Below are positions 1 to 64,000 of a stretch of DNA of 64,000 bases, in pieces; positions within the stretch are counted from its first letter, which is position 1, and the number at the start of each line of letters is the position of its first letter. Under the pieces are notes generated by a model, which worked only from the letters and a program-made list of their open reading frames with translations, did no database searches and was not told where the DNA came from. The stretch lies in NCBI GenBank assembly GCA_041650835.1, contig JBAZKL010000002.1, positions 602,435 to 666,434 of the forward strand. Reading direction: 5' to 3'. This DNA comes from Candidatus Omnitrophota bacterium (GTDB lineage Bacteria > Omnitrophota > Gorgyraeia > Gygaellales > Profunditerraquicolaceae). Made by a program: the position numbers and the translations under genes.

Positions 1-707
1 AGAAAGATCAAATTATGGAATGTCAATGAATCAGCTCCCGCGCGCTCTGCAACGCCAAGCATCTCCTCGAGACGCTGATAATTATACCGATTGATAGTGC
101 ACTGCAGATTAACCAGCGGCTTACCATTACCCGTCTTTTTCTTAAAACCGCGGATCATTTCGAGGCCGGCCATGACCTTTTCGAATAAGCCGGGAAACCC
201 GCGGATCTGATCATGTAAAGCGGCATCCCCGTCAAGAGAAAGATTTAATTCATCCAACCCGCTTTCTACCAACTCACCTGCTTTATCCTGAATGAGAGAA
301 CCATTGGTAATGATCAGGCAATGCATCCCTTTTTGTTTTATATATTTTATGGCCTCAATGCACGCGGGATGCAATAAGGGTTCTCCTCCAAAAAGGGTGA
401 TATTCGGAGAAAATGCCGAGACATCATCAATAACCTCTTTAATCCCGTCAAAAGACAATTCCTCCTGAATAAAGCTTTTACCTTGTTTGGCGGTTACCCC
501 CGACTCCCCCCATTGGCCGCACATATGGCAGCGTAAATTACAACGATGCGTCAAGAATAAAGTTATTGCTTCCGGATATCCGCTGTAGCCGTCAGTCAGG
601 TAATAAGCGGCATACGCGCCCAAGCGCTTCAAAAATACCCGATAGGCATATCCCGGCTGCTTTAATGCCTTACTCGCAAAACGCCTCAAATTTCTCAACG
701 ACAGCAT
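1..707 (-). CDS. Radical SAM (SPASM-type) enzyme, 5'-partial at the window edge. The start codon is at 705-707 and the gene is truncated by the window at position 1.
   Basis: The reverse-strand translation gives MLSLRNLRRF...LTHRCNLRCHMCGQWGES, which is the CxxxCxxC radical-SAM cluster motif. GGEPLL follows downstream. This ORF is not in the supplied track because it is open at the window edge. Confidence 0.75.
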   Translation of the reverse strand, partial: MLSLRNLRRFASKALKQPGYAYRVFLKRLGAYAAYYLTDGYSGYPEAITLFLTHRCNLRCHMCGQWGESGVTAKQGKSFIQEELSFDGIKEVIDDVSAFSPNITLFGGEPLLHPACIEAIKYIKQKGMHCLIITNGSLIQDKAGELVESGLDELNLSLDGDAALHDQIRGFPGLFEKVMAGLEMIRGFKKKTGNGKPLVNLQCTINRYNYQRLEEMLGVAERAGADSLTFHNLIF

Positions 708-754
708 ATACCCCCCCACCGTGTATCAATTACCCGTGAACGCGCCGCTCTTTT

Positions 755-1945
755 TCAACTCGACGCCGCCTCATCAATAATATAGATCATTTTCAAAAGT
801 AAATGATCAGGCACATCAGGATGTACAGGCAGCGTCAAGAGATGAGCCGCTAAATAGCAGGCATGAGGAAAAGCAGCAGGTTGATAACCCAGTTCAAACA
901 TATGATGCAGCGGCCTTAAATACATCCGGGACGCTTCTATGCCGGCTTTCCATAAACGTTTCCTTACTTCTTCTACTTTATTGATATCCTTAAATACCAC
1001 CGGCAGCCGGTTGAAGACCGCGCGCGCATCAGGAGCGATGCGAGGTAAAATAATACCCTTTGATGCCTGCAGCGACTCGATGATCCGCATGCCATAACGG
1101 TTCCTGCGGGTAAAAAACTCCTCAGCCTTCTTCAAAAGCATTAATCCCAGACCGGCTGAAAAATTGGTGATCTTCTCAACGCTGAAATCACGCGGCGGAT
1201 GCGTTGATTTAAACAGAGATATTAACGGAAATCCCGCCCCATACAAAAAGGGATTAACCGCCTGGCCGAAGGCAAAGGTCTTAGCCGCGAGGATGCTGTT
1301 ACCCCATATCCCCTCCCGTTTAAATAACCGGGCATAGAGCCTCGAACTGATCTCGGCCAATTCTTTGGAATTGGTCATAAGCGCCCCGCCCGCATAGGCC
1401 GATAAATTCTTACCCCGGTTAAAGCTCAAGAAACTGATATCACTAAAGCTTCCTACCGGCTTAGCGTCTACCCTGCTGCCCATTGCCTGGGCGCAATCTT
1501 CGATCACAAAAACATCACGCCTGATTTTCTCCCGGATACGCCCGACCGACTGCATGCCTATGCCAAACATATGCACGCAAACAACTGCCAGGGTATCCGC
1601 TGATACCGCAGCAAACAATGATTCGGCATCAGCATTAAAATCGTCCATGCTGATATCGCATAAAACCGGCTTCAACCCTGCTTTTTTAACCGCGACCACA
1701 AGGCTGCCGGCAGTATAAGCAGGCAGAACCACTTCTTTCTTGTCCGATTTCTCCCGCAGGACCATAAGGGCTAAATATAACGAAGCAATGCCTGAATTGA
1801 CCAGGTAGACATATTTTTGCTGCATCTGCAACGATACCGCGAAAGAAAACTCGTTAGAAATAAACGCATCCCTGCTGTGGCGCACAGCATAGGCAAGATC
1901 ACCGAGGTCAAATACCCCTCCTATAATAGGGATTTTCGCGATCAT
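755..1945 (-). CDS. DegT/DnrJ/EryC1/StrS-family PLP-dependent sugar aminotransferase
   Basis: The 396-aa ORF has the family layout, including the SFNRGKNL lysine region and the ...VFVIEDCAQAMGS motif. Confidence 0.85.
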   Translation of the reverse strand: MIAKIPIIGGVFDLGDLAYAVRHSRDAFISNEFSFAVSLQMQQKYVYLVNSGIASLYLALMVLREKSDKKEVVLPAYTAGSLVVAVKKAGLKPVLCDISMDDFNADAESLFAAVSADTLAVVCVHMFGIGMQSVGRIREKIRRDVFVIEDCAQAMGSRVDAKPVGSFSDISFLSFNRGKNLSAYAGGALMTNSKELAEISSRLYARLFKREGIWGNSILAAKTFAFGQAVNPFLYGAGFPLISLFKSTHPPRDFSVEKITNFSAGLGLMLLKKAEEFFTRRNRYGMRIIESLQASKGIILPRIAPDARAVFNRLPVVFKDINKVEEVRKRLWKAGIEASRMYLRPLHHMFELGYQPAAFPHACYLAAHLLTLPVHPDVPDHLLLKMIYIIDEAASS

Positions 1946-2604
1946 AATTTAACAGCCTCCACGATAATAACAGGAGCGCAACGTTTTATTAAGGAACCTG
2001 CATACACCCGCCGAACGGGAGAGAAGCCTAATTCGCTCAGTAAGGATTCAATACGCTGCGGGTGATAGGTATTAAGCGGTAAATCACTGACTGTCCGGTC
2101 ATAGTAGCCTGCCAGGCGGAATTTAAGCCGCATGAACCAATTACGGGAATTACGAAAATCAAAAATAACTTTCCCCGACCGCTTGCATACGCGCCTGATC
2201 TCCTGAAATGCCTGGCGTACGGTGTCAAACGATTCCATATTCAAAAGGACATTCACGCATACCACCGTATCGAAGTATTCGTCTTCGAAAGCCAGCTTCG
2301 GCGCAGATGACTTCAACACGGTAATATTCGTAAGGCCCTGTTCCTTTATTCTTTCCCCGGCCCGGCGCAGCCTCGCCTCATCAAAATCAATACCCCAAAG
2401 ACGCATCTGAGGATTCTGCCTGGCGAGTTGTGTTATAAACAATCCTTCTCCACAGCCGACTTCAAGTCCCCTGCCGGATGCGCCGCGGCACATTTCCAGC
2501 GCCTGCCTGCGGATCTTATCCTGCCAATAACCGCTGGAATATTCTCCCCGCTCATCTTTTTTGGAAACATACCGGTGCAGCCAATAATAAAGCCTGGTGA
2601 TCAT
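1942..2604 (-). CDS. Class I SAM-dependent methyltransferase
   Basis: Motif I is present as LEVGCGEGLF, and the fold is Methyltransf_11/25-like. Confidence 0.8.
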   Translation of the reverse strand: MITRLYYWLHRYVSKKDERGEYSSGYWQDKIRRQALEMCRGASGRGLEVGCGEGLFITQLARQNPQMRLWGIDFDEARLRRAGERIKEQGLTNITVLKSSAPKLAFEDEYFDTVVCVNVLLNMESFDTVRQAFQEIRRVCKRSGKVIFDFRNSRNWFMRLKFRLAGYYDRTVSDLPLNTYHPQRIESLLSELGFSPVRRVYAGSLIKRCAPVIIVEAVKL

Positions 2605-2616
2605 CGTTTGCGCCCT

Positions 2617-3513
2617 TTATATAAGAAATTGTTGAAGGCCCTCGGGGAAACAGGAAAACTTATCTTTTTCATTGATATAAAGCATTTTATAAAGCCAAAT
2701 CAAAAGTAAAACATTTCTCTCCCTCTCCCCCAACCCGACGGATGAAGCGTACTGATTGATCTTTTCTTTAACCATCGCGGACAACGAACTATCCCGCGCG
2801 TAAAACAAATTAAAATATGCCAAAAAACACTCCGGTTGAAGATAAACATCTTTTTTCTGCAACCTGAAGCGCGAATGGACATAGCGTAAAATAAACTCCA
2901 GGAGGTCAAGAAGCGGTAAACCAGAGCGGCGCATATTATCCCAATCGAGGACCACGACCTTGTTTTTTTTAAGCATGATATTAGCGGGCCTGAAATCGCC
3001 ATGGCAGCATACGACGGGAATTGACACATCGTTATGCGGGACACCGACAAAAAGGTCAGCGATATAGAAGCTTATTTTATCGAATAAAAAAGCTATTTTT
3101 TCCGCAGGTATCACCACCGGAGATTGCAGGGTTTTGCGATGAAAACCGGCAAGCCACTCGCCTGCCAAGCCCAGATGCGAGGAAAAACTTCTTTGCCAAA
3201 ACAGTTTTTGCCGTTGCGCAAGCGATTCTAAAGTAACGCCGCTGGTATATTCCTCAAATACCAGGCAGTACCTGCCGGCGTCGATAAGATCAAGCATTTT
3301 CGGGATAGAATCTTTTAACGGCTCTTCGCAGGTAAGCATGACCTGTTGCAACAGCTTCAGCTTCTCCTGAAGGCAGTCTTTTCCTGATCTATCATAAACC
3401 TTAACTATTGAAGTGGGTTCATTCTTGTTCTCCTGAAACGAAAAGAAAGTGACCCGGTCTTTATTCTTATGCAGGATATAACCGCTCATTTTATTATTAT
3501 CGGTAAAAAACAT
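2617..3513 (-). CDS. Aminoglycoside-phosphotransferase/choline-kinase-fold (APH-like) kinase
   Basis: The catalytic loop CCHGDFRPANIML and the downstream VLDWDNM (DxD) match the APH/ChoK family. Confidence 0.75.
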   Translation of the reverse strand: MFFTDNNKMSGYILHKNKDRVTFFSFQENKNEPTSIVKVYDRSGKDCLQEKLKLLQQVMLTCEEPLKDSIPKMLDLIDAGRYCLVFEEYTSGVTLESLAQRQKLFWQRSFSSHLGLAGEWLAGFHRKTLQSPVVIPAEKIAFLFDKISFYIADLFVGVPHNDVSIPVVCCHGDFRPANIMLKKNKVVVLDWDNMRRSGLPLLDLLEFILRYVHSRFRLQKKDVYLQPECFLAYFNLFYARDSSLSAMVKEKINQYASSVGLGERERNVLLLIWLYKMLYINEKDKFSCFPEGLQQFLI

Positions 3514-3515
3514 TC

Positions 3516-4589
3516 TTAATCCCCGGGTTGGGCCAGAATACTAAAATCAGGCACAAAATATTTAACCAGCTTATAAAAAAAGAATGCCCGCGCAAAAGCC
3601 AAAAGGCATGCCTGCATAGTATTGCGGGGCGTCACCAGGTTCTTTAAAAAGAACCTGACCGCGCGGTCATCATCAATGGATACAATATTATGAAAGCGCC
3701 GGTACGCGGGGATCGGGGCAAAAAAACGTATCCGGGAGAAACCTGCTTTTGTGAGCATCCGGATATGGCCTCCATACGTATAGGTATATTCTCTGAAATC
3801 ACGTTTTCTCATATGCCTGCTGTACATATTTGCCAGACGCCGCGGCAAGAGAGGCGCGAAACGCAGGCCCGAATGGGTATCCTTATACCCGAGAAAATTC
3901 AAGAATGACCACCTGTTTTCTATCGCCAAATATAAAAACCCGTCTTTTTTTAAGACCCGGCGTAATTCCTTGAGCGCCTCCAATTGAGCTCGATAGGGAT
4001 CTATCCCTTCCTCGACCGAAGGGATCCATTCCAAAACTCCGTTTAAAACAACCAAGTCAAAATAAGCTTCAGGCAGCGGCAGATGATTGCTCTGCCCGCA
4101 GACCGGAAAAAGATTACTCAGATTTTCGCTCTGCCTCCTCAAAGAAACAAACTCGACCCGGGAAATCGACGTGTCAAAAGCCACGACTTCTTTATAGATC
4201 CGGGAAAGTGCCACTGAAAGGGTCCCCCATCCGCAGCCAAGGTCCAATATCCGCGCGTCATCCTTGAGTGGAACGATAAAGTGCCAGTCCGCCCGTGATT
4301 CATCAAGGATATATTCATAATACGAAGGGTCTGTTTTAAGGAATTTTTCCTTTAAAGCCTCCTGCCAGCCTGCCTGTTTTGCGCGAGCGATCAAATCCTG
4401 CATAACTTCCCGGCTGTATTCACCCCAATATCCGGGTTTCTCCACGCAAAAATCAACAATGCCCTCTTTCACGCTCCAGCTGCGGCCGCAGGCCGGGCAG
4501 GAAAACGATATGCCGGCATTCTGCAGAGGCGCTTTACACAGCGGACAGGCAAATTCAAGACCCTGATATATATTCATAGCTTCACTCAT
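3516..4589 (-). CDS. SAM-dependent methyltransferase with an N-terminal Trm112-like zinc ribbon
   Basis: The ribbon is CPLCKAPL...CPACG and motif I is ILDLGCGWGTLS. The track ORF extends to 4679 but would overlap the upstream gene by 94 bp, so the internal start MSEAMN at 4589 is more plausible. Confidence 0.75.
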   Translation of the reverse strand: MSEAMNIYQGLEFACPLCKAPLQNAGISFSCPACGRSWSVKEGIVDFCVEKPGYWGEYSREVMQDLIARAKQAGWQEALKEKFLKTDPSYYEYILDESRADWHFIVPLKDDARILDLGCGWGTLSVALSRIYKEVVAFDTSISRVEFVSLRRQSENLSNLFPVCGQSNHLPLPEAYFDLVVLNGVLEWIPSVEEGIDPYRAQLEALKELRRVLKKDGFLYLAIENRWSFLNFLGYKDTHSGLRFAPLLPRRLANMYSRHMRKRDFREYTYTYGGHIRMLTKAGFSRIRFFAPIPAYRRFHNIVSIDDDRAVRFFLKNLVTPRNTMQACLLAFARAFFFYKLVKYFVPDFSILAQPGD

Positions 4590-5686
4590 GATTCTCGAGT
4601 TTTCCCGGGTAAAATGCCGGGTGCAAGCAACAGCAATGCTGCCTGCAGGACTGCTTGCGGCTGTATCACTTTTAAGCAACGCATGGTAGAACAGGTCATC
4701 TTATTACACGGCGCGCACACTGCCTTTTGATACAGGACCACCGCCTGAGGGAAAATATTCCTGGGATCAAAACGACGCAGGCTCCCGGGGCCAAAGAGCG
4801 CCACGAGCGGAGTTTTGAGGACAGCTGCGATATGCATCGGCCCGGTATCATTGGAAATATAAAGGCTGCAGCGCGAAATAAGCGCGGCGAGCTCATTAAG
4901 ATCAAGTTTGCCCGCCAGATTCAGCACTGCCGCGCCGGGAACTCCCGCCAATTGCCGGGCGATCCCGGACTCCTGTTTCCCCCCGGTAATCACGAATTTA
5001 AACTCACCTGACTTACTGATACCGGCGATGACCCGGCAAAAGTTTTCTGCCGGCCATCTGCGTGAAAATTCCCCTCCCGGATGAATACCGATAAGGCGGT
5101 CCTCTGCGCTTATATTCGACCGTTCAAGCAAAATAGACACCGCCTGATAACTTTCTTGAGAAATGGATATATTTATATTCCGATCGGGGACAGTGGCTCC
5201 CAACGCAGAAACCATTTCAATATCATATTCCATCTCCCCCTTATCTCCCGGCCAGGATTCAGGTATTTTAACATCAAAGAACCATCCCCGCTTCTGCGTG
5301 TCTCTCCCGGCAGAAACCTTCGCGGCGACCAAGCGGAACAGGAAAAACATCTTTAACGCGCTCACCCGGCTAAGCATGGTCCTCATATTAACTGCCAGGT
5401 CATAACGCTTCTTTCTGAGGAGGAAAAACAAACGCAGCCGGTGAATCGGCCCTTTTTTATAAAAATAAAACGTATCGAAAAGAGCGCGCCCCTGCAATAA
5501 TTCAGCAGCGCGTTCGGTCGCAAGGATATCTATGCGCGCTTGAGGGAATCTGAGCTTTAAAGCCTCAAGAGCAGGAGACGATAAAAGAAGGTCGCCGATC
5601 CCCCCCAGGTTTACCACCAGGATTCTTTTTATATCAGGTAATTCCATACTCTTTTTGTAAAATGATCTTAACTGCCTGAAAAACAT
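4586..5686 (-). CDS. Glycosyltransferase family 9 (heptosyltransferase-like)
   Basis: The N-terminus RILVVNLGGIGDLLLSSPALEALK is the GT9 signature. An alternative start at M14 (5647) would reduce the overlap with the upstream gene. Confidence 0.8.
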   Translation of the reverse strand: MFFRQLRSFYKKSMELPDIKRILVVNLGGIGDLLLSSPALEALKLRFPQARIDILATERAAELLQGRALFDTFYFYKKGPIHRLRLFFLLRKKRYDLAVNMRTMLSRVSALKMFFLFRLVAAKVSAGRDTQKRGWFFDVKIPESWPGDKGEMEYDIEMVSALGATVPDRNINISISQESYQAVSILLERSNISAEDRLIGIHPGGEFSRRWPAENFCRVIAGISKSGEFKFVITGGKQESGIARQLAGVPGAAVLNLAGKLDLNELAALISRCSLYISNDTGPMHIAAVLKTPLVALFGPGSLRRFDPRNIFPQAVVLYQKAVCAPCNKMTCSTMRCLKVIQPQAVLQAALLLLAPGILPGKTRES

Positions 5687-6701
5687 CCTCTATAGAAATA
5701 GCTTTCATGCACGCGTGGCTTAAACAATCGCCTTTTGAACAAGGGCTGCACGCAAGGTCCTTGCGGATAACGGCCGCTTGCTTTCCTGCCGGAGAATAGC
5801 GCAACGGGTCAGTGGGCCCCATCAATGAAACAACCGGGGTTCCTAAGGCGCCTGCCAGGTGCATCGGCCCGGAATTATTGCATATCAAAAGTTTACACCC
5901 GGATAATACCGAAATGAGCGCTTTTATATCAGTTAAGCGCGCCTGGGCCCTGCTGTCATTGATCCCTGCGACGATATCGCTGACCAGGTCTTTTTCTCCG
6001 GGAGCTCCCAGTACAACGATCTTGAGGGAATAGGTTCCCAGCAATTTCTTCGCTAATAAAGCAAAAGAAGATTTATCCCAGCGCTGCGTTGCGTAAAATC
6101 CTCCGGGATGTATGGCGATGATATCATCTTTTGCGCCCCGGCTACCTAGGTCAAGCTTTGGGGTATCGACCGTAACCGGGATCTTTAACCCCTTTAATAA
6201 TTCAAGGTTCAGCTGGGCCATATTTTTTCCGGGGCGCCGTAGCGGGTCGGCCGTATGGGTGAAAAAGATCTCTTTAAAACCAAACCGGAAACCCGCCCGG
6301 ACAGGCGCGGCGCTTATATACGCTAAAAAGGCTGAATCGAACCGGTAATCACAATGCATATCGATCGCCAGGTCATAGCCTGCCCGCCGGATCTTTACGG
6401 CGGCAGGTATTATTTTATCATAGACTTCGATATGGTCGATACTTTTAATCAACTCCGCCAATTCTTTCAAATAGGGGCGCACGACGATACTGATCGCTGC
6501 CTGCGGCAGCGCCAGCTTAAGATTATCAATTAACGGTAACGTTAAGATCAAATCCCCCATACGGTCGATCCTGACGATCAAAATGTTCGCGAAAGAAGCG
6601 CTCGTGCGCGCGCGGGGAGGATAAACGCACTTGAGCAGAAAAATAAACGGCAATCGCAAAACAAAATACACTTCCCTGAGTATTTTCTTAAGTACCGTCA
6701 T
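5634..6701 (-). CDS. Glycosyltransferase family 9 (heptosyltransferase-like), second copy
   Basis: ILIVRIDRMGDLILTLPLIDNLK and the C-terminal GPMHLAGALGTPVVSL match GT9. Confidence 0.8.
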   Translation of the reverse strand: MTVLKKILREVYFVLRLPFIFLLKCVYPPRARTSASFANILIVRIDRMGDLILTLPLIDNLKLALPQAAISIVVRPYLKELAELIKSIDHIEVYDKIIPAAVKIRRAGYDLAIDMHCDYRFDSAFLAYISAAPVRAGFRFGFKEIFFTHTADPLRRPGKNMAQLNLELLKGLKIPVTVDTPKLDLGSRGAKDDIIAIHPGGFYATQRWDKSSFALLAKKLLGTYSLKIVVLGAPGEKDLVSDIVAGINDSRAQARLTDIKALISVLSGCKLLICNNSGPMHLAGALGTPVVSLMGPTDPLRYSPAGKQAAVIRKDLACSPCSKGDCLSHACMKAISIEDVFQAVKIILQKEYGIT

Positions 6702-8674
6702 TTTAAGGGTAACGATCCTTTCAGGCGGGGCCTGGCGTAAACCTCCAGCGAATCAAAGCATAACCGGCCTGAAATAAAAGAAAAAAAGCTGTTGATAAGG
6801 TTCAAAACATGTTCCTGCCAACGCGCGCCGTTACAATCCCCCGATACGGCAATAACCTCAAATCCCGACATTTCTAATAACGCGACGAGTGTTTCTTTCT
6901 TAAAGAAATTCAGGTGTAATTCACGGTCTAAAGGGCTGAAAAGATGCGGCTTTTTCCCCTTGACCAGCCGGTAGATACCTCGAGAAAGCCAGTTATCGAG
7001 ATTGGGAAGGGCCAGAACAAGAATCCCGTCATCCTTGAGCAGGCTGCGCAGCTTCTTGATCACCGCCACGGGGTCCCGGGTATGCTCCAACACGTGCCAA
7101 AGCGTAACCGCGTCGAACTCACTGCCCGGCGACTCATACTCGGTAATGTCCCCCCGGAACACTTCGATACCGTATTTCTCTTTGATAAAACTCACCGCGT
7201 AAGAAGAGAATTCCGTCCCAAAAACGCGCCAACCGGCATTTTGAGCAGTCTCAAGAAACAAGCCGTCACCGCAGCCGACATCTAAAAGCCTGCCCTTATG
7301 CGGCGCTGCCGCATTCAACCGCTTAAGCCGGTTGTGCCACATCTTTTGACGGCTTAGCCTTTGTTGGGTGATCCATGGTTTATAATAATCCTGCGCGTAA
7401 TTCCCTGACAAGAGATCATCGGCAGGCAAAGGCCTCACAAAAGCGAAGCGGCACCCTGAACACTGTAAAACTTTATACCCGCAGCCTGAATCTTCCTTCA
7501 CTTTAAAAGCATACCCGCCGCAGAGCTGGCAAGGAGTATCAACGACTTGCGTATTTGCGGCCTCAGCATAAACTTTTTCAATCAACTCCATATGCCGGGA
7601 AACGGTATAAAACGACTTGTACCGTTTTAACGCCTCTTGTTGCAGGCGAAGTCGCTTAAGAGGATCTTTCAATAACGCGACTAAAGCCTCAGCCAGAGCG
7701 TTCGCGCGAGCCGGTTCCACGAACACTCCTGATAAGCCATCTTCAATGATCTCAGCTAAGCCTCCCACCCGGGAAGCGACAACACAGACCCCCATTGCCA
7801 TAGATTCGATCGCCACCCGCCCAAAACCCTCGGTCAATGTCCCTTGCTCATTCTTGATCTCTACCGAAGGGACAACAGTAATATCAAACGCTGCTATCCC
7901 CGGCAATATATCGCGGCGAAAACCCGGAAATAAAAACCGGTCCTCCAGATGAAATCTCTTCACGCATTCTTGCAACTTATGAAAATACTGTCTTTTATCA
8001 GGATCGGCTTCATTCGTATCGGCGAAAATCGCGAAATAAGCGTCAGGAAATTCTTTTCGCACCATAGCCGCTGCCTCGATGAAATATTCGTAACCCTTCA
8101 CCGGATGGATCCTTCCTACCGCGCCGATGAGTAAAGCGGATTCAGGTATAGACAACTCCCTGCGCAATGCTCCACGATCTAAAGACTGGGATTCCGGGAC
8201 CTCGACCGCATTAGCGATAATGCTGAATTTAGCGATATACTTTTTCCCCTTATCCAGGTGGTCCGCCGCAGCCTCGGATACAGCGATCACCTTTCTGGCG
8301 AGTGAGACAAACAAGCGGTCCCTCCAGCTAAACGGATAGATCACGCGTAAATGGCCGATACAGGGCACACCGGCAAGACATGCGGCAACCCCGGCGCGTA
8401 TATCCAGGGAATTCACATGCACCAGGCTTATCGAATACCGCTTCATAAAGCGCGCCAGTTTCCAGATGATCGTAAAATTGGAAAAAAAAGAACCGCGCTG
8501 AAAAACAAACACCTCAACTCCCTGCCCTTTAAGCGCTTCAACCAGGGCGCCTTCTGCGTAACAAACAACATACGGCCGGAACCTCTTCTTATCGAGGCGC
8601 TTCAAGATCAACTGCAGGCTCACCTCGCCTCCGCCTATATGGGGAAATACCGAAACATATAAGATATTTTCCAT
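6698..8674 (-). CDS. Bifunctional GT4 glycosyltransferase fused to a C-terminal zinc-ribbon plus class I SAM methyltransferase
   Basis: The N-terminal half is a GT4 (EGFGRVAIESMAMGVCVVASRVGG). A CQLCGG...CSGCRF zinc ribbon follows, and then methyltransferase motif I LLDVGCGDGLF. Confidence 0.8.
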   Translation of the reverse strand: MENILYVSVFPHIGGGEVSLQLILKRLDKKRFRPYVVCYAEGALVEALKGQGVEVFVFQRGSFFSNFTIIWKLARFMKRYSISLVHVNSLDIRAGVAACLAGVPCIGHLRVIYPFSWRDRLFVSLARKVIAVSEAAADHLDKGKKYIAKFSIIANAVEVPESQSLDRGALRRELSIPESALLIGAVGRIHPVKGYEYFIEAAAMVRKEFPDAYFAIFADTNEADPDKRQYFHKLQECVKRFHLEDRFLFPGFRRDILPGIAAFDITVVPSVEIKNEQGTLTEGFGRVAIESMAMGVCVVASRVGGLAEIIEDGLSGVFVEPARANALAEALVALLKDPLKRLRLQQEALKRYKSFYTVSRHMELIEKVYAEAANTQVVDTPCQLCGGYAFKVKEDSGCGYKVLQCSGCRFAFVRPLPADDLLSGNYAQDYYKPWITQQRLSRQKMWHNRLKRLNAAAPHKGRLLDVGCGDGLFLETAQNAGWRVFGTEFSSYAVSFIKEKYGIEVFRGDITEYESPGSEFDAVTLWHVLEHTRDPVAVIKKLRSLLKDDGILVLALPNLDNWLSRGIYRLVKGKKPHLFSPLDRELHLNFFKKETLVALLEMSGFEVIAVSGDCNGARWQEHVLNLINSFFSFISGRLCFDSLEVYARPRLKGSLPLK

Positions 8675-8698
8675 CCGCTCACCTTAAATGATCATACG

Positions 8699-9382
8699 TC
8701 ATTGGGCAACTCTTAATTTTAACAGGATCCACAATGCCAGGACACCGTCTTTCCAACTTGTTTTCTTGCCGTCTTCAATAGTCCGGGGATAATACGAGAT
8801 CGGGACTTCTACTATCCTTTTACCTTGCAGCAAAAGTTTAGCGGTAACTTCCGGACAAAATTCAAAGCCCTTGCAGGAAAGCGCCAAAGATTTCAGGACT
8901 TCAGATTTAAAGGCTTTATACCCTGTCGATTCATCGGTAAGGCAGCTGCCGTATAAAAGGTTAGTCCACCAGCTTAATAACCTGCCTCCCCAGTAAAAAG
9001 CCGCGTAAGAGCGTTTATTTGTTTTTTTGAGTATCCGGGAACCATAAACCACATCTGCTTCTCCCGAAAAAAGCGGCTTCAAAAGCGCCGGATAATCCTG
9101 AGGGTCATACTCGCAATCAGCGTCCTGTATCAGAATAAACTCTCCCTTGGCGCTCTTCATGCCTCTCCTGATCGCTAATCCCTTTCCGAGATTTTTGTGC
9201 TGGTTCAGGTAAATTACCGGAAAGCCGCATACTTGGGCCTCTGAGGCGGTCAGATCAGTCGAGCCGTCATCAACGACGATCACTTCGAAATCAAAATCAA
9301 GCTTCAAAGCAAAAATATCACATAAGACCTTTCCAAGCGTATGCTCCTCATTATACGCGGGGATTATAATACTGAGCTTCAT
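8699..9382 (-). CDS. GT2 glycosyltransferase (polyprenyl-phosphate sugar transferase-like)
   Basis: MKLSIIIPAYNEE...VVDDGSTD is the GT2 signature with a DxD. Confidence 0.85.
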   Translation of the reverse strand: MKLSIIIPAYNEEHTLGKVLCDIFALKLDFDFEVIVVDDGSTDLTASEAQVCGFPVIYLNQHKNLGKGLAIRRGMKSAKGEFILIQDADCEYDPQDYPALLKPLFSGEADVVYGSRILKKTNKRSYAAFYWGGRLLSWWTNLLYGSCLTDESTGYKAFKSEVLKSLALSCKGFEFCPEVTAKLLLQGKRIVEVPISYYPRTIEDGKKTSWKDGVLALWILLKLRVAQ

Positions 9383-9842
9383 TACTCTCTCCCTTTATTT
9401 GAACTCAAAAGACACCTGCGACTATTCGAGCCGCTCATTATACCTGGCGCCCCAGAGCCCCAGTCACCAGTAACCAGTAACCAGCTACGATAACTAGTGA
9501 TTTAATATACGGTGAACGGGTCCTGTCTTGGACTATTTTCTCGCGGGGACGTTTGCCCCGCCCCGGCGTGGCGGGGCTGCACTCAGGTCGGCTGCGTCGC
9601 TCTGCCCGACTTCGTTTATCGAGGGGCATCCATGCCCGCCCCGTTAGAAACCACGTTTTCTAACGGGGCCCGCTCCTTGCCTTTATGCCCCGCTCGTAAA
9701 CAGTCCAAGCCACCCGTTCATCCGATACTCTATAACTCCCCGTCTACCATGGACCGGGGACTATGGACCATCGGCTAACTGTTTACCCCGAGCTTGTCGA
9801 GGGGTGTCTTGTGTCATGCGACCTGTTTACTCCGGACACGCT
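9383..9842. other. GC-rich, hairpin-dense structured intergenic element (copy A of a two-member family). It is a candidate ncRNA or MITE-like element.
   Basis: It contains tandem CCAGT heptads at 9449-9487, a 12-bp perfect stem at 9631-9660, a GCCCCGCC/GGCGGGGC stem, a ctaccatggaccggggactatggacc block at 9744-9772, a ccccgagcttgtcgagggg hairpin at 9786-9804 and a terminal hairpin at 9811-9839. Its GC content is far above the flanking genes. Confidence 0.5.
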
Positions 9843-11336
9843 TTAACGCACCACCTGATACACATATGCCTTCGGGTTCTCCGGGCTGACAAAGACCCGC
9901 TTAAAGCTGTCCGGATAATCGAACACTAAAGGCAGCAGGTAATCAGAAGCGCTGTCACGGTAAATCTTATTCCGGTCAATAATAAAATAATCGACCTTAT
10001 TGCTCTTGATATATTCGTATTGCGCCCGGGTATCGGTTGAGAGCATGAACTTTATCCCCCGCAGCCCATCGGTATAAATATACAGCCAGTTCGGCCTGCG
10101 GGACATTACAACGCTGTTTGGGGTGCCATGCTCTTTTATCCAGTCAACAGATGAAATAAATGCTTTTTCAGCAGGCGTAAAAAAAGAAGCTTGAAGGCGC
10201 GAACTTTCCAGGATATTCCCGGATAAACCGGCCATCAACAAGAATGCGACCGCCCAAGCAGCCGGTTTTCCCCCGCGCGCTATCCCTTGAACACCACGAA
10301 GCAAATAATACAATAAAAACGGCAGGATCGGCACCAGGTAGCGCGCGCCGTGATGAGTCCAGGAAAGGTACAAAACAAAAAAATATACCAGGACATAAAC
10401 GTCCGTTGGAAGTATCCCTTGTTTTTTTAAATGCCGCCAAAAACCGGCGATCACGCATAAAGCGATCACGCAGCCTATAACGGCTTTGAAGATAAACTCC
10501 GGGGTCACCGGGTCGATCATGGCAAAAAAAGGATACAGGAACAGATCCGGTAATTCTATGCTTACGGTAGCAAGCAAATTATAGATCCAGCGGTCCAAAA
10601 AGCCTGTTATCCCGGAGGTAGATGAAACAAATTCCGCGGTATACGCTGAATGGCCAAATAAGATATTTCGAATGACCCAGGGGGCAAGCAGCATAATAAA
10701 AACTATCCCGAAAAGTAAGCTTCGTTTCACATCCCTCTTAAATCCGAAAAATACTATCGCCGCTATAAAAAGCGAAACCCCGATCATTCTCGTATAATAA
10801 GCGGTTCCCGCGCTCAAAACAAACAACAAAAAGTACTCATTCAGCAAAGATTTACTTTCCCGGTACCGGAATAAAGAATATACAGCCAGCAAGGAAAATA
10901 AGGTATAGGGAATCTCGGATAACACCTGCCGGGCATATAAAACCATTTGGGGCGACAACGCGGCTAAAACTACCACTGCCAAAGACAAGCGTTTCTCAAA
11001 GAAAAAAGGAGCCGTATGCAAAAGCAGCATGACCAGAATGATCGCGAAAAGCACAGTTATTACCTTCAAAATAAAATAATCATGAGGAAAGAAATAAACC
11101 CAGGGCGATAATAACGAAGAATAAAAGAATGGATAGTAATTGCCCTTAACATCCTGAAGCCCGGATGTATACACATAGCCCAACCCCTTTGCCAGGGATT
11201 TGGCAAAAATAATATAGATCGCGCTGTCCTCCTGAAGCGGCAAGAGATTGTTTATCCCAAAGCAATAAAATATAACCGCCGTCAAAAGCAGGGACCCGCA
11301 GATCACTGTTTTATACCGGCTCAGCCAAAACATCAT
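9843..11336 (-). CDS. Polytopic GT-C-fold membrane glycosyltransferase-like protein (ArnT/PMT_2-like)
   Basis: The 497-aa ORF has more than 10 predicted TM helices and a soluble C-terminal domain. The YYTRMIGVSLF region resembles the PMT_2 family. Confidence 0.55.
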   Translation of the reverse strand: MMFWLSRYKTVICGSLLLTAVIFYCFGINNLLPLQEDSAIYIIFAKSLAKGLGYVYTSGLQDVKGNYYPFFYSSLLSPWVYFFPHDYFILKVITVLFAIILVMLLLHTAPFFFEKRLSLAVVVLAALSPQMVLYARQVLSEIPYTLFSLLAVYSLFRYRESKSLLNEYFLLFVLSAGTAYYTRMIGVSLFIAAIVFFGFKRDVKRSLLFGIVFIMLLAPWVIRNILFGHSAYTAEFVSSTSGITGFLDRWIYNLLATVSIELPDLFLYPFFAMIDPVTPEFIFKAVIGCVIALCVIAGFWRHLKKQGILPTDVYVLVYFFVLYLSWTHHGARYLVPILPFLLYYLLRGVQGIARGGKPAAWAVAFLLMAGLSGNILESSRLQASFFTPAEKAFISSVDWIKEHGTPNSVVMSRRPNWLYIYTDGLRGIKFMLSTDTRAQYEYIKSNKVDYFIIDRNKIYRDSASDYLLPLVFDYPDSFKRVFVSPENPKAYVYQVVR

Positions 11337-12480
11337 CGATTATCCTTTGCAGTTGCCCTTGCATCCTTTCAAGAGTCAATTCTTTCGCCACCCGCTCTCT
11401 TGCTTTATTACCCATTATTTGCCTTGCCTTTTCATCTTGCAGCAGCCTGACGATACAGCCGGCAATGCCTTCGATATCAAGCGGATCAACCAGCAGGCCC
11501 GTTTGACCGTCAATGACCGCCTCGGGAACACCGCCGGTCCTACCTGCGATGGCCGCTTTAGCGGAAGCCGCGGCCTCTAAGAACACAATACCAAACCCCT
11601 CAATTTCGCCTCTCTGGGGGATTTCCCTGCTGGTGAGGACAAAAATATCGCAGGCCTCATAATACGCGGGCAGAAGCTCATCAGTAACGCCTTTCTCAAA
11701 AATAACCGTATTCTCTAATCCCAGCTCTTTAACCAAGGCCCTCAAAACCGGCTCCAACGGGCCCTCCCCCACTATCACGTATTTACATTCAGGGAAATAC
11801 GCGCGCACCCGGAACATCGCCCTGATCACAGACTCATGACCCTTACTTTCCACCAGGCGCGCGACAGTAAGGATGACTTCCTTATTCCCAAGCTTTTTCT
11901 TAAGAGAGGCGCCCTTTTGATCAAAGCGCGAAAGCTCGACTATCGGATAAATAACCGCGGCATTCTCTTGTTTAACAATATTCTCAATCAGTTTTTTTGT
12001 AAACCCGCTGTTAGCTATTACATACGCCGCGTTACCAAGCACCAGCCTCATTAAAGCCATTGTTTTACGGTTTTTCTGAGGCGAGCTGACATCAAAACCG
12101 TGGACAAACACAATATAACGCACGCCAAAAAGCTTTTTGAGTGCAAACGCTGCCACGCCGGCCACCGACCAGGTATTCACAAAAAGCAGGCCTGCCTTAC
12201 GGGCGAGGACAAATTTAAGGCCTTTAAAAAAGAAAGCCGCACAACTGCGCGCGTATGAACAAAAGATCTTCTCCGGTTCTAATCCCCGTATCCGTTCGAT
12301 CAGCATTCCGGAAGGCTGCGGTGACCCGGGCATGGCGCCGCAATCAGGAGCGACAACCGTAAGCGCGCGGCCTATCCCCGTAAGAGCTCGCGCCACATCA
12401 AGGCTATGGCGTGCCATGCCACCCGGCATCGGAGGAAAATCAATCGTTAAGAATAATATTTTTCCTATTTTTTTCTGCAT
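11311..12480 (-). CDS. GT4 glycosyltransferase
   Basis: EGFGIVFLEAAASAKAAIAGRTGGVPEAVIDGQTGLLV is the GT4 signature. The start was trimmed to M23 to avoid an 82-bp overlap with the upstream gene. Confidence 0.8.
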   Translation of the reverse strand: MQKKIGKILFLTIDFPPMPGGMARHSLDVARALTGIGRALTVVAPDCGAMPGSPQPSGMLIERIRGLEPEKIFCSYARSCAAFFFKGLKFVLARKAGLLFVNTWSVAGVAAFALKKLFGVRYIVFVHGFDVSSPQKNRKTMALMRLVLGNAAYVIANSGFTKKLIENIVKQENAAVIYPIVELSRFDQKGASLKKKLGNKEVILTVARLVESKGHESVIRAMFRVRAYFPECKYVIVGEGPLEPVLRALVKELGLENTVIFEKGVTDELLPAYYEACDIFVLTSREIPQRGEIEGFGIVFLEAAASAKAAIAGRTGGVPEAVIDGQTGLLVDPLDIEGIAGCIVRLLQDEKARQIMGNKARERVAKELTLERMQGQLQRIIDDVLAEPV

Positions 12481-13214
12481 ATAAGTAATTGTATCCCCCG
12501 GCCGCTTTGAGGACGGTAGATCCGGTCTATCCAATAGATAAACCACGCCAGGGAATCGATGAGTTTAGCGCATATTCTTGAAGTTATTTTCTTATCATTC
12601 ATACAAGGACTTCTTCCCATAAGATTAAAAACAGGAACAGCTTCCACGATATCAATTCCTTGCCGGCGCAAAGCTTCCCGGTACTCGGGTAATTGCCGGT
12701 AACAAACATGAGCATCGGTTATTGCTTTTTCGCCAAGCGCGTCGGTTATAAAGATCCAGGCTCCGGGACGAGCAAAGCGGCTTATATTTTCTATCGCCTT
12801 ACGGAACCCTTGCGGCTCAATGATATGGTATAAAACATCAAAGACATTGATAATATCAAACTTTTCTTCAAGGGGCGCAGTATCGCTGCCGGCATCAAAG
12901 CGGTAAAAATGCTGCGCGGGAAACAGCTTATTAAGAGAAGCAACACTCACTTCCGAAAAATCAATTCCGGTCACCTTACCTGCCTGTTTTTTAATATACT
13001 GCTTTACAAAAAAGCCGGTTCCCGCGCCGATATCCAAAACAGAGCTGCCTCTGACCTTGATCTTATGGCGCTTGAGCGCTTCTTCCAGTACGCGAACCTT
13101 TAATTTATACATAAACCGGTTATAATACCGGCTAAAACCGATGTGGCCGGAGGCCCCCAGAGAAAAATCACGCTTCAACCTCGTTTCCCAATATTCCCGC
13201 GGCTTATACGTCAT
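12465..13214 (-). CDS. Class I SAM-dependent methyltransferase
   Basis: Motif I is VLDIGAGTGFF. Confidence 0.8.
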   Translation of the reverse strand: MTYKPREYWETRLKRDFSLGASGHIGFSRYYNRFMYKLKVRVLEEALKRHKIKVRGSSVLDIGAGTGFFVKQYIKKQAGKVTGIDFSEVSVASLNKLFPAQHFYRFDAGSDTAPLEEKFDIINVFDVLYHIIEPQGFRKAIENISRFARPGAWIFITDALGEKAITDAHVCYRQLPEYREALRRQGIDIVEAVPVFNLMGRSPCMNDKKITSRICAKLIDSLAWFIYWIDRIYRPQSGRGIQLLICRKK

Positions 13215-13286
13215 CTGCGATAAGCTCCTTTATAATCAGCGATATCCCGGATAAACACCGCTTTCTTTAAACTCATCCCGGCCTTA

Positions 13287-14204
13287 TTATTCCACATTAT
13301 AAATAAAATTAGTATCGTAGAGATACCCCGGGCAATAGCGGTTTGCTTCTGCCGTCTTCCGGGCGACAATATAAAGCTGGTCTCCTTTTTTCTTTTGAAA
13401 AAAAGCGACCGGCAATTTAAACAGCAGCCCGAAGAAAATATATCCCAGGTCCTGCGCGAGATTGACCAAAGTGAAATGCTTTTTACTCATAAACTCCCTG
13501 GAATTATCGCGGCTGTAATTAGAGAACGTATGTATGACCTTCAAATTATTGCCCTCGAGTATATCGCAGGCCTCATTGAGCGCCCAAAGACGGTTATGCC
13601 GGCCATACACCCCGTACTTCGAATACGGCTCCCAAGAGCCGTAAAAAAAGAGTTTATATAAATACTTCCAGAAAAGCCCGTTCGGGGTCGTCAAGATAAG
13701 GACCCCGTTATCTTTAAGGACACGGTTGATCTCACAGATCATGTGCGCGGGGGAATGGATAAGATGTTCCAGGACCTCAGAGCATAAAACCATATCAAAG
13801 GTTTTGTCCGCAAAAGGGAAACGGTCTTTTTCCGCGTTGAGCTGCCAGTAGGGGAATTGATACACCTTCCCTATCGCTCTAATAAAGGCGTTTTCCTGTT
13901 TTATATCGTAGCTGCCGCCCGGCCAGACCCCTTTCGGGGCTGAAATTCCCGTCAGCGTATCATCGCTGAATTCCAACAAGGCGGTCGTTAAAAAGTACGG
14001 GAAACAGCCGATCTCCAGGACCGATCCTTTTTCTTGCCGGTAAAACTTTTTGATCAAACCAAGGGTGTGGGAGATCCGGTTAAAAGAGACGCGCAAATAC
14101 TCGTTTAATTCATGAGAAAGCTCTCCCTGAACGGTCTTTAAAGACTCAATACGGCTCTTTAAAAGCGCTTCCAGCGATTCATCAGTGAACGCCCGCAGTG
14201 CCAT
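13287..14204 (-). CDS. Class I SAM-dependent methyltransferase
   Basis: VLEIGCFPYF and DMVLCSEVLEHL match motifs I and II. Confidence 0.7.
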   Translation of the reverse strand: MALRAFTDESLEALLKSRIESLKTVQGELSHELNEYLRVSFNRISHTLGLIKKFYRQEKGSVLEIGCFPYFLTTALLEFSDDTLTGISAPKGVWPGGSYDIKQENAFIRAIGKVYQFPYWQLNAEKDRFPFADKTFDMVLCSEVLEHLIHSPAHMICEINRVLKDNGVLILTTPNGLFWKYLYKLFFYGSWEPYSKYGVYGRHNRLWALNEACDILEGNNLKVIHTFSNYSRDNSREFMSKKHFTLVNLAQDLGYIFFGLLFKLPVAFFQKKKGDQLYIVARKTAEANRYCPGYLYDTNFIYNVE

Positions 14205-15690
14205 AATCCCTTCCTTGTAACGCGTCTAAGTTCTTTGCCCGGGAAAAAAGCCTGAATAAACAAACAAAAACTAAGGGCAAGAAAATAAACGGTAAAAACC
14301 GCAAGAACGGCTTATGAAAACGCCGCGCCGCGTAATAATACCAGAGGTTAAACTCTTTATAGTATTGCGCCGAAGACGTATCAAAAACACGCTCTCCGGC
14401 AATGCCGAATTCAGATGAGCGGTAAAGATTATCTCCCGCGAATAACTTATGCTTCAAAAGCAGGGCGGCGCCGGCAATGTCTGAAGGCATCTTCAAGGAT
14501 GCTTCTTGGCTACCGGAAGCTGCCAAGGTATAGCGGATATGATGGTATTCCTGGTCGCTCTGTAAAACACCGATGATTTGTATGAACGAAGAAACCAGGA
14601 TCAAGACCGCCATGATCGCGCTGATGAATTTCCCTTTATCAAATACCAGGTACGCCGGTAACAACCACAAAGGAATAAAGGGCACCAGGAAACGCGGCCC
14701 CCACGCCCACCCCCCGCCGGCAGAATGCCACGACGCGAACAGGAACACTGCGGCGGTAATGATTGAAATAAAGAACACCGCCTCCCGCCTGGATATTTTC
14801 ATAAACGAGTGAAATCCGAAAGTGCCGGCAAGTAAAACAGGCGAATAGATAAAAATACCTTTATCAAAAGAAAACAATAAATTGCCTATTCTTCCCGGTA
14901 TATTCGCGCAGGAAAACCCGAAAGCTTCCCTCCCATACCCGGTCTCGAATATATTCCCGAACCGCGCCTGATTCATCAGGCCAAGCAAAAGGACAGCCGC
15001 AACCGGCGCCGTTAACAAATAAGCGAACGTTTTCCGGCGTTTTTCTTTTTCGCGAAAGTTACGGCTTAAACAATAGCCGACAAATAACGGAATAAAGACC
15101 AGATAAACGATCTTTAACAAAACAAGCGCGGACAACGCCCCTGATGCCGTAAGGAGAGACTTCCCGGTATTGCGTAAAACCCCATAAACCGCCAATAGCA
15201 GAAAGAACATCTGCGTTGCTTCTGTTAACTCCCAAACGCTGTACCTCCAGCACAGAGTCGCCAGGCCTAAACATAATACAACGGACAACGCCGGCTCATT
15301 CCCGGATTTAAAGAACCCGAGGATCAGGAACAATAAAACGCACGCTCCCGCCCCGAAGCCGATATTATAAAAAGAAGCCAGAAAATCCATTATTGAAACA
15401 TCCCTGACCGCGGTGAAAAAAGAAAGCAGCTTCGCAACAGCGGCGATAGGCACCCACAAGAGCGCCAGGCCGATGCCGTATTTGGAATATTTTCTCCCGG
15501 CAGCCGTCTCGAATACATAATCTTTTTCATGCTCCCCCGCCTCGATCGCGAAAGTCCCCCGGCTCAAAAGAGCATCCGCGGTCTTAAGCGAAAAAACGCT
15601 GTCGGATGACTGCATATAGCCCTTGGCGGAAATAAAATAAAACATCCCAAAGAACAAGAATATCATCATTGCTATTCTTTTATCACCCAT
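14182..15690 (-). CDS. Polytopic membrane protein, GT-C-like (possible glycosyltransferase or polymerase)
   Basis: The 502-aa ORF has many TM helices and no soluble enzymatic motif. Confidence 0.45.
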   Translation of the reverse strand: MGDKRIAMMIFLFFGMFYFISAKGYMQSSDSVFSLKTADALLSRGTFAIEAGEHEKDYVFETAAGRKYSKYGIGLALLWVPIAAVAKLLSFFTAVRDVSIMDFLASFYNIGFGAGACVLLFLILGFFKSGNEPALSVVLCLGLATLCWRYSVWELTEATQMFFLLLAVYGVLRNTGKSLLTASGALSALVLLKIVYLVFIPLFVGYCLSRNFREKEKRRKTFAYLLTAPVAAVLLLGLMNQARFGNIFETGYGREAFGFSCANIPGRIGNLLFSFDKGIFIYSPVLLAGTFGFHSFMKISRREAVFFISIITAAVFLFASWHSAGGGWAWGPRFLVPFIPLWLLPAYLVFDKGKFISAIMAVLILVSSFIQIIGVLQSDQEYHHIRYTLAASGSQEASLKMPSDIAGAALLLKHKLFAGDNLYRSSEFGIAGERVFDTSSAQYYKEFNLWYYYAARRFHKPFLRFLPFIFLPLVFVCLFRLFSRAKNLDALQGRDYGTAGVH

Positions 15691-15695
15691 AGCCC

Positions 15696-16844
15696 TTAAT
15701 GGTTACCCGATAAAACACCTTGATAAACCTGCAATGTCTTTTCCGCGATACGGAAATAACTAAAACGGGCGCTGTATTCTTCGGTTAACTTTACAAGCTC
15801 GTTCATCCGCGGGAGGTCCCGCAATAACCCCGTTATTTTTTCCCGCGCGTGCGCTGCGTCATCATGGCGAAACAACTCTAAACAGGGGACACGCTCATTG
15901 ATCTCGCGATGCGCCTCGATGTCAGACGCCACGATCGGCTTATGATACCCGATGCATAGGCTCAGCGCGCCGGAGGCGCCGGTTGAAGAAAACGGCGCCA
16001 GGCAAATATCGGTCGAGGCGACAATATCGGGGATATCATGCTCCTGAATATATCCGGAAATCCTCACCCGCTGCTGCAGCTTTTTTTGCGCTATTATTTT
16101 CAAAAGACCATGATAATATTCTTGATCAATGCTGTTATCGGTCATACAGCCTCCGGCAATAAACAAAATAACCTCCGGAGGCAATTGCGGTAAAATATCC
16201 AAAATAAGCTCATAACCTTTTTTCCTGTTAATAAACCCGAAAATTGTAATGACGGCCTTATCTTCCAACCCCAGCCTCCTTTTGGCTTGCGCTTTTTCCG
16301 TCGGGCCTAAAGCCCGTGATAACTCCGGTATCCCGTGAGGAATAAGCACTACCCTTTCACGGTTATCAACAAAACGATTCACCGTTACTTGCTGGCAGAG
16401 GGTATGCACGATAATCTTATCGACCCGGGTATACATCGCCTTATGGTACCAGCCTGCCCAGGCATTCCAAAATAAAAGCGTATGATTAAAAACAAACTTT
16501 TTAAGATCTTCGTTAAATCCGCCCTGTACCGGCTTATATGTCGGCCTTACTTCATGCGCGGTCATAATAACGGGGACATTGACGTTTTTCAAGAAATAAA
16601 GGAACCGGTTACGATAAGGCAATTCACCGTTAAAATAAACATAGTTAAACTGCACATGGCAAATATCCGCGCCGGTAATACTCCTGGCTAATGAAGCGTA
16701 ATACGCTTTATCATTGATATAAAACCCGAGCTTGGCGATCTTGATATGAACGCCGCATCGTTTTAAGCCGGTAACCAGATACTGTGAATAATCCGCGATA
16801 CCGTCACGCGAAGTATCCCAGCCGGTACAAAAGGCAACTTTCAT
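15696..16844 (-). CDS. GT4 glycosyltransferase
   Basis: The C-terminal GT1/GT4 fold includes ...APFSSTGASGALSLCIGYHKPIVASD. The start was trimmed to M24. Confidence 0.7.
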   Translation of the reverse strand: MKVAFCTGWDTSRDGIADYSQYLVTGLKRCGVHIKIAKLGFYINDKAYYASLARSITGADICHVQFNYVYFNGELPYRNRFLYFLKNVNVPVIMTAHEVRPTYKPVQGGFNEDLKKFVFNHTLLFWNAWAGWYHKAMYTRVDKIIVHTLCQQVTVNRFVDNRERVVLIPHGIPELSRALGPTEKAQAKRRLGLEDKAVITIFGFINRKKGYELILDILPQLPPEVILFIAGGCMTDNSIDQEYYHGLLKIIAQKKLQQRVRISGYIQEHDIPDIVASTDICLAPFSSTGASGALSLCIGYHKPIVASDIEAHREINERVPCLELFRHDDAAHAREKITGLLRDLPRMNELVKLTEEYSARFSYFRIAEKTLQVYQGVLSGNH

Positions 16845-16845
16845 C

Positions 16846-17418
16846 TTACTTTTTAACCTCCAATTCCAGGTAAATCCCTTCAGCCCTGAATATATAACAG
16901 AAAACTTCTTCATATAACGCGATATGCCTGTTAAAAAAAGCCTCCAGGAGCTTAAAAAAACGGTGCAGCATGAGCTGCCGCCTCCTCAAGTGAAAACGGC
17001 AAGACGCATAAAAACCGTATTCTTTCGATAGAGGCTCGCCTTCGATAAAGTAATCGAAAGAACGGGCGCTGAAATGATGGATATGCGTCGGGTCTATAAA
17101 AGAGCCGTCATCACTGAAATGAGGCGTTACGATATAGACTACGGCTGCGGGTTTTGAGACCCGATAGATCTCTTTCATAACACCGACCGTATCAGGTAAA
17201 TGTTCAAGGGCATTGATGCAAACCACGGTATCAAACTCATTATCAGCGAACGGCCAGGGGAACACATTGAGGTCGGCAAACACATCAGCGTGAGAATCGC
17301 GGTTATTATCTATACCGATCGACCCGGGATATTTATTCTTTCCGCAACAAACATGAAGCGCTTTGCCGGCGCGTGCGCGCTCTTGTATCTTAAGGATGTT
17401 GTCCGTCCAATGCTTCAT
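16846..17418 (-). CDS. Class I SAM-dependent methyltransferase (Methyltransf_11)
   Basis: LHVCCGKNKYPGSIGID and DTVVCINALEHL match the family motifs. Confidence 0.8.
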   Translation of the reverse strand: MKHWTDNILKIQERARAGKALHVCCGKNKYPGSIGIDNNRDSHADVFADLNVFPWPFADNEFDTVVCINALEHLPDTVGVMKEIYRVSKPAAVVYIVTPHFSDDGSFIDPTHIHHFSARSFDYFIEGEPLSKEYGFYASCRFHLRRRQLMLHRFFKLLEAFFNRHIALYEEVFCYIFRAEGIYLELEVKK

Positions 17419-18581
17419 AGATCACCCGCCATTTCCTTTGAACAAGCTTCCTGATAAACCGCCAGGGTCTTCTCCGCGGTTTTTTTCCACGAGAAGCTTC
17501 TTGTTATATTTGAACAATCTTGCCGGGTGCGCGCAGCCAGGTCTTTATCCGTAAGCAGCACCCGGATTGAACGGGCGATCTCCTCACTCTGGAACGGGTC
17601 AAAGCTCACTACGCGCTCTCCAACCACTTCTAAAGCCCCTGTATTACGGGAACAGGCTACGGGAATGCCGCAAGCCAAAGCCTCTAAAACCGGCAAACCA
17701 AACCATTCATAGAGGGTAGGTAAAACAAAGGCTGCTGCCCCGTTATAAAGAGCAGGAAGGTATTGATGGCTAACATAATCGGTAAAGATAACCCTTTCGG
17801 AGATCCCTGCCTTTCGGGCTTCTCCTATTAACGCCTGATAATTGGCATCGAGCCTGCCTGCCAGCACTAAATAATGCTCACCCAGGCTTTTATCCTGCAA
17901 CACTATTTTGTAAGCATCTAAAAGCCGGGAGAGATTTTTATTTGCCTCCGCCGAACCGGTATACAACAGGAATCGTTTTCCTGAAAGTCCCAGGTCAGAC
18001 AATACCGGCTCGAGCTCTTTTTCATCGGAGATACGCATGAATTTGTCATCGACGCCCGGATGCACGACCGAAACGCGATTGTACGGCAGGGAAATACGCC
18101 CTAAAAGGTCCTTCCTGGCTAATTCCGAGACCGCGATTATCTTATGCGCAACGCGCCCTACCAGCTTGAGCCACCGGCGTATCTTATCAGCGTTATATTC
18201 TACCCACAGCGTCTGCGGCTGGGCCATACCGTGGAAGGTAACAACCATTTTCCCGCGGGCAGGGACCGGCGAATAATGGGTAAGATTATAATTTATCGTA
18301 TTATGGAACAGGTCCAGGTCACCCAAGAAATATTCAACAGGCGGAAACGACAACTTCTCCCATGAGCGGGCAAGGCAACTCCCCGGAAAACGGCACCACA
18401 CCTGTTTTAACCGCGGGTTATTCTCGGGAAAAGCAAATTGCCCTTTTTTAAACCCATTATAAAAAAGCGCATATTCATGCTCTGTGCCTGCCTCCAATAA
18501 ATTCTTGATCAAATAATACGCGTATTGCCCCTGTCCCCGCAACTCATTCTGCAATACCCGAGCATCAATACCTATCCGCAT
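17415..18581 (-). CDS. GT4 glycosyltransferase
   Basis: FVLPTLYEWFGLPVLEALACGIPVACS is the GT4 signature. Confidence 0.85.
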   Translation of the reverse strand: MRIGIDARVLQNELRGQGQYAYYLIKNLLEAGTEHEYALFYNGFKKGQFAFPENNPRLKQVWCRFPGSCLARSWEKLSFPPVEYFLGDLDLFHNTINYNLTHYSPVPARGKMVVTFHGMAQPQTLWVEYNADKIRRWLKLVGRVAHKIIAVSELARKDLLGRISLPYNRVSVVHPGVDDKFMRISDEKELEPVLSDLGLSGKRFLLYTGSAEANKNLSRLLDAYKIVLQDKSLGEHYLVLAGRLDANYQALIGEARKAGISERVIFTDYVSHQYLPALYNGAAAFVLPTLYEWFGLPVLEALACGIPVACSRNTGALEVVGERVVSFDPFQSEEIARSIRVLLTDKDLAARTRQDCSNITRSFSWKKTAEKTLAVYQEACSKEMAGDL

Positions 18582-18583
18582 AA

Positions 18584-19588
18584 TTATTTCCCGCTGCTGT
18601 TAGAAAATAAAGCTTTGATTGCCAAGCCCCAAAGACGCACCTTGCGTAATACGCTCCATCCGCCTTTGTACTTCCGGGGAAAAGCCCGCCTATCCTGCTT
18701 CCAGGCGCCGCTGAGCGCCGAGCAGACCCCATCCATGACCGCGTCCGCTAAATCCTGTTTTCCGCCGGCTGCTAATTGCCGGGATTTATTTACCGAATCA
18801 GAAACATACGTAACGCTGAATTGGAGCTTTCTCAACAACGGCGCGTGCTTCTTAATAAGAAGAAACCGGTTGCGAAAGAGATAAAAATAAACCGATGCCG
18901 AATAGACTCCGCCGGTAGCCCGCGACCCCTTATGATACACCAGGACTTTCGGATATAAAAAAGACTTTATCCCCAGTTTAGCGCCGCGCACCCCCCACTC
19001 CACATCTTCGTAATACGCGAAGAAGTCTTCATCCAGCAACCCGACCCGTTCAATGACTTCACGTTTAAAAAAAACGGCGCACCAGGAAGCAAAATCAATT
19101 TCCAAAAGGCCTTTCTGCGCCGCGATATATTCCCATTCATACTGCCTGCATTGATCGCCGTTGCCCCAATCTATCCTGGACCCGGAAAACTGCATCCTTT
19201 GACGATCATCATAAAATGCGATAAGCGGAGAAACAACCGATAACCGGCTTTGCTGTCTCAGGGAGCCCATTAAATCATGAATGATCCCCGGCTCAACAAC
19301 CGTATCGTTATTAAGAATGAACAAATAATCTGCGCCATGGCGCAAAGCGTATCGGATGCCGATATTGTTAGCCAGGCAAAAGCCTTTATTTTCCTTATTC
19401 TCGATTATCACGGTATCTTTAAAGCGGGCGCGGACATCCTCAAGAGAACCGTCGGTCGACCCATTATCGACCAGGATGACTTCGTAATTCCGGTAATCGA
19501 TGCGCGAAACCGATTCCAGGCACTCTAAGGTATCGTTCTTACCGTTCCAATTTATAATAATTATGCTGACTTTTTGCTCAGTGCTCAT
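18584..19588 (-). CDS. GT2 glycosyltransferase
   Basis: VSIIIINWNGKNDTLECL...VILVDNGSTDGS is the GT2 signature. Confidence 0.85.
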   Translation of the reverse strand: MSTEQKVSIIIINWNGKNDTLECLESVSRIDYRNYEVILVDNGSTDGSLEDVRARFKDTVIIENKENKGFCLANNIGIRYALRHGADYLFILNNDTVVEPGIIHDLMGSLRQQSRLSVVSPLIAFYDDRQRMQFSGSRIDWGNGDQCRQYEWEYIAAQKGLLEIDFASWCAVFFKREVIERVGLLDEDFFAYYEDVEWGVRGAKLGIKSFLYPKVLVYHKGSRATGGVYSASVYFYLFRNRFLLIKKHAPLLRKLQFSVTYVSDSVNKSRQLAAGGKQDLADAVMDGVCSALSGAWKQDRRAFPRKYKGGWSVLRKVRLWGLAIKALFSNSSGK

Positions 19589-19590
19589 AT

Positions 19591-20247
19591 TTACCCGATG
19601 ATCTTGTCTATATTTTTATGCAGGAATTCTTTCAACCGCTGCCGGAAAACCAGCCTCTTAAAGCTGCCGGCGGTTAAATCTTCATCACGCAACTCCTTTA
19701 TCCGCTTGCCCGTGACCATAGAATACAGTAAGAATCCCGAAAGGTCTTGTTCATGAAGGTCCTGTGGCCTGACGCATTTCAATAAAACTCCCGGCTGCAC
19801 GTCGCTCTCAAGCTTCTCTATGCGGCAATCCAGGAAAATAGAGCGCATATCCTCCAGTTCAAATCTCCAGAAATCATAGGGATAGCCATGGTATACAAAT
19901 CCGGGAGAACGCGTCGTGATCACCATAACGCCGCCGGGCTTACAGACGGCTTTCATATTATGGATTGCCAGGCGCCAATCCCTGACGTGCTCTAAGAGTT
20001 CGGTCGAAACGACAAGGTCAAAGCTGCGCTCGCCGAACCGGGAAATCAAAGCAGTCACGTCGCAAACTATATCTACCCCCTGCCCCGCGGCTATATCCAC
20101 GCCGATATATTCTTGAGGCCCGTACTGCTCGATCAAAGGACGCAGGGAGCCGTTAACATTACAGGCGCCTATTTCAATGACCCGCTTACCCCTGACCTCA
20201 TCGGCTAAAAGGTTCTTCATTCCAAACATGAAACAGTTTATATTCAT
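19591..20247 (-). CDS. Class I SAM-dependent methyltransferase
   Basis: RVIEIGACNVNGS and DLVVSTELLEHV match motifs I and II. Confidence 0.75.
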   Translation of the reverse strand: MNINCFMFGMKNLLADEVRGKRVIEIGACNVNGSLRPLIEQYGPQEYIGVDIAAGQGVDIVCDVTALISRFGERSFDLVVSTELLEHVRDWRLAIHNMKAVCKPGGVMVITTRSPGFVYHGYPYDFWRFELEDMRSIFLDCRIEKLESDVQPGVLLKCVRPQDLHEQDLSGFLLYSMVTGKRIKELRDEDLTAGSFKRLVFRQRLKEFLHKNIDKIIG

Positions 20248-20257
20248 TCCTCTACCT

Positions 20258-21259
20258 TCATCCTGATTGCCTGGTTAAATAAACACAAACCTGGTCGCCT
20301 TTCCTCTCTTTATTCAACGCGACAGCTTTTTCCCGGAATTTTTCAACATTCTCCGCGGTAAAAATGCTATGGTGAGGCTCAACGCAATACGACCGCCCGT
20401 CCCTTAAAGGGATATCCTGCGCGTATTGAAGGCTCCCGATGAATTGGAATTCAGTCGAATCAAAATCAATTCTTTTTATCGATAACCCGGAATTCCGCGC
20501 GAGCGTATCAATATTTTGTAGCGTAAACAGGAAGAAATGGCGGGGAGCGTCGATCTGCACCCAGTTTACGCCGAATTCCCTCCAGGCATAGGAAGATACT
20601 GTCGGGATCCTGATCAAAGCATGACCTGCCTTGTTCAAGAGCCGCGCGATATCAAAGAATACCTTTTGGGGCTGGCGCATATGCTCCAAAGAATGATGCA
20701 GCATAATAACATCGAAGGCCCCGGAAACAGCGGATATTTCCTTCTTTTCCACACGCACCGTCCCCCGGGTAAAATCCCCGTCAATAAAACTGTCGGCTCC
20801 GTGAAGCCGGCGAAAACCATACCAGGCTAACTCCGACAAAAGCCTCGCGTTGCCGCATCCCACATCCAGAATCCGGGAATCAAGACGAGCGTTACATAGC
20901 TTAAGCCAGGAGAGATATTCGGCTAACTGCCGCTCCAGCGGCCTATACCGGCAAACCAGCCTTCCGATACAGCTTTTTCGTCCCAAATAATACTCCGTGC
21001 GCTTATGGCGTAAAAACCGGGCAACCGGAAAATCCGGTTTATCCAAAGGTATCACGGCATCTGTTTGAAACGAATAGTACTCTTGCGGATAATAGCCGGA
21101 CATATCCGCGGGTATTTCTTTTATTTGCAAACACCCGCAGGCAGAACATTCAAAATAAACAAATACCTCTGCCGAACCGAACATCATTTCCCTGATGCGG
21201 AATTCCTTATTTTTGTCCCGATTCCCGCAAATCTTACAAACAAATATCCGCTCCTCCAT
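20258..21259 (-). CDS. SAM-dependent methyltransferase with an N-terminal zinc ribbon
   Basis: The ribbon is CKICGN...CSACGC and motif I is ILDVGCGNARLLS. Confidence 0.75.
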   Translation of the reverse strand: MEERIFVCKICGNRDKNKEFRIREMMFGSAEVFVYFECSACGCLQIKEIPADMSGYYPQEYYSFQTDAVIPLDKPDFPVARFLRHKRTEYYLGRKSCIGRLVCRYRPLERQLAEYLSWLKLCNARLDSRILDVGCGNARLLSELAWYGFRRLHGADSFIDGDFTRGTVRVEKKEISAVSGAFDVIMLHHSLEHMRQPQKVFFDIARLLNKAGHALIRIPTVSSYAWREFGVNWVQIDAPRHFFLFTLQNIDTLARNSGLSIKRIDFDSTEFQFIGSLQYAQDIPLRDGRSYCVEPHHSIFTAENVEKFREKAVALNKERKGDQVCVYLTRQSG

Positions 21260-21267
21260 ACAGACTC

Positions 21268-22875
21268 CTACGCCAGGCTCTTTATAATTACGCGCGCAAA
21301 GGGCAGCTTTTCCTGCAAGAACAGGATATCATTCGCGCTCATCGACTTTCCAAAGCGTATCCCCGGGATATAAGCAGCGGTAAAAACGATTCCCCGCGCC
21401 AAAAGCATGATAAAAAGTAAAGGCCGTGACGGGGCAATAACGATATAATTAACCAGCATATCAAAAACATAAACGAATGCCGCGGCAAAGATACCCGCCG
21501 CACAATAAGGAACGATGATCTGGAAGAACTTTCTCACCGGGATCCCCAGGGCCTTATGCAAAGTTACCAGGAAATAGAGCGTACCGGCATTGGAGGCGAT
21601 CATCGTACCCCATGCCACCCCGTAAAAGCCCATCAGTTTGATGAACAAGAAGCTCAAAATAATATTTAAAACAATAATAATGACCGATCCGCGCGCCATC
21701 AGTTGCGGCTTATCAATCGCCAAACATGTCGAAGAAGCGACTTGCGCGATAACATTGATCATCGAGCTCAAAGCCAGTATCTGGACAATAAAAGCCGCCC
21801 GCTCATAGCCTTTCCCCATCCAAACCGACATAATATGGAACGCTGAAATAAACAAAAAGATAAATGCCGGCACCATTAAGAATGCCAGGTATTTTGTTGT
21901 CATTAAATATGCTTCAATAAGCTTTATTCGCTCGCCTTTGCTTTCGATCTCGGTAAAAGCGGGAATAAGAGCGGCAATAAGCACTGACGATATGCCGATA
22001 ACGCTGCCGACGATCCCGCTGCCTAACTGATAAAACGATACTAAACCCAGGGAAAGAAAATATACGATCAAGACCTTGTCGGTCTGAGCGGTTATGACCC
22101 CGGAGATCTTGGTGATCTGAACCCGGAACCCGAAGTTAAATAACGCTTTCATCATAGGCCAATCAAAAAAACTTATCCCTAACCGTATTGAAGGGACTAA
22201 ACGCAAAGCTATCGCCACATTAATAACGGTAACGATGCCGAAAAGAATGATGCTATTGATGATCAGGCCGTTGAGCCCATAGCCTGACTTCAAAAAGAAA
22301 ACCACTCCCGCAACATTAAGGCAAGACATTCCTATAGCGACCTTATTGCTTATGTCCATTCTTTGCAAGCCGCTTTGGATAGAGCTCAAAGGGCCTAATG
22401 CATTATTGCAAACAAAAAGAAAGACTCCCGCAACTACAACGAATTTAGCTTCGCTCAATAATCCCGGAGGGATCTTAAAGAAACCAAGGAATAAATGGAC
22501 AAAGAGCAGCGTCACGGCCATTACCACCAGGCCAAAAATAGAATAAAAAAGTAAGCCGGTATTAATGACCCGGTTAATCTTCCCGAAATCCCTCTTCGTA
22601 TAACAATCCGATATGAATTTAACGAAGGTTGAACCTATCCCGCAATCAAATAAAGCAAAATAACCGGTAATTACCGTCATGATCGCCCAAAGCCCGAAGC
22701 GTTCAAGGCCGATATAATGGATAATATACGGGATGAGGAATAATCCGACGATCGCCCCCCACGCCCTCCCGAAGAAATTATAGATAGTATTACGCACTAT
22801 CTTCCCCGAGACTCCTTGAGAAGGCCCTGAACACTTATCCATGCTGATACGCCCCCTGTATATTTTCTTCAGCAA
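21268..22875 (-). CDS. wzx: Wzx-type oligosaccharide flippase (MOP superfamily)
   Basis: The 535-aa ORF has about 12-14 TM helices and an N-terminus typical of the polysaccharide biosynthesis protein family. The start may instead be M12. Confidence 0.75.
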   Translation of the reverse strand: MLKKIYRGRISMDKCSGPSQGVSGKIVRNTIYNFFGRAWGAIVGLFLIPYIIHYIGLERFGLWAIMTVITGYFALFDCGIGSTFVKFISDCYTKRDFGKINRVINTGLLFYSIFGLVVMAVTLLFVHLFLGFFKIPPGLLSEAKFVVVAGVFLFVCNNALGPLSSIQSGLQRMDISNKVAIGMSCLNVAGVVFFLKSGYGLNGLIINSIILFGIVTVINVAIALRLVPSIRLGISFFDWPMMKALFNFGFRVQITKISGVITAQTDKVLIVYFLSLGLVSFYQLGSGIVGSVIGISSVLIAALIPAFTEIESKGERIKLIEAYLMTTKYLAFLMVPAFIFLFISAFHIMSVWMGKGYERAAFIVQILALSSMINVIAQVASSTCLAIDKPQLMARGSVIIIVLNIILSFLFIKLMGFYGVAWGTMIASNAGTLYFLVTLHKALGIPVRKFFQIIVPYCAAGIFAAAFVYVFDMLVNYIVIAPSRPLLFIMLLARGIVFTAAYIPGIRFGKSMSANDILFLQEKLPFARVIIKSLA

Positions 22876-24211
22876 TTATATCCGGGAGGATCGCCACCAG
22901 GGCCGTTAAAAACCAGAACGGCTCCATGATACGGATAATAATAAACGTTGCTGAAGAAAAAGAATGGAATAAAAGCCCGACCAATCCCGCTAAATACCCT
23001 AAACAGAGCCCTTGAATAAAATTATTATCCCTGGTCTGGACATACGATGTCCAGACCACCCGGAAGATCATCACGATAAGGACCAAAAACGCTGAAAACC
23101 CGATAAGGCCGGTTTCACTCAAAACCCTGGTGTATTGATTATCAACAACACTGCCTATCGGAATACCATAGCCAAGTAACGGTTTCTCTTGCAGGCGCGC
23201 GAAAGCAGTGCTCCACGCGTCAATACGCGCCGCGGCAGATTCCGAAACATCAATACGCTTACCCATCATCTTATAGGAACGATCCGGCGCAAACGTTTCA
23301 TTGACGCGCTTATACACTTTCTGGGGAAAGATAAACGGCGAGAGCAGGATCAAAGAAACAAAAACAGCGACCAATTGCACTTTATATCTTTTGCTCAGCA
23401 TGATAATGACCAGGAACATCGGGAAAAAAGCGAGCCACCCGCCGCGGGAAAGCGTAAGGACAAACACTACCCCGATAAACCCAAGGAAACAAACCAGGAA
23501 TAAACGCTGCATTTTTGTTTCAGGGTATACGATAAATCCCAGCGTTAACGAGATCATAAAAAGCAAATAACCCGCGAACGTATTGGGCTCCCCTCCCCTG
23601 CCTTCAAAAGGCGCCGATAAACGCTCCCCCCCGGGTATTTGCCCCCACGCGTAAACACAAACAAAAAAGCAAGTCAGAAGAATAAAAAAAACAAAGACCT
23701 TAGCCTGCTTTACGGAACGCAGATTATTGACGACCATGAAATAAAGCAGGAAATATTCCACATACTTCAGAAGAAAAAAGAATGAATGCTTTACGTTCAA
23801 ATACCCTTGCAATATACCTAAAAGAGTAGAAAGAAAACAAATAAAAGTATAGATCAGTATCGGCCGGTTCAGCGTCGTGACTTTCAATAAGCCGAATTCT
23901 TTATTGACTGCCATTTTCGCCAGCCACCCGAAGAAAATAACGAATAAAAAAATATCGTCAATACGCACCATGACTGACCTGCCGGAGGCCCCTCCCCCCG
24001 CCTCTATTTCAGGAGACAGGAGCATGGAAAGGATAAGGATAACTAACGCGAAATTGGTATTCGCGAAAGAGACGGCGAATATCAACGCGGCAAAAATAAA
24101 AACAAACGCGTACTGGAGCGGAAGATGCAGAACTACGAAAAGAAGGGATGAGAATACCACGAAGAGAAAAACAACCAAATGGACCGTCTGCGCCTTTTGA
24201 TTATGAACCAT
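22835..24211 (-). CDS. O-antigen ligase/polymerase family membrane protein (Wzy-like)
   Basis: The polytopic protein has the LSRGGWLAF motif of the Wzy_C/O-antigen ligase domain. Confidence 0.7.
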   Translation of the reverse strand: MVHNQKAQTVHLVVFLFVVFSSLLFVVLHLPLQYAFVFIFAALIFAVSFANTNFALVILILSMLLSPEIEAGGGASGRSVMVRIDDIFLFVIFFGWLAKMAVNKEFGLLKVTTLNRPILIYTFICFLSTLLGILQGYLNVKHSFFFLLKYVEYFLLYFMVVNNLRSVKQAKVFVFFILLTCFFVCVYAWGQIPGGERLSAPFEGRGGEPNTFAGYLLFMISLTLGFIVYPETKMQRLFLVCFLGFIGVVFVLTLSRGGWLAFFPMFLVIIMLSKRYKVQLVAVFVSLILLSPFIFPQKVYKRVNETFAPDRSYKMMGKRIDVSESAAARIDAWSTAFARLQEKPLLGYGIPIGSVVDNQYTRVLSETGLIGFSAFLVLIVMIFRVVWTSYVQTRDNNFIQGLCLGYLAGLVGLLFHSFSSATFIIIRIMEPFWFLTALVAILPDIIAEENIQGAYQHG

Positions 24212-24250
24212 AGATGTCCGAATGTATCCGGTATTACCAAATTATATTTT

Positions 24251-24290
24251 CTCTAAAAAAGAAAAGAGGGACATTTCGCCCCTTTCATTA
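24251..24290 (-). terminator. Weak candidate intrinsic terminator or attenuator downstream of the Wzc gene
   Basis: On the minus strand the sequence reads GAAAGGGGCGAAAUGUCCCUCUUUUCUUUUUU, a short stem followed by a U-tract. Confidence 0.3.
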
Positions 24291-24333
24291 CTTCTCAGAA
24301 AACCATAACTGTGCGCATGAACAAAACCCTGCC

Positions 24334-26256
24334 CTACGCCTCCTTCTTTATCGTTTTATACGGCTTCGGAGGCTCTTCTTTACCGTAATAACGGTATTTA
24401 TGAGAATAATACGGATAGGTCGCGATCGCTTCAGTTTGAGGCTTGGTATGATTAAGGACAATCCCCGCGATCTTCGCCCCGACAGATTCTAACTGCCCCT
24501 TCGCCCGGATGAGCGCTTCACGGCTTGTCCTTCCGATCTCGTAAACCACGACCACGCAATCTATCTTAGGCGCCAGAAGGCTCGCGTCAGTAACGGGAAG
24601 GATCGGAGGAGAATCAAAGATGATCACTTCGAACTTCATTTTTAATTTCTCGATCACATTATTTAACTCCCTGGATTCTATCAATTCAGCAGGATTAAAG
24701 GGAAGGCGGCCGGAAGTAAGAAGCCATATATTCTCAAGCCCCGGGGTCATCCTGATCTCTTCAAAATTCATTTCCCCCATCATAAGGTCGGTAACATTCT
24801 TTAATGCCTCTTCAAGAGGAATAGTGCCGGTCAAAAGTTCATTTAAGCCGGGTTCTTTTTTAATACCGAAGGTCTTAGCGATGACCGGACGCCGCAGGTC
24901 AGCGGAAACTAAAAGCGTCTTCAGGCCGGCCTGAGCTATAACGATCGATAAATTGACCGCGATACTGCTCTTTCCTTCCCGGGGTCCGGAACTGGTGACC
25001 ATGATAGTCTTCCTGGAAGGATTAAGCTTTAAATTCGTATGGATATTACGATACGCTTCAGTTGTCGGGGATTTCGGATTATAATGCGCGAATAATCTGA
25101 TGAGCCGTTCCTGCTCTTCAGTTTTCTCAGGCGGAGAGAATTTTTCCCTAATGCGGTCAAGGATCCCGTATCCGTGATCGCTATCGTTGATCACCGAGGG
25201 AATAACTCCTAAAACCGGAAGCTTGACAACATTCTCCACGTCTTCTATGGTCCCGATCGAAGTATCCAAGGTCTCAAGCACAAAGGCCAACGCCACACCT
25301 AAGATCAATCCCATGAACGCTCCTACCACGATCCCCATCTTTTCGTTGCCGGCGACAGGGCCGGAAGGCAGAACAGCGGGATTAACGATCGAGATATCCC
25401 CCACCTTCTGCGCTTCGGTAATGCGGGCTTCCTCAAGTTTTTCCTTAAGCATAGCGTAAAGCTTTTTGTTAACATCGATCTCCCTGGTCAGGCGGGTATA
25501 TTCCAGCTCCTGCCCGGAAAAACCTTTAACCTGGGATTCCATTTGTTCGATTTGTTCACGGGCCTGCATAACACGAGGATGTTTTTCCGTATATTTTTGC
25601 AGTAGATCAGCCAGTTGAAATTCCAATTCCAGCAATTTCTGCTGCATAGGTTCGGCTAATTTAATATTCTTCACTTCATCGCCAAAAATACGCAATTTAT
25701 CTTCGGCTTGGCGCAGGCGGTCCTCTAAAGACGCCAGCTGTTCTTCAATGAACTGACGGGTATGGCGCGCCTGTTTTGCTTTATCAACCAGGTTTTCATC
25801 AATATATACCTGCGCGACATTATTAGCCAGGTCCATTGCCTCTTTGGCATTATCAGCGGTAGCGACGATACGGATCATATTGGTATTACCGACTTTTTCC
25901 GAATCGATACTTCCCTGCAAATTGCTCACGACGCTGTTAACAAGCTCCACCGGAGACTTTTCATCGATCATACCGCGCAATAACGCGACCTTCTTCATAA
26001 CCGGATACCCTTTAATGAATTTAGTCTCCGATTCCATCACATCGCCGGGATTATACATGACCATTTCGGTCAAAAGCCCGGCAATGGTCTTACGTTCTTC
26101 TATTTTAATAGTAGCGCTGGATTGATAGACAGGTTGTTTTTTAGAAAGGTAGTATATACTGCCGATAAAAACAGTAAGGAAGGTAAAAAAAATGATTAAT
26201 TTTCTTTTATGAAAAATACGGACATAATCTCTTAGATTAAGTTCATACTGCGGCAA
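24334..26256 (-). CDS. wzc: Polysaccharide co-polymerase fused to a BY tyrosine autokinase (Wzc/EpsB-like)
   Basis: The N-terminal TM region plus Wzz-like domain is followed by a C-terminal Walker A (SSGPREGKSSIAVNLS) and a Tyr-rich tail YPYYSHKYRYYG. Confidence 0.85.
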   Translation of the reverse strand: MPQYELNLRDYVRIFHKRKLIIFFTFLTVFIGSIYYLSKKQPVYQSSATIKIEERKTIAGLLTEMVMYNPGDVMESETKFIKGYPVMKKVALLRGMIDEKSPVELVNSVVSNLQGSIDSEKVGNTNMIRIVATADNAKEAMDLANNVAQVYIDENLVDKAKQARHTRQFIEEQLASLEDRLRQAEDKLRIFGDEVKNIKLAEPMQQKLLELEFQLADLLQKYTEKHPRVMQAREQIEQMESQVKGFSGQELEYTRLTREIDVNKKLYAMLKEKLEEARITEAQKVGDISIVNPAVLPSGPVAGNEKMGIVVGAFMGLILGVALAFVLETLDTSIGTIEDVENVVKLPVLGVIPSVINDSDHGYGILDRIREKFSPPEKTEEQERLIRLFAHYNPKSPTTEAYRNIHTNLKLNPSRKTIMVTSSGPREGKSSIAVNLSIVIAQAGLKTLLVSADLRRPVIAKTFGIKKEPGLNELLTGTIPLEEALKNVTDLMMGEMNFEEIRMTPGLENIWLLTSGRLPFNPAELIESRELNNVIEKLKMKFEVIIFDSPPILPVTDASLLAPKIDCVVVVYEIGRTSREALIRAKGQLESVGAKIAGIVLNHTKPQTEAIATYPYYSHKYRYYGKEEPPKPYKTIKKEA

Positions 26257-26742
26257 ATTTACCTCCTCGTCTAATGTTCTAACATATCATAGAATCAATG
26301 GGTTATCAAGTGTTTTCTGTCGTTGGATTATGCTAAGATAGGGTTAAAAACATCAGGCGCGATAACACAGGCCGCAAGTGTTCGATAGTCCACAGTCCAT
26401 GGTAGATGAGAAACTTTACGGTTATGCTGGAGCGCACATTAGAAAACTTTCGGCACAGAGTCATATGGGGAGTGCACAAGGAATTACGGCGAGTTGAAGC
26501 ACGCTCTTTACGTAAGTCTATAGCGTAAACGAGCCGTAAACCGCAGTGCACGGCGAAAGTTTTCAGTGCGCGGAAGCATGACCGTAAAGTTTGATCGTAA
26601 AAAAACAGATGACTGGAACACTGGAGACTGGAGCATCCGGAAAACAGGGAATCAGGTTGCAGGTCACCCCTTGACAAACTCGGGGTGAATGAGGCATAAG
26701 CGCGCCATAGGCATGCCTCATTCAAGCTCAAATAACATAGGA
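26257..26742. repeat. Structured intergenic element (copy B), related to 9383-9842. It has a 48-bp imperfect inverted repeat and is MITE-like or a candidate ncRNA.
   Basis: The inverted-repeat arms at 26411-26458 and 26548-26595 are about 85% identical. The element also has ACTGG (CCAGT on the minus strand) heptads at 26611-26635, a ccccttgacaaactcgggg hairpin at 26667-26685, a 12-bp stem hairpin at 26686-26724 and a ccatggac...ggactat block at 26378-26405. Confidence 0.5.
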
Positions 26743-27639
26743 TTAGAAATTCTTGATCTCCTGATTGACATACGAGCCTCGCGATAGCGGTTCAAGTATC
26801 TGGCTGAGGAAGTAATTAAGGTTGGCAATGAATTTCTTCGGGACAAAGATTATATCTTCCGACACAAGAGAAATATTCTGATGAGCATCGCCCCTGAGTA
26901 CCTTGTTGAGCGTGATACGTTTGACCTCGGGCTTTTCCAAGCCTCCGCGGATAATGACAATACTGGAGGCCACCGCGTCCTTGGTCAACCCGCCTGCTAA
27001 GGTAATAGCTTCAACGATCGTTTTAGCGCCGGTGAGAGAATAAACACCCGGCCGGTAGATCTCCCCGAGTACCAGCACTCTTTGGCCGCCGATCTTCTTG
27101 ATCGATATGGAAACCTCCGGATACTTGACAAATTCTTTTAACCGCTCGGTCAGGAGCGCGTCGAGCTCTGTAAGCGTCAACCCTTGCGCCTCTACTTCAC
27201 CGATCAAAGGGAACGAGATCATGCCGTCAGGGCGCACAACCGCTTCCTGGTCCAGGTCCTGGTTCTGCCAGACAGAAATATGCAGGACGTCGTCCTCTCC
27301 AATGGTATATTCCTGAACAGGCTTTCTTTTAACGCTTAAAACCTTAGCTTTACTCTCAGGCGCCGCCGGCGTTACTTCAGGAGCTGTTAAAGCGGAAGCG
27401 GACTGCTTTTGCTCCGGAATAACCTCACTCAAAGCTTCTTCTTTTTGGTTCAAAAGGTCCAATGCTTTCTTAAACTCACCTTGAGCTTCAGGGAACTTAT
27501 CCTGTTGATAATACAGATTACCCTTGAGATAATATTCACGCGCCTGCTCTTGAATATGCTCATCCTGCCCGTAAAGGCCAGGATGAGCCATCCCGGAAAT
27601 TAGTAGAACAAATACCGTTCTCCTGACACAATTAAACAT
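26743..27639 (-). CDS. wza: Wza-type outer-membrane polysaccharide export protein (Poly_export plus SLBB)
   Basis: YTIGEDDVLHISVWQNQDL...PDGMISFPLIGEV is the Poly_export signature, and a signal peptide is present. Confidence 0.8.
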   Translation of the reverse strand: MFNCVRRTVFVLLISGMAHPGLYGQDEHIQEQAREYYLKGNLYYQQDKFPEAQGEFKKALDLLNQKEEALSEVIPEQKQSASALTAPEVTPAAPESKAKVLSVKRKPVQEYTIGEDDVLHISVWQNQDLDQEAVVRPDGMISFPLIGEVEAQGLTLTELDALLTERLKEFVKYPEVSISIKKIGGQRVLVLGEIYRPGVYSLTGAKTIVEAITLAGGLTKDAVASSIVIIRGGLEKPEVKRITLNKVLRGDAHQNISLVSEDIIFVPKKFIANLNYFLSQILEPLSRGSYVNQEIKNF

Positions 27640-27644
27640 AGATA

Positions 27645-29612
27645 TTAGTTTTTGCCGTTTGCCGGTTCTAAGATCACTTCTATCTTTCTTTTTAAATCCT
27701 CAGCATCCTGCTTATCTTTAGAGAAAATATCCGTAGATTCACTCGCGTAAGGGCTGGAACCCAACTTATCCTGCAGAAGAGCGTTAATACGCACCGCGGA
27801 GGCAAGGTCATCAATGGTTTTTTTCTGAAGGCTCTTGGTTATCGTTAATTCTTCCTGTAATTTCTCGGAGCGCACCCGTAAACCGGCGATTTCCTGGCGG
27901 AGCGAACCAAGCTCCCGGTTTTTCTGCTTCAATTCCGATTCTTTATCATTCAAAAGCTGGTTCAATTGAGTGATTTGAGACCGCAGGCTGTTATATAACA
28001 AATTCACTTCATCCACATGCGCCTGTTGTTTGGCTAACTCTTCCTGAGTAGAAGCCTTTGATGCCTGGATCGCGGCAAGACTATTCTCCAAAGACCTTTT
28101 CTCTTCTTCTTTACGCGATATCTGCTGGCTTAAATAATCAAGATTCTTTTGCAAAGAAAGGCTTATTTCCTCTTTCTTGGAGAGCGCTAATTGGGCATCG
28201 CTTAACTGCGACTGTAACGAAATCTTCTGAGTTTCCAGGTCCCGCACTTTATCTTTATTATCCTGCGTTATTTTCAGGTTATTCTCCAATTCCGCGATCT
28301 TATTCTGCAGAGAAAGCATTTTGTCTTTTGATAAGGATAATTCGGTTTTCGCTTTGTCAAGTTCCAACTCCTTACGGACCATGATATCCGCAAGCTGCCG
28401 GGCATCTCCCGTCGATTCCTCAATTGCCGACGATAGTCCGGCATTGCCGGTTTTATTCTGCCGCAGGCGTTCCAGCGAAGAGGATAATCGTTCTTTTTCA
28501 GCGTTGAGCTTGGCGATAATGGAATCCTGGTTGCGGATCTCCTCCTGTGCCTGGCGCAAAGACTCCTCCGACACGCTCTTTACTGATTCCCAATCCCTGA
28601 CCCGCCGCACCGACTGCTTACTGCCGGTCAATTCGTCATCGACCGTCCCCAGGCGCGCCTTTAGATCCGCGACATCACTCTTCAGACGCGCGCTTTCCGC
28701 TTTTTGAGAATCTAATTCCTGCCGCTTCTTCGACAAGTCATCTGAAAGCAGGGACAACTGGCTTTTAAGGTTACGATTAGCCGCCTCCAATGAACTGATG
28801 GAATCCTGATATTGCCTCGACTGTTTTTCCTGGGTGAATTTCGCGGAATTCAACTGTGACAGCTCCGCCTGAAGAGAACTGATCTGGCTCCTCTTTTGGC
28901 TCAATTCTGAATTTAACTGGGCGATATTTTCTTCCAATGATTTGAGCGGCCCGCTCTGGCGGGAGACCGTCTGCTGAAATTCGCTGATCTTAGACTGAAG
29001 GGAAACCTTTTCAAGCCCCAGATCCTTGACCCTTTTCGAAAGCTCTTTATTGTTTGCCGCCGCCGCTTGGGTCTGGCCCCTCAGTTCTTTTAATTCAGCT
29101 TTAGCCTTGGCCAATTCCTCTTCTTTCACCTGGCTGTTGGAGGATAATTTCTCTATTTTCTCCCTTAAGGGGAGTATCTGCATCTTATCCGCGTGCAATA
29201 ACTGCCCTTTTATATTCTTAAGTTCTTCGGTCACCCGGACAAATTCCTTGGTCGTGTTCGCTAAACGATTAGCCATGCCGGAATTACTTTCCTGCAGCGT
29301 GATCCGTTCTTTGTTGACCGCGGCCAGTTCCCGGCTTAACTGGTCTATCGTGGACTGCGCGTTGGTCACTGATTTCCGGATCGCCTCCACGTGCGCGAGC
29401 TCTTTTAACGTCTTTTCTTTTTCTTCAAGGGACATTTGTAATTCCGCAGCCCTGCTCTCAACCTGCTGAGTATAACCCTGCAACTCTTCTTTTTCCTGAT
29501 AGAGTTGGGAACTTAGATCATGGGCGTTCTGCAGCTTTGTGTAAACCGCAAACGCCGCGTAACCCGCGATAACAACCGCCGTAATTATTCCGATCAAACG
29601 AATACGTTTCAT
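27645..29612 (-). CDS. Membrane-anchored long coiled-coil protein
   Basis: An N-terminal TM helix is followed by about 600 aa of heptad-rich, Q/E/L/K-rich sequence with no enzymatic motif. Confidence 0.55.
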   Translation of the reverse strand: MKRIRLIGIITAVVIAGYAAFAVYTKLQNAHDLSSQLYQEKEELQGYTQQVESRAAELQMSLEEKEKTLKELAHVEAIRKSVTNAQSTIDQLSRELAAVNKERITLQESNSGMANRLANTTKEFVRVTEELKNIKGQLLHADKMQILPLREKIEKLSSNSQVKEEELAKAKAELKELRGQTQAAAANNKELSKRVKDLGLEKVSLQSKISEFQQTVSRQSGPLKSLEENIAQLNSELSQKRSQISSLQAELSQLNSAKFTQEKQSRQYQDSISSLEAANRNLKSQLSLLSDDLSKKRQELDSQKAESARLKSDVADLKARLGTVDDELTGSKQSVRRVRDWESVKSVSEESLRQAQEEIRNQDSIIAKLNAEKERLSSSLERLRQNKTGNAGLSSAIEESTGDARQLADIMVRKELELDKAKTELSLSKDKMLSLQNKIAELENNLKITQDNKDKVRDLETQKISLQSQLSDAQLALSKKEEISLSLQKNLDYLSQQISRKEEEKRSLENSLAAIQASKASTQEELAKQQAHVDEVNLLYNSLRSQITQLNQLLNDKESELKQKNRELGSLRQEIAGLRVRSEKLQEELTITKSLQKKTIDDLASAVRINALLQDKLGSSPYASESTDIFSKDKQDAEDLKRKIEVILEPANGKN

Positions 29613-29619
29613 TTTTAGT

Positions 29620-30705
29620 TTAATTATTTAAACATTCATCGACATAAAGCATCGAATTATCCGCCAAGTTTACCTGCTTGGGTTCTTTTAATTCTTTCCC
29701 ATAGGCGTCAACGATGATATTGATCGTCGGCCGAAGCGGCAGTTCAGGATTCTCCCTGATCACTAAACCGATCTCTTTAGTGTTAAGCCTGACCAGAGTC
29801 CCCATAGGAAATACCCCGATGCGCTCGATCAAAAGCTTAATGACTTTATGGTCAAAACATGACTTATTCTTTAAAATCGTCTTTATCGTTTCCAAAGGGC
29901 TGAATTTCGCGCGGTACGGCCGTTTATGGATCATCGCTTCATAAACATCGACTAATCCGACAATGCGCGCATATTCACCGATCTGCTCATCCTTAAGGCC
30001 GGCAGGATACCCTGAGCCGTCCATACGTTCATGTTCCTGGCGCACAACATCGAAGACCCGTTGGCTGAACGGGCCTCCTGACTGCTGCAGTATCTCAATT
30101 CCCGATAACGGGTGTTCTTTAACACGTTTGCTTTCTTCCTGAGATAAACAATCCGGCTTATTGATGACAGCCAAACATTTCACCATACCCAGGTCATGCA
30201 GCAAAGAGGCAACGCCCAATTCAATTACCCCGGGTTGATCAAAACGCAGCGCTATCCCCAGCTCAAGGGAAATAACGCACACATTGACCGTATGATAATA
30301 AAAATAATCCTGAACTTGAGGATAATCGATCAAAGCGCAGCGCAATAGATTCTTGCTGCCCCCTTGCAGTAAACCAACCGCTTTCTCGACCAACGGGGTG
30401 AGGCCGGCAAGAAATCCTTCTTCATATTTTAAATCGGGATTATACAATACGCGGGCTGCCGCTACAAGCTGGTCATACAACTCCACGGCCTTGGCGCCGT
30501 TAATAGAATTCAATTCTTTATGGACAGCCGCGGAAATATTGATCTTATGCGAATGAGAAGCTTGATTTTGACAGGAAGGTTCTTCACGGCCTTGCGGATG
30601 AGGGCCTCGAGCGCCTCCAAGGGGGTCCTGGCCTAACCCTAATTCAGCATCAAGGTCCTTCTTGGGCTCTTTAAGTTTTTTAAAGATATCTGATATTCTA
30701 AGCAT
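29620..30705 (-). CDS. HD-GYP domain phosphohydrolase (probable c-di-GMP phosphodiesterase)
   Basis: HDLGM and HERMDGSGYP match the HD and GYP motifs. Confidence 0.8.
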   Translation of the reverse strand: MLRISDIFKKLKEPKKDLDAELGLGQDPLGGARGPHPQGREEPSCQNQASHSHKINISAAVHKELNSINGAKAVELYDQLVAAARVLYNPDLKYEEGFLAGLTPLVEKAVGLLQGGSKNLLRCALIDYPQVQDYFYYHTVNVCVISLELGIALRFDQPGVIELGVASLLHDLGMVKCLAVINKPDCLSQEESKRVKEHPLSGIEILQQSGGPFSQRVFDVVRQEHERMDGSGYPAGLKDEQIGEYARIVGLVDVYEAMIHKRPYRAKFSPLETIKTILKNKSCFDHKVIKLLIERIGVFPMGTLVRLNTKEIGLVIRENPELPLRPTINIIVDAYGKELKEPKQVNLADNSMLYVDECLNN

Positions 30706-31540
30706 TCGTTTTGTCTACCGGGAGTTGATTGCTGAAATTCGAGGCTTCGAGGTCATCATTAATCTTGGTAATTGTTTTCTTCTCGATAACGCCCATTTCA
30801 CTGCCAAAACCAACCAATAATGCCAGATCGCAAATATTATTGATCCGCCGCGGTATGCCCCCGGAACAAAGGAATATTTCTTTATACGCGTCTTCTTCAA
30901 AGATCTGCTTTATTGCTCCCGCGATATTTAAACGGTGCAGGATATATTCTTTGACTTCCTGCTCGCTTAATGCCTTCAAATGGAAACGCACCGCCATGCG
31001 CTGGCTCAACTGAGGTAAATTCGATACCGCGTAATTGAGCTCCGGCTGGCCTAACAAAATAAGCGTCAAAAGAAAAGCGTTATCAAGTTGAAAATTCAAT
31101 AAAAGCCGCAATTCCTCGAATATCTCTTTGCTCTCGATAGCCTGGGCTTCATCGATCATGATCACGCTATGCTTGCCCATACTATGGTTTGAATACAGGA
31201 TCTTATGCAGGCAATGAAAAAGGTCGATCTTGGTCGCCAACTCTTCTCCCCCCAGCTGATGGATGATCTCACGGATGAATTCCAGACCGGACAGCCTCGG
31301 GTTAAGGATAAAAACCGACTGGTATAAATGCTCCTGTTGTAATTCCTGCCAGAGTATACGGTTCAAAAGGGTCTTCCCGCTGCCGTATTCTCCGGTAATT
31401 AAACCCGCCCCCTTACGTTCGCGCACCACATACAGCATACGCGCCAAAGCCTCTTTATGCTGCTGGGAATAATACACGAACCGCGGGTCAGGAGTATTCT
31501 CAAAGGGTTTCTCTTTTAACCCCCAATATGCTTCATACAT
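30698..31540 (-). CDS. ExeA/GspA/MshM-like AAA+ ATPase
   Basis: Walker A is GEYGSGKT and Walker B is VIMIDEAQ. The size and layout match the ExeA family. Confidence 0.75.
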   Translation of the reverse strand: MYEAYWGLKEKPFENTPDPRFVYYSQQHKEALARMLYVVRERKGAGLITGEYGSGKTLLNRILWQELQQEHLYQSVFILNPRLSGLEFIREIIHQLGGEELATKIDLFHCLHKILYSNHSMGKHSVIMIDEAQAIESKEIFEELRLLLNFQLDNAFLLTLILLGQPELNYAVSNLPQLSQRMAVRFHLKALSEQEVKEYILHRLNIAGAIKQIFEEDAYKEIFLCSGGIPRRINNICDLALLVGFGSEMGVIEKKTITKINDDLEASNFSNQLPVDKTNA

Positions 31541-31543
31541 AGT

Positions 31544-32128
31544 TTAGTTCCCGCTGACCGGGATGCCTTTTTTGCTGATGCTGACAAACGAATAATCTGT
31601 TTTGGTCTTTTCGTCGATCTGATAGCTCAAGACCCCGCGCATACCCTGCATATCCGGGGACATTTCACCGCGCCAGAAACAAACTCCTGTTTTCTCGGAA
31701 GTCTGCATAGTCTCCCAGACCACCTGATTTTCATCCTGGACCGTCAAAGTATAATTGGTGGAAGGAAATCCCTTTTTCCCGAAATTCATGAAAGAAACCT
31801 GGCTGTTCTTAAAGGAAACCGTTTCTTTTTCTTTCTTACCAGCACCGGTAAGCGGAGATAACTCGATAAGCCATTCGGTATTGTTCAATTCACCGCGCTT
31901 TTTCTCAGCCATCGCCTTTTGGTTCCTGTCAGCCGCTTCCTTGGCTTTATCAACTTTCTTTTCCACGGCTTTTTTGGCTGCGGGAGCAGCTTTTACTGCA
32001 GCAGCCGAAGACTCAACCTGAGGCGCAGCATCATCGGCCTTTTTCTTATTCCCGAACCAGGCCTGCGCGTCATTCATATAAATAAACATAAAACTTAAAA
32101 CCACCGTCACTGCTAACCCTTTTTTCAT
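31544..32128 (-). CDS. Secreted protein of unknown function with an Ala/Lys-rich low-complexity region
   Basis: A signal peptide is followed by an AAPQVESSAAAVKAAPAAKKAVEKKVDKAKE linker and a C-terminal domain. Confidence 0.5.
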   Translation of the reverse strand: MKKGLAVTVVLSFMFIYMNDAQAWFGNKKKADDAAPQVESSAAAVKAAPAAKKAVEKKVDKAKEAADRNQKAMAEKKRGELNNTEWLIELSPLTGAGKKEKETVSFKNSQVSFMNFGKKGFPSTNYTLTVQDENQVVWETMQTSEKTGVCFWRGEMSPDMQGMRGVLSYQIDEKTKTDYSFVSISKKGIPVSGN

Positions 32129-32150
32129 TTCTTCCTCCTTTAATGAAAGA

Positions 32151-33137
32151 TTAATTCATGGGCTTTTTACCTTCCCATGTCTGCCATGTTAAAATATACT
32201 TCTTGACCCAGTCGACATCTTTATCGCTGCCTTTGGTTAAACTTAAATATTTCCTGAAATGCTCTATTGCCTTCGGACGATTAACCAGGTATTCCGAATA
32301 AATGTAGCCGATATTATAATGAGACGAGGCATCTTCGGGATTTAATTCCGTTGATTTTTCGAATTCCGCGATCGCGCGCGAGAATTCCTTATTTTTGGTA
32401 TAGAAAACACCCAGGTTATAATGCATCAGCGCTGTTTCTTTTATCAAGACCTTATTTTCCCGCGCGATCTCAGCGATACGCGCCGGCAGAGCTTCCGCTT
32501 TTTTCTCAAGTGAACGGTTCTTGATGAGCGCTTCCTCATACCTGCGCTTGAATTCTTTTACCTGGCGGCGGTAGACTTCGATCTGCGCGTCACTATCGAG
32601 CTTACGCTCCTCATAACGCTTGAGTTGAGCTTCAATACCCCCGTATTTCCTCTGTAGATCTTTTTTATCATTTTGTAACCGGCCGATCTCTTTTCTTGTC
32701 TCAGGGACAACCTTATATTCAACCTCAAGTTTATCAACAGCGCTCTCCAGAGATTGTTTTTCCTGCGCCAGCAGGGTTACCCGGTCTTCCAGGTCTTTCA
32801 CGCCTTTTTTTAAAGCGGCATTTTCTTCTTCTAAGACCCTGGATGCCTCTGCCGACTGGGACTTATTCGTGTCATATGCTGATTGCAGCTTCATATTTTC
32901 TTCCTGCAATTGCTTGATCTTCACGTCTACCTCTAAATATTTCGCTTTATACTCAAGAAGATTCTTCGACTGCGCCAGGACATTATCCCGGTCAGCGACA
33001 ACTTTTTCGTATTCTTTTTTCAGCTTATCGTATTCTGTTTTAAGGTTATCCTGCGCGTAAACCCGCGGTATGAAACCGATGACCATGGCCACAATAAATA
33101 AGGTTTTTATTTTCATAGGTAAGGGATTATGCTCCAT
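32151..33137 (-). CDS. Secreted coiled-coil protein with C-terminal TPR repeats. It is a paralog of the C-terminus of the 35153-38230 protein.
   Basis: It has a signal peptide and coiled coil. The C-terminus HYNLGVFY...SHYNIGYIYSE...KAIEHFRKYLSL matches the C-terminus of the 1025-aa protein. Confidence 0.6.
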   Translation of the reverse strand: MEHNPLPMKIKTLFIVAMVIGFIPRVYAQDNLKTEYDKLKKEYEKVVADRDNVLAQSKNLLEYKAKYLEVDVKIKQLQEENMKLQSAYDTNKSQSAEASRVLEEENAALKKGVKDLEDRVTLLAQEKQSLESAVDKLEVEYKVVPETRKEIGRLQNDKKDLQRKYGGIEAQLKRYEERKLDSDAQIEVYRRQVKEFKRRYEEALIKNRSLEKKAEALPARIAEIARENKVLIKETALMHYNLGVFYTKNKEFSRAIAEFEKSTELNPEDASSHYNIGYIYSEYLVNRPKAIEHFRKYLSLTKGSDKDVDWVKKYILTWQTWEGKKPMN

Positions 33138-33138
33138 G

Positions 33139-34932
33139 TTAAAAATTCTTGACCGGTTTTAATACCGGCAAACGATCCATATCCTGTTTTACCGGTTGAT
33201 AATTCTGGTACGCCTTCAACTCTACCGGTGTATTTTCCTCGGAAAAATCCTGGTATTTCTGGTACTCTTTATCCAAGGTATGGCCAAAATCACGGTCATA
33301 ACCGGTAACAAGTTCATCGCCTTCCACGACATGAGGGGTCAATAAGATCACCAATTCCGCCCGCACCTTCTTATTGGTTTTCGTCTTAAAAGCCTCACCG
33401 ATGAACGGGATCTTGCTTAAAAACGGCGTGCCGCTGGAATCAAGGGTCTTTTCTTCTTTACTTAAACCGCCGATCAAGATACTGGAACCGTCCTTGACCA
33501 TAACGATCGTTTCCGCGGTCGATGTGTCGATTATCGGGATCTTATTCTTACTGGAAGTTTCCAGGAATGAGATAACGCTTGAGATCTCCGGTTTTATTTT
33601 AACGGTAACGAAACCATCATCATTGATCGTAGGAGTGACCATCATTTGTATACCGACATCAACATAGGTGACTGCTTCCGATACGGTCGTGCTTGTCTGC
33701 GTTTGAGTAGTTGTCGTCGTTATATAGGCCTGCCGCTCGCCGACATGGATCTTGGCTTCCTGATTGTTGACCACGGCCAGCTTCGGGTTGGAAAGTATGC
33801 GCGTTTCTCCTAAAGTCTGCAAATAATGGATAATGACGTCAAAATCATTCTTGCCGACAACGCCCAAATGGATCTCTTCGGTCGAGGTTTTCGGAGTCGA
33901 GGAGGAAAAATCAGTTGTCGTCCCGGAAAAGGGGTACGCACCGACATATCCGGTATCCTCAACGACCTCCTTGCGGGAACGCCAGGTATTGCTCGTTGCC
34001 GTCGTAGACGGGCCGACTGAACTCAAAGGAGTCGATCCAAGATACGTAGTCCCCCATCTCTTTCCGAGGTTAAACAAGCCCTCCCATTCAACGCCGGAAC
34101 CGACGGAATCGGTCAGTTTGACCTGGATGATCTTTGCGTCAATAAGTATCTGCTTGGTCTTTTTATCCAGGCTCTGTATTAAACGGCTGATATCCTCCAT
34201 GCGCTCAGGCAGGGTTTGCACGATAACCTGGTTTGTCCGCTCATCAGCTTTAATAGAGCCTAATTTCTTTACATCGATTTGAGGCTTTAATTGCTCTTCA
34301 ATGTCCTTGGCGCGGGCGTATTTCAGGTCAAAGACCATAATAACATTCTTTTTCTCCATCGCCTGCAAGGTGGCCTCCATGCTCTTGACACGCTCCGCGG
34401 TATCCATAACCAGGATAACCCCGGAATCCTGGTCCAGGAGTATCTTACCTATCTCGCTCTTAAGCGTGTTCAAAAGATTATACGCCTGTTCGGGGATCGC
34501 GTATTTTAGATTAAAGACGCGGGTGACCCTGGTATCAATAAAATTCTTGCCGTAGCGGGCCTTATATTCATTCTCGGTCATTACATTATAAATATCGCCT
34601 TTTTTCTCATACGCCAGGTTATTACTGCGCAAGATAATGTCAAAAACATCCTTGGCAGGCACATTATCGACCATAAGCGATGTCCGGCCGGAAACTTCTT
34701 TTGTAGGGATGATATTCAAACTCGCTTTTGTGGCGATATATTTCAATGCTTCGATTATTTCCATGTCCCGCAGGTCTAAAGAGATCGTTACCTTGGGAAA
34801 ATCATCGTTTATGGCAGCTGCTTCCTTTTGAAAAGGGAGCTTATCCGCGCGCTGTAACCCCTGCGCGTAAGAATTCATTATCCCGCAAAAAACGGGAATA
34901 ATCAATAAAGAATACACCTTAAATAATTTCAT
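33139..34932 (-). CDS. Secretin (GspD/PilQ/MshL family)
   Basis: Secretin_N repeats are followed by the C-terminal secretin domain ...TAETIVMVKDGSSILIGGL...PFLSKIPFIGEAF...LVILLTPHVV. Confidence 0.85.
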   Translation of the reverse strand: MKLFKVYSLLIIPVFCGIMNSYAQGLQRADKLPFQKEAAAINDDFPKVTISLDLRDMEIIEALKYIATKASLNIIPTKEVSGRTSLMVDNVPAKDVFDIILRSNNLAYEKKGDIYNVMTENEYKARYGKNFIDTRVTRVFNLKYAIPEQAYNLLNTLKSEIGKILLDQDSGVILVMDTAERVKSMEATLQAMEKKNVIMVFDLKYARAKDIEEQLKPQIDVKKLGSIKADERTNQVIVQTLPERMEDISRLIQSLDKKTKQILIDAKIIQVKLTDSVGSGVEWEGLFNLGKRWGTTYLGSTPLSSVGPSTTATSNTWRSRKEVVEDTGYVGAYPFSGTTTDFSSSTPKTSTEEIHLGVVGKNDFDVIIHYLQTLGETRILSNPKLAVVNNQEAKIHVGERQAYITTTTTQTQTSTTVSEAVTYVDVGIQMMVTPTINDDGFVTVKIKPEISSVISFLETSSKNKIPIIDTSTAETIVMVKDGSSILIGGLSKEEKTLDSSGTPFLSKIPFIGEAFKTKTNKKVRAELVILLTPHVVEGDELVTGYDRDFGHTLDKEYQKYQDFSEENTPVELKAYQNYQPVKQDMDRLPVLKPVKNF

Positions 34933-34935
34933 ATC

Positions 34936-35163
34936 TTATATGCCTAAGAGGCGCTTACGGATCAACATAAGCGAATAGCCTTCTTTGGAAAGTGCAATGA
35001 TCTGTTTAACGCGTTTATGAGCCAGGAGGCGTTCGTAATAACGCACATTACCTTTCTTAAAGGCCAGGCTCAACAGCCCCGCATCGCAATAACGGTTTAT
35101 CGTCTGTGAAGATATACCGTATAACTGTGATAACTCTTTTACCGTGATAAATTTATCTGGCAT
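34936..35163 (-). CDS. Small MerR/excisionase-type HTH DNA-binding protein. It is a paralog of the 41632-41871 protein.
   Basis: The 75-aa protein reads ITVKELSQLYGISSQTINRYCDAGLL...KKGNVRYY...EGYSL, close to the other small HTH protein. Confidence 0.65.
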   Translation of the reverse strand: MPDKFITVKELSQLYGISSQTINRYCDAGLLSLAFKKGNVRYYERLLAHKRVKQIIALSKEGYSLMLIRKRLLGI

Positions 35164-38100
35164 TTTTTAGTTCCTGATCCGCGGTCTCCCACGTAAGCAC
35201 GAACCTTCTGACCTGTTCGGCTTCGGGGTCATTGGGCGCTAACGCTAAATATTTCCTGAAATGGACGATCGCCTTCTTACGGTCATTTAATTGCTCGCTG
35301 AAGATAACGCCTAAATTATAATGGCTCTCAGCGTCATCCGGTTTTAATTCCAAGACTTTCTGGAATTCCTTGACCGCCTTATCATATTCCTGCTTCTGGG
35401 CATACATGACCCCCAGGTTATACCGTAACACGGTATTTTCCTGAGGCAATTCAGCGTACCGGTTGGTCAGTGTCTCATGCCTGTCCTTGGCCTCTTCGGT
35501 GATCTTGAAACGCTGCGTTAACTGGTCATAATTATTTTTCAAATTCTGATAATCCTCCATTAATTCCTTATATTGCTTTTCCACCTCTTCTTTATTCTTG
35601 ACCCGCTGTTCATAATCCTGGAGCTTGCGGTTATATTCTTTTGTTTTCTCAAGTAATTCGTTTTTCGAAGCCTCCAAGTCAGCCACTTTCTTAGTCATTG
35701 CGGGAGGCGGCATTCCGCCCATCTTTTCTTTATCTTTTTCTAACCGGGTGAACTGATTTTGTAAATCATTGACCTGTTCGGAAACAGCCACGTATTGATT
35801 TTTCAAGAAAGTATTTTGCTCAAGCAGCTTCTTATTTTCATCCGTTAAAAGATTCTTTTGAGCTTCCAATTCTTTAAGCTGGGAGAGATTCTGTTTTTGC
35901 TGGTTCAAGAGAGTGCTTTTTTCCTGCACGAGCTGATAAGAGAGGTCCTGAGAACTGCGCAGATCAGACTGGACTTTATTAAGCGAATCGGTAAGTGAAC
36001 GCGTATCCGCTTCTTGGAGGGATTTATATTCCCTGAACTTGTCATTAAGCTGCGCCCACTCGCCCTCTTTATGCGCTTTCACCTGCGCGATCTCGGCATC
36101 AAGGAGCGCCCTATCCTGCTCCTTATTGGTTTTTAACTTTGTGATCTGATCAAAAAGCCCGTCCCGCCCCCGTTTAAGCTCATCACATTCCTGCCGAAGC
36201 TGGGCCTTCTCTTTTTCATTCTGGGATATTTGCGCCAGCAATTGCTCGGTCTTTTGCTGGTAACTTTGGGCTTGGGCCGCTGAACCTGTTTTGAGATTTT
36301 CCGCGTCCGCAAGCCTGACCATGGCGCGCGCTAACTGTTCGGAGATCCTGGTGCGCTCCTCAAGGATAGTCAGGTTTTTCTGCATACAATCCTGATACTG
36401 CTCTTCTAAAACCGCGTTCGCGCTCTCTAACGCTTTGGTCTTAGCGCTCAACACATTCTCCTGGCTCTGATAAACCGCTTTTTCCTGGATCAATTGCCCG
36501 GAAAGCTCCTGCGCGACCTTCAGGTCCTTTTGCAGCTTACTTATCTGTTGCGCAAAAGTATTATCGCTCTGGGCTTCAGAGAGAGAAGCTTCTTTTTCCC
36601 TGCTTTCTTTGAGCTGCGCCGATAGGACAGTAATGCTGTTTTTAAGCTCATCGGCCTGTTTCTGGGCGGTTAAACGCTCCTTTTCCAACTGTTCGGATCT
36701 ATTGCGCAGCTGCGCTAATTCCTGCGATGAAATATTTTTCTGTTTACTCGTAAGGGCTTCCTGCCGCGAGAGATTGCGCTCCGCTTCAAGATGAACCAGC
36801 TTCTGGCGTAACTGCGCGATATCCCGGTCAGACCCCAGTTGCTTCTTTAACTCCTCAGCCTGCGCCGCTATCTGGTCCCGTTCAGATTCAACCTTAGCTA
36901 ACTTTGCGCGTAACTGATCCAGATCCTTGGGCGAAGACAGCTGTTTCTTTAACGCCGCCCCTTCATCCCGCAGATGGTCGCGCTCTTCCTCCAATTTCAT
37001 CACCTTGTTACGCAACACGGAAACTTCTTTTTCCGAACCCAGCTGTTTCTTTAAAACTTCAACCTGCTTCTGTAAAACATTACGGTCTTCTTCTATTGCC
37101 GCGAATTTAGAGCGCACCCGCGCGATATCATCCTCAGAGCCTATCTGCGATCTCACCGTTTTAACTTCAGACTGCAAAGAATTACGTTCTTCTTCTAATT
37201 GAGCGAATTTCTCCCGCAATTTTTCAATTTCTTTTTGAGAGACCAGTTGTTTTTTAAGGCCTGCTGCTTCCTGCTGAAGCCGGTTACGCTCTTCCTCAAG
37301 CTTTGAGGCCTTATCACGCAGAGCGTCAAAATCACGTTTCGCGATGATCTCTTTTTTCAGGCGCGCGGCATCTTCTTTTAACGTATCGCGTTCTTCTTCG
37401 ACGAGCGACAATCTTTCGCGAAGTTCTTTTGCTTCCTGAGAAGCAACCGACAGCTCCTTAAAACGGATATCTTTTTCTTTCAAATCATCCGTCAACTGCC
37501 GGCGCTCTTCCTGGAGTTCCGATACCCGCAGGCGTATCTGGTCAATATCTTTTTGCGCGACGATCTTCCTTTTCAGCGAATTTGACTCTTCCTGCAGCTG
37601 GACGCGCTCGGTCACCGCGTCTGCCAATTTATCACGCAGCGCCTCGAGTTCTTTCTGCGGCACCTGTTTTTTCTTAAGGGCGTTTAATTTAACATTAAGC
37701 TCATTGCGCTCTAATTCGACGCCGGTGAGCTTATCGCGCAGCTGTTCAATCTCTTTCCTTAACGACTGGACCTCCCCTCCTAAGACAACCCTGACTGTTT
37801 CAAGGTCACTGAGCTGCCCGGAAACATCCTTTTGTTTACTTTGAATAAATTCTTTCTCTTGGGTCAAGCGGTTGATCAATTCCTGAAAGCTCTTAAAATC
37901 ATCCTGAAGCTTGAATATCTTCTCATTCAAAGACCTGTTTTCCTGTTCCTTCAACCCGCAGAGCTCCTTAAGCTGTAAAAGCGCCTGCTGAGAGAGCAAA
38001 AGCTCATCCTTTGCTTTTTTAAGCAAATTAATAAGCTTGTCTTTGCTCAAGGCTGAATCAACGCTATCAAGATCGGCCGTGATCGCCTTGAGATCGTCTT

Positions 38101-38230
38101 TTGCCTGTGCCCGATCAAACGGTCCAGGAAAAAACGCCATAGCTGCGGATAATAGAATACTCATGCTCAAAAGCACTCCCCGTGAACCAGGTTTTCTCTT
38201 CATAGAGTCTCCGCTTAAAATTGAAATCAC
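35153..38230 (-). CDS. Giant secreted coiled-coil protein with about ten 33-aa tandem repeats and C-terminal TPR
   Basis: The 1025-aa ORF has a signal peptide and repeats of the pattern LRxKxxxLEEERNxLxxExxxLKKQLxSxKE. The C-terminal TPR is paralogous to the 32151-33137 protein. Confidence 0.65.
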   Translation of the reverse strand: MISILSGDSMKRKPGSRGVLLSMSILLSAAMAFFPGPFDRAQAKDDLKAITADLDSVDSALSKDKLINLLKKAKDELLLSQQALLQLKELCGLKEQENRSLNEKIFKLQDDFKSFQELINRLTQEKEFIQSKQKDVSGQLSDLETVRVVLGGEVQSLRKEIEQLRDKLTGVELERNELNVKLNALKKKQVPQKELEALRDKLADAVTERVQLQEESNSLKRKIVAQKDIDQIRLRVSELQEERRQLTDDLKEKDIRFKELSVASQEAKELRERLSLVEEERDTLKEDAARLKKEIIAKRDFDALRDKASKLEEERNRLQQEAAGLKKQLVSQKEIEKLREKFAQLEEERNSLQSEVKTVRSQIGSEDDIARVRSKFAAIEEDRNVLQKQVEVLKKQLGSEKEVSVLRNKVMKLEEERDHLRDEGAALKKQLSSPKDLDQLRAKLAKVESERDQIAAQAEELKKQLGSDRDIAQLRQKLVHLEAERNLSRQEALTSKQKNISSQELAQLRNRSEQLEKERLTAQKQADELKNSITVLSAQLKESREKEASLSEAQSDNTFAQQISKLQKDLKVAQELSGQLIQEKAVYQSQENVLSAKTKALESANAVLEEQYQDCMQKNLTILEERTRISEQLARAMVRLADAENLKTGSAAQAQSYQQKTEQLLAQISQNEKEKAQLRQECDELKRGRDGLFDQITKLKTNKEQDRALLDAEIAQVKAHKEGEWAQLNDKFREYKSLQEADTRSLTDSLNKVQSDLRSSQDLSYQLVQEKSTLLNQQKQNLSQLKELEAQKNLLTDENKKLLEQNTFLKNQYVAVSEQVNDLQNQFTRLEKDKEKMGGMPPPAMTKKVADLEASKNELLEKTKEYNRKLQDYEQRVKNKEEVEKQYKELMEDYQNLKNNYDQLTQRFKITEEAKDRHETLTNRYAELPQENTVLRYNLGVMYAQKQEYDKAVKEFQKVLELKPDDAESHYNLGVIFSEQLNDRKKAIVHFRKYLALAPNDPEAEQVRRFVLTWETADQELKNAR
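36730..37740 (-). repeat. Intragenic tandem repeat with a period of about 99 bp (about 10 diverged units) that encodes the 33-aa coiled-coil repeats
   Basis: The unit recurs about every 99-102 bp, with the cagctgtttctttaa/ccagttgttttttaa motif at about 36838, 36941, 37040, 37242 and 37343. Confidence 0.6.
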
Positions 38231-40044
38231 CGTGAAAGCGATTTAGGCCCTTTCATTTCCAATCTTTGTTTCTCAACCGGCATAAAAACCGGAGCCGCCG
38301 GTTCAACAAGTTCTTCTTTCTTCAATGCGCGGTAATCTTTCGGCGGCTTGACTGCGCCACCGCCGACTTCCTTCAAAACAGGGCCGGCTACCAAAACTTC
38401 TCCGGAGATCATTTTTGGCGTCAGAATGATCAATAACTCCGTCTTTTCTTTTGACTTCGATTTTACACTGAAGAAGCGGCCAAGTAAAGGAATATCTCCC
38501 AATACCGGAGTCTGCTGCGCGGTAGAACTTTCCGTTTCTTTACGCAGCCCCCCGATAATAACGGTTGAACCGTCTTTAACCATAACGGTGGTTTCCGCAA
38601 GCGACGTATCGATGATAGGGATCTGATTTTTAGTCGGAGTAATCAGCATCTCCAGGACGCTGTTGATCTCAGCTTTTATTTTCAGGGTGATGAAGCCTTC
38701 ATCGTTTATGATCGGAACGACGGAAATGATAACGCCGACGTCGACAAAGGTCACCTGTTCGGAAACAGTATTGGTAGTCTGTCCGGTTGTCGTCGTTGTC
38801 GTCACATAGGCTTCTTTCTGTCCGACATGGATCTTCGCTTCCTGATTATTAATTATGGCGAGTTTTGGATTGGAAATAACCTTGGTCTTTCCTTTTGTCT
38901 GCAAATACTTAATGACCGTATCAAAATCATGCTTACCGACAACCCCCAGGTGCATTTCTTCGGTCCCGATCTTCGAACTGCTGGAAGAATAATTGGTTGT
39001 CGTACCGCTAAAAGGATATGAACCTACGTTTCCCACGGTATCCCATACCGAACTGCGTGAACGCCAGGTATCGGTTGACGCCTGCACCGACGCAAACGGC
39101 GTAGACCCCAGGTAACTCATGCCGAATTGCCGGCCTAAATCAAATAATCCTTCCCACTGTATTCCTTCGCTGGTATCATCCGATAATTTCACATTGACGA
39201 TATTGATATCAACAATGATCTCCTTTGTCTTCTGGTCAAGGGCTTTGATCAGCTTTTCGATCTGATCCATACGCTTCGGAAGAGTCTGCACGATTAATTG
39301 ATTACCCCGCTCATCCGCCTTGATCAAGCCGACCTTCTTGGAATCAAGCTGATTCTTCAAGGCTTCTTCCACATCCTTAGCCTTGGCGTAATTCAATTTG
39401 AAGACTTTAACGGTATTTTTTTCCTCAAAATCCTTCAACACCTTATCCATAATTTCGATGCGAGCGGCGGAATCGATCACTAATACATTACCGGATTCCG
39501 GATCGACTAATACCCTGCCGATCTCGCTTTTAAGCATATCCAGCAAGCTGAAAGCCTGTTCCGGAACGATGTAATTCAAATAAAAGACCTTTACCTGGCG
39601 GATATCGGCAAAATTCTTCCCGTAAAGCACCCGGTATTCTTCCTGAGTCATGACATTATAGATCTCCCCCTGCTTATCGTACGCGAGATTATTACTGCGA
39701 AGCATAAGATCGAAGACATCCTGGATAGGGGCATTCTCGACCATAAGCGTTACCCTGCCTATGACGGCCTTTGTCGTAACAATATTCATTCCGGCCTTCA
39801 TAGACAAAAACTTTAACGCATCAACAACATCGATATTTCTTAAATCAAGGGAGATCTTCCCCGCGAGGACAGTTACCGGAGGAGCGACCATGGGTTGCAG
39901 GAGCGTCGCTTGAGCTAATTGTATTAATTTATTATCGGCTGAGCCCGCAGGCTCAGCATGAAGGCCGGGAGTAACGCAAAGGCTTACGCAGGCAAAGGAA
40001 GGGATGAAAACAAGGTATTTTAAGAACTTTTTCTTTAATATCAT
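38227..40044 (-). CDS. Secretin (second paralog)
   Basis: LAETTVMVKDGSTVIIGGL...PVLGDIPLLGRFF...LLIILTPKMI is the secretin signature, preceded by N-terminal Secretin_N-type domains. Confidence 0.85.
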   Translation of the reverse strand: MILKKKFLKYLVFIPSFACVSLCVTPGLHAEPAGSADNKLIQLAQATLLQPMVAPPVTVLAGKISLDLRNIDVVDALKFLSMKAGMNIVTTKAVIGRVTLMVENAPIQDVFDLMLRSNNLAYDKQGEIYNVMTQEEYRVLYGKNFADIRQVKVFYLNYIVPEQAFSLLDMLKSEIGRVLVDPESGNVLVIDSAARIEIMDKVLKDFEEKNTVKVFKLNYAKAKDVEEALKNQLDSKKVGLIKADERGNQLIVQTLPKRMDQIEKLIKALDQKTKEIIVDINIVNVKLSDDTSEGIQWEGLFDLGRQFGMSYLGSTPFASVQASTDTWRSRSSVWDTVGNVGSYPFSGTTTNYSSSSSKIGTEEMHLGVVGKHDFDTVIKYLQTKGKTKVISNPKLAIINNQEAKIHVGQKEAYVTTTTTTGQTTNTVSEQVTFVDVGVIISVVPIINDEGFITLKIKAEINSVLEMLITPTKNQIPIIDTSLAETTVMVKDGSTVIIGGLRKETESSTAQQTPVLGDIPLLGRFFSVKSKSKEKTELLIILTPKMISGEVLVAGPVLKEVGGGAVKPPKDYRALKKEELVEPAAPVFMPVEKQRLEMKGPKSLSR

Positions 40045-40637
40045 CGTAATTCGATCAATTCTTCTCCATAGCGCAAAATTATCTTATCTTTAAATACACT
40101 TTCTACTTTAAGATCTCCGATCATCTGCCCTTTTTTGACGAAAGAAGTGCGCGCGGACTTAACGTCTTCTATCATGATATCGGGATTATCCGACCAGGAG
40201 ATCCCGACGAGCCTTAAATTTTGCATTACTTCAGCCGCTTTAGAAGAAATGACCTCATTGACCGATGAAGATGAATTAAGCCCCATTTTGAATATATCCC
40301 TGCTTTGTGTTTTTCCTATATAATAGGCGAGATCTTTTAACCGGGGCGTCTCTTTTCTGACTTGTGCGTCTTTCACTAACTCAGGAGCCGCCCATTTTCC
40401 CGGGTTGATCTTCTTTATACCCTGGGAAAGGCTATACACAAAATAAACGGACAAGAGAATAACACATAATAAAAGAACAAGATTGATTACTTTAATATCG
40501 ACTTCATTCTGCTTTTTCTTGAAGAGCTTCAGTATATTTTCTTTGAGAGCAGAAAAAGCCGAACCCAATTGCTCCGGTGAAAAAACGCCTAAAATATTCG
40601 TTTTTACCGCCATAATGCCTTGCCGCAAGCCGCTCAA
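40041..40637 (-). CDS. GspC/PilP-like secretin-interacting protein
   Basis: A single TM helix is followed by a C-terminal beta-sandwich-like segment LRLVGISWS...FVKKGQMIGDLKVESVFKDKIILRYGEELIEL, which resembles the GspC HR and PilP C-domains. Confidence 0.5.
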   Translation of the reverse strand: MSGLRQGIMAVKTNILGVFSPEQLGSAFSALKENILKLFKKKQNEVDIKVINLVLLLCVILLSVYFVYSLSQGIKKINPGKWAAPELVKDAQVRKETPRLKDLAYYIGKTQSRDIFKMGLNSSSSVNEVISSKAAEVMQNLRLVGISWSDNPDIMIEDVKSARTSFVKKGQMIGDLKVESVFKDKIILRYGEELIELR

Positions 40638-41623
40638 TTGGCCTTTCCAGGCGGAGATCCGGCCTCAAGAAATTGAGGATATACCAGGATCTTTGCTTCA
40701 ACCTTTAATTTCTCCAGCCAAACATTCAACTCATCGTATTTCTTTATCATCTCTACCTGCTTAAAATACGAATCCCGCAGTTTCGGGAAATCCTCTTTAA
40801 GCGCAAGCCTCTTTTTCAAGATACGGATCACACCATACCCCTTATATACGGGGATAGGAGGATAGACGGTATTGACCTCTCGCTCGAGCATTTTATATAA
40901 ATCATCCTTGGGGATCTTCCACATATTAATAAGGAACTCAAGGGAAACGAACCCCGGATGCTTGGCGAATTTCGGGTCTTTCTTGGCTTCGGCATCCCAA
41001 AGAGCAGGATCGGCCATTTTAGCATAAAAAGCATCCGCGTCTTTTTTCTCGTCAAACTGTACCAGCTCCAGTTCCAGAGTATTGTATTCATTCAAGAACT
41101 CCTGGTAGGCTTCTTCCTCGGTGACTGCCGGCTTAAACGTCTCCAGGACCTGCTGGCGCAATTTTTCTAATTGTATCAAATGGCGCATTTGATTTTCAAA
41201 AAGCTCGGAATTCCCGCCGGTTTTCTCTTTGAGCCATTTATCGTATTCAGCTTTATCTTTTTGCCAATCGAAGGTTACCTTTTCGCTTTTAAGCGTCTTG
41301 GAGACTTCCTGTTCCACCTCTTCCCTGCTGACAGTGATATTACGGCGGAACGCTTCGTAAGAAAGAAGCAACTGCTCCCATGTCCTATCCTCAAACTCCA
41401 CTTCAGTCTGAGGAGGCTGCCCCCAGCGCGTCCCAAAAACACCGATCACTCTTTTAATAAAATAATAATTACCCGCGGTGACCTTAACGCCGTAACCGCT
41501 CAATTCCCCGGCAAATTCCTCCGGCTTCCCCTGGATTTGCTGGCAAAGGGCTTGCCTGCAATCATACATAGGCCCGGCGCACGCAAAGATTAAAATAAAA
41601 ATTATGTCGAGATACTTCCTCAT
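40634..41623 (-). CDS. Periplasmic or lipoprotein-like protein of unknown function
   Basis: It has a signal peptide with a possible lipobox cysteine and a helical soluble domain (SurA-N-like at best). Confidence 0.45.
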   Translation of the reverse strand: MRKYLDIIFILIFACAGPMYDCRQALCQQIQGKPEEFAGELSGYGVKVTAGNYYFIKRVIGVFGTRWGQPPQTEVEFEDRTWEQLLLSYEAFRRNITVSREEVEQEVSKTLKSEKVTFDWQKDKAEYDKWLKEKTGGNSELFENQMRHLIQLEKLRQQVLETFKPAVTEEEAYQEFLNEYNTLELELVQFDEKKDADAFYAKMADPALWDAEAKKDPKFAKHPGFVSLEFLINMWKIPKDDLYKMLEREVNTVYPPIPVYKGYGVIRILKKRLALKEDFPKLRDSYFKQVEMIKKYDELNVWLEKLKVEAKILVYPQFLEAGSPPGKAN

Positions 41624-41631
41624 AAAACCTT

Positions 41632-41871
41632 TTAAACTCCTATTAGCCTTTTTTTGATCAGGCGCAGCGAATAACCTTCACGCGACAGCCGGGTGATCAA
41701 AGCAATGCGCTGCTTCACCAACTTAGAATCATAAAAGCGTATATTCCCCTTTTTAAAAGCAAGCGGCAGCAAGCCAAAATCGGTATAATGATTTACCGTC
41801 TGGTAAGTCAAATGATACCTGTTCATGATCTCTTTCGCCGAAACTAATGTATTTTCGTCTGCCATACTCAC
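41632..41871 (-). CDS. Small MerR/excisionase-type HTH DNA-binding protein
   Basis: The 79-aa protein reads SAKEIMNRYHLTYQTVNHYTDFGLLPLAFKKGNIRFY...EGYSLRLIKKRLIGV. Confidence 0.65.
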   Translation of the reverse strand: MSMADENTLVSAKEIMNRYHLTYQTVNHYTDFGLLPLAFKKGNIRFYDSKLVKQRIALITRLSREGYSLRLIKKRLIGV

Positions 41872-41905
41872 CTATTCACGCGCATTTCACTTGTGATAAC
41901 CTTTG

Positions 41906-41949
41906 TATATATAAGACTTATTGTACCTACCATAAGTCTTATATATACT
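41906..41949. promoter_or_regulatory. 16-bp perfect inverted-repeat candidate operator
   Basis: The two arms, gtatatataagactta and taagtcttatatatac, are separated by a 12-nt spacer and overlap the predicted -10 element. Confidence 0.6.
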
Positions 41950-41970
41950 ACAGATTCCGGGCTTGTCAAT
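41940..41970 (-). promoter_or_regulatory. Sigma70-like promoter for the HTH-secretin operon
   Basis: On the minus strand the -35 is TTGACA (41964-41969), the spacer is 16-17 nt, and the -10 is TATATA/TATAAT-like (about 41942-41947). It lies about 70 nt upstream of the ATG. Confidence 0.55.
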
Positions 41971-42111
41971 AGTTTTTTTAATATTTTTTAGGGAGGCAGA
42001 TGTGAGCGGCTGCGGCACGCCATTGCCGGTCACCCATGACCGCAGCCCGGGTTTAAACCCGGGCTACGTGACATAAACGAGCATCATTGCAAAACGATCT
42101 TTTTAACAAGC

Positions 42112-42143
42112 AAAAAACCGGGCTTATACGCAATAAGGCCCGG
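42112..42143 (-). terminator. Rho-independent terminator after the response-regulator gene
   Basis: On the minus strand the stem CCGGGCCUUAU/AUAAGCCCGG is followed by UUUUUU. Confidence 0.5.
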
Positions 42144-42261
42144 CCTTAAGCTGTGACCTTTTAAGTTACAGATAAGTCCGGGCCTTGAATATCCTGCCCG
42201 TCTTTCCAGTCCGCGCAAAGCAGACGGCAAAGAACCTTGCTTTAGGCGCCGATAACTGAGA

Positions 42262-42651
42262 TCACTTCTTCAGCTTCTTATGCGTGCGTAAAGCAGCCTC
42301 AAGAAGGGATAGCCCCTCCTGAAAATCAGTACCCTTGTAAAACACGCCTGAAACACCGTAACCCATTGCTTCATTGACGCGCTTATCATCGACAAAAGCG
42401 CTGATAAAGATCACCGGCACATTCGCGTTGAATTTTCTGATCCTTTTTAACGATTCTACGCCGTCCATAACCGGCATATTCAGGTCCAGGAAAATAATAT
42501 CGGGTGACTGTTCCTTCACCATGACCAAAGCGTTCTCCCCGTTAGAAGCAGAAATAACGCTATAGCCTTTTGATTGCAGCCAAAACGTCATCACCTGGCG
42601 GAAATCAGATTCATCATCAACCACTAAAACTTTAATATCATTATTTTCCAT
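42262..42651 (-). CDS. Stand-alone response-regulator receiver domain protein (CheY-like)
   Basis: KVLVVDDESDFRQ...DIIFLDLNMPVMDG carries the phospho-acceptor Asp. Confidence 0.85.
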   Translation of the reverse strand: MENNDIKVLVVDDESDFRQVMTFWLQSKGYSVISASNGENALVMVKEQSPDIIFLDLNMPVMDGVESLKRIRKFNANVPVIFISAFVDDKRVNEAMGYGVSGVFYKGTDFQEGLSLLEAALRTHKKLKK

Positions 42652-44719
42652 CCGTAACCTCCATCATAGGCATTCCCGAGAAAGGAAGCGTAAAAGTAAA
42701 GACCGTCCCCTCCCCCCGCTTGCTCTCAACCCGGATTTTTCCGCCATGCAACTCTACGATCTCTTTGGCTACCGCTAAACCAATACCGGTGCCTCCCACA
42801 TCAGCCGTGGACTTCTCCCCTATCTGATAGAATTTATCAAAAACCTTTTTGAGGTTTTGCTCTTCGATCCCGATCCCGTTATCTTTAACCAGGACATAGC
42901 ACTCTTGTTTTTCCGGCGAGGCTTTGGCTTCTACGGTGATCAAACCGTTTTGAGGCGTAAATTTGATTGAATTACCGATAAGATTATTTAAGACCTGGAT
43001 GATCCTGTTAGCGTCTATATTGATTTCAGGAAGGCCCTCCTGAACGGACTTACGTATTTCTATCGCTTTGGTCTTTGCCCAGATATTCAGGCTCTCGGTT
43101 GAATCGCCGATCACCTTATCGATCCGGCACAAAGAACGCTTGATCCGCATCTGGCCCGCCTCAAGCTTGGAAAGATCCAGCAGGTCATTGATCAAAAGGC
43201 TCAAACGCTTGAGGTTGCGTTCCGCGATGGAAAGGAATTGCTCCTGAGGCTCCGATATCTCTCCCGCGGTTTTCTCCAATATCAATGAAATTGACTTCTG
43301 AATAGCTACCAGCGGCGTGCGCAATTCATGCGAGACATTGGCGACAAAATTCGACTTTATCTGGTCAAGCTCTTTCTGCTTAGTGACATCATTGAGTATC
43401 GTCACCATACCGACGGTCTTGCCAAAGCTGTCCTCGACAACCGCGGAACTTGTGCGCAGGATCTTTTTTGTCGTTTCATTGCTGCCGACTAATTCGATAT
43501 CCTTCTGCATGACTTCATCTTTGGCGGTAGGGATATCTTTTACCACGGTCAAGAGATGGTCATCTTTAACCAGGTCTTTGATCGGAGTCCCTGAATATTG
43601 ATGATTAACTCCCAGCATTGTTTCCGCCTGGGGGTTCATTAACAGTATTTTACCCTGCGGATCAACGACCACTAAACCATCAGCCATATGGTGGATAATA
43701 TTATCAATACGGTCCTTCTCGCTCTGAACGACTTTACTGTGTTTTTTCACCTGCTCCAACTCAAGGTTGAAGCGGTCCCGCTCCTCCTGGATCCGGCGAA
43801 GCTTTACCCTTAACTCCTCATTTTCCTTCTTAAGGCTCTCTGATTCTCCCGTACCCGTAGCCGAACCCGTACCCGGCCCCCCGCCCGAACCTTCACCCGC
43901 GCCCCCTCCCCCGCCCGCAGCCGGACCGCGCCCCTTCTTCACCGGGCGGGCGATCTCATCCTGGATCTTATTCACCAGCGCTTCAACTTCCTTCGACGGA
44001 CAGCCGTAGCCGATCAACGCTTCTTTTAAAACCTGCAGCGTATCAGTTTTATCTCTTGAAGCCACAGAGATGAATTTTTTAAACAGGCTTTTCGTTGCCG
44101 GGCTTATTTTATTCTTTTCTTTAAACTCAGCGCTCATCATAGTAAAAAGCTCTTTTTCTATCCCGCCGACATCCTGCGATTTAACTGCCTTGCCTGACGA
44201 TAATTCTTTTATTTTATCTTTTAAAGCGTTCCAAGCGTTTAATTCGGCGCCCAAGAGCGCTTCTTTATCTTTATTGATCTTAATATAGGAATACTGGTCT
44301 GCTTTAATATGCTGAATATTCTTGTCGGCGAATATTTTATTGATATCCCCCAGGCCCTTTAACTGCGCGGCGTCCAAAAGCAATAACTGCAGAAAATCTT
44401 CGACCTCCTGTTCAGTGATTCCTCTCTGAAAAGTCATATTCTCTATGTCGATTTTTTTAAGATACGGAAGGATATCCTTGGCAAGCCCGGGATTTTTATC
44501 GTTCAAAGGCTCCCCATCAATAAGCACCTTATTGTCCTGTGACAAGCTTAAGCTTAACGCTTCTTTACCGGAGAATATCTCGGATATCACCGCATAGACA
44601 TTTGTAATCGATTCCACCACTATAGGATGTTTCGCGGGATAAATAGAGATCTTTCGGATAGCGGTTACAAGGTTTGAAATGAATTGAGAGGGTTTATTTT
44701 GAGGGGATTGATTCTCCAT
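42641..44719 (-). CDS. Sensor histidine kinase with an N-terminal soluble domain, a Gly-rich linker, PAS, HisKA and HATPase_c
   Basis: The H-box is HELRTPL and the G-box is GGTGIGLAVAKEIVELHGGKI. PAS follows a GGGGGAGEGSGGGPGTGSATGTG linker. Confidence 0.85.
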   Translation of the reverse strand: MENQSPQNKPSQFISNLVTAIRKISIYPAKHPIVVESITNVYAVISEIFSGKEALSLSLSQDNKVLIDGEPLNDKNPGLAKDILPYLKKIDIENMTFQRGITEQEVEDFLQLLLLDAAQLKGLGDINKIFADKNIQHIKADQYSYIKINKDKEALLGAELNAWNALKDKIKELSSGKAVKSQDVGGIEKELFTMMSAEFKEKNKISPATKSLFKKFISVASRDKTDTLQVLKEALIGYGCPSKEVEALVNKIQDEIARPVKKGRGPAAGGGGGAGEGSGGGPGTGSATGTGESESLKKENEELRVKLRRIQEERDRFNLELEQVKKHSKVVQSEKDRIDNIIHHMADGLVVVDPQGKILLMNPQAETMLGVNHQYSGTPIKDLVKDDHLLTVVKDIPTAKDEVMQKDIELVGSNETTKKILRTSSAVVEDSFGKTVGMVTILNDVTKQKELDQIKSNFVANVSHELRTPLVAIQKSISLILEKTAGEISEPQEQFLSIAERNLKRLSLLINDLLDLSKLEAGQMRIKRSLCRIDKVIGDSTESLNIWAKTKAIEIRKSVQEGLPEINIDANRIIQVLNNLIGNSIKFTPQNGLITVEAKASPEKQECYVLVKDNGIGIEEQNLKKVFDKFYQIGEKSTADVGGTGIGLAVAKEIVELHGGKIRVESKRGEGTVFTFTLPFSGMPMMEVTDGK

Positions 44720-44787
44720 GAAATAGATTATATAGCAGCAGTCTATACTTTACAACAAGAAAATAGTACGTCCGGGATGATACAGAG

Positions 44788-44930
44788 CAAGTCTAAAGTT
44801 TAAAGTCTAAATATCCAAGGAAGGTTCAAGACTAAAGGCTAAATTTTAAAATTACCTGCCGGCCGGCAGGCAGGAACCTTTAACCTTCAAACTTCCTTTG
44901 TTATTTATACTTTGGCCTTTAAAATTAAAA
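44788..44930. repeat. AT-rich palindromic intergenic repeat of about 140 bp, family copy 1
   Basis: The arms are built from taaag/ctttaa words with aaggaagg and cttccttt cores, around a GC palindromic centre cctgccggccggcagg. The other three copies are at 54235, 57385 and 61960. Confidence 0.65.
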
Positions 44931-44991
44931 TGAGATACGGGAAGAAATCAAAATAATGCCATGAGGATAGTACCCCTGAGAAAACTGGGGT

Positions 44992-46185
44992 TTACAGCCT
45001 GACGCGGTCGACCTTCTCTTGCAGCTTCTTTGAGATATCGGAAAGCTGCACCGCGGCTCCCGCGATTTCTTCGGTAGCGGCTGTCTGCTCTTCGGCAACA
45101 GCAGTAACCTCTTCCGAGGAACTGGCGGTTTCCTGCACCGCAGAGGCAATACGCTCTACCTGGGACGTAATAACATTGACGCCCAAGGCAATTTCATCGA
45201 ACTGTTTAGCGACAGTCGCGATCAATACCGCCCCTACCTGTATCCGCTGTTTGGTTTCCCCGGCGGTAGTTGTTGCCTGTACGATCGATTCCTGGACCTG
45301 CTGAACGATTTTCTTTATTTCCTGGACCGACTCAGCGGAGTTTTCAGCCAGCTTTCGCACTTCATCGGCAACTACGGCAAATCCCACCCCTGCCTCACCG
45401 GCGCGCGCGGCTTCAATAGCGGCGTTTAACGCCAAAAGATTTGTCTGTTCGGCTATCTTAGTGATCATATTGACCATTTTACTGATCTGTTCGGAATATT
45501 CTGAAACCCGCTGCATGATCTTAGTATTGAAGTCGGCGTGGGACTGGAGCTGTTTTACCTGTTCTGTAAACTTATCGATATTTTCTTTGCCCTTTTCGGT
45601 GAAACTATGCGTCTCCTTGGCGCTATTCAACGCCTTCAGGGAACTGCCTGAAATATCCGAGATCGATTGCGAGATCAGATAAACAGTTTCGGTAAACTGG
45701 CTGACGCGCTCTTTAAACGAGTTGGAAGTGCTTGCCAAAACACCGGAATGGTTGGCGACGACCATGGATGACTCCTGCAAGTGCTGGATTAAATCCCTTA
45801 AATACTCCAAGATGCGGTTAGTTGTTTTCCCTAAAGACCTTAATAATTCATCGTCTACAGCCTCATTTGCTACTACCGTAAAATCGCCTTCGCTGACACT
45901 CTTTAAGGTCTTAAAGAAATCGGTCAAATAACACGCCATATTCATGGAATTATTATGAAGCCCGTCTTTTTCTGAACTTATATTACCCAACTCCCGGGCA
46001 GCGTCCTTTACCCAATTAAAAACTAAAATAAAACATACCCCTGCCAGGGCTGAAACAACACGGACCACGAGATCAACCTTCCCCAGATTTATTACGAGCA
46101 GTAAAAGAAAACCGACAAAAAGAAAGAATTGCGCTCCGATCTTGATTTTCTGCGGCGCGGGGATGGTCCGGAAATTCATGCCCAT
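44992..46185 (-). CDS. Methyl-accepting chemotaxis protein (2 TM helices, minimal periplasmic loop)
   Basis: The signalling domain reads [32 protein letters not shown]. Confidence 0.85.
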
Positions 46186-46346
46186 AAAGAATATCCTTTG
46201 TTTACAGGTTAAAAATATCGCGTTTTAACCTTCTCTCGTATAATTATCGCTCAAAATATCCTTTTCAACAGCAAAACTGAAATTATTATCTTTGATAAAA
46301 AACCGTAAAACCCGTCAGTGAAAGAACAGCAAAGAACTTTGCGCGG

Positions 46347-46571
46347 CTAGAACTGGATTTGCGCCCTGCTCCTCCCATCGCCTTCATCCCGGCAAAACAA
46401 TAAAGTTTTCTTCGAACGCTCGCACCACATTTGGACATCTTTCGGGAATGACGGGCAATCCGCCATAACTTCTAAAACATCCGCCGGTTTCAACTCAGGG
46501 ACTTTAGCCGCTATTTTTAGCACCGGTTGCGGGCATTTTAAACCTGTCGCGTCTAATCGTATCACTGCCAT
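46347..46571 (-). CDS. TusA-family sulfurtransferase-like protein
   Basis: LDATGLKCPQPVLK contains the CPxP motif. Confidence 0.75.
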   Translation of the reverse strand: MAVIRLDATGLKCPQPVLKIAAKVPELKPADVLEVMADCPSFPKDVQMWCERSKKTLLFCRDEGDGRSRAQIQF

Positions 46572-46684
46572 AATTTTCCTCCCTTTTATCTTCTCTTACG
46601 AAAAACATAACCCTTCAATGATTGCCAATTCTACCTTTACGGGTATGCTTTGTCAAGTTAAATTAATCCTTACAAATCAGCGTT

Positions 46685-46933
46685 TTATTCCCCTTCAATC
46701 GACGCTAATGCGGCTAATTTAGAGTCTACCGTTTCAATATCAAACCTGCATCCATAGACACAGCCTGCTTCTTTTTGCGCCAAAACCATCAAACAATCAC
46801 GAAATTCATCTATACCTATATGTAAACGCCTGCCCAGTTTTATTTCTGCCGCAACGACTTTGGTAAGCCCATTTTCCGAAGCGCTCTCTTTGATCTTCTC
46901 GATAATATCCGCTGCGATCCCCCATTCATGCAT
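46685..46933 (-). CDS. Small HypA-like (N-terminal-domain-like) protein. The assignment is uncertain.
   Basis: MHEWGIAADIIEKIKESASENGLTKV resembles the HypA N-terminus, but the canonical double CxxC zinc finger is absent. The start was trimmed to the internal Met. Confidence 0.35.
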   Translation of the reverse strand: MHEWGIAADIIEKIKESASENGLTKVVAAEIKLGRRLHIGIDEFRDCLMVLAQKEAGCVYGCRFDIETVDSKLAALASIEGE

Positions 46934-47414
46934 AAAGCCTGTCTCCCTCCCGGGGCATTCCGGGGAACTCATTTTTAATGATTTCAGATAAAATATCCGG
47001 CACCTTGTTCATGATCTGCTCGCTGATCTGTTCGGAGAAATCATAGATTGTCCTGGCGGCGACCGCGTATACAACGATCCGGGCCGCCGTGACCATGCCT
47101 GTCTGCCGGGCAAGCTCAAGCATTTCGAGAAAACCGACATTATGAGAGCTTTGACGGTGTAAAGGAATAGTTTTGGGAAGGTCCATCTTAAAACATTCCC
47201 CCGGCTGGTGCAACGGATCGCAAATCACATCAATAATAATGATCTTTTCATACCCCGGAAAGAAATCGATACAACGCCAGCCCGCGTACGATGATTCGAT
47301 AAAATCCACAGACTCCGACTTGACCCGGGCATAGACTTCCCGCGCGATCAAAAGCCCGGCAGCGTCATCGCTGAGGATCGTATTGCCTAAACCGACAATA
47401 AGCGTCTTACCCAC
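46926..47414 (-). CDS. [NiFe] hydrogenase maturation endopeptidase (HyaD/HybD/HycI family)
   Basis: MGKTLIVGLGNTILSDDAAG is the family N-terminus. Confidence 0.8.
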   Translation of the reverse strand: MGKTLIVGLGNTILSDDAAGLLIAREVYARVKSESVDFIESSYAGWRCIDFFPGYEKIIIIDVICDPLHQPGECFKMDLPKTIPLHRQSSHNVGFLEMLELARQTGMVTAARIVVYAVAARTIYDFSEQISEQIMNKVPDILSEIIKNEFPGMPREGDRLYA

Positions 47415-47418
47415 TCGA

Positions 47419-48879
47419 TCAGTCCCTTCGCAGAGAATATATTACTTGAGCGCGACTATCGTAAACATTCACGATCAACGGCGTTTCCCCGATAGCATGG
47501 GTCGCGCAGGAAAAACACGGGTCATACGCCCGGAAAGCCATCTCTACCATATTCAACAACCCGTCATTGACCTGCCCCTTCTTAATGACCCCACGTGCTG
47601 CGTCTCTTATCGACATGCAGATCGCGGCATGATTATTACAGGTAGCGACAATTAAATTAACCGCTTGCGTAGTACCCGACTCATCAGTTTTATAATGATG
47701 GAACAGCGTTCCCCGGGGAGCTTCCACCACCCCCGTTCCTTCATCAGGCGTCTGAGATGGAATAGTCCTTACCTGCGTAGAAGTGATTTCCGGGTCCCTG
47801 CTCAACTGCAGCATGCGTTCTGAAGCATAGAGCAATTCAATGATCCGCGCCCAATGCATGGACATCGTATGATGGACCGGTTTACCGCCGAAAGTATGGT
47901 ACATCTTATCGTATTCAGCCTGGGCTAAAGGAGTCGCCATACCGTCTGCCGCGTTTAAACGGGCAAGAGGAGCTACCCGGAAAACACCGCTATCCCGCCC
48001 GGCCTTAAGACCATGCCAACCGATTTTCTTCAAATACGTAAACTTCAAATACGTCCATGGCTCGACAACTTCACCGATATGCTCCAGGTAATCCTGCGGT
48101 TTGAATTTCAGGAATTCCTTCCCGTCCGGATAGACGACCCTGATATCTCCGTCGTAAAAATTCACCTTATTATCCTTATCCACCAGCCCCATATAATATG
48201 TTTCCATATAATAAAGGTCTTTTGCCAGGATAAGGTCAACATATTGTTTATTCTTTAAAACAATATTTTCAAAGATCTTCTGGGTGAATTGAGAAAACTC
48301 GACACAAGAGGCTGATTTCTCCTCAATTATTTTTCTTTCCTCTTCGTTCAGCGCTTTTGAACAGCCCCCCGGAAGGCCGCAAACCGGCTGCGTTGCCCTG
48401 CCTCCGATAAGCGCCTGGATATCCTGAGCGTAGGCACGGTGTTTAATAACTTCTTTCCCTATATCCAAACCGACCCGAGCGATGACTCCCAGGATATTGC
48501 GTTCTGACGCGGGAGCATCCGGCCCGACTATAAAATCAGGGCCGGCCAAGGCGTAAAAATGAGCGATATGCGAATGGATCATATGAGCGCAATAAAACAA
48601 TTCCCGTAATTTCTTTGCCGCAGACGGTGGATCGACCTTATATACCGCATCGACCGCTTTCGCTGAAGCCAAATGATGGGCCTCAGGACATACCCCGCAT
48701 ATTTTCGGGGTTATTCTCGGTAATTCTTCAACATTCCTGCCTTCGCAGAATTTTTCAAAACCGCGCAGCTCCGGCACCTGAAAATAAGCATTTTCAACGT
48801 CACCTGCGTCATTCAAGAAGATATCAATCTTACCATGCCCTTCAAGCCGGGTAACAGGATCTATGGTGATCTTTTTCAT
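47419..48879 (-). CDS. mvhA: [NiFe] hydrogenase large subunit (MvhA-like, group 3c)
   Basis: RLEGHG, the N-terminal RxCGxC (CGVCPEAH) and the C-terminal DPCFSCATH are all present. Confidence 0.9.
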   Translation of the reverse strand: MKKITIDPVTRLEGHGKIDIFLNDAGDVENAYFQVPELRGFEKFCEGRNVEELPRITPKICGVCPEAHHLASAKAVDAVYKVDPPSAAKKLRELFYCAHMIHSHIAHFYALAGPDFIVGPDAPASERNILGVIARVGLDIGKEVIKHRAYAQDIQALIGGRATQPVCGLPGGCSKALNEEERKIIEEKSASCVEFSQFTQKIFENIVLKNKQYVDLILAKDLYYMETYYMGLVDKDNKVNFYDGDIRVVYPDGKEFLKFKPQDYLEHIGEVVEPWTYLKFTYLKKIGWHGLKAGRDSGVFRVAPLARLNAADGMATPLAQAEYDKMYHTFGGKPVHHTMSMHWARIIELLYASERMLQLSRDPEITSTQVRTIPSQTPDEGTGVVEAPRGTLFHHYKTDESGTTQAVNLIVATCNNHAAICMSIRDAARGVIKKGQVNDGLLNMVEMAFRAYDPCFSCATHAIGETPLIVNVYDSRAQVIYSLRRD

Positions 48880-49835
48880 TTAACAACCCCTTTAAGTATC
48901 GATTTAGCCAGGCTGAATTGATAAAAAATGCCGACCGGATCCTTAATGTCGGAAACAATGCGGGCAATTTCCTGTTCATCATTAGAATCAATAGCGCACG
49001 CGATCACGCTTAACATTTTCGCGCCCTGGTCGCTGATCCCCGGAGGCGGCCCGTAACAGCCGCGGCAGGGCATATTGACTTCCATGCATTTGGCGCCGCA
49101 GCCGCCCCGCGTGGCAGGGCCGCAACAGATGAGCCCCTGATCAAGCAGGCATTGCTTTGTATCGGCGATTATCTCATGCGGGCGAAAGAACTTCAGGATC
49201 TTCCGGTCAGAAGACCTCTCTCGGGGGCACTCATCACAGAGCGTCTTCTCCAAGCCGATCACCGAGCCCGCGGAAGGAAGCGTATGAGACGCGATCGCTT
49301 CAACGGTTTTAAGCACCCACTCTACTGTCGGCGGACAGCCGGGAAGGTAATACTCGACTCCGACTATCTCATCAAGCGGAAAAACCTTATCGTAGAATTT
49401 CGGGATTTCCAATTCGCCTTCCGGAACCGCTGTCTTCATAGCGGGACGAATACGCCGCGGATTATCGGTGGAAGGCGTGGTTTCATACACCCGCGTTAAG
49501 ATATCTTCGGCATGGAATTGATTCGCTAACCCGGGAATGCCTCCCCAGCTGGCACAGGCTCCATAAGCGATCATTATTTTCGATTTCTGCCGCAAAAGCT
49601 TTGCCAAATGTTCGGCTTCAGAATTCCTGATACCGCCGTTAAAAAAACAGATATCGATCCCCTTCTCAGGTAAGGCCTCAATATCCTTATATTTCCCGTC
49701 AAAAGCAACCGGCATTATTAATACATCAACCAAAGCGCTTACCTCAAGTATCTTCTCATTAATATCCAAGAAAGACACCTCGCATCCGCCGCAGGAAGCT
49801 CCCCAATAAAAAGCGATCTTCAATTTAGCGTTCAT
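48876..49835 (-). CDS. mvhG: [NiFe] hydrogenase small subunit (MvhG-like)
   Basis: WGASCGGCEVSFLD is the proximal cluster motif. The start was trimmed to MNAKLK to avoid a 108-bp overlap with the upstream gene. Confidence 0.8.
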   Translation of the reverse strand: MNAKLKIAFYWGASCGGCEVSFLDINEKILEVSALVDVLIMPVAFDGKYKDIEALPEKGIDICFFNGGIRNSEAEHLAKLLRQKSKIMIAYGACASWGGIPGLANQFHAEDILTRVYETTPSTDNPRRIRPAMKTAVPEGELEIPKFYDKVFPLDEIVGVEYYLPGCPPTVEWVLKTVEAIASHTLPSAGSVIGLEKTLCDECPRERSSDRKILKFFRPHEIIADTKQCLLDQGLICCGPATRGGCGAKCMEVNMPCRGCYGPPPGISDQGAKMLSVIACAIDSNDEQEIARIVSDIKDPVGIFYQFSLAKSILKGVVK

Positions 49836-50254
49836 CGCCGATCCCCCGTGTTCCCCGCCAGAGGACCCAGCTTCTTGACTGCTTCGACCATCTCCCGCGC
49901 CAGGAGTGAAAAACGCTCCGCTTCGTCGGCAGATACCCAATCAAGGAGGACGCGCTCCTTTTCAATACCAAACTGCCCAAGCATTACCTCTAACAATCTT
50001 TTGCGCCTCAGCGCTTTATAATTACCCTCTTTATAATGACAGTCGCCGGGGTGGCAGCCTAAGATCATTACTGCGTCCGCGCCCTCGCGGAACGCCTTAA
50101 GGACAAACTGCGGGTCAACCCTTCCCGAACACATAACTCGAATGACCGTAATATTACTCGGGACGTCTTTGTGCTGATTTCCCGCTAAATCAGCGCCCGC
50201 GTAACTGCACCAATTACACAAAAACCCTACGATCCTGGGTTGGAATCCGTTCAT
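49832..50254 (-). CDS. mvhD: MvhD/FlpD-type hydrogenase iron-sulfur subunit
   Basis: IVGFLCNWCSYAGADLAG...IRVMCSGRVD is the MvhD signature. Confidence 0.8.
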   Translation of the reverse strand: MNGFQPRIVGFLCNWCSYAGADLAGNQHKDVPSNITVIRVMCSGRVDPQFVLKAFREGADAVMILGCHPGDCHYKEGNYKALRRKRLLEVMLGQFGIEKERVLLDWVSADEAERFSLLAREMVEAVKKLGPLAGNTGDRR

Positions 50255-52188
50255 GACAATAACCCCTCGATCTCGCCGAATATTTGTTCATCGGTAAAAT
50301 GCTTACTTCTGATCGCCCCTGCCGGACAGGCAGCAGTACAAACCCCGCAGCCGAGGCATAAAACCTCGTTAATGACCGCGACCCTTTTCTCTTGGTCGAA
50401 TTTGATCGCCTGGAACGGGCACAAAGAAATACAGCTGCGGCATCCGCCGCAACGCTTCTCATCGACAGTTGATGTAAAGACTTCCAGGTCCAGCTTCTCG
50501 CCAGGGACGATCAAACTGAGTGCCATAGCAGCTGCGGCCTGCGCGTGTAATACCGATTGAGTAATATCTTTCGGCCCGGCAGCGCATCCCGCGATATATA
50601 TACCGCGTAAGTTGGCAGAAGACGGCCCTAATTTGTCATGCAAAGCGGTATAAAAACCATACGTATCAACCGATATCCCTAAAACAGACGCAAATCTGGC
50701 AGCATCAGGCGGACAGACCATTGCCGTAGCTAAAACACACATATCGACCGTAAAGGTACTATCGCCATTTCTAACGGCAAGGGCGTTTCCCTGAGGATAT
50801 ATCGCGACCTCGTTGGTATTATTCACCCGGATATATTCAGCCCCCGCGCCAAAAACCTTCTTGCAAAAAGAGGGATACTCTTTCCCGGGAAAGCACCAAT
50901 CAGAATAGATCTCATATATCTTTACATCGGGGAGTTTTTTCTTTGCCAGATACGCTAACTTCAATGAATAAGCGCAACAGACTCCGCTGCAGTATTCCTG
51001 ATAATTCTTATCTCTGCCTCCCGAACAATGCACAAACGCAATACTCCGGGGATTGTTTCCGGAAGCAGTCAATATTTTGCCTGCGGTCGGGCCGGTAGAA
51101 CTCATTAAACGCTCAAATTGGAAAGCGTCAACAATATCAGGATTATCGGCGGCAATATTCTTAAGTATAGCTTTATCCAAAAGTTCAAATCCGGTTGCCA
51201 CGACGATCGCTGCGACTTCCACCGAAAAAGACCGGTCTTGCTGTTCATAGTCAACCGCGCCAAAAGAACAAGCCTGCCGGCACTTACGGCAATCCTGGCC
51301 TTTTGACCTCAGGCAATTTTGATGATCTATTGCGGGTAAATTCGGAAGAGCTCCCGCAAAAGGAGTATATATCGCGTGGCGCAAGGACAGATTACCGTTA
51401 AACTTATTCTGGACGCTTACCGGGCATACTTCAAAGCACTCACCGCAACCGATGCATTTTTCAGCGTCAATACCGCGCGCCTTCTGCTTGATCTGGACAG
51501 TAAAGTTACCGAAAAACCCCGTGATATTCTCTACCGTACTATTGGTCAGAAGTACGATACGCTCATGATGCATGACACTGTCCATGGCAGGCTCAAGCAT
51601 ACAGGGAGCGCATTCCATATTCGGGAACACCTCTTCATACGCGACGGTCTTACCCCCGATCCATGCTTCTTTTTCAACAAGGTAAACTTTGCGGCTTTTT
51701 TGCTGCGCAAGGGTCAAAGCGGCAGTCATTCCGGCAACACCGGCGCCGATAACCAGGAAATCAGTCTTACATTCGATCTGTGATTTTTCCAGAGGTTCGT
51801 GCAATTGGACGCGTTTTATAGCGGCGTACAGTTGAGCGATCGCTTTTTGTGTAGCTGATACTTTATCTTTAGTTACCCAGGCAATCTGCTCCCGGATGTT
51901 GACGACCTGCAAGAGGAACGGGTTTAACCCCGCTTGGGCGAGGAGATTCTGAAAAGTTAATTCGTGCTGTTTGGGAGAGCACGCGGCGATAATAACACGG
52001 GAAATATCTTTTTCTTTGATCGCTCGCTTTAGTTCTTCCCGGCCTTCTTCTGAACACCAAAGCCGGTGGATCTTACTTTCAACCACGCCGGGTATAGACC
52101 GGGCGGCAACTGATAATGCTTGCGTATCGATAATCTCGGAGATATTATTGCCGCAATCGCAAATAAAAACACCGGTTTTTACATCCAT
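50251..52188 (-). CDS. hdrA: HdrA-like heterodisulfide reductase subunit A (FAD plus multiple 4Fe-4S)
   Basis: FAD/NAD fingerprint VIGAGVAGMTAAL and several CxxCxxCxxxCP ferredoxin motifs. Confidence 0.85.
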   Translation of the reverse strand: MDVKTGVFICDCGNNISEIIDTQALSVAARSIPGVVESKIHRLWCSEEGREELKRAIKEKDISRVIIAACSPKQHELTFQNLLAQAGLNPFLLQVVNIREQIAWVTKDKVSATQKAIAQLYAAIKRVQLHEPLEKSQIECKTDFLVIGAGVAGMTAALTLAQQKSRKVYLVEKEAWIGGKTVAYEEVFPNMECAPCMLEPAMDSVMHHERIVLLTNSTVENITGFFGNFTVQIKQKARGIDAEKCIGCGECFEVCPVSVQNKFNGNLSLRHAIYTPFAGALPNLPAIDHQNCLRSKGQDCRKCRQACSFGAVDYEQQDRSFSVEVAAIVVATGFELLDKAILKNIAADNPDIVDAFQFERLMSSTGPTAGKILTASGNNPRSIAFVHCSGGRDKNYQEYCSGVCCAYSLKLAYLAKKKLPDVKIYEIYSDWCFPGKEYPSFCKKVFGAGAEYIRVNNTNEVAIYPQGNALAVRNGDSTFTVDMCVLATAMVCPPDAARFASVLGISVDTYGFYTALHDKLGPSSANLRGIYIAGCAAGPKDITQSVLHAQAAAAMALSLIVPGEKLDLEVFTSTVDEKRCGGCRSCISLCPFQAIKFDQEKRVAVINEVLCLGCGVCTAACPAGAIRSKHFTDEQIFGEIEGLLS

Positions 52189-52421
52189 AAAATCGGCTCC
52201 TGTTTTTTATCTGTGGCTATAATATTTTGATTATCAATAACTTATTACTACTTAATAAATCTATTAAAGAACTTTTCCGCGTAAAAAACGAATTAATATC
52301 GCTTAATTTATTAAAATAATTGTAACAAATCCCTATCAAAAGTAAAGGTAATTTATTGGGCCATGATTACGAAAATATACATTTCCAGCGCAAGGTTTAC
52401 TCACATAAACACGCGCCTGGA

Positions 52422-53231
52422 TTACGGCCGCTCCATTTCTGTAAGGCAATCGGCTAAACGCGCGAAATCTTCCAAAGATAACCGTTCAGGCCGGGTATTT
52501 CTATCAATACGGCAGCGCAGGAAAAACTCGGCAAGGCTGCTTTCTTTCACCGTATCCTGAAGGCTGTTGCGCAGGGTCTTACGCCTCTGTTGAAAGGAGG
52601 TCCTGATAATATTGAACATTAACGCTTCATCTTTTACCTGAACGGGCGGCTCAGAGCGCACCTCTAATCTTAACAAACACGAATCAACCTTTGGCCGCGG
52701 ATTAAAACAACCCTTAGGGATCATCATCACGATACGCGGCAGCGTAAAATAACGAACAAAACAACTGAAAGACCCAAACAGCTTCGTTCCGGCTTCAGCG
52801 GTTATTCTCTCGGCAAATTCTTTTTGCACGGTAATAAAAATAACACTGATGTGCTCACGCGCGGCGAAAAGATGCTCAATGATCGGAGTAGTAATATAAT
52901 AGGGGATATTACCGAATACTTTAACCTTACGCTCCCCCGCCAGCCCGCACTCTCCTGCTATATCCGCTGTCAATATGTCCTTGTCATGGATATGGACATG
53001 CCGGTTCCCTTTAAACATATCGGATAAAACACTCTTGAGCCTGCGGTCTATCTCAAAAGCGTGGAGCTCACCTGTAACCGCTGCCAGCAATTGCGTCATT
53101 ATCCCGGTGCCTGCCCCTATTTCCACGACAGTATCCGACGCGGTAAAAGCGCAGGTAGCGATAATCTTCCTTTGAATATTCTTATCAACAAGGAAATTCT
53201 GGCCTAAACTTTTTCTGGGTTTGATCTGCAT
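52422..53231 (-). CDS. rsmA: 16S rRNA (adenine1518/1519-N6)-dimethyltransferase RsmA/KsgA
   Basis: SLGQNFLVD and VVEIGAGTGIMT match the KsgA motifs. Confidence 0.9.
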   Translation of the reverse strand: MQIKPRKSLGQNFLVDKNIQRKIIATCAFTASDTVVEIGAGTGIMTQLLAAVTGELHAFEIDRRLKSVLSDMFKGNRHVHIHDKDILTADIAGECGLAGERKVKVFGNIPYYITTPIIEHLFAAREHISVIFITVQKEFAERITAEAGTKLFGSFSCFVRYFTLPRIVMMIPKGCFNPRPKVDSCLLRLEVRSEPPVQVKDEALMFNIIRTSFQQRRKTLRNSLQDTVKESSLAEFFLRCRIDRNTRPERLSLEDFARLADCLTEMERP

Positions 53232-54208
53232 TGAATGGCTTGCTTAACCGCCGCGATTAAAGAACGGGGATCGGCATTGCCGGTAGCGGCGATATCAAAG
53301 GCAGTGCCGTGCAAAGGAGATGTCCGCACAAAGCCAAGCCCCAGGGTAATATTAACTCCGCTTGAAGCGTCAAGCAGCTTTAAAGGGATCAATGCCTGGT
53401 CATGATAACAGGCAATGACACAATCATATTCCTTCTTGTATGCTTGGGCAATAGCGGTATCCGCGGAAACCGGGCCCTTCAAACCGGGGAATTCTTTTTT
53501 GAGCGCGTCGACCGCTGGAAAGATAATATCGTTCTCTTCCCTGCCTAAAAGGCCGTTATCGGAAGCGTGCGGATTCAAGCCGCAGATGATAATACGCGGC
53601 TTGCGAATGCCGAATAATGTCTTTAAAGAATCATGCGTGAGCCTGAGCGTATCGCAGATAGAATCCTTACTTAAACGCCCTGATACATTCTTAAGCGGGA
53701 CATGCCTGGTCAATAAACTGAATCTTATATATTTATTTAACAGCATCATCACGGTATTGCCGGCATGCGCGTGGCGGGCGAAATATTCGGTATGCCCTGA
53801 ATAATGAAACCCCGCCAGGTTAATCGCTTCTTTAGAGATCGGGCAGGTCACCAGGCAATCGACGGCATTGCCCCTTATGAGTTCCATCGCCTTATCCAGG
53901 TATTCCACCGAAGCCCGGCCATAATCCGCGCTCACGCGGCCGAAGGAAAAATTTTTGCGCGGGACATTAGCTAAATCGATAAAGGTGGAATAATACGGTT
54001 TTTGGCGGCCGGGAAAAGGTGATCGGCGCCTGGAGTTCGCTTGGCGGCAAAGCGCTTGAGCTTTATCGAATACCCACTGGTCGCCGATGACCACAAACTC
54101 AACTCTTGAGCCGAAGTGGCCAAGCGCTAATGCGATGATAGACGGCCCGATACCGGAGGGATCTCCCATCGTGATACCGACTCTTATGGGGACTTGTTTT
54201 CTATGCAT
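53204..54208 (-). CDS. pdxA: 4-hydroxythreonine-4-phosphate dehydrogenase PdxA
   Basis: ITMGDPSGIGP, and the C-terminus matches the PdxA family. Confidence 0.85.
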   Translation of the reverse strand: MHRKQVPIRVGITMGDPSGIGPSIIALALGHFGSRVEFVVIGDQWVFDKAQALCRQANSRRRSPFPGRQKPYYSTFIDLANVPRKNFSFGRVSADYGRASVEYLDKAMELIRGNAVDCLVTCPISKEAINLAGFHYSGHTEYFARHAHAGNTVMMLLNKYIRFSLLTRHVPLKNVSGRLSKDSICDTLRLTHDSLKTLFGIRKPRIIICGLNPHASDNGLLGREENDIIFPAVDALKKEFPGLKGPVSADTAIAQAYKKEYDCVIACYHDQALIPLKLLDASSGVNITLGLGFVRTSPLHGTAFDIAATGNADPRSLIAAVKQAIQCRSNPEKV

Positions 54209-54234
54209 GAGTTCAGAAATTAAGGATACGATAT

Positions 54235-54376
54235 AAATTTTAAAGTTTAAAGGTTAAATAACAAAGGAAGTCTCAAGTTTAAAGGATAAATTTTAAAATT
54301 TCGTACCTGCCGGTAAGCAGGAACCTTTGGACTTTGAACTTCCTTTATTCTTTGGATTTTAACCTTTGATCTTTAC
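54235..54376. repeat. AT-rich palindromic intergenic repeat, family copy 2
   Basis: It has the same arm words as copy 1 and the centre cctgccggtaagcagg. Confidence 0.65.
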
Positions 54377-54409
54377 TAACGACCTGGCATGCAAACACAA
54401 GAATAAAAC

Positions 54410-55345
54410 TTATAAGATTTTAATGTAGGCCTGTTTTCTTAACCCTTCTACCCATTTGAGAAGCTCTTCCTGCATCTTCTTTTCGAAAATAAACCGGTAG
54501 ATCTCCTGTTGAGCCTCTTCAAAGCTCTGCTCTTTCGGCGGGATGATATTATTCAGTCTAAAAACATAAAAATAACCTTCACTCTTTACCGGATGGCTTA
54601 GTTCGCCGACCTTAAGATTAAAAACAGCCTCTTCGATCTCTTTACGTAATTCCTGGCCGCCGCCGCGCGCGCTCAACTTAGTGATCTTTATCGGATATTT
54701 AAGGGAAAGGTCGATAAAACTCTCTCCCGCGGCGATCTTTGCATAAACTTCCTGAGCGGTCGCGGCATCCTCCGCTTCAATAGAATCAAACTCACGCTGC
54801 TCGGGAACCCTAAAATCTTTAATGTTCTTGTAATAGAAATCCGTAACCTCTCCCGGATTAATACTGATCTTAGCGCGGACCTGTGTTTCGACAATAGCAT
54901 ACATGAGCATCTGCTCACGGATCCTCTTTTCCAGGTCAGCGGTTACCAGCCCTTGGGCAGCCAAAGAGCTCTGATATTCCGCTTCACTATTATAGCGCTT
55001 ACGGATCTCCGCCAATTTATCTTTGACCCTGGTCTCATCGATCCCGGTATCTTTCTTCTTAGCCTCCTGAAGGATAAGCCGGTCTTCGATCAAACGCTCC
55101 AACAGGTCTGATTTTATCGACGCGATCTTTTGCTGGACCTGGTCTTCGGGATATTCGCGCGAAAGCTGCACATAGGTAAAATTAATAAAATCATTCAGGT
55201 CTTTTTGCGTGATAATATCGCTATTGACCACCGCGATCATTTTATCCGCGGCGACGGCCTGCGAAGAGAATACAAAAAAAACAGAACATACAATAAGAAA
55301 AATAAGGGGCGCGAGCGCCTGGTTTTGAGCGTTACATTTGCGCAT
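54410..55345 (-). CDS. SurA/PrsA-like periplasmic chaperone with a PpiC-type PPIase domain
   Basis: A signal peptide, a SurA-N-like helical region and a parvulin-like SHPVKSEGYFYVF are present. The start was trimmed to M23. Confidence 0.7.
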   Translation of the reverse strand: MRKCNAQNQALAPLIFLIVCSVFFVFSSQAVAADKMIAVVNSDIITQKDLNDFINFTYVQLSREYPEDQVQQKIASIKSDLLERLIEDRLILQEAKKKDTGIDETRVKDKLAEIRKRYNSEAEYQSSLAAQGLVTADLEKRIREQMLMYAIVETQVRAKISINPGEVTDFYYKNIKDFRVPEQREFDSIEAEDAATAQEVYAKIAAGESFIDLSLKYPIKITKLSARGGGQELRKEIEEAVFNLKVGELSHPVKSEGYFYVFRLNNIIPPKEQSFEEAQQEIYRFIFEKKMQEELLKWVEGLRKQAYIKIL

Positions 55346-57239
55346 GGTTAAAAACTCCTGCTTGTTTAAAATTGTCAATCGCTTCTCTGAGCAGCCGGCA
55401 ATACAGGTCAAATCCGACGGCGTTAATAAAACCGTGCTGTTGCACGCCCAAAAGATTACCTGCGCCTCTGATCTCCAGATCTTCCATCGCGATCTTAAAG
55501 CCGGAACCTAATTGCGTGTATTCCTGAATAGCATGCAGCCGTTTATGGGCATCCGTGCTTAAAACCCGGTGCCGGGGGACTAAAAAAAAGGCGTAGGCCG
55601 GACGGTTAAACCTGCCTACCCTTCCCCTGAGCTGATGCAGATCAGACACCCCGAACGTATGCGCGTCATCAATAATGATGGTATTCACATTCGGGATATC
55701 GATCCCTGATTCAATGATCATGGTGCATAAAAGGACGTCGATCTTGCCTTTTAAAAGCTCGGACATTACCTTTTCCAGGTATTGCGGCGGCATCTTTCCG
55801 TGCGCCACCTCTATCACGGTAGTCACCGGAAGGAGTTTTACCAGGCGCTGGCGCACCTTCTCAATATCATGGATGCGGTTATGCAAAAAATAGACCTGCC
55901 CCTTACGGTTGAGCTCCCGCGAGATCGCCTGGAGGATAATATCTTCGTCATATTCTATCACAATCGTTTTTATAGGCAATCTATTTTCAGGAGGAGTATT
56001 GATCACGGAAAAATCCTTGGCGTTCATCAGGCTTAAATATAATGTCCGGGGTATAGGCGTGGCCGTCAAGGTCAAAACATCGGTGGTCAAGCGAAGCGAT
56101 TTGAGCTTTTCCTTGGCTTTGACGCCGAAACGCTGCTCTTCATCGATGATCACCAGGCCCAGGTCTTTAAACCTGACATCATCGGACAATAAGCGGTGCG
56201 TCCCGATGACAATATCGATCGCGCCGGCGCTAATACCTTCAATGATCTGTTTTTGCTCACCCGGAGTCTTGAACCTAGAGAGCATTTCGACATTAACGGG
56301 AAAATCTTTAAGCCGCTGAGTGAAATTCTGGTAATGCTGCTCAGCCAGGATAGTCGTCGGGACTAAATACGCCACCTGTTTATTATCCATGACAGCCTTA
56401 AATGCGGCTCGCATCGCGACTTCCGTCTTGCCGTAACCTACGTCGCCGCACAAAAGGCGGTCCATCGGCTTAATACTTTCCATATCTTTTTTTACTTCGG
56501 AAGCTGCGGTAATCTGGTCCGGCGTCTCTTTATAGGGGAATGTCCGCTCAAATTCTTTCTGCCAGGGGGTATCCACGGCGAATGAAAAACCCTGGATCGA
56601 TAAACGCATCGCCTGTAACGATAACAGCTCGATCGCCAGCTTTTGGATCCCCTTCTTTGCCCGCTCTTTGATCCTCTGCCATTCTTTACTTCCCAAGCGG
56701 TAGAGCTTTGGCCTGCGCAGCTGGAAAGCCACATATTTTTGCACCAGGTTCATGCTCTCGACAGGGACAAAAAGCTTTTCCTGCCGGTCGTATTCAATGA
56801 CCAGATGCTCCTGCATCTTTTCCCTGACCTTGATCTTTTCAAAGCCGAGGAACCTGCCGATACCATGCTGGTTATGGACGACATAATCTCCTCTGTGCAA
56901 ATCAAGGAAGTTATCCAGAGGGAAGGATTCATTAAAAGCAGCCGCCTTAAAAGAATGCAGCTTCTTCACCGGCAGGATAATGACCATGGTGTGGGGCCAC
57001 AGAGGGTTGCCTTCCGCGGGATTATACGTCTTTATCGAGAGGACCACATCATCCTCAAGTTCAATGCGGACAGGCAGCTCAAAAGTATAGGGAAAGATAT
57101 CGACAATAGAGCCGCGACAGGCGAAATCGCCTTCTTCAGCAGCAAAATCCTGCCGCTTATACCCGAATTCGGCCAGCAAACGGATGATCGCTTCCAGCCC
57201 AAGGGAGCTACCGATATGTAGTTTAAGGGATTTAAACAC
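55332..57239 (-). CDS. mfd: Transcription-repair coupling factor Mfd, short form lacking the UvrB-homology N-terminal domains
   Basis: A CarD/TRCF RNAP-interaction domain is followed by a DEAD-box helicase (GDVGYGKTEVAMRAAF, DEEQRFG). The protein is only 635 aa. Confidence 0.75.
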   Translation of the reverse strand: MFKSLKLHIGSSLGLEAIIRLLAEFGYKRQDFAAEEGDFACRGSIVDIFPYTFELPVRIELEDDVVLSIKTYNPAEGNPLWPHTMVIILPVKKLHSFKAAAFNESFPLDNFLDLHRGDYVVHNQHGIGRFLGFEKIKVREKMQEHLVIEYDRQEKLFVPVESMNLVQKYVAFQLRRPKLYRLGSKEWQRIKERAKKGIQKLAIELLSLQAMRLSIQGFSFAVDTPWQKEFERTFPYKETPDQITAASEVKKDMESIKPMDRLLCGDVGYGKTEVAMRAAFKAVMDNKQVAYLVPTTILAEQHYQNFTQRLKDFPVNVEMLSRFKTPGEQKQIIEGISAGAIDIVIGTHRLLSDDVRFKDLGLVIIDEEQRFGVKAKEKLKSLRLTTDVLTLTATPIPRTLYLSLMNAKDFSVINTPPENRLPIKTIVIEYDEDIILQAISRELNRKGQVYFLHNRIHDIEKVRQRLVKLLPVTTVIEVAHGKMPPQYLEKVMSELLKGKIDVLLCTMIIESGIDIPNVNTIIIDDAHTFGVSDLHQLRGRVGRFNRPAYAFFLVPRHRVLSTDAHKRLHAIQEYTQLGSGFKIAMEDLEIRGAGNLLGVQQHGFINAVGFDLYCRLLREAIDNFKQAGVFNHAQM

Positions 57240-57263
57240 GATCGTTAATGTCGTTATTTTCGT

Positions 57264-57330
57264 TACTATCGTTTAGTTCGTTAAACGAAACTAATGATGT
57301 TACCGAAAACAACGAACTAAACGATAGTAA
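57264..57330. promoter_or_regulatory. 20-bp perfect inverted repeat immediately upstream of the mfd start
   Basis: The arms ttactatcgtttagttcgtt and aacgaactaaacgatagtaa are separated by a 27-nt spacer. Confidence 0.4.
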
Positions 57331-57364
57331 AAAGGACGCGAGGGAAATCCCTTGCGTCCTTTTA
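57331..57364 (-). terminator. Rho-independent terminator downstream of secDF
   Basis: The stem aaaggacgcgaggg/cccttgcgtccttt is followed on the minus strand by UUUUUAC. Confidence 0.55.
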
Positions 57365-57384
57365 GAGACGAGAATTGACACTTA

Positions 57385-57548
57385 AAATAACTATTTAAAA
57401 TTAAAGTCTAAAGGTTAAAGTCTAAATAATAAAGGAAGATTAAAGGCCTAATGTTCCTATCTGTTGGTAGGCAGGTAATTTTAAAATTTATCCTTTAAAC
57501 TTTAAGCTTCCTTTGTTATTTAACCTTTAGGCTTTAACCTTAACTTAC
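57385..57548. repeat. AT-rich palindromic intergenic repeat, family copy 3 (rearranged or inverted core)
   Basis: It contains taaagtctaaaggttaaagtctaaata ... cttcctttgttatttaacctttaggctttaacc and the centre ggtaggcagg. Confidence 0.6.
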
Positions 57549-57569
57549 TATTAGCAATTACCTGAAATC

Positions 57570-59777
57570 CTAAGCTTTCTTTACTCCTCGAGCTGTCCAG
57601 GCCAATACCAACGGGGAAGCGATATAAACAGTAGAATAAACACCGGAAATAAATCCTACCAGTAACGCAAAAGCAAAGTTACTTAAGACTTCTCCGCCGT
57701 ACAAGAGAATTGAAATGACGGTCAAAAGAGTAATTCCGGAAGTCAAAACAGTCCTTCCCAAACACTGATTTACGCTCAAATTGATCTGTTCATACAGGCT
57801 TTTTTTCGGGAACAGACGTATATTCTCGCGCACCCGGTCATAAATAACTATCGTATCATTAATAGAGTAACCGGCAATGGTCAAGAACGCGGTCACACTT
57901 AAAAGATCGATTTGCCGTGAGGTCAACGCCATGAATCCCAACGCTACTAATACGTCATGGAATAAGGCGACCACGCCTGCGGCGGCAAAATTAAAATGCT
58001 TAAACCGGAAGGCGACATACACTAAAATTCCCAGCAACGACCACAAAAGAGACCATGACGCTTTTTCCTTTAAATGCTTGCCGGCAACAGGCCCGACCCG
58101 CTCGATCCGCAACATTTGAATGTCCTGGTCAGGAAAAGCTTCCTTTAATTTCTGGGTCATCACATTACTCTTATCCTGGCTCGTCTTTACCAGGATCACC
58201 GCGGGAGTATCTTTAAATTGCTGGATCGTGGCGTCAGCCAAACCCAGGTCTTTTAAGGCCTGGCGCACCAGCTCGATCTTGGGAGGATTCTTGAACTTAT
58301 ATTCCTGGATCTGGCCCCCCGAGAAATCAATGCCGTACGCTTTAGGCCCCTTCTGGAAACACACTGTCAAGCCAATACAGATCACCAGAAGCGACAGGGC
58401 ATAAAAGATCTTCCTTTTACCGATAAAATCAAACTTTGTTTCTTTGATCAAGGACAGCATCGGCAGGGACTTGACCAGATTAAAATGTAATAACACCTCG
58501 AAAATAGCACGGGTAACCACGATCGCCGTAAACAAACTCGAGAGTAAACCGATAGTCAAGGTAACCGCAAAGCCTCGAATTGGGCCGGTCCCGAATTGAA
58601 ACAATAAGAAAGCGGCAATTAAAGTTGTAACGTTAGAATCAAAAATGGCGCTGAATGCCTTATGATACCCGTTTTGGATTGCCGCGCGCAAGGTTTTACC
58701 CGTTAACAATTCTTCACGAATACGCTCATTGATCAGGACATTGGCATCAACCGCCATGCCCAAAGACAAAACAATACCGGCAATACCCGGCAAGGTCAAC
58801 GTTGCGGCGATACCCGGGAATAAAACAGGAAGGACGCCTAATCCGCCCAAGACCATGACCAGGTTACACAAAAGCGCAATATCGGATATCACGCCCGCAA
58901 GAAGATAATATCCCGCCATAAAAACAAAGACTAACACGATCCCCACAATGCTGGCTTTGACGCCTTTATTGATCGAATCCTGGCCTAATAAAGGGCCGAT
59001 AGTCCTTTCTTCCTCAACGATCATAGGAGCGGGAAGCGCGCCCACCCTTAAGACAAGCGCTAAATCCTGCGCCTGGACAACGTCAAACCGCCCTGAAATA
59101 ACCGCCTCCCCGGAGGGGATAGCTTCTTTTATGTTCGGGGCTGATTGCACTTTTCCGTCCAGGACTATCGCCAGCCTCCTGCCGATATTATTCGCGGTGA
59201 TCTCTCCGAACTTTTTGGCGCCGGCCGCGTTAAATTTTAAACCCACCACCGGCTCATTGAATTGGGCGGAGCTGAAATTCACCGAAGCGTCGGTCAAAGC
59301 ATCACCGGTCAAAACCGCCTGTTTTTCCAGGAGTATCGGTTCATTGTTTTCTTCCGTATATTTCAACTCCAGGCCTTCAGGAACAGTGCCGGCGAGGGCA
59401 TCTTTGAGTTTTTGCGGATCGGCAACGGCAAGTTTAAATTCAAGCATCGCGGTCTTGCCGATGATCTCAAGGGCGCGTTCACGATCGGTAACGCCCGGCA
59501 ATTGCACAATAACTTCATCATCCCCTTGTTTCTGAATGGCGGTCTCTCTGACGCCAAATTGATCGATCCTGCCGCGGATCACTTCAACAGCCCTGTCAGC
59601 AGCGTCGAGTTTAGCCTTATCGGACAAATGGCTGGTATCGATCTTAAGCAAAAGATGCATTCCCCCCTGGAGGTCCAGGCCCAAGTTAATTCTCTTATTG
59701 ACCGGAAAAGCATAAAAAGCACAGGTGCCTAAGACTGCGAGAATTAAGATTATCTTACCAAGTAACTTACGCTCCAT
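57570..59777 (-). CDS. secDF: Fused SecD/SecF protein-export membrane protein
   Basis: The 735-aa ORF has two 6-TM bundles and a periplasmic P1 domain, matching both the SecD and SecF families. Confidence 0.85.
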   Translation of the reverse strand: MERKLLGKIILILAVLGTCAFYAFPVNKRINLGLDLQGGMHLLLKIDTSHLSDKAKLDAADRAVEVIRGRIDQFGVRETAIQKQGDDEVIVQLPGVTDRERALEIIGKTAMLEFKLAVADPQKLKDALAGTVPEGLELKYTEENNEPILLEKQAVLTGDALTDASVNFSSAQFNEPVVGLKFNAAGAKKFGEITANNIGRRLAIVLDGKVQSAPNIKEAIPSGEAVISGRFDVVQAQDLALVLRVGALPAPMIVEEERTIGPLLGQDSINKGVKASIVGIVLVFVFMAGYYLLAGVISDIALLCNLVMVLGGLGVLPVLFPGIAATLTLPGIAGIVLSLGMAVDANVLINERIREELLTGKTLRAAIQNGYHKAFSAIFDSNVTTLIAAFLLFQFGTGPIRGFAVTLTIGLLSSLFTAIVVTRAIFEVLLHFNLVKSLPMLSLIKETKFDFIGKRKIFYALSLLVICIGLTVCFQKGPKAYGIDFSGGQIQEYKFKNPPKIELVRQALKDLGLADATIQQFKDTPAVILVKTSQDKSNVMTQKLKEAFPDQDIQMLRIERVGPVAGKHLKEKASWSLLWSLLGILVYVAFRFKHFNFAAAGVVALFHDVLVALGFMALTSRQIDLLSVTAFLTIAGYSINDTIVIYDRVRENIRLFPKKSLYEQINLSVNQCLGRTVLTSGITLLTVISILLYGGEVLSNFAFALLVGFISGVYSTVYIASPLVLAWTARGVKKA

Positions 59778-59821
59778 AGCATATTCCCCTTTATGTTGTA
59801 AATTTCATTGTCACGGGACAC

Positions 59822-60109
59822 TTACGCGCTTTGCGCTTTCTTGACAAAAGAAACGCAATTCTTTTCAACTTCAACCTTAACATTTTCATCAATGCGTATG
59901 ATCACTGTTTTTTCTTTTACCGTAACGACCGTCCCATGTATTCCCCCGGTAGTAACCACTTCGTCATTTTTGTTCAAGCTGCTGATCATTTTCTGCCGGT
60001 CTTTCTCCTGCTTTTTCTGCGGGCGGATGATGAGAAAATAAAAAATAACGAACAACAGGGCTAACGGGACTAAATTCAAGATCGGATTAACCGGTGTTTG
60101 CGGCGGCAT
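59822..60109 (-). CDS. yajC: Preprotein translocase subunit YajC
   Basis: LALLFVIFYFLIIRPQKK is the YajC signature. Confidence 0.85.
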   Translation of the reverse strand: MPPQTPVNPILNLVPLALLFVIFYFLIIRPQKKQEKDRQKMISSLNKNDEVVTTGGIHGTVVTVKEKTVIIRIDENVKVEVEKNCVSFVKKAQSA

Positions 60110-60140
60110 ACTTCTACCTCCTCTATAAAATTAATGGTTA

Positions 60141-60377
60141 TTATGCAGTTTTATCAACAAGCCGGGCAATTGTCTGAGAAACAAGCGCTCCCTTGCTCTT
60201 CCAGAACGAAAGCCTTTCTTTATCGACCTTGATAGCGCCGGATATCGGATTATAATAACCGATCTCCTCGACAAACCTGCTGTCTCTGCCGGCTTCGCTG
60301 TTAAAGACCGAAACGCGAAAATGCGGATTTTTCTTCGGATTCTTACCTATTCTTCTTAACCTGATGCGTACTGCCAT
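60141..60377 (-). CDS. rpsP: 30S ribosomal protein S16
   Basis: MAVRIRLRRIGKNPKKNPHFRV matches S16. Confidence 0.9.
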   Translation of the reverse strand: MAVRIRLRRIGKNPKKNPHFRVSVFNSEAGRDSRFVEEIGYYNPISGAIKVDKERLSFWKSKGALVSQTIARLVDKTA

Positions 60378-60433
60378 GATACCTCCCTTTATTTTTTTAA
60401 TTACCCAAGATACTTAAAACAGCGGGCATCTTT

Positions 60434-61957
60434 TTAACAACGCAACGCCTCTAATAATACCTTGGCCTTATTAACCGATTCCATATATTCCCGTTCGGGT
60501 ATGGAATCAGCGACAATACCCGCGCCTGCCTGAACATAGGCGACCTTGTTTTTCACCAGGATCGTGCGTATGGTAATACACGTATCCATATTATGCGAAA
60601 AGCTGAAATACCCCACAGCTCCCGCATAGGTAGCGCGTTTAACATTCTCTAACTCATCAACGATCTCCATCGCCCTGATCTTGGGGCTGCCGGAAACAGT
60701 GCCGGCAGGAAAACACGCCCGCAAAGCATCATAGAGGTCCTTACCTTTTTGTAACTGGCCGCTGACGTCGCTGACCAGGTGCATAACGTGGGAATAGCGT
60801 TCTACTGCCATAAAGGTATTGACCTTCACCTTCCCCTGGACAGAAACCCTGCCGACGTCGTTTCTTCCCAGGTCAACCAGCATGATATGCTCTGCTTTTT
60901 CCTTGGCATCCCCTAAAAGCTCTTTTTCTAAAAGGGCGTCTTCGCTTTCAGTCGCGCCGCGCCTGCGGGTACCGGCAATAGGCCGGGTCTCGACACGCGT
61001 GTCTTCACAACGTACCAGCATTTCAGGGGAAGAACCGATCAAAGTGATCGCATCCAACTTCAAAAAGAACATATACGGAGAAGGATTAAGGCTGCGCAGG
61101 TCCCGGTAAATATCAAAGGGGTCCTTAGAGATCAGGGCTTTAAACCTCTGTGAAAGAACAACCTGGATAATATCGCCTTTACGGATATATTCTTTGGCCT
61201 TATTTACTATACCACAAAACTCGGCTTTTTTAAAATTAGATTCTATTTTTAACTCGCAGTCCGCTCTCGGCTCTCTTCTCTCCTGTTTGAGCGTTTTCTT
61301 GAAACCATCGCTGATAGAATCGATATTCCTGAGCGCTAAGCGGTAAATCTTCTCCTTTTCCTTCAAGGAAAGCTTTTGCCCCCCTTGAGGCAGGATAATA
61401 TTTGAAACGATCTTAATGGTATGATTGACATGGTCAAAAACCAGGAGGGTATCCGTTAAGATAAAGATACAATCCGGCACTTCCAGGTCATCAGGGTTCT
61501 TATCCGGGATCTCTTCAAAAAACCTCACCATATCATAACCGATATAACCGACAAACCCTCCGTAAAAACGCGGCAGGCCTTTAATACGAGCCGCGCGGAA
61601 ATCCTTCATGATCTTTTTGATCTCATCCAAGGGATCAGTTGCAGTGGCATACTGCTCGCGTTTCTTTAACGCCGCCCCAAAGTTGTTTATCTGGTCTTTC
61701 CCCGCGCCGCGGAATTCAATACTGATATTCTTACCTTTACTCTGGAAGACCAAACAGGGATTACTTCCTAAAAAAGAGAAGCGGGCGATATTTTCCTGCC
61801 CTTCAACGGATTCCAGTAAAAAAGCGTAAGCATCCTTCTTTATTTTCAGGTAAGCCGATACCGGCGTATCCAGGTCGGCATTGATCTCCTTGTAAACAGG
61901 GATAATGTTGCACTGTTTCGACAATTTAATGAATTCTTTGAGTGATGGGGTGTACAT
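60434..61957 (-). CDS. trpE: Anthranilate synthase component I-like chorismate-binding enzyme
   Basis: The N-terminal LLESVEG...RFSFLG is followed by the chorismate-binding C-domain PIAGTRRRG...GAVGYFSF. Confidence 0.8.
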   Translation of the reverse strand: MYTPSLKEFIKLSKQCNIIPVYKEINADLDTPVSAYLKIKKDAYAFLLESVEGQENIARFSFLGSNPCLVFQSKGKNISIEFRGAGKDQINNFGAALKKREQYATATDPLDEIKKIMKDFRAARIKGLPRFYGGFVGYIGYDMVRFFEEIPDKNPDDLEVPDCIFILTDTLLVFDHVNHTIKIVSNIILPQGGQKLSLKEKEKIYRLALRNIDSISDGFKKTLKQERREPRADCELKIESNFKKAEFCGIVNKAKEYIRKGDIIQVVLSQRFKALISKDPFDIYRDLRSLNPSPYMFFLKLDAITLIGSSPEMLVRCEDTRVETRPIAGTRRRGATESEDALLEKELLGDAKEKAEHIMLVDLGRNDVGRVSVQGKVKVNTFMAVERYSHVMHLVSDVSGQLQKGKDLYDALRACFPAGTVSGSPKIRAMEIVDELENVKRATYAGAVGYFSFSHNMDTCITIRTILVKNKVAYVQAGAGIVADSIPEREYMESVNKAKVLLEALRC

Positions 61958-61959
61958 AG

Positions 61960-62092
61960 TTAATTTTAAAGTCTAAAGTTTAAAGATCAAAGGAAGGTTT
62001 AAAATTAAAGTTTAAATTTTAAAATTGATCATTAAACCTTTAATCTTCCTTTGATATTTAGACTTTAACCTTTAAACTTTAGCTTTTAAAGC
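61960..62092. repeat. AT-rich palindromic intergenic repeat, family copy 4. Its right end overlaps the hisI 3' end and stop codon.
   Basis: ttttaaagtctaaagtttaaagatcaaaggaagg...cttcctttgatatttagactttaacctttaaacttt. The last 7 codons of hisI (KIALKAKV*) are encoded by the repeat. Confidence 0.65.
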
Positions 62093-62422
62093 TATTTTTC
62101 TATAAAAACACGAACGGTTTCCGGTGTGGCAGGCAACTCCGATCTGCCGTACCTTGATCAACAAAGCGTCCATATCGCAATCATAGGAAATTGATTTTAC
62201 ATATTGGAAATTCCCTGAAGTTGCGCCCTTGATCCAATATTCCTTGCGCGAGCGGGACCAAAAACAGGTCTTACCAAGCTTGATCGTCCGCCTGACCGAT
62301 TCAGCGTTCATATAGGCGACCATTAAAACTTCAAGGTCTTTATAATCCTGGATAATAGCAGGGATCAATCCTTTTTCATCAAATTTAAGGTCTTTCACTT
62401 TAAATACCTCTTTTTTTTCCAC
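62072..62422 (-). CDS. hisI: Phosphoribosyl-AMP cyclohydrolase HisI
   Basis: GLIPAIIQD...[10 protein letters not shown]...[10 protein letters not shown] matches HisI. Confidence 0.9.
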
Positions 62423-62446
62423 GAACCTTCCCTCCTTTTTTCAAGC

Positions 62447-63292
62447 TCACAATCTGACTGCCACGCCTTTTTCCTTTAAATATTCCTTCACCTGCTTAAC
62501 ATCCAATTCCTGATAATGAAAAAGAGACGCTGCTAAACAAGCATCCGCATTTGCTTTATCAATGACCTCATAAAAATCCGACAGCTTACCTGCTCCCCCT
62601 GAAGCAATTACAGGGATGTTGACCGCTTCAGCCACAGCCTTGGTCAAAGCGATATCATAACCGTCTTTTGTCCCGTCAAAATCCATACTGGTCAAAAGGA
62701 TCTCACCCGCCCCCAAAGAAGCGGCTTGCCTTGCCCAATCCAGGGCGTCAATTCCCGTCGCGGTCCTTCCCCCATTAATATAGACTTCCCATTTGTCAGT
62801 CCACGGTCCCTGCCTGTCCGGCAGGCAGGCATGGTCGATAGTCGACGGTTCATCCTTTTTCTCGCTATGGACTATCGACTGTGGGCTACTGACTGCTTTA
62901 GCGTCGATCGCCACGACGATACATTGACTGCCGAACCTGGCCGCGGCATCGCTGATCAAGTCAGGGCATTTAACGGCAGAAGTATTCATGGATACTTTTT
63001 CCGCTCCCGCGTTAAGCAGATTACGGATATCCGCGACAGAACCGATACCGCCGCCCACGGTGAAAGGCATGAATATATTTTGGGCGATGCGTTCAACCAG
63101 CTCCACGAAAGTCTTACGCTTCTCAAAACTTGCCGTAATATCAAGGAACACCAACTCATCAGAGCCTTGAGCGTCATAAACTTTGGCAACCTCGACAGGG
63201 TCACCCGCGTCCCGCAAACCTAAAAACTTCACTCCCTTGACAACCCTGCCCTCTTTAATATCCAGGCAGGGAATAATACGCTTCGTAAGCAT
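62447..63292 (-). CDS. hisF: Imidazole glycerol phosphate synthase cyclase subunit HisF (with an insertion of about 30 aa)
   Basis: [19 protein letters not shown]...[20 protein letters not shown] matches HisF. An extra segment, [31 protein letters not shown], is inserted. Confidence 0.9.
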
Positions 63293-63302
63293 ATGTTTAG
63301 AA

Positions 63303-63749
63303 TTATTTCTCTTTCTGGTATAAATAAGGGCTCAACAATTCCCAGGTCTTCTTGCCGACTGCACCGTCGGGTTTTAAACTATTGGCTCTTTGAAAAGATT
63401 TGATCGCTTCCCGCGTTTTCCTTCCCTTACGGCCGTCAATGGAACCGGGGTCAAAACCGGCGTTTCTTAAAGCAAGCTGTATTTGTTTCATTGTCGGGCG
63501 CATGACTTTTAAAGAACCTGTCTCAATAAACGTTGCCTTAGATGAAGCGGTTTCTTCAGTCACCCTGCGCAAAGCATCGCGCAAGCTGCTGATCTCCTGG
63601 TCCTTAGCCTGAAGCTGCGCTTCCAGAACGCCGACTTGATTACGTAACCCCTGGTTTTCCAGATCTGCCGGCTTACCGGTCGTAGCGCATCCGTTTAAAA
63701 GCAATAAAGCGAATAAAAACATCGAAAATCCTATTGTCTGCTTCACCAT
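63303..63749 (-). CDS. Lipoprotein with a coiled coil and a C-terminal peptidoglycan-binding (PG_binding_1) domain
   Basis: A signal peptide with a lipobox is followed by [43 protein letters not shown]. Confidence 0.7.
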
Positions 63750-63790
63750 CGTCTCCTCCTTCGTATTTCAAATACAATTGCACCGCGTAC

Positions 63791-64000
63791 CTATGCTAAC
63801 CGCAGCGCTTCCTGAAGCGTAAACTTCCCTTCATACAACGCTTTCCCGATAATAACCCCCGTAACACCTTCCTTTTCTAATGACTTCAGCTTCCCAATAT
63901 CAACAAGGCAAGATATTCCTCCCGAAGCGACAACGCCGATACCGACTTTCTTCAGCAGATCACTGATCGCCTCAATATTAGGGCCTTTCAGCGTCCCGTC
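63791..64000 (-). CDS. hisA: HisA (ProFAR isomerase) C-terminus, partial at the window edge
   Basis: The reverse-strand translation is DGTLKGPNIEAISDLLKKVGIGVVASGGISCLVDIGKLKSLEKEGVTGVIIGKALYEGKFTLQEALRLA*. Confidence 0.75.
   Translation of the reverse strand, partial: DGTLKGPNIEAISDLLKKVGIGVVASGGISCLVDIGKLKSLEKEGVTGVIIGKALYEGKFTLQEALRLA

Follow-up and report, generated by a model that had tools for sequence, protein, structure and literature searches.

In the 64-kb stretch of Omnitrophota DNA analysed here (the window), the promoter of an operon encoding secretins together with GspC-like and ExeA-like proteins carries a symmetric DNA element over its putative start site. This element probably serves as an operator that mediates autorepression by the 77-aa product of the operon's first gene, and, as judged from the sequence, element and protein most likely constitute a self-regulating switch for the secretin (outer-membrane pore) operon. 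The initial annotation had described a small HTH gene preceded by a promoter that coincides in part with a symmetric operator. This description is borne out by the same arrangement in about 47 related loci and by a position matrix of the element, which finds matches only there.

On the minus strand, the promoter consists of the -35 hexamer TTGACA (41964..41969), read directly from the sequence, a spacer of 16 nt (41963..41948), and the -10 hexamer TATATA (41942..41947). Its earlier designation as a near-consensus sigma70 promoter is supported by the -35 hexamer (six of six positions), by the spacer, and by the recurrence of the layout in about 47 loci, but does not extend to the -10 hexamer, which agrees with the consensus at four of six positions. 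This hexamer has the A at position 2, lacks the T at position 6 (the canonical -7 T), and is not preceded by a TGn extension. A promoter scan of the window, which demands a T at position 6 of the -10, gave no match at TTGACA/TATATA. Among 47 related loci, the -35 is exactly TTGACA in 43 and TTGACT or TTGACC in the other four, and TATATA is the modal -10 hexamer (24/47). Spacers of 16 nt (28 loci) and 17 nt (12 loci) together account for 40 of the 47. TG at -15/-14, absent from the window, is present in 37 of the 47 relatives, and the distance of the -35 to the -10 and to the operator is constant across the related loci.

Transcription usually starts about 7 nt beyond the -10. Based on this usual distance, a putative start zone can be placed at 41930..41938 (minus strand), 4-12 nt past the -10; A is conserved at alignment columns 12 and 16. 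Between the promoter and the response regulator gene upstream of it, GC-rich hairpins ending in GGTTTTTTG are found at 42108..42186 (minus strand; inverted repeats I6 and I9 together with the sequence). The terminator scan gave no prediction at these hairpins, and clear terminators are present at the equivalent position in the related loci L002 and L005. The hairpins are likely to be a terminator, which would make the HTH promoter an independent start.

The -10 hexamer had been placed inside the left half of a palindrome, and it does lie within the left arm. The full palindrome (41905..41948) is a near-perfect structure of 44 bp, in which two 21-nt arms with one mismatch flank a 2-nt centre. 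According to an exhaustive inverted-repeat search, its perfect arms are 17 nt long (41905-41921 and 41932-41948, with 10 nt between them), and it is the longest inverted repeat of the 64-kb window, the runner-up having arms of 13 nt. In 40 dinucleotide-preserving shuffles, the longest perfect arm measured 9-11 nt in 38 cases, 13 nt in one and 15 nt in one; the palindrome is far beyond chance expectation. The perfect 16-bp palindrome reported initially is present, as the 15-mer TATATATAAGACTTA and its reverse complement are extended to 16 by G/C flanks, and its length was understated by comparison with the true perfect arms. The palindrome was also considered as a terminator and rejected: neither arm is followed by a T-run on either strand, and the terminator scan is silent there.

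The conserved part of the palindrome is an operator core of 22 bp, ACTTATGGTA-GG-TACAATAAGT (41916..41937, minus strand), which fits the family consensus A-S-TTAYGGTA-NN-TACMRTAA-S-T and matches TTAYGGTANNTACMRTAA with 0 mismatches. It begins 4 nt past the -10; measured from the last base of the -10, the palindrome is centred 15 nt further downstream. The core is predicted to span approximately -3 to +19 of the putative start, with its centre about 9 nt beyond it. The palindrome includes the -10, and the site overlaps the core promoter and start region of the small MerR gene, which is the placement of an autoregulatory operator. With 29.5 bits by the matrix, the core is the sole match of at least 15.9 bits within the 64-kb window. 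Core-like matches at 2141, 6158, and 55814, with three mismatches each, lie inside coding sequence and below the matrix threshold and were dismissed as chance.

The half-sites proposed earlier, TATATATAAGACTTA and TAAGTCTTATATATA on either side of a 12-nt spacer, were misplaced, as the TTAYGGTA-NN-TACMRTAA conserved throughout the phylum falls mostly within that spacer. The outer 11 nt of each arm, which are rich in TATATA, are lineage-specific and symmetric only in the close relatives L010 and L011; the outer-arm columns are complementary in just 28-53% of loci, which is what composition predicts. In L011 the arms are perfect over 24 nt, and in L010 only 17 of 21 positions pair. The search for further copies that had been suggested was run on the window with the earlier half-site, which is not the conserved part: TATATAAGACTTA has no second copy at one mismatch or fewer, and the count at three mismatches equals chance. 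In a genome search, the earlier half-site would miss the regulon because the conserved bases sit elsewhere.

The comparison set comprises loci of about 6-12 kb from about 47 distinct MAGs or contigs of uncultivated Omnitrophota. Close relatives of the window are represented by the contigs JBAZTA010000001.1 and CAZPNW010000062.1. In about 47 loci, the layout of -35, 16-17 nt, (TGn)TATATA, and 22-bp element precedes an orthologous gene for a MerR-only protein of about 80 aa. The best core match (13-16 of the 16 specified bases) is located 40-170 nt upstream of this gene, compared with at most 12 for the best background match. Matches to the position matrix, which was built from 47 sites and applied at a threshold of 15.9 bits, are confined to that upstream region in the 64-kb window and in about 290 kb of related loci. 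In 21 loci, the first base of the core is found 12 nt beyond the start of the -10. Across 38 loci, the columns T15, G19, T20, A21, T29, A30, and T33 are invariant and five further columns reach 90% conservation or more. Conservation is higher in the left half of the core than in the right half, and this excess could partly stem from start-site constraints. The association of site and gene persists across different operon heads, such as pilMNOPQ in L001 and AAA22-first or SurA-first operons in others.

A motif-only fetch from metagenomes yielded 80 stretches, 12 of which have a small-MerR homologue 42-78 nt away; the pattern used allowed any base at positions 2 and 21 and was not stringent enough, so that this proportion gauges enrichment, not specificity. 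The remaining 68 stretches do not adjoin such a gene, and the 22-mer pattern alone is therefore not diagnostic outside the phylum. Many of the motif-only matches are AATT...AATT palindromes of unrelated organisms, 9-nt tandem repeats, or coding sequence. In one metagenome stretch (L135), promoter and motif stand directly before a secretin gene with no adjacent HTH gene.

Around the core, a lattice with a period of 9 bp can be recognised. Pairs of TAnnnTA heptads occur 49, 35, 26, and 18 times at distances of 9, 18, 27, and 36 nt, respectively, compared with about one in shuffles. Core positions other than the modal one fall at discrete distances from the -10 (3, 21, 48, and 66 nt), and 11 of 23 are in exact register (p = 1e-5). 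Many loci contain additional lattice units, the number of which varies, the site of L018 having five; such extra units point to more than one dimer. The sequence TATGGTATA, which forms the first unit of the lattice, also resembles a generic extended -10 (TRTGnTATAAT), and part of the 9-bp periodicity may belong to the promoter rather than to the operator. In the window, this first unit is degenerate (TGTAGTATA).

The gene that heads the operon (41632..41865, minus strand) encodes a protein that consists of a MerR-type winged-helix domain only. Its start is more likely the ATG at 41865, giving 77 aa (MADENTLV..., as in the homologues P0001 and P0003), than the GTG at 41871, giving 79 aa. Of the initial description as a 79-aa MerR/Xis-type HTH protein, the MerR assignment is retained, with a match to Pfam MerR_1 (PF13411; E 2.9e-7, 30.9 bits versus a cut-off of 21.6), whereas the length is to be revised accordingly. 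The only NCBIfam match is a weak one to HspR (E 0.003). The 343 homologues have about 80 aa, and those with a named source are mostly from Omnitrophota. Sequence searches against solved structures gave marginal MerR matches only (E 0.011 or worse), and the fold was therefore established by modelling. The AlphaFold2 model (pLDDT 91) has the order beta1-alpha1-alpha2-wing-alpha3-alpha4 and no alpha5. Its best Foldseek matches are MtaN, NmlR, BmrR, SoxR, GlnR, BldC, and RacA, of which MtaN, BmrR, and SoxR match the model at a TM of about 0.75. The protein terminates at residue 77, right after alpha4 (H67-75), and 40 of 40 aligned homologues end alike. It has neither a dimerisation helix nor an effector domain. 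The earlier view of a dimeric HTH protein is not supported by this architecture, a MerR winged helix alone (alpha1-alpha4): as the coiled-coil dimerisation helix is absent, a dimer or multimer would need to form on the DNA.

The small HTH gene does head a secretin operon, as had been proposed, with SurA-like, GspC-like, and secretin genes downstream on the same strand. The second gene (40634..41623, minus strand) encodes a SurA/PpiC-like periplasmic protein of 329 aa with weak matches to Pfam Rotamase_2 and SurA_N_3. The following genes, all on the minus strand, encode a faintly GspC-like protein of 198 aa (40041..40637), which is conserved just before the secretin gene and has an orthologue with a weak T2SSC match, and a first secretin of 605 aa (38227..40044; Pfam Secretin E 5e-45, Secretin_N, STN). 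The open reading frame at 35153..38230 (minus strand) translates into a coiled-coil and TPR protein of 1025 aa, and TPR proteins occupy this position in relatives. A second secretin of 597 aa is encoded at 33139..34932 (minus strand; Pfam Secretin E 2.8e-46). An ExeA/MshM-like AAA_22 ATPase (30698..31540, minus strand; Pfam AAA_22 E 6e-21), which is similar to TIGR03015 with an E of 1.8e-67 yet below the cut-off, closes the gene string at its distal end. The gene that immediately follows the HTH gene is the AAA_22 gene in 30 related loci and the SurA/PpiC-like gene in 10. Upstream of the promoter, also on the minus strand, are genes for a histidine kinase (42641..44719) and a receiver-only response regulator of 129 aa (42262..42651), which matches Pfam Response_reg only and has no output domain. 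About 29 of 49 loci carry this pair upstream in the same orientation, and it is a possible signal input.

Within the operon, a paralogous MerR-only gene (34936..35163, minus strand) encodes a protein of 75 aa that is 49% identical to the first HTH protein and matches Pfam MerR_1 and, with an E of 1e-6, Pfam HTH_17. This gene is real and, as noted initially, has no intergenic region of its own: its first bases overlap with the last ones of the 1025-aa gene upstream of it, and the stretch upstream of 35163 is coding and contains no promoter-like or operator-like sequence according to inspection and matrix. The same internal arrangement of a second HTH gene occurs in L054 and L034, which are on one contig. 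The paralogue retains the family-invariant residues N25, Y27, G31, K38, N41, R43, and Y45 and differs in the recognition helix (Y21S, H26R, T28C, F30A).

From these features, the following course of regulation can be proposed. The 77-aa MerR-only protein is the candidate binder of the 22-bp core, on which two or more copies would assemble head-to-head on the DNA, and weaker units would extend the array back across the -10, in step with the 9-bp lattice. The bound protein would be an obstacle to RNA polymerase or to promoter escape, and the resulting negative autoregulation would set the level of the whole operon. Derepression would need a partner protein, for which the histidine kinase and the receiver-only response regulator are candidates as conserved neighbours. 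In this scheme, position and co-occurrence are the basis for naming the binder, for the sign of regulation and the stoichiometry, and for the start site and input signal. The combination of an optimal 16-nt spacer and a site downstream of the -10 fits steric repression and not classical MerR activation.

BldC-type proteins are capable of activation as well as repression, and the sign of regulation is therefore not fixed by the architecture. It is unlikely that the protein plays a positive or architectural role at the same promoter and site, with BldC-like multimers bending or untwisting the DNA and thereby stimulating or timing transcription. Such a role would agree with the BldC architecture of a winged helix alone, with the oligomerisation of BldC on 9-bp repeats (PMC5859096), which has its counterpart in the lattice of these loci, and with the imperfect -10, which lacks the -7 T and is not preceded by TGn in the window. 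However, a promoter with a perfect -35 and an optimal spacer should work unaided, the strongest site extends over the start and the first transcribed bases, a position from which a bound protein normally obstructs polymerase, and the core is an inverted rather than a direct repeat. Quite unlikely, too, is that the element is the operator of another protein, either the internal paralogue (34936..35163) or an unlinked regulator, the first gene being merely the first one regulated. The paralogue keeps the family-invariant residues, and L135, where the site precedes a secretin gene and no HTH gene adjoins it, indicates that action in trans exists. On the other hand, the site goes with the first-type HTH gene whatever the operon variant, pilMNOPQ in L001 included, it is also present at loci without a second HTH gene within 3 kb, the paralogue diverges at the four recognition-helix positions given above, and a regulator gene beside its own site is the commonest arrangement. 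A further proposal takes the small MerR-only protein as the detached output domain of the upstream histidine kinase and receiver-only response regulator, so that the phosphorylated receiver would attach to the winged-helix protein on the DNA and thereby control a BldC-like cooperative array. This "split response regulator" has a low probability. If it existed, the inverted core would be the nucleation site of its array, which would extend over the -10 in increments of 9 bp, and the system would govern secretin or type IV pilus assembly across the Omnitrophota.

Very unlikely is a function of the palindrome as RNA, i.e., as a 5'-terminal mRNA stem-loop controlling stability or translation, with the symmetry of the DNA as a by-product. 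With a start near 41935-41938, the operon transcript would open with a stem of 9+2 pairs, and the window and L011 differ by two symmetric double changes and one mismatch repair. Over 38 loci, however, there is no covariation: symmetric pairing amounts to 67.8% versus 66.6% in shuffles (a value attained in 59 out of 500), the score for covariation is 0.184 versus 0.165 (reached by 39 of 500), and the variable symmetric columns are mostly non-complementary (complementary in 32-51% of loci only). Sequence conservation without covariation therefore argues for a protein site and against a hairpin. Moreover, the common TACAAT variant keeps a G-A mismatch uncorrected in about 10 loci, four mismatches in the close relative L010 are uncompensated, the folding energy does not stand out (z = -1.33), and half-sites recur as separate units on the 9-bp lattice, also upstream of the start. 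An Rfam search gave no family match and sub-threshold noise only. Finally, the small HTH protein might be an excisionase-type factor (Xis/AlpA) and the palindrome a recombination or att-type site of a mobile element, which is extremely unlikely. Xis proteins have the same fold (PMC5859096) and the paralogue has the HTH_17 match mentioned above, but the synteny with a chromosomal histidine kinase-response regulator pair and with secretin genes is stable phylum-wide, the ORF lists contain no integrase or element boundaries, and the site is in fixed register to the promoter.

Omnitrophota are uncultivated, ultra-small, and partly host-dependent bacteria. In the literature searched (Omnitrophota with MerR or secretin), no description of a regulator of their secretin or pilus genes was found. 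The analysis provides a candidate regulator that is conserved across the phylum, together with a precise and testable cis-element, A-S-TTAYGGTA-NN-TACMRTAA-S-T, in fixed register to a canonical promoter. The promoter type carried here by these genomes is TTGACA, 16-17 nt, TGnTATATA. The motif can be used to find members of the regulon in MAGs, and a 60-bp fragment with an 80-aa protein represents an easy in-vitro system. Autoregulation by an operator over a promoter is, as a general principle, textbook knowledge. The Omnitrophota protein is a further candidate for the very short list of MerR proteins consisting of a winged helix only (BldC, TnrA/GlnR), with a site geometry, an inverted core on a 9-bp lattice, that is unlike both.

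The classical MerR activators MerR, SoxR, CueR, and BmrR act at promoters with spacers of 19-20 nt, where they bind between the hexamers and activate by DNA distortion. Classical MerR proteins possess an effector domain and dimerise via alpha5, which forms a long coiled coil. The Omnitrophota protein shares the DNA-binding fold with these proteins (MerR, CueR, SoxR, BmrR, MtaN), and its pseudo-palindromic operator of about 22 bp is similar in length to that of BmrR. In contrast, alpha5 and effector domain are absent here, the spacer has 16 nt, and the site is located downstream of the -10. With regard to the position of the operator, lacO1 (+11) and HspR/HAIR are more similar: a symmetric site overlaps the -10 and start region of a promoter that is strong in other respects, and the operon under control begins with the gene of its regulator. 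Different from these systems, the binder is predicted to be monomeric and to assemble on the DNA, and the site is part of a 9-bp lattice.

In TnrA and GlnR of Bacillus, which recognise the site TGTNA-N7-TNACA, control is exerted through a partner protein instead of a ligand-binding domain. Like the Omnitrophota protein, they have a short MerR fold without a long coiled coil (PDB 4R4E, 7TEA; TM 0.69-0.78 on target). Their own motif is distinct from the Omnitrophota core, and their C-terminal tail binds glutamine synthetase, whereas the Omnitrophota protein stops after alpha4. Comparison with the family profile gave E values of 0.08-0.56 and nothing beyond the fold. These short MerR-type proteins bind palindromic DNA as homodimers (PMC5859096). 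BldC of Streptomyces, which has 68 aa and is the best-studied protein of its architecture, consists of a MerR-like winged helix only (PDB 6AMA, 6AMK) and binds direct repeats (AATTxxxxC) head-to-tail; its sites are made up of 9-bp units, the number of which varies by promoter, a 36-mer holding four repeats (PMC5859096). The Omnitrophota protein resembles BldC as a small protein of a MerR winged helix alone, with no coiled coil and no effector domain, and in the variable number of 9-bp units, which are seen here as a DNA lattice only. The structural match to BldC has a TM of 0.75 on target with 21-23% identity over about 52 residues; by sequence, phmmer gave no match at E values up to 10, and the family profile matched 6AMA with an E of 0.87. 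The strongest element here is an inverted pair, TTAYGGTA-NN-TACMRTAA, and BldC is a pleiotropic developmental regulator, whereas the Omnitrophota protein appears to be dedicated to its own secretin/pilus operon.

The small MerR gene heading the secretin operon is preceded, on the minus strand, by the -35 hexamer TTGACA (41969-41964), a 16-nt spacer (between 41964 and 41947) and the -10 hexamer TATATA (41947-41942), as read from the sequence, and an inverted repeat starts one base ahead of TATATA. Promoter and repeat had both been noted in the initial annotation and were confirmed. The two 15-mers proposed as half-sites are exact reverse complements, but the perfect arms are 17 nt long (41905-41921 and 41932-41948). 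If one mismatch is allowed, the arms extend to 21 nt with 2 nt between them, resulting in a 44-bp near-perfect palindrome. This is the longest inverted repeat of the 64-kb window; in dinucleotide-preserving shuffles, the longest arm was 9-11 nt in 38 of 40 cases and 15 nt at most. The promoter had been called near-consensus, which holds for the -35 and the spacing, but the -10 matches at only 4/6 positions. Because TATATA has no T in the sixth position of the hexamer, a consensus scan of the window missed the promoter. The second-longest perfect inverted repeat of the window (GCCCCGTTAGAAA / TTTCTAACGGGGC, 9638-9669, loop of 6 nt) falls into the gap that separates ORF 8699..9382 from ORF 9843..11336, where it probably serves as a terminator.

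About 50 loci were fetched, and the 200 nt upstream of each small MerR gene were compared after anchoring on the -35. The same promoter-element architecture is found in all compared loci: TTGACA is exact in 43 of 47, the spacer has 16 nt in 28 and 17 nt in 12, and TATATA is the commonest -10 (24/47). A TGn extension, present in 37/47 loci, is absent from the window. Downstream of the -10 follows a 22-bp element with the consensus A-S-TTAYGGTA-NN-TACMRTAA-S-T, which begins 12 nt from the -10 start in 21 loci; the window copy that matches this family consensus is ACTTATGGTA-GG-TACAATAAGT (41916-41937, minus strand). In nearly all loci (ca. 6-12 kb each), the best core match is found 40-170 nt ahead of the HTH gene and agrees at 13-16 of 16 bases, while the background reaches at most 12. 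With a position matrix built from 47 sites, a search of the whole window and of related loci totalling about 290 kb gave matches of at least 15.9 bits, the threshold used, only upstream of the HTH gene. Most of the invariant columns (T15, G19, T20, A21, T29, A30, T33) sit inside or at the edge of the 12 nt previously regarded as a non-specific spacer. Symmetric TATATA-rich outer arms occur only in the window and in the close relatives L010 and L011, with 17/21 matching positions in L010 and perfect 24-nt arms in L011. Thus, contrary to the first reading, the functional bases would be the inner 22 bp and not the outer arms. In L011 (2915-2975; protein 94% identical), the palindrome with its two 24-nt arms and 2-nt centre occupies the same place, set apart from the window copy by two double substitutions that are symmetric, while L010 has four uncompensated mismatches; these differences could reflect a concerted change of the arms, e.g. 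by template switching.

Symmetry of this kind could mark either an RNA hairpin or a protein site on DNA. Across 38 distinct loci, 67.8% of the cells in the 21 symmetric column pairs are complementary, compared to 66.6% in column-preserving shuffles, 59 of 500 of which reached the observed value. The covariation score is likewise not distinctive. The variable symmetric columns 13/32, 17/28, and 18/27 are complementary in just 32-51% of the loci, and in the frequent TACAAT variant, a G-A mismatch stays uncorrected. Folding of the predicted 5' UTR is no better than that of shuffled sequence (z = -1.33), and the palindrome region matches no Rfam family. A conserved and symmetric sequence that does not covary is what characterizes a DNA site, and the core is therefore predicted to bind a symmetric protein assembly.

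The core appears to belong to a 9-bp phased array, which revises the initial view of a lone site. In promoter-proximal regions, pairs of TAnnnTA heptads at 9, 18, 27, and 36 nt number 49, 35, 26, and 18, with about 1 expected. In 9-nt register, a typical array reads TATGGTA.ta / tat..ga.nt / TAYGGTA.nn / TACCRTA.ag / t.tGGTA and that of the window tgtagta.ta / tataaga.ct / TATGGTA.gg / TACAATA.ag / tcttata.ta. Non-modal best cores are shifted by multiples of 9 (offsets from the -10 of 3, 21, 48, and 66 nt), with exact register in 11 of 23 (p = 1e-5). Some loci (L018, L019) have at least five units, which form successive 18-bp inverted pairs, the first centred on the -10. The first lattice unit, TATGGTATA, resembles a generic extended -10, and some of the lattice signal may thus be promoter and not operator.

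A metagenome scan with the 22-mer pattern alone, which is too loose to measure specificity, returned 103 stretches, 80 of which were fetched. A small-MerR homologue lies 42-78 nt from the motif in 12 of these 80, far above chance; most of the other motif-only stretches belong to coding regions in unrelated organisms or consist of 9-nt tandem repeats. In the fetched locus L135 (1220-1500), a TTGACA promoter and AGTTATGGTAATTACCATAACT follow an AAA_22 gene and a 216-aa gene and directly precede a secretin gene (1490..2734). As no small MerR gene lies between site and secretin, action in trans is plausible, and this secretin is a possible target. Several further loci carry 9-bp repeats. In L112 (1940-2210; contig GC 0.64), a TTGACA promoter and three direct repeats, AATTACGGT AATTACCGT AATTACCGT, precede a small gene whose product begins MAKAIVTREVVFDAADVL and presumably resembles KfrA-type DNA-binding proteins; an unrelated organism thus seems to have a further regulator whose operator is built of 9-bp repeats. 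L110 (1560-1680), L111 (560-720), and L118 (10800-10960), on contigs with 56-58% GC, contain long tandem 9-nt arrays (GTAATTACC / GTAATTGGC / GTAATTGCT) and were retrieved only because these include the search pattern. L066 (5080-5220) and L129 (11830-11980), on contigs with about 39% GC, represent the same sequence in opposite orientations and contain AGTTATGGT AATTACGGT AATTACCGT AATTACCAC in the same 9-bp register, adjoining a TTGTCA/TAGTGT promoter-like pair; a small MerR gene was not detected in either locus.

The genes downstream of the first HTH gene are tightly packed on the minus strand and encode, in this order, a SurA/PpiC-like protein, a faintly GspC-like 198-aa protein, a secretin, a 1025-aa coiled-coil/TPR protein, the second small MerR protein (34936-35163; 49% identical to the first), a second secretin, another coiled-coil/TPR protein, a 194-aa protein, an ExeA/MshM-like AAA_22 ATPase, and an HD-GYP-type protein. 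In the region 27645-38230, the module of secretin and coiled-coil/TPR protein occurs twice and is followed by the ExeA-like ATPase, the HD-GYP protein, and a 655-aa coiled-coil protein, a layout resembling MshL/MshN/MshM or ExeA-B/GspD secretin-assembly sets. As initially noted, the paralogue has no intergenic region of its own, and no motif was found upstream of it. It retains the invariant residues of the family, whereas its recognition helix is altered (Y21S, H26R, T28C, F30A). Another MAG (L034 and L054, one contig) has such a gene in the same internal position. Upstream of the promoter lie genes for a histidine kinase and for a receiver-only response regulator of 129 aa (42262-44719); at their end, GC-rich hairpins precede a T-run, so that the HTH promoter seems to start transcription independently. 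The stretch separating the response-regulator gene from this promoter contains a GC-rich palindrome, AGCCCGGGTTTAAACCCGGGCT, and two inverted copies of AAGGCCCGG.CTTA (42041-42068 and 42133-42186), which may represent a small repeat family or hairpins of a terminator. About 29 of 49 loci, including the window, L002, L005, and L010-L013, have a kinase and a 128-131-aa receiver-only regulator directly upstream of the small MerR gene and in its orientation, which suggests a signalling link to the effector-less MerR regulator.

The first ORF encodes a protein that scores above the cut-off for Pfam MerR_1. Its closest homologues indicate that it most likely starts at ATG 41865 (77 aa) and not at GTG 41871, the start of the 79-aa product originally proposed. 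All 343 detectable homologues (ca. 80 aa) contain MerR_1 only, and those named by a source are mostly assigned to Omnitrophota/Omnitrophica. The AlphaFold2 model (pLDDT 91) comprises beta1-alpha1-alpha2-wing-alpha3-alpha4 and then ends, at a point identical in all aligned homologues. Foldseek matched it to the classical MerR DNA-binding domains of MtaN, BmrR, SoxR, and NmlR and to the short MerR-like proteins GlnR, BldC, and RacA; sequence similarity to solved proteins is marginal at best, and that to BldC is not significant (E 0.87). The protein lacks both an effector domain and the coiled coil through which MerR proteins dimerise, and hence is probably not an obligate dimer, in contrast to the dimeric HTH protein assumed initially.

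The promoter under the operator combines a perfect -35 with a spacer of optimal length. Classical MerR activation involves spacers of 19-20 nt and a site between the hexamers, a geometry unlike that of this promoter. Instead, two or more copies of the protein would bind at the core, the strongest site, which spans about -3 to +19 of the predicted start, and weaker units would extend backwards across the -10. The bound copies would exclude RNA polymerase or block its escape. Because the regulator is the first gene, this would place the entire secretin-assembly operon under negative autoregulation. Since the regulator has no sensor, input would have to arrive via a partner protein, for which the upstream kinase and receiver-only regulator are the obvious but unproven candidates. 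All functional statements on operator and regulator are inferences. Phylogenetic footprinting supports the promoter with its autoregulatory operator well in outline, while the location of the site, the dimeric HTH protein, and the lone site of the initial annotation gave way to the inner core, the missing coiled coil, and the array.

Small winged-helix regulators whose operator covers their own promoter are a known type of system, of which this is a previously undescribed case with an unusual site geometry and a regulator/operator pair conserved phylum-wide. BldC, the best-studied protein of the winged-helix-only MerR architecture, is a monomer that assembles head-to-tail on a variable number of 9-bp direct repeats, whereas TnrA and GlnR are homodimers on palindromic sites (PMC5859096). 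The sites described here differ from those of BldC in their inverted core and from those of TnrA and GlnR in that this core additionally lies on a 9-bp lattice.

Follow-up and report, generated by a model that had tools for sequence, protein, structure and literature searches.

The window, by which we mean the whole 64,000-nt stretch of a Candidatus Omnitrophota contig that was analysed, contains four AT-rich, imperfect palindromes of 118-141 nt, all of them intergenic. These palindromes belong to a dispersed family whose members are present at some orthologous sites and absent from others, and their arms are homologous to those of longer copies that carry a gene. The gene belongs to family PF05635, whose members in general were found to sit between inverted arms made of heptamer words. 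In our reading, the four copies and a fifth one beyond the end of the window are probably gene-less, MITE-like miniatures of a palindromic selfish cassette that carries a PF05635 gene and is of the type known from the intervening sequences (IVS) of 23S rRNA.

The genes that the copies adjoin belong to housekeeping operons and, like all other genes in the window, are encoded on the minus strand. An earlier, sequence-only reading had placed four copies between co-directional genes, and its coordinates proved correct to within a few bases. Copies 1 and 2 share one orientation, and copy 3 has the opposite one. The features are the following (orientation is that of the family; bit scores are from nhmmer):

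44789..44929, orientation plus: copy 1, 154.9 bits, hairpin of -38/-47 kcal/mol; between a histidine-kinase gene (start 44719) and an MCP gene (stop 44992).
44855..44874, no strand: nested GC-rich mini-palindrome of copy 1, CCTGCCGGCCGGCAGGCAGG, followed on the minus strand by TAATTTTAAA, terminator-like.
54236..54375, orientation plus: copy 2, 148.8 bits; between pdxA (start 54208) and a surA-like gene (stop 54410).
54306..54321, no strand: nested mini-palindrome of copy 2, CCTGCCGGTAAGCAGG.
57402..57541, with the palindrome reaching to 57386-57552, orientation minus: copy 3, 146.1 bits; between a conserved, probable terminator hairpin (57336-57365) upstream of mfd and secDF (stop 57570).
57456..57475, no strand: nested mini-palindrome of copy 3, degenerate, CCTATCTGTTGGTAGGCAGG.
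61960..62080, orientation plus: copy 4, a short form without the GC insert, 102 bits; between trpE and hisI.
Locus L071, 7304-7430 (window-equivalent ~64528-64654): fifth copy, outside the window, between hisH and hisA, found with the family HMM.

Copy 4 makes up the entire gap between hisI and trpE: its left end lies 3-4 nt from the trpE ATG (61957), and on the right its outermost words extend over the hisI stop codon. With the fifth copy, which lies ~530 nt past the window end, there are five copies in ~20 kb. A pattern search found no copies in the first 44 kb of the window, an absence that is uninformative given the few free intergenic gaps there. A scan of the window at Rfam gathering scores gave no matches, and no tRNA or tmRNA genes were found in it.

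The arms consist of degenerate 7-nt words, which read NNTAAAG in one arm and CTTTANN in its partner and are arranged around a AAAGGAAG / CTTCCTTT core. Their period is evident from a self-identity of 54-62% at lag 7, compared with 11-30% at lags 3-5. The arm pattern TAAAGNNTAAAGNNTAAANNNNNAAGGAAG, searched with up to three mismatches, matched exactly the eight arms (0.01 matches expected). The AAAGGAAG core occurs 15 times against 4.2 expected, and the AAATTTTAAAATT centre 10 times against 1.0 expected. The arms are inverted along their whole length, several copies end in GTTAA...TTAAC, and the centre between the arms is only 13-35 nt long; the copies have no coding capacity. Folding confirmed the long hairpin proposed for each copy: it formed in all four and on either strand, at -34 to -48 kcal/mol, with z-scores of -2.9 to -7.1 relative to shuffled sequences. 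The GC-rich palindromic centre of the sequence-only reading is present in copies 1-3 (in degenerate form in copy 3) but missing from copy 4, and it lies outside the family consensus.

Other repeats were also noticed in the window. Further 7-nt arrays lie at 9455-9490, 9743-9770, 26379-26406 and 26611-26633 and are built from CCAGTAA (x3.6), GACTGGA (x3.1) and GGACTAT/GGACCA, the last of these as an inverted pair spanning 16 kb; besides TAAAG, several other heptamer-word families are thus present in the genome. A hairpin repeat, GAATGAGGCAT...ATGCCTCATTC, is found at 26683-26730 and again in loci L005 (6012-6062), L029 and L039, often followed by CCCGAGCTnnGTCGAGGGG, which also occurs at window positions 9787-9806. 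In the sister genome this hairpin repeat abuts and truncates TAAAG elements, so that repeats are nested in mosaics. Within coding regions, direct repeats of 70-83% identity (33707-33951 and 38789-39033; 32244-32420 and 35246-35422) reflect paralogous gene pairs ~3-5 kb apart.

Stable hairpins within and between operons could be host-selected RNA elements acting in cis, whether as intrinsic terminators, attenuators, mRNA-stabilising hairpins or translational regulators that use the Shine-Dalgarno (SD)-like AAAGGAAG. The GC mini-palindromes of copies 1 and 2, taken with the adjoining TAATTTT, point the way the genes are transcribed and fit a terminator consensus. The likeness of AAAGGAAG to an SD sequence is fair, and in the gene-carrying locus L084 (see below) the ORF has an AAAGGAG SD in front of it; in the window copies the core is not followed by a conserved start codon. 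We analysed the 12 full copies with RNAalifold and by pair counting and found no covariation: 75.5% of the cells pair, compared with 79.4% after shuffling of partners, and changes on both sides of a pair were observed 8 times, compared with 14.6 in the shuffles. The columns that pair are no more than those of the conserved words. The variable spacers mostly fail to pair, and their mismatches are alike in all copies, so that the copies descend from one imperfect palindrome. The sense strand was the more stable one in only one of the four window copies. The GC mini-palindrome abutting TAATTTT mimics an intrinsic terminator, and copies free of this insert lack the mimic; where GC stem and T-run occur, five copies face the gene direction and three the opposite one. 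With no covariation, strand bias or consistent orientation, a selected terminator or regulatory RNA is unsupported, and nothing here points to RNA-level selection on the elements.

We then compared orthologous gaps between relatives. Gene order from hisD to ksgA is perfectly syntenic in four genomes, namely that of the window and those of loci L096, L099 and L100, whose TrpE proteins are 93%, 89% and 72% identical, respectively, to that of the window organism. No element is present in the four syntenic gaps of L099 and L100, which measure 49/-7, 9/29, 109/16 and 74/83 nt. Thus, the gap between hisI and trpE (the site of copy 4) is 9 nt long in L099 and 29 nt in L100, that between mfd and secDF (copy 3) is 109 and 16 nt long, and that between pdxA and surA (copy 2) measures 74 nt in L099, all without the element. 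The closest genome, L096, has no full copy at the syntenic sites either; its hisH-hisA gap has kept only a remnant of the left arm, which passes directly into the ribosome-binding site of hisA, consistent with a deletion bounded by two direct AAGGAA repeats. In L096 the remaining three gaps are occupied by palindromes of other kinds, built from different 7-nt words (GTGACCT, GGACTGT and TAGGTTN/AACTACC). One heptamer was gained or lost between orthologous remnants. Since the orthologous gaps are empty in relatives and full copies are absent from L096, the copies are insertions, and, to judge from these alignments, the window copies were gained in this Omnitrophota lineage after its split from the relatives with empty gaps. 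The lack of elements at orthologous sites in relatives of 89-93% TrpE identity also argues against a selected terminator, mRNA stabiliser or regulator, as had been suggested from the sequence, and together with the missing covariation, Rfam match and conserved start codon makes a host-selected RNA decidedly unlikely in our judgement.

One site gave a candidate for a target-site duplication. The filled and empty hisI-trpE gaps align cleanly if TTAA is taken to be duplicated; the other sites are ambiguous, being too diverged and having AT-rich targets that the arm words resemble. With TTAA also occurring within the arm words, the hisI-trpE duplication is ambiguous as well. Integron attC sites were considered and rejected, given the housekeeping flanks that are syntenic across four genomes, the spacing of 3-9 kb and the one inverted copy. 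CRISPR arrays and retrons were likewise rejected on the basis of the syntenic housekeeping flanks, the irregular spacing and the inverted copy.

The surroundings of copy 3 showed additional features. Directly upstream of the mfd start, at 57242-57335, a 9-nt word, TAACGANNN, forms inverted arrays in which one 20-bp inverted repeat is perfect; unlike the TAAAG element, these arrays are conserved in L096 and L099, and they may be a genuine regulatory site. The adjacent GC-rich hairpin between an A-run and a T-run (57336-57365, AAAAGGACGCgagggaaatcccttGCGTCCTTTT) is also conserved in L096 and L099 and is probably the real bidirectional terminator after secDF. The Mfd-like ORF itself (55332-57239) encodes 635 aa with UvrB_inter, CarD_TRCF_RID, DEAD and Helicase_C domains; its length is equal in all four syntenic relatives, indicating that the Mfd of this lineage is naturally short.

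Further copies were sought beyond the window by profile and pattern searches and were indeed found, giving ~16 distinct copies in all, which come from the window organism and from two or three populations of related Omnitrophota. Scanned across species-representative genomes, the pattern gave 70 loci that were spread over many phyla. On inspection, ~60 of them turned out to be plain (TAAAGGN)n tandem arrays ending in AAGGAAG, which are not members, and a cross-phylum spread of the family was rejected. The only true members among the species-representative genomes were those of the metagenome-assembled genome (MAG) GCA_964588175, to which L096 belongs and which has at least nine family copies away from the syntenic sites. 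A metagenome scan added copies from the JGI samples Ga0105098, Ga0265297, Ga0172379 and Ga0105091; the Ga0105098 organism is the same as that of the MAG. A pattern scan of viral contigs gave no matches, nor did a blastn search of plasmids and phages with copy 3 as query. Arms were on average 79% identical when compared inside the window genome and 78% when compared across genomes. This equality implies that the family is either old relative to the split or fast-evolving, and a divergence of ~20% that is equal within and between genomes gives no sign of a recent burst.

The plain arrays, found in loci L001-L070, are intergenic and often have an inverted (NCCTTTA)n array nearby; their hosts include Bacteroidota, Acidobacteriota, Desulfobacterota, Cyanobacteriota, Gammaproteobacteria, Fibrobacterota, Elusimicrobiota, Calditrichota and others. 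We also observed that GCA_964588175 (L003-L063, L096) is labelled 'uncultured Planctomycetales' at NCBI. This label is probably wrong, as judged from its TrpE, which is 93% identical to that of the window and has Candidatus Omnitrophota as nearest named homologues.

The occurrence of plain (TAAAGGN)n arrays in many phyla, the 7-nt period of the arms, the heptamer gained or lost between orthologous remnants and the documented excess of heptamer simple sequence repeats in bacteria (PMC4692102) could all be accommodated by growth in situ, in which a heptamer microsatellite extends to inverted arrays by slippage and template switching and does not disperse. However, copies at different loci have in common non-periodic features, namely the AAAGGAAG core, the AATTTTAAAATT centre and an asymmetric pattern of spacers that are mismatched in the same way, at ~79% identity, and a single sequence family is found in at least three populations. 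Growth in situ is thus extremely improbable.

Another component of the copies is the GC-rich centre, which is a separate mini-palindrome of ~16-20 nt with the consensus CCTGCCTGCCGGCAGGCAGG and is lacking in six of the 12 full copies. The same mini-palindrome was found inside unrelated repeat families of the sister genome, and a clean pair of sites is available for it: locus L039 is filled at 6148, and window 9666-9700 (GGGCCCGCTC directly followed by CTTGCC) is empty. The mini-palindrome is a second, independent mini-element that probably invaded about half of the copies later, near the hairpin tip. In this it resembles the cyanobacterial small dispersed repeats (SDR), which Elhai et al. are said to have described in 2008 as ~20-nt palindromic units nested in other repeats. 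Both are palindromic units of ~20 nt in other repeat families, with filled and empty host repeats and insertion near hairpin tips, and they differ in sequence and phylum. As a side observation, a dispersed, GC-rich, structured-looking repeat of ~210 nt lies at window 9512-9720, in a 460-nt intergenic gap, and also in loci L093 (778-932), L086 (4569-4761) and L039 (6168-6212). Its copies occur with and without a CCTGCC..GGCAGG mini-palindrome, and the window copy had no Rfam match at gathering score.

The clustering of the copies and their nesting with other small palindromes are also what a REP/REPIN-type element would show, that is, one moved as a single-stranded hairpin by a RAYT, an IS200/IS605-like tyrosine transposase. 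A hairpin that spans the whole element, the intergenic location and the lack of a clear target duplication are likewise consistent with it. Nevertheless, the elements are AT-rich and ~120 nt long, not GC-rich REPs of 20-40 nt, they have no GTAG/CGTC end tags (PMC3733652), they are without the compensatory changes reported for REPINs (PMC3116915), and no RAYT gene was seen in the examined loci. We therefore regard a REP/REPIN-type origin as very unlikely.

In longer relatives of the family, the arms enclose a gene. In L084, an Omnitrophota MAG contig, both arms surround a 117-aa ORF that is preceded by an AAAGGAG ribosome-binding site. The ORF encodes a four-helix-bundle protein (TIGR02436, 5e-23; PF05635, '23S rRNA-intervening sequence protein', 1.3e-18) whose nearest solved structure is 2RLD. 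Its closest homologue, P0122 (70% identity), is encoded in L114 and also lies between TAAAG/AAAGGAAG arms; the PF05635 genes of the two loci encode 117-119 aa. An HMM built from gene-less copies matched the two arms in each locus, with E-values of 3e-12 to 6e-9 in L084 and 2e-8 to 3e-7 in L114, and did not match the arms of the other PF05635 genes examined. That arms and ORF were kept together across a protein divergence of 30% argues for one unit. A phmmer search with the single L084 ORF gave no matches, and a regular expression followed by a profile from 120 homologues was needed; with this profile, no PF05635 ORF was found in the window or in the examined loci of the two closest genomes.

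These relatives also bear on whether the copies are classical MITEs, meaning deletion derivatives of a transposase-encoding insertion sequence (IS) whose terminal inverted repeats are recognised by the transposase in trans, with duplication of a short target such as TTAA. The copies are small, non-coding, bounded by inverted repeats, multi-copy and variably present between relatives; several end in GTTAA...TTAAC, and the hisI-trpE sites align cleanly with a TTAA duplication, ambiguous as this is with TTAA being part of the arm words. In contrast, the palindrome and the word period span the whole length of the copies and not the termini alone, ~0.9 Mb of related DNA yielded neither a transposase nor an IS whose ends match, and the only longer relatives, L084 and L114, carry a PF05635 gene and not a transposase. 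Taken together, we think a classical MITE unlikely. The MITE option of the sequence-only reading thus finds support in substance, given dispersed, non-coding copies that vary in presence between relatives and have longer gene-carrying relatives, but no transposase parent was found in the related DNA examined.

We next asked how general the association of PF05635 genes with such arms is, using 18 genes from seven phyla (Omnitrophota, Patescibacteria, Acidobacteriota, Gammaproteobacteria, Cyanobacteriota, Bacteroidota and Chloroflexota). Eleven came from metagenomes or MAGs (Omnitrophota, Patescibacteria, Acidobacteriota and a gammaproteobacterial symbiont) and seven from plasmids of cultured Cyanobacteriota, Bacteroidota and Chloroflexota. 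Inverted-complement flanks at z >= 3.5 relative to shuffles were found for 17 of the 18, a set in which 15 loci had been picked by protein similarity only and three, which are biased, through a heptamer-based search. Among the control genes, which were neighbours, only 1 of 48 had inverted flanks at this threshold (median z 0.4). Most PF05635 arms showed a lag-7 peak. Some cases were clear: pNPUN02 of Nostoc punctiforme carries (AATTCGC)4-ORF-(GCGAATT)4 (z 21), N. flagelliforme has (AATTCAA)4/(TTTTGAA)4 arms (z 17), and Planktothrix agardhii reached a z of 15. PF05635 genes therefore sit, in general, between inverted arms of heptamer words. We also noticed that on plasmids (L117, L118, L120, L121 and L122) the PF05635 genes were wedged into defence or transport operons, each with inverted heptamer arms of its own; the sites were between drmD and pglX, next to cas1, between cas2 and cas1, between a helicase and an N6-methylase, and between an RND adaptor and permease. 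The PF05635/TIGR02436 (S23p) proteins are presumably relatives of Avd, the accessory protein of DGRs, and we know of no catalytic or mobility function of the four-helix-bundle protein.

The known system that comes closest is the IVS of 23S rRNA found in Leptospira and Coxiella burnetii (PMC4990558). The C. burnetii IVS is a selfish 23S rRNA element with an S23p ORF and tandem heptameric repeats upstream of it; excision of its stem by RNase III was shown experimentally, and according to an older hypothesis cited there the IVS ORF serves mobility (PMC4990558). Like the family described here, rRNA IVSs have a long inverted-repeat stem around a PF05635 gene and also gene-less forms, with heptameric repeats that adjoin the ORF and vary in number between strains, and they are sporadic and regarded as selfish. 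The link to the window copies runs through L084 and L114, where a PF05635 ORF lies between arms homologous to theirs. Unlike rRNA IVSs, the window copies lie between protein-coding genes and not in helix 25 or 45 of 23S rRNA, and they lack the ORF.

With bacterial MITEs such as Correia/NEMIS, ERIC and RUP (PMC3184786, PMC10969869), the copies have in common a length below 200 nt, the lack of coding capacity, multiple intergenic copies, inverted-repeat bounds, long RNA stem-loops, a presence that differs between relatives and an apparent origin from a longer gene-carrying element. They differ in that the longer relative encodes a four-helix-bundle protein and not a transposase, and in that the arms are periodic 7-nt words throughout (for definitions of MITEs and REPINs, see PMC3184786, PMC3116915, PMC3733652). 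A third point of comparison are intergenic heptamer arrays. An unexplained excess of these, often as inverted pairs, has been described in Xanthomonas and Nostoc (PMC4692102), in Beggiatoaceae, Cyanobacteria and Bacteroidetes (TAACTGA; PMC4679880) and in Geobacter (PMC2700814). Such arrays, among them the cyanobacterial STRR, Xanthomonas GGGAATC (PMC4692102) and TAACTGA (PMC4679880), resemble the window family in their 7-nt period and intergenic location; convergent inverted pairs are common in Xanthomonas, close relatives lack the arrays or have them at a different length, and their function and origin are unexplained. They are, however, near-perfect tandem repeats that vary in situ, whereas the window family is a fixed degenerate sequence copied between loci. 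PF05635 is not mentioned in these papers (PMC4692102, PMC4679880, PMC2700814), and we found no paper tying PF05635 genes outside rRNA to heptamer arms or gene-less miniatures, in a literature coverage that is incomplete and leaves a prior description possible.

On the basis of these comparisons, the full form of the cassette would consist of two long inverted arms of 7-nt words that enclose a gene for a four-helix-bundle protein of 117-119 aa (PF05635/TIGR02436). The gene-less copies would have derived from this form by internal deletion, much as MITEs relate to insertion sequences, although capture of the gene by a pre-existing palindrome is a possible alternative direction. Copies would have entered the intergenic gaps of housekeeping operons after the lineage split, and about half of them would then have received the GC-rich mini-palindrome near the hairpin tip. 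By analogy with rRNA IVSs, the copies as RNA probably form hairpins of the RNase III type: a copy co-transcribed with its operon would fold into an imperfect hairpin of ~55 bp and be cut by RNase III, and any consequences for the neighbouring mRNAs would be side effects. The spread of the copies may require a trans-acting factor, for which the four-helix-bundle protein is a candidate.

Tentatively, we raise the possibility that PF05635/TIGR02436 genes mark a widespread and so far unrecognised class of selfish palindromic cassettes with inverted arms of 7-nt words. The footprints of this class might comprise the 23S rRNA IVSs, many of the intergenic inverted heptamer arrays of Cyanobacteria, Bacteroidota, Xanthomonas, Beggiatoaceae and others, and gene-less miniatures, and the small protein might recognise the arms and promote spread or maintenance.

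Finally, palindromic repeats that lie between genes and are confined to one lineage of uncultured bacteria are, by themselves, nothing unusual. Here, a MITE-like repeat is tied to a parent that would encode a four-helix-bundle protein of the 23S rRNA IVS family and not a transposase, which suggests one testable origin for rRNA IVSs, the excess of intergenic heptamers in bacteria and the role of PF05635 proteins. Cultured, tractable examples of PF05635 genes with such arms exist, for instance on pNPUN02 of Nostoc punctiforme.
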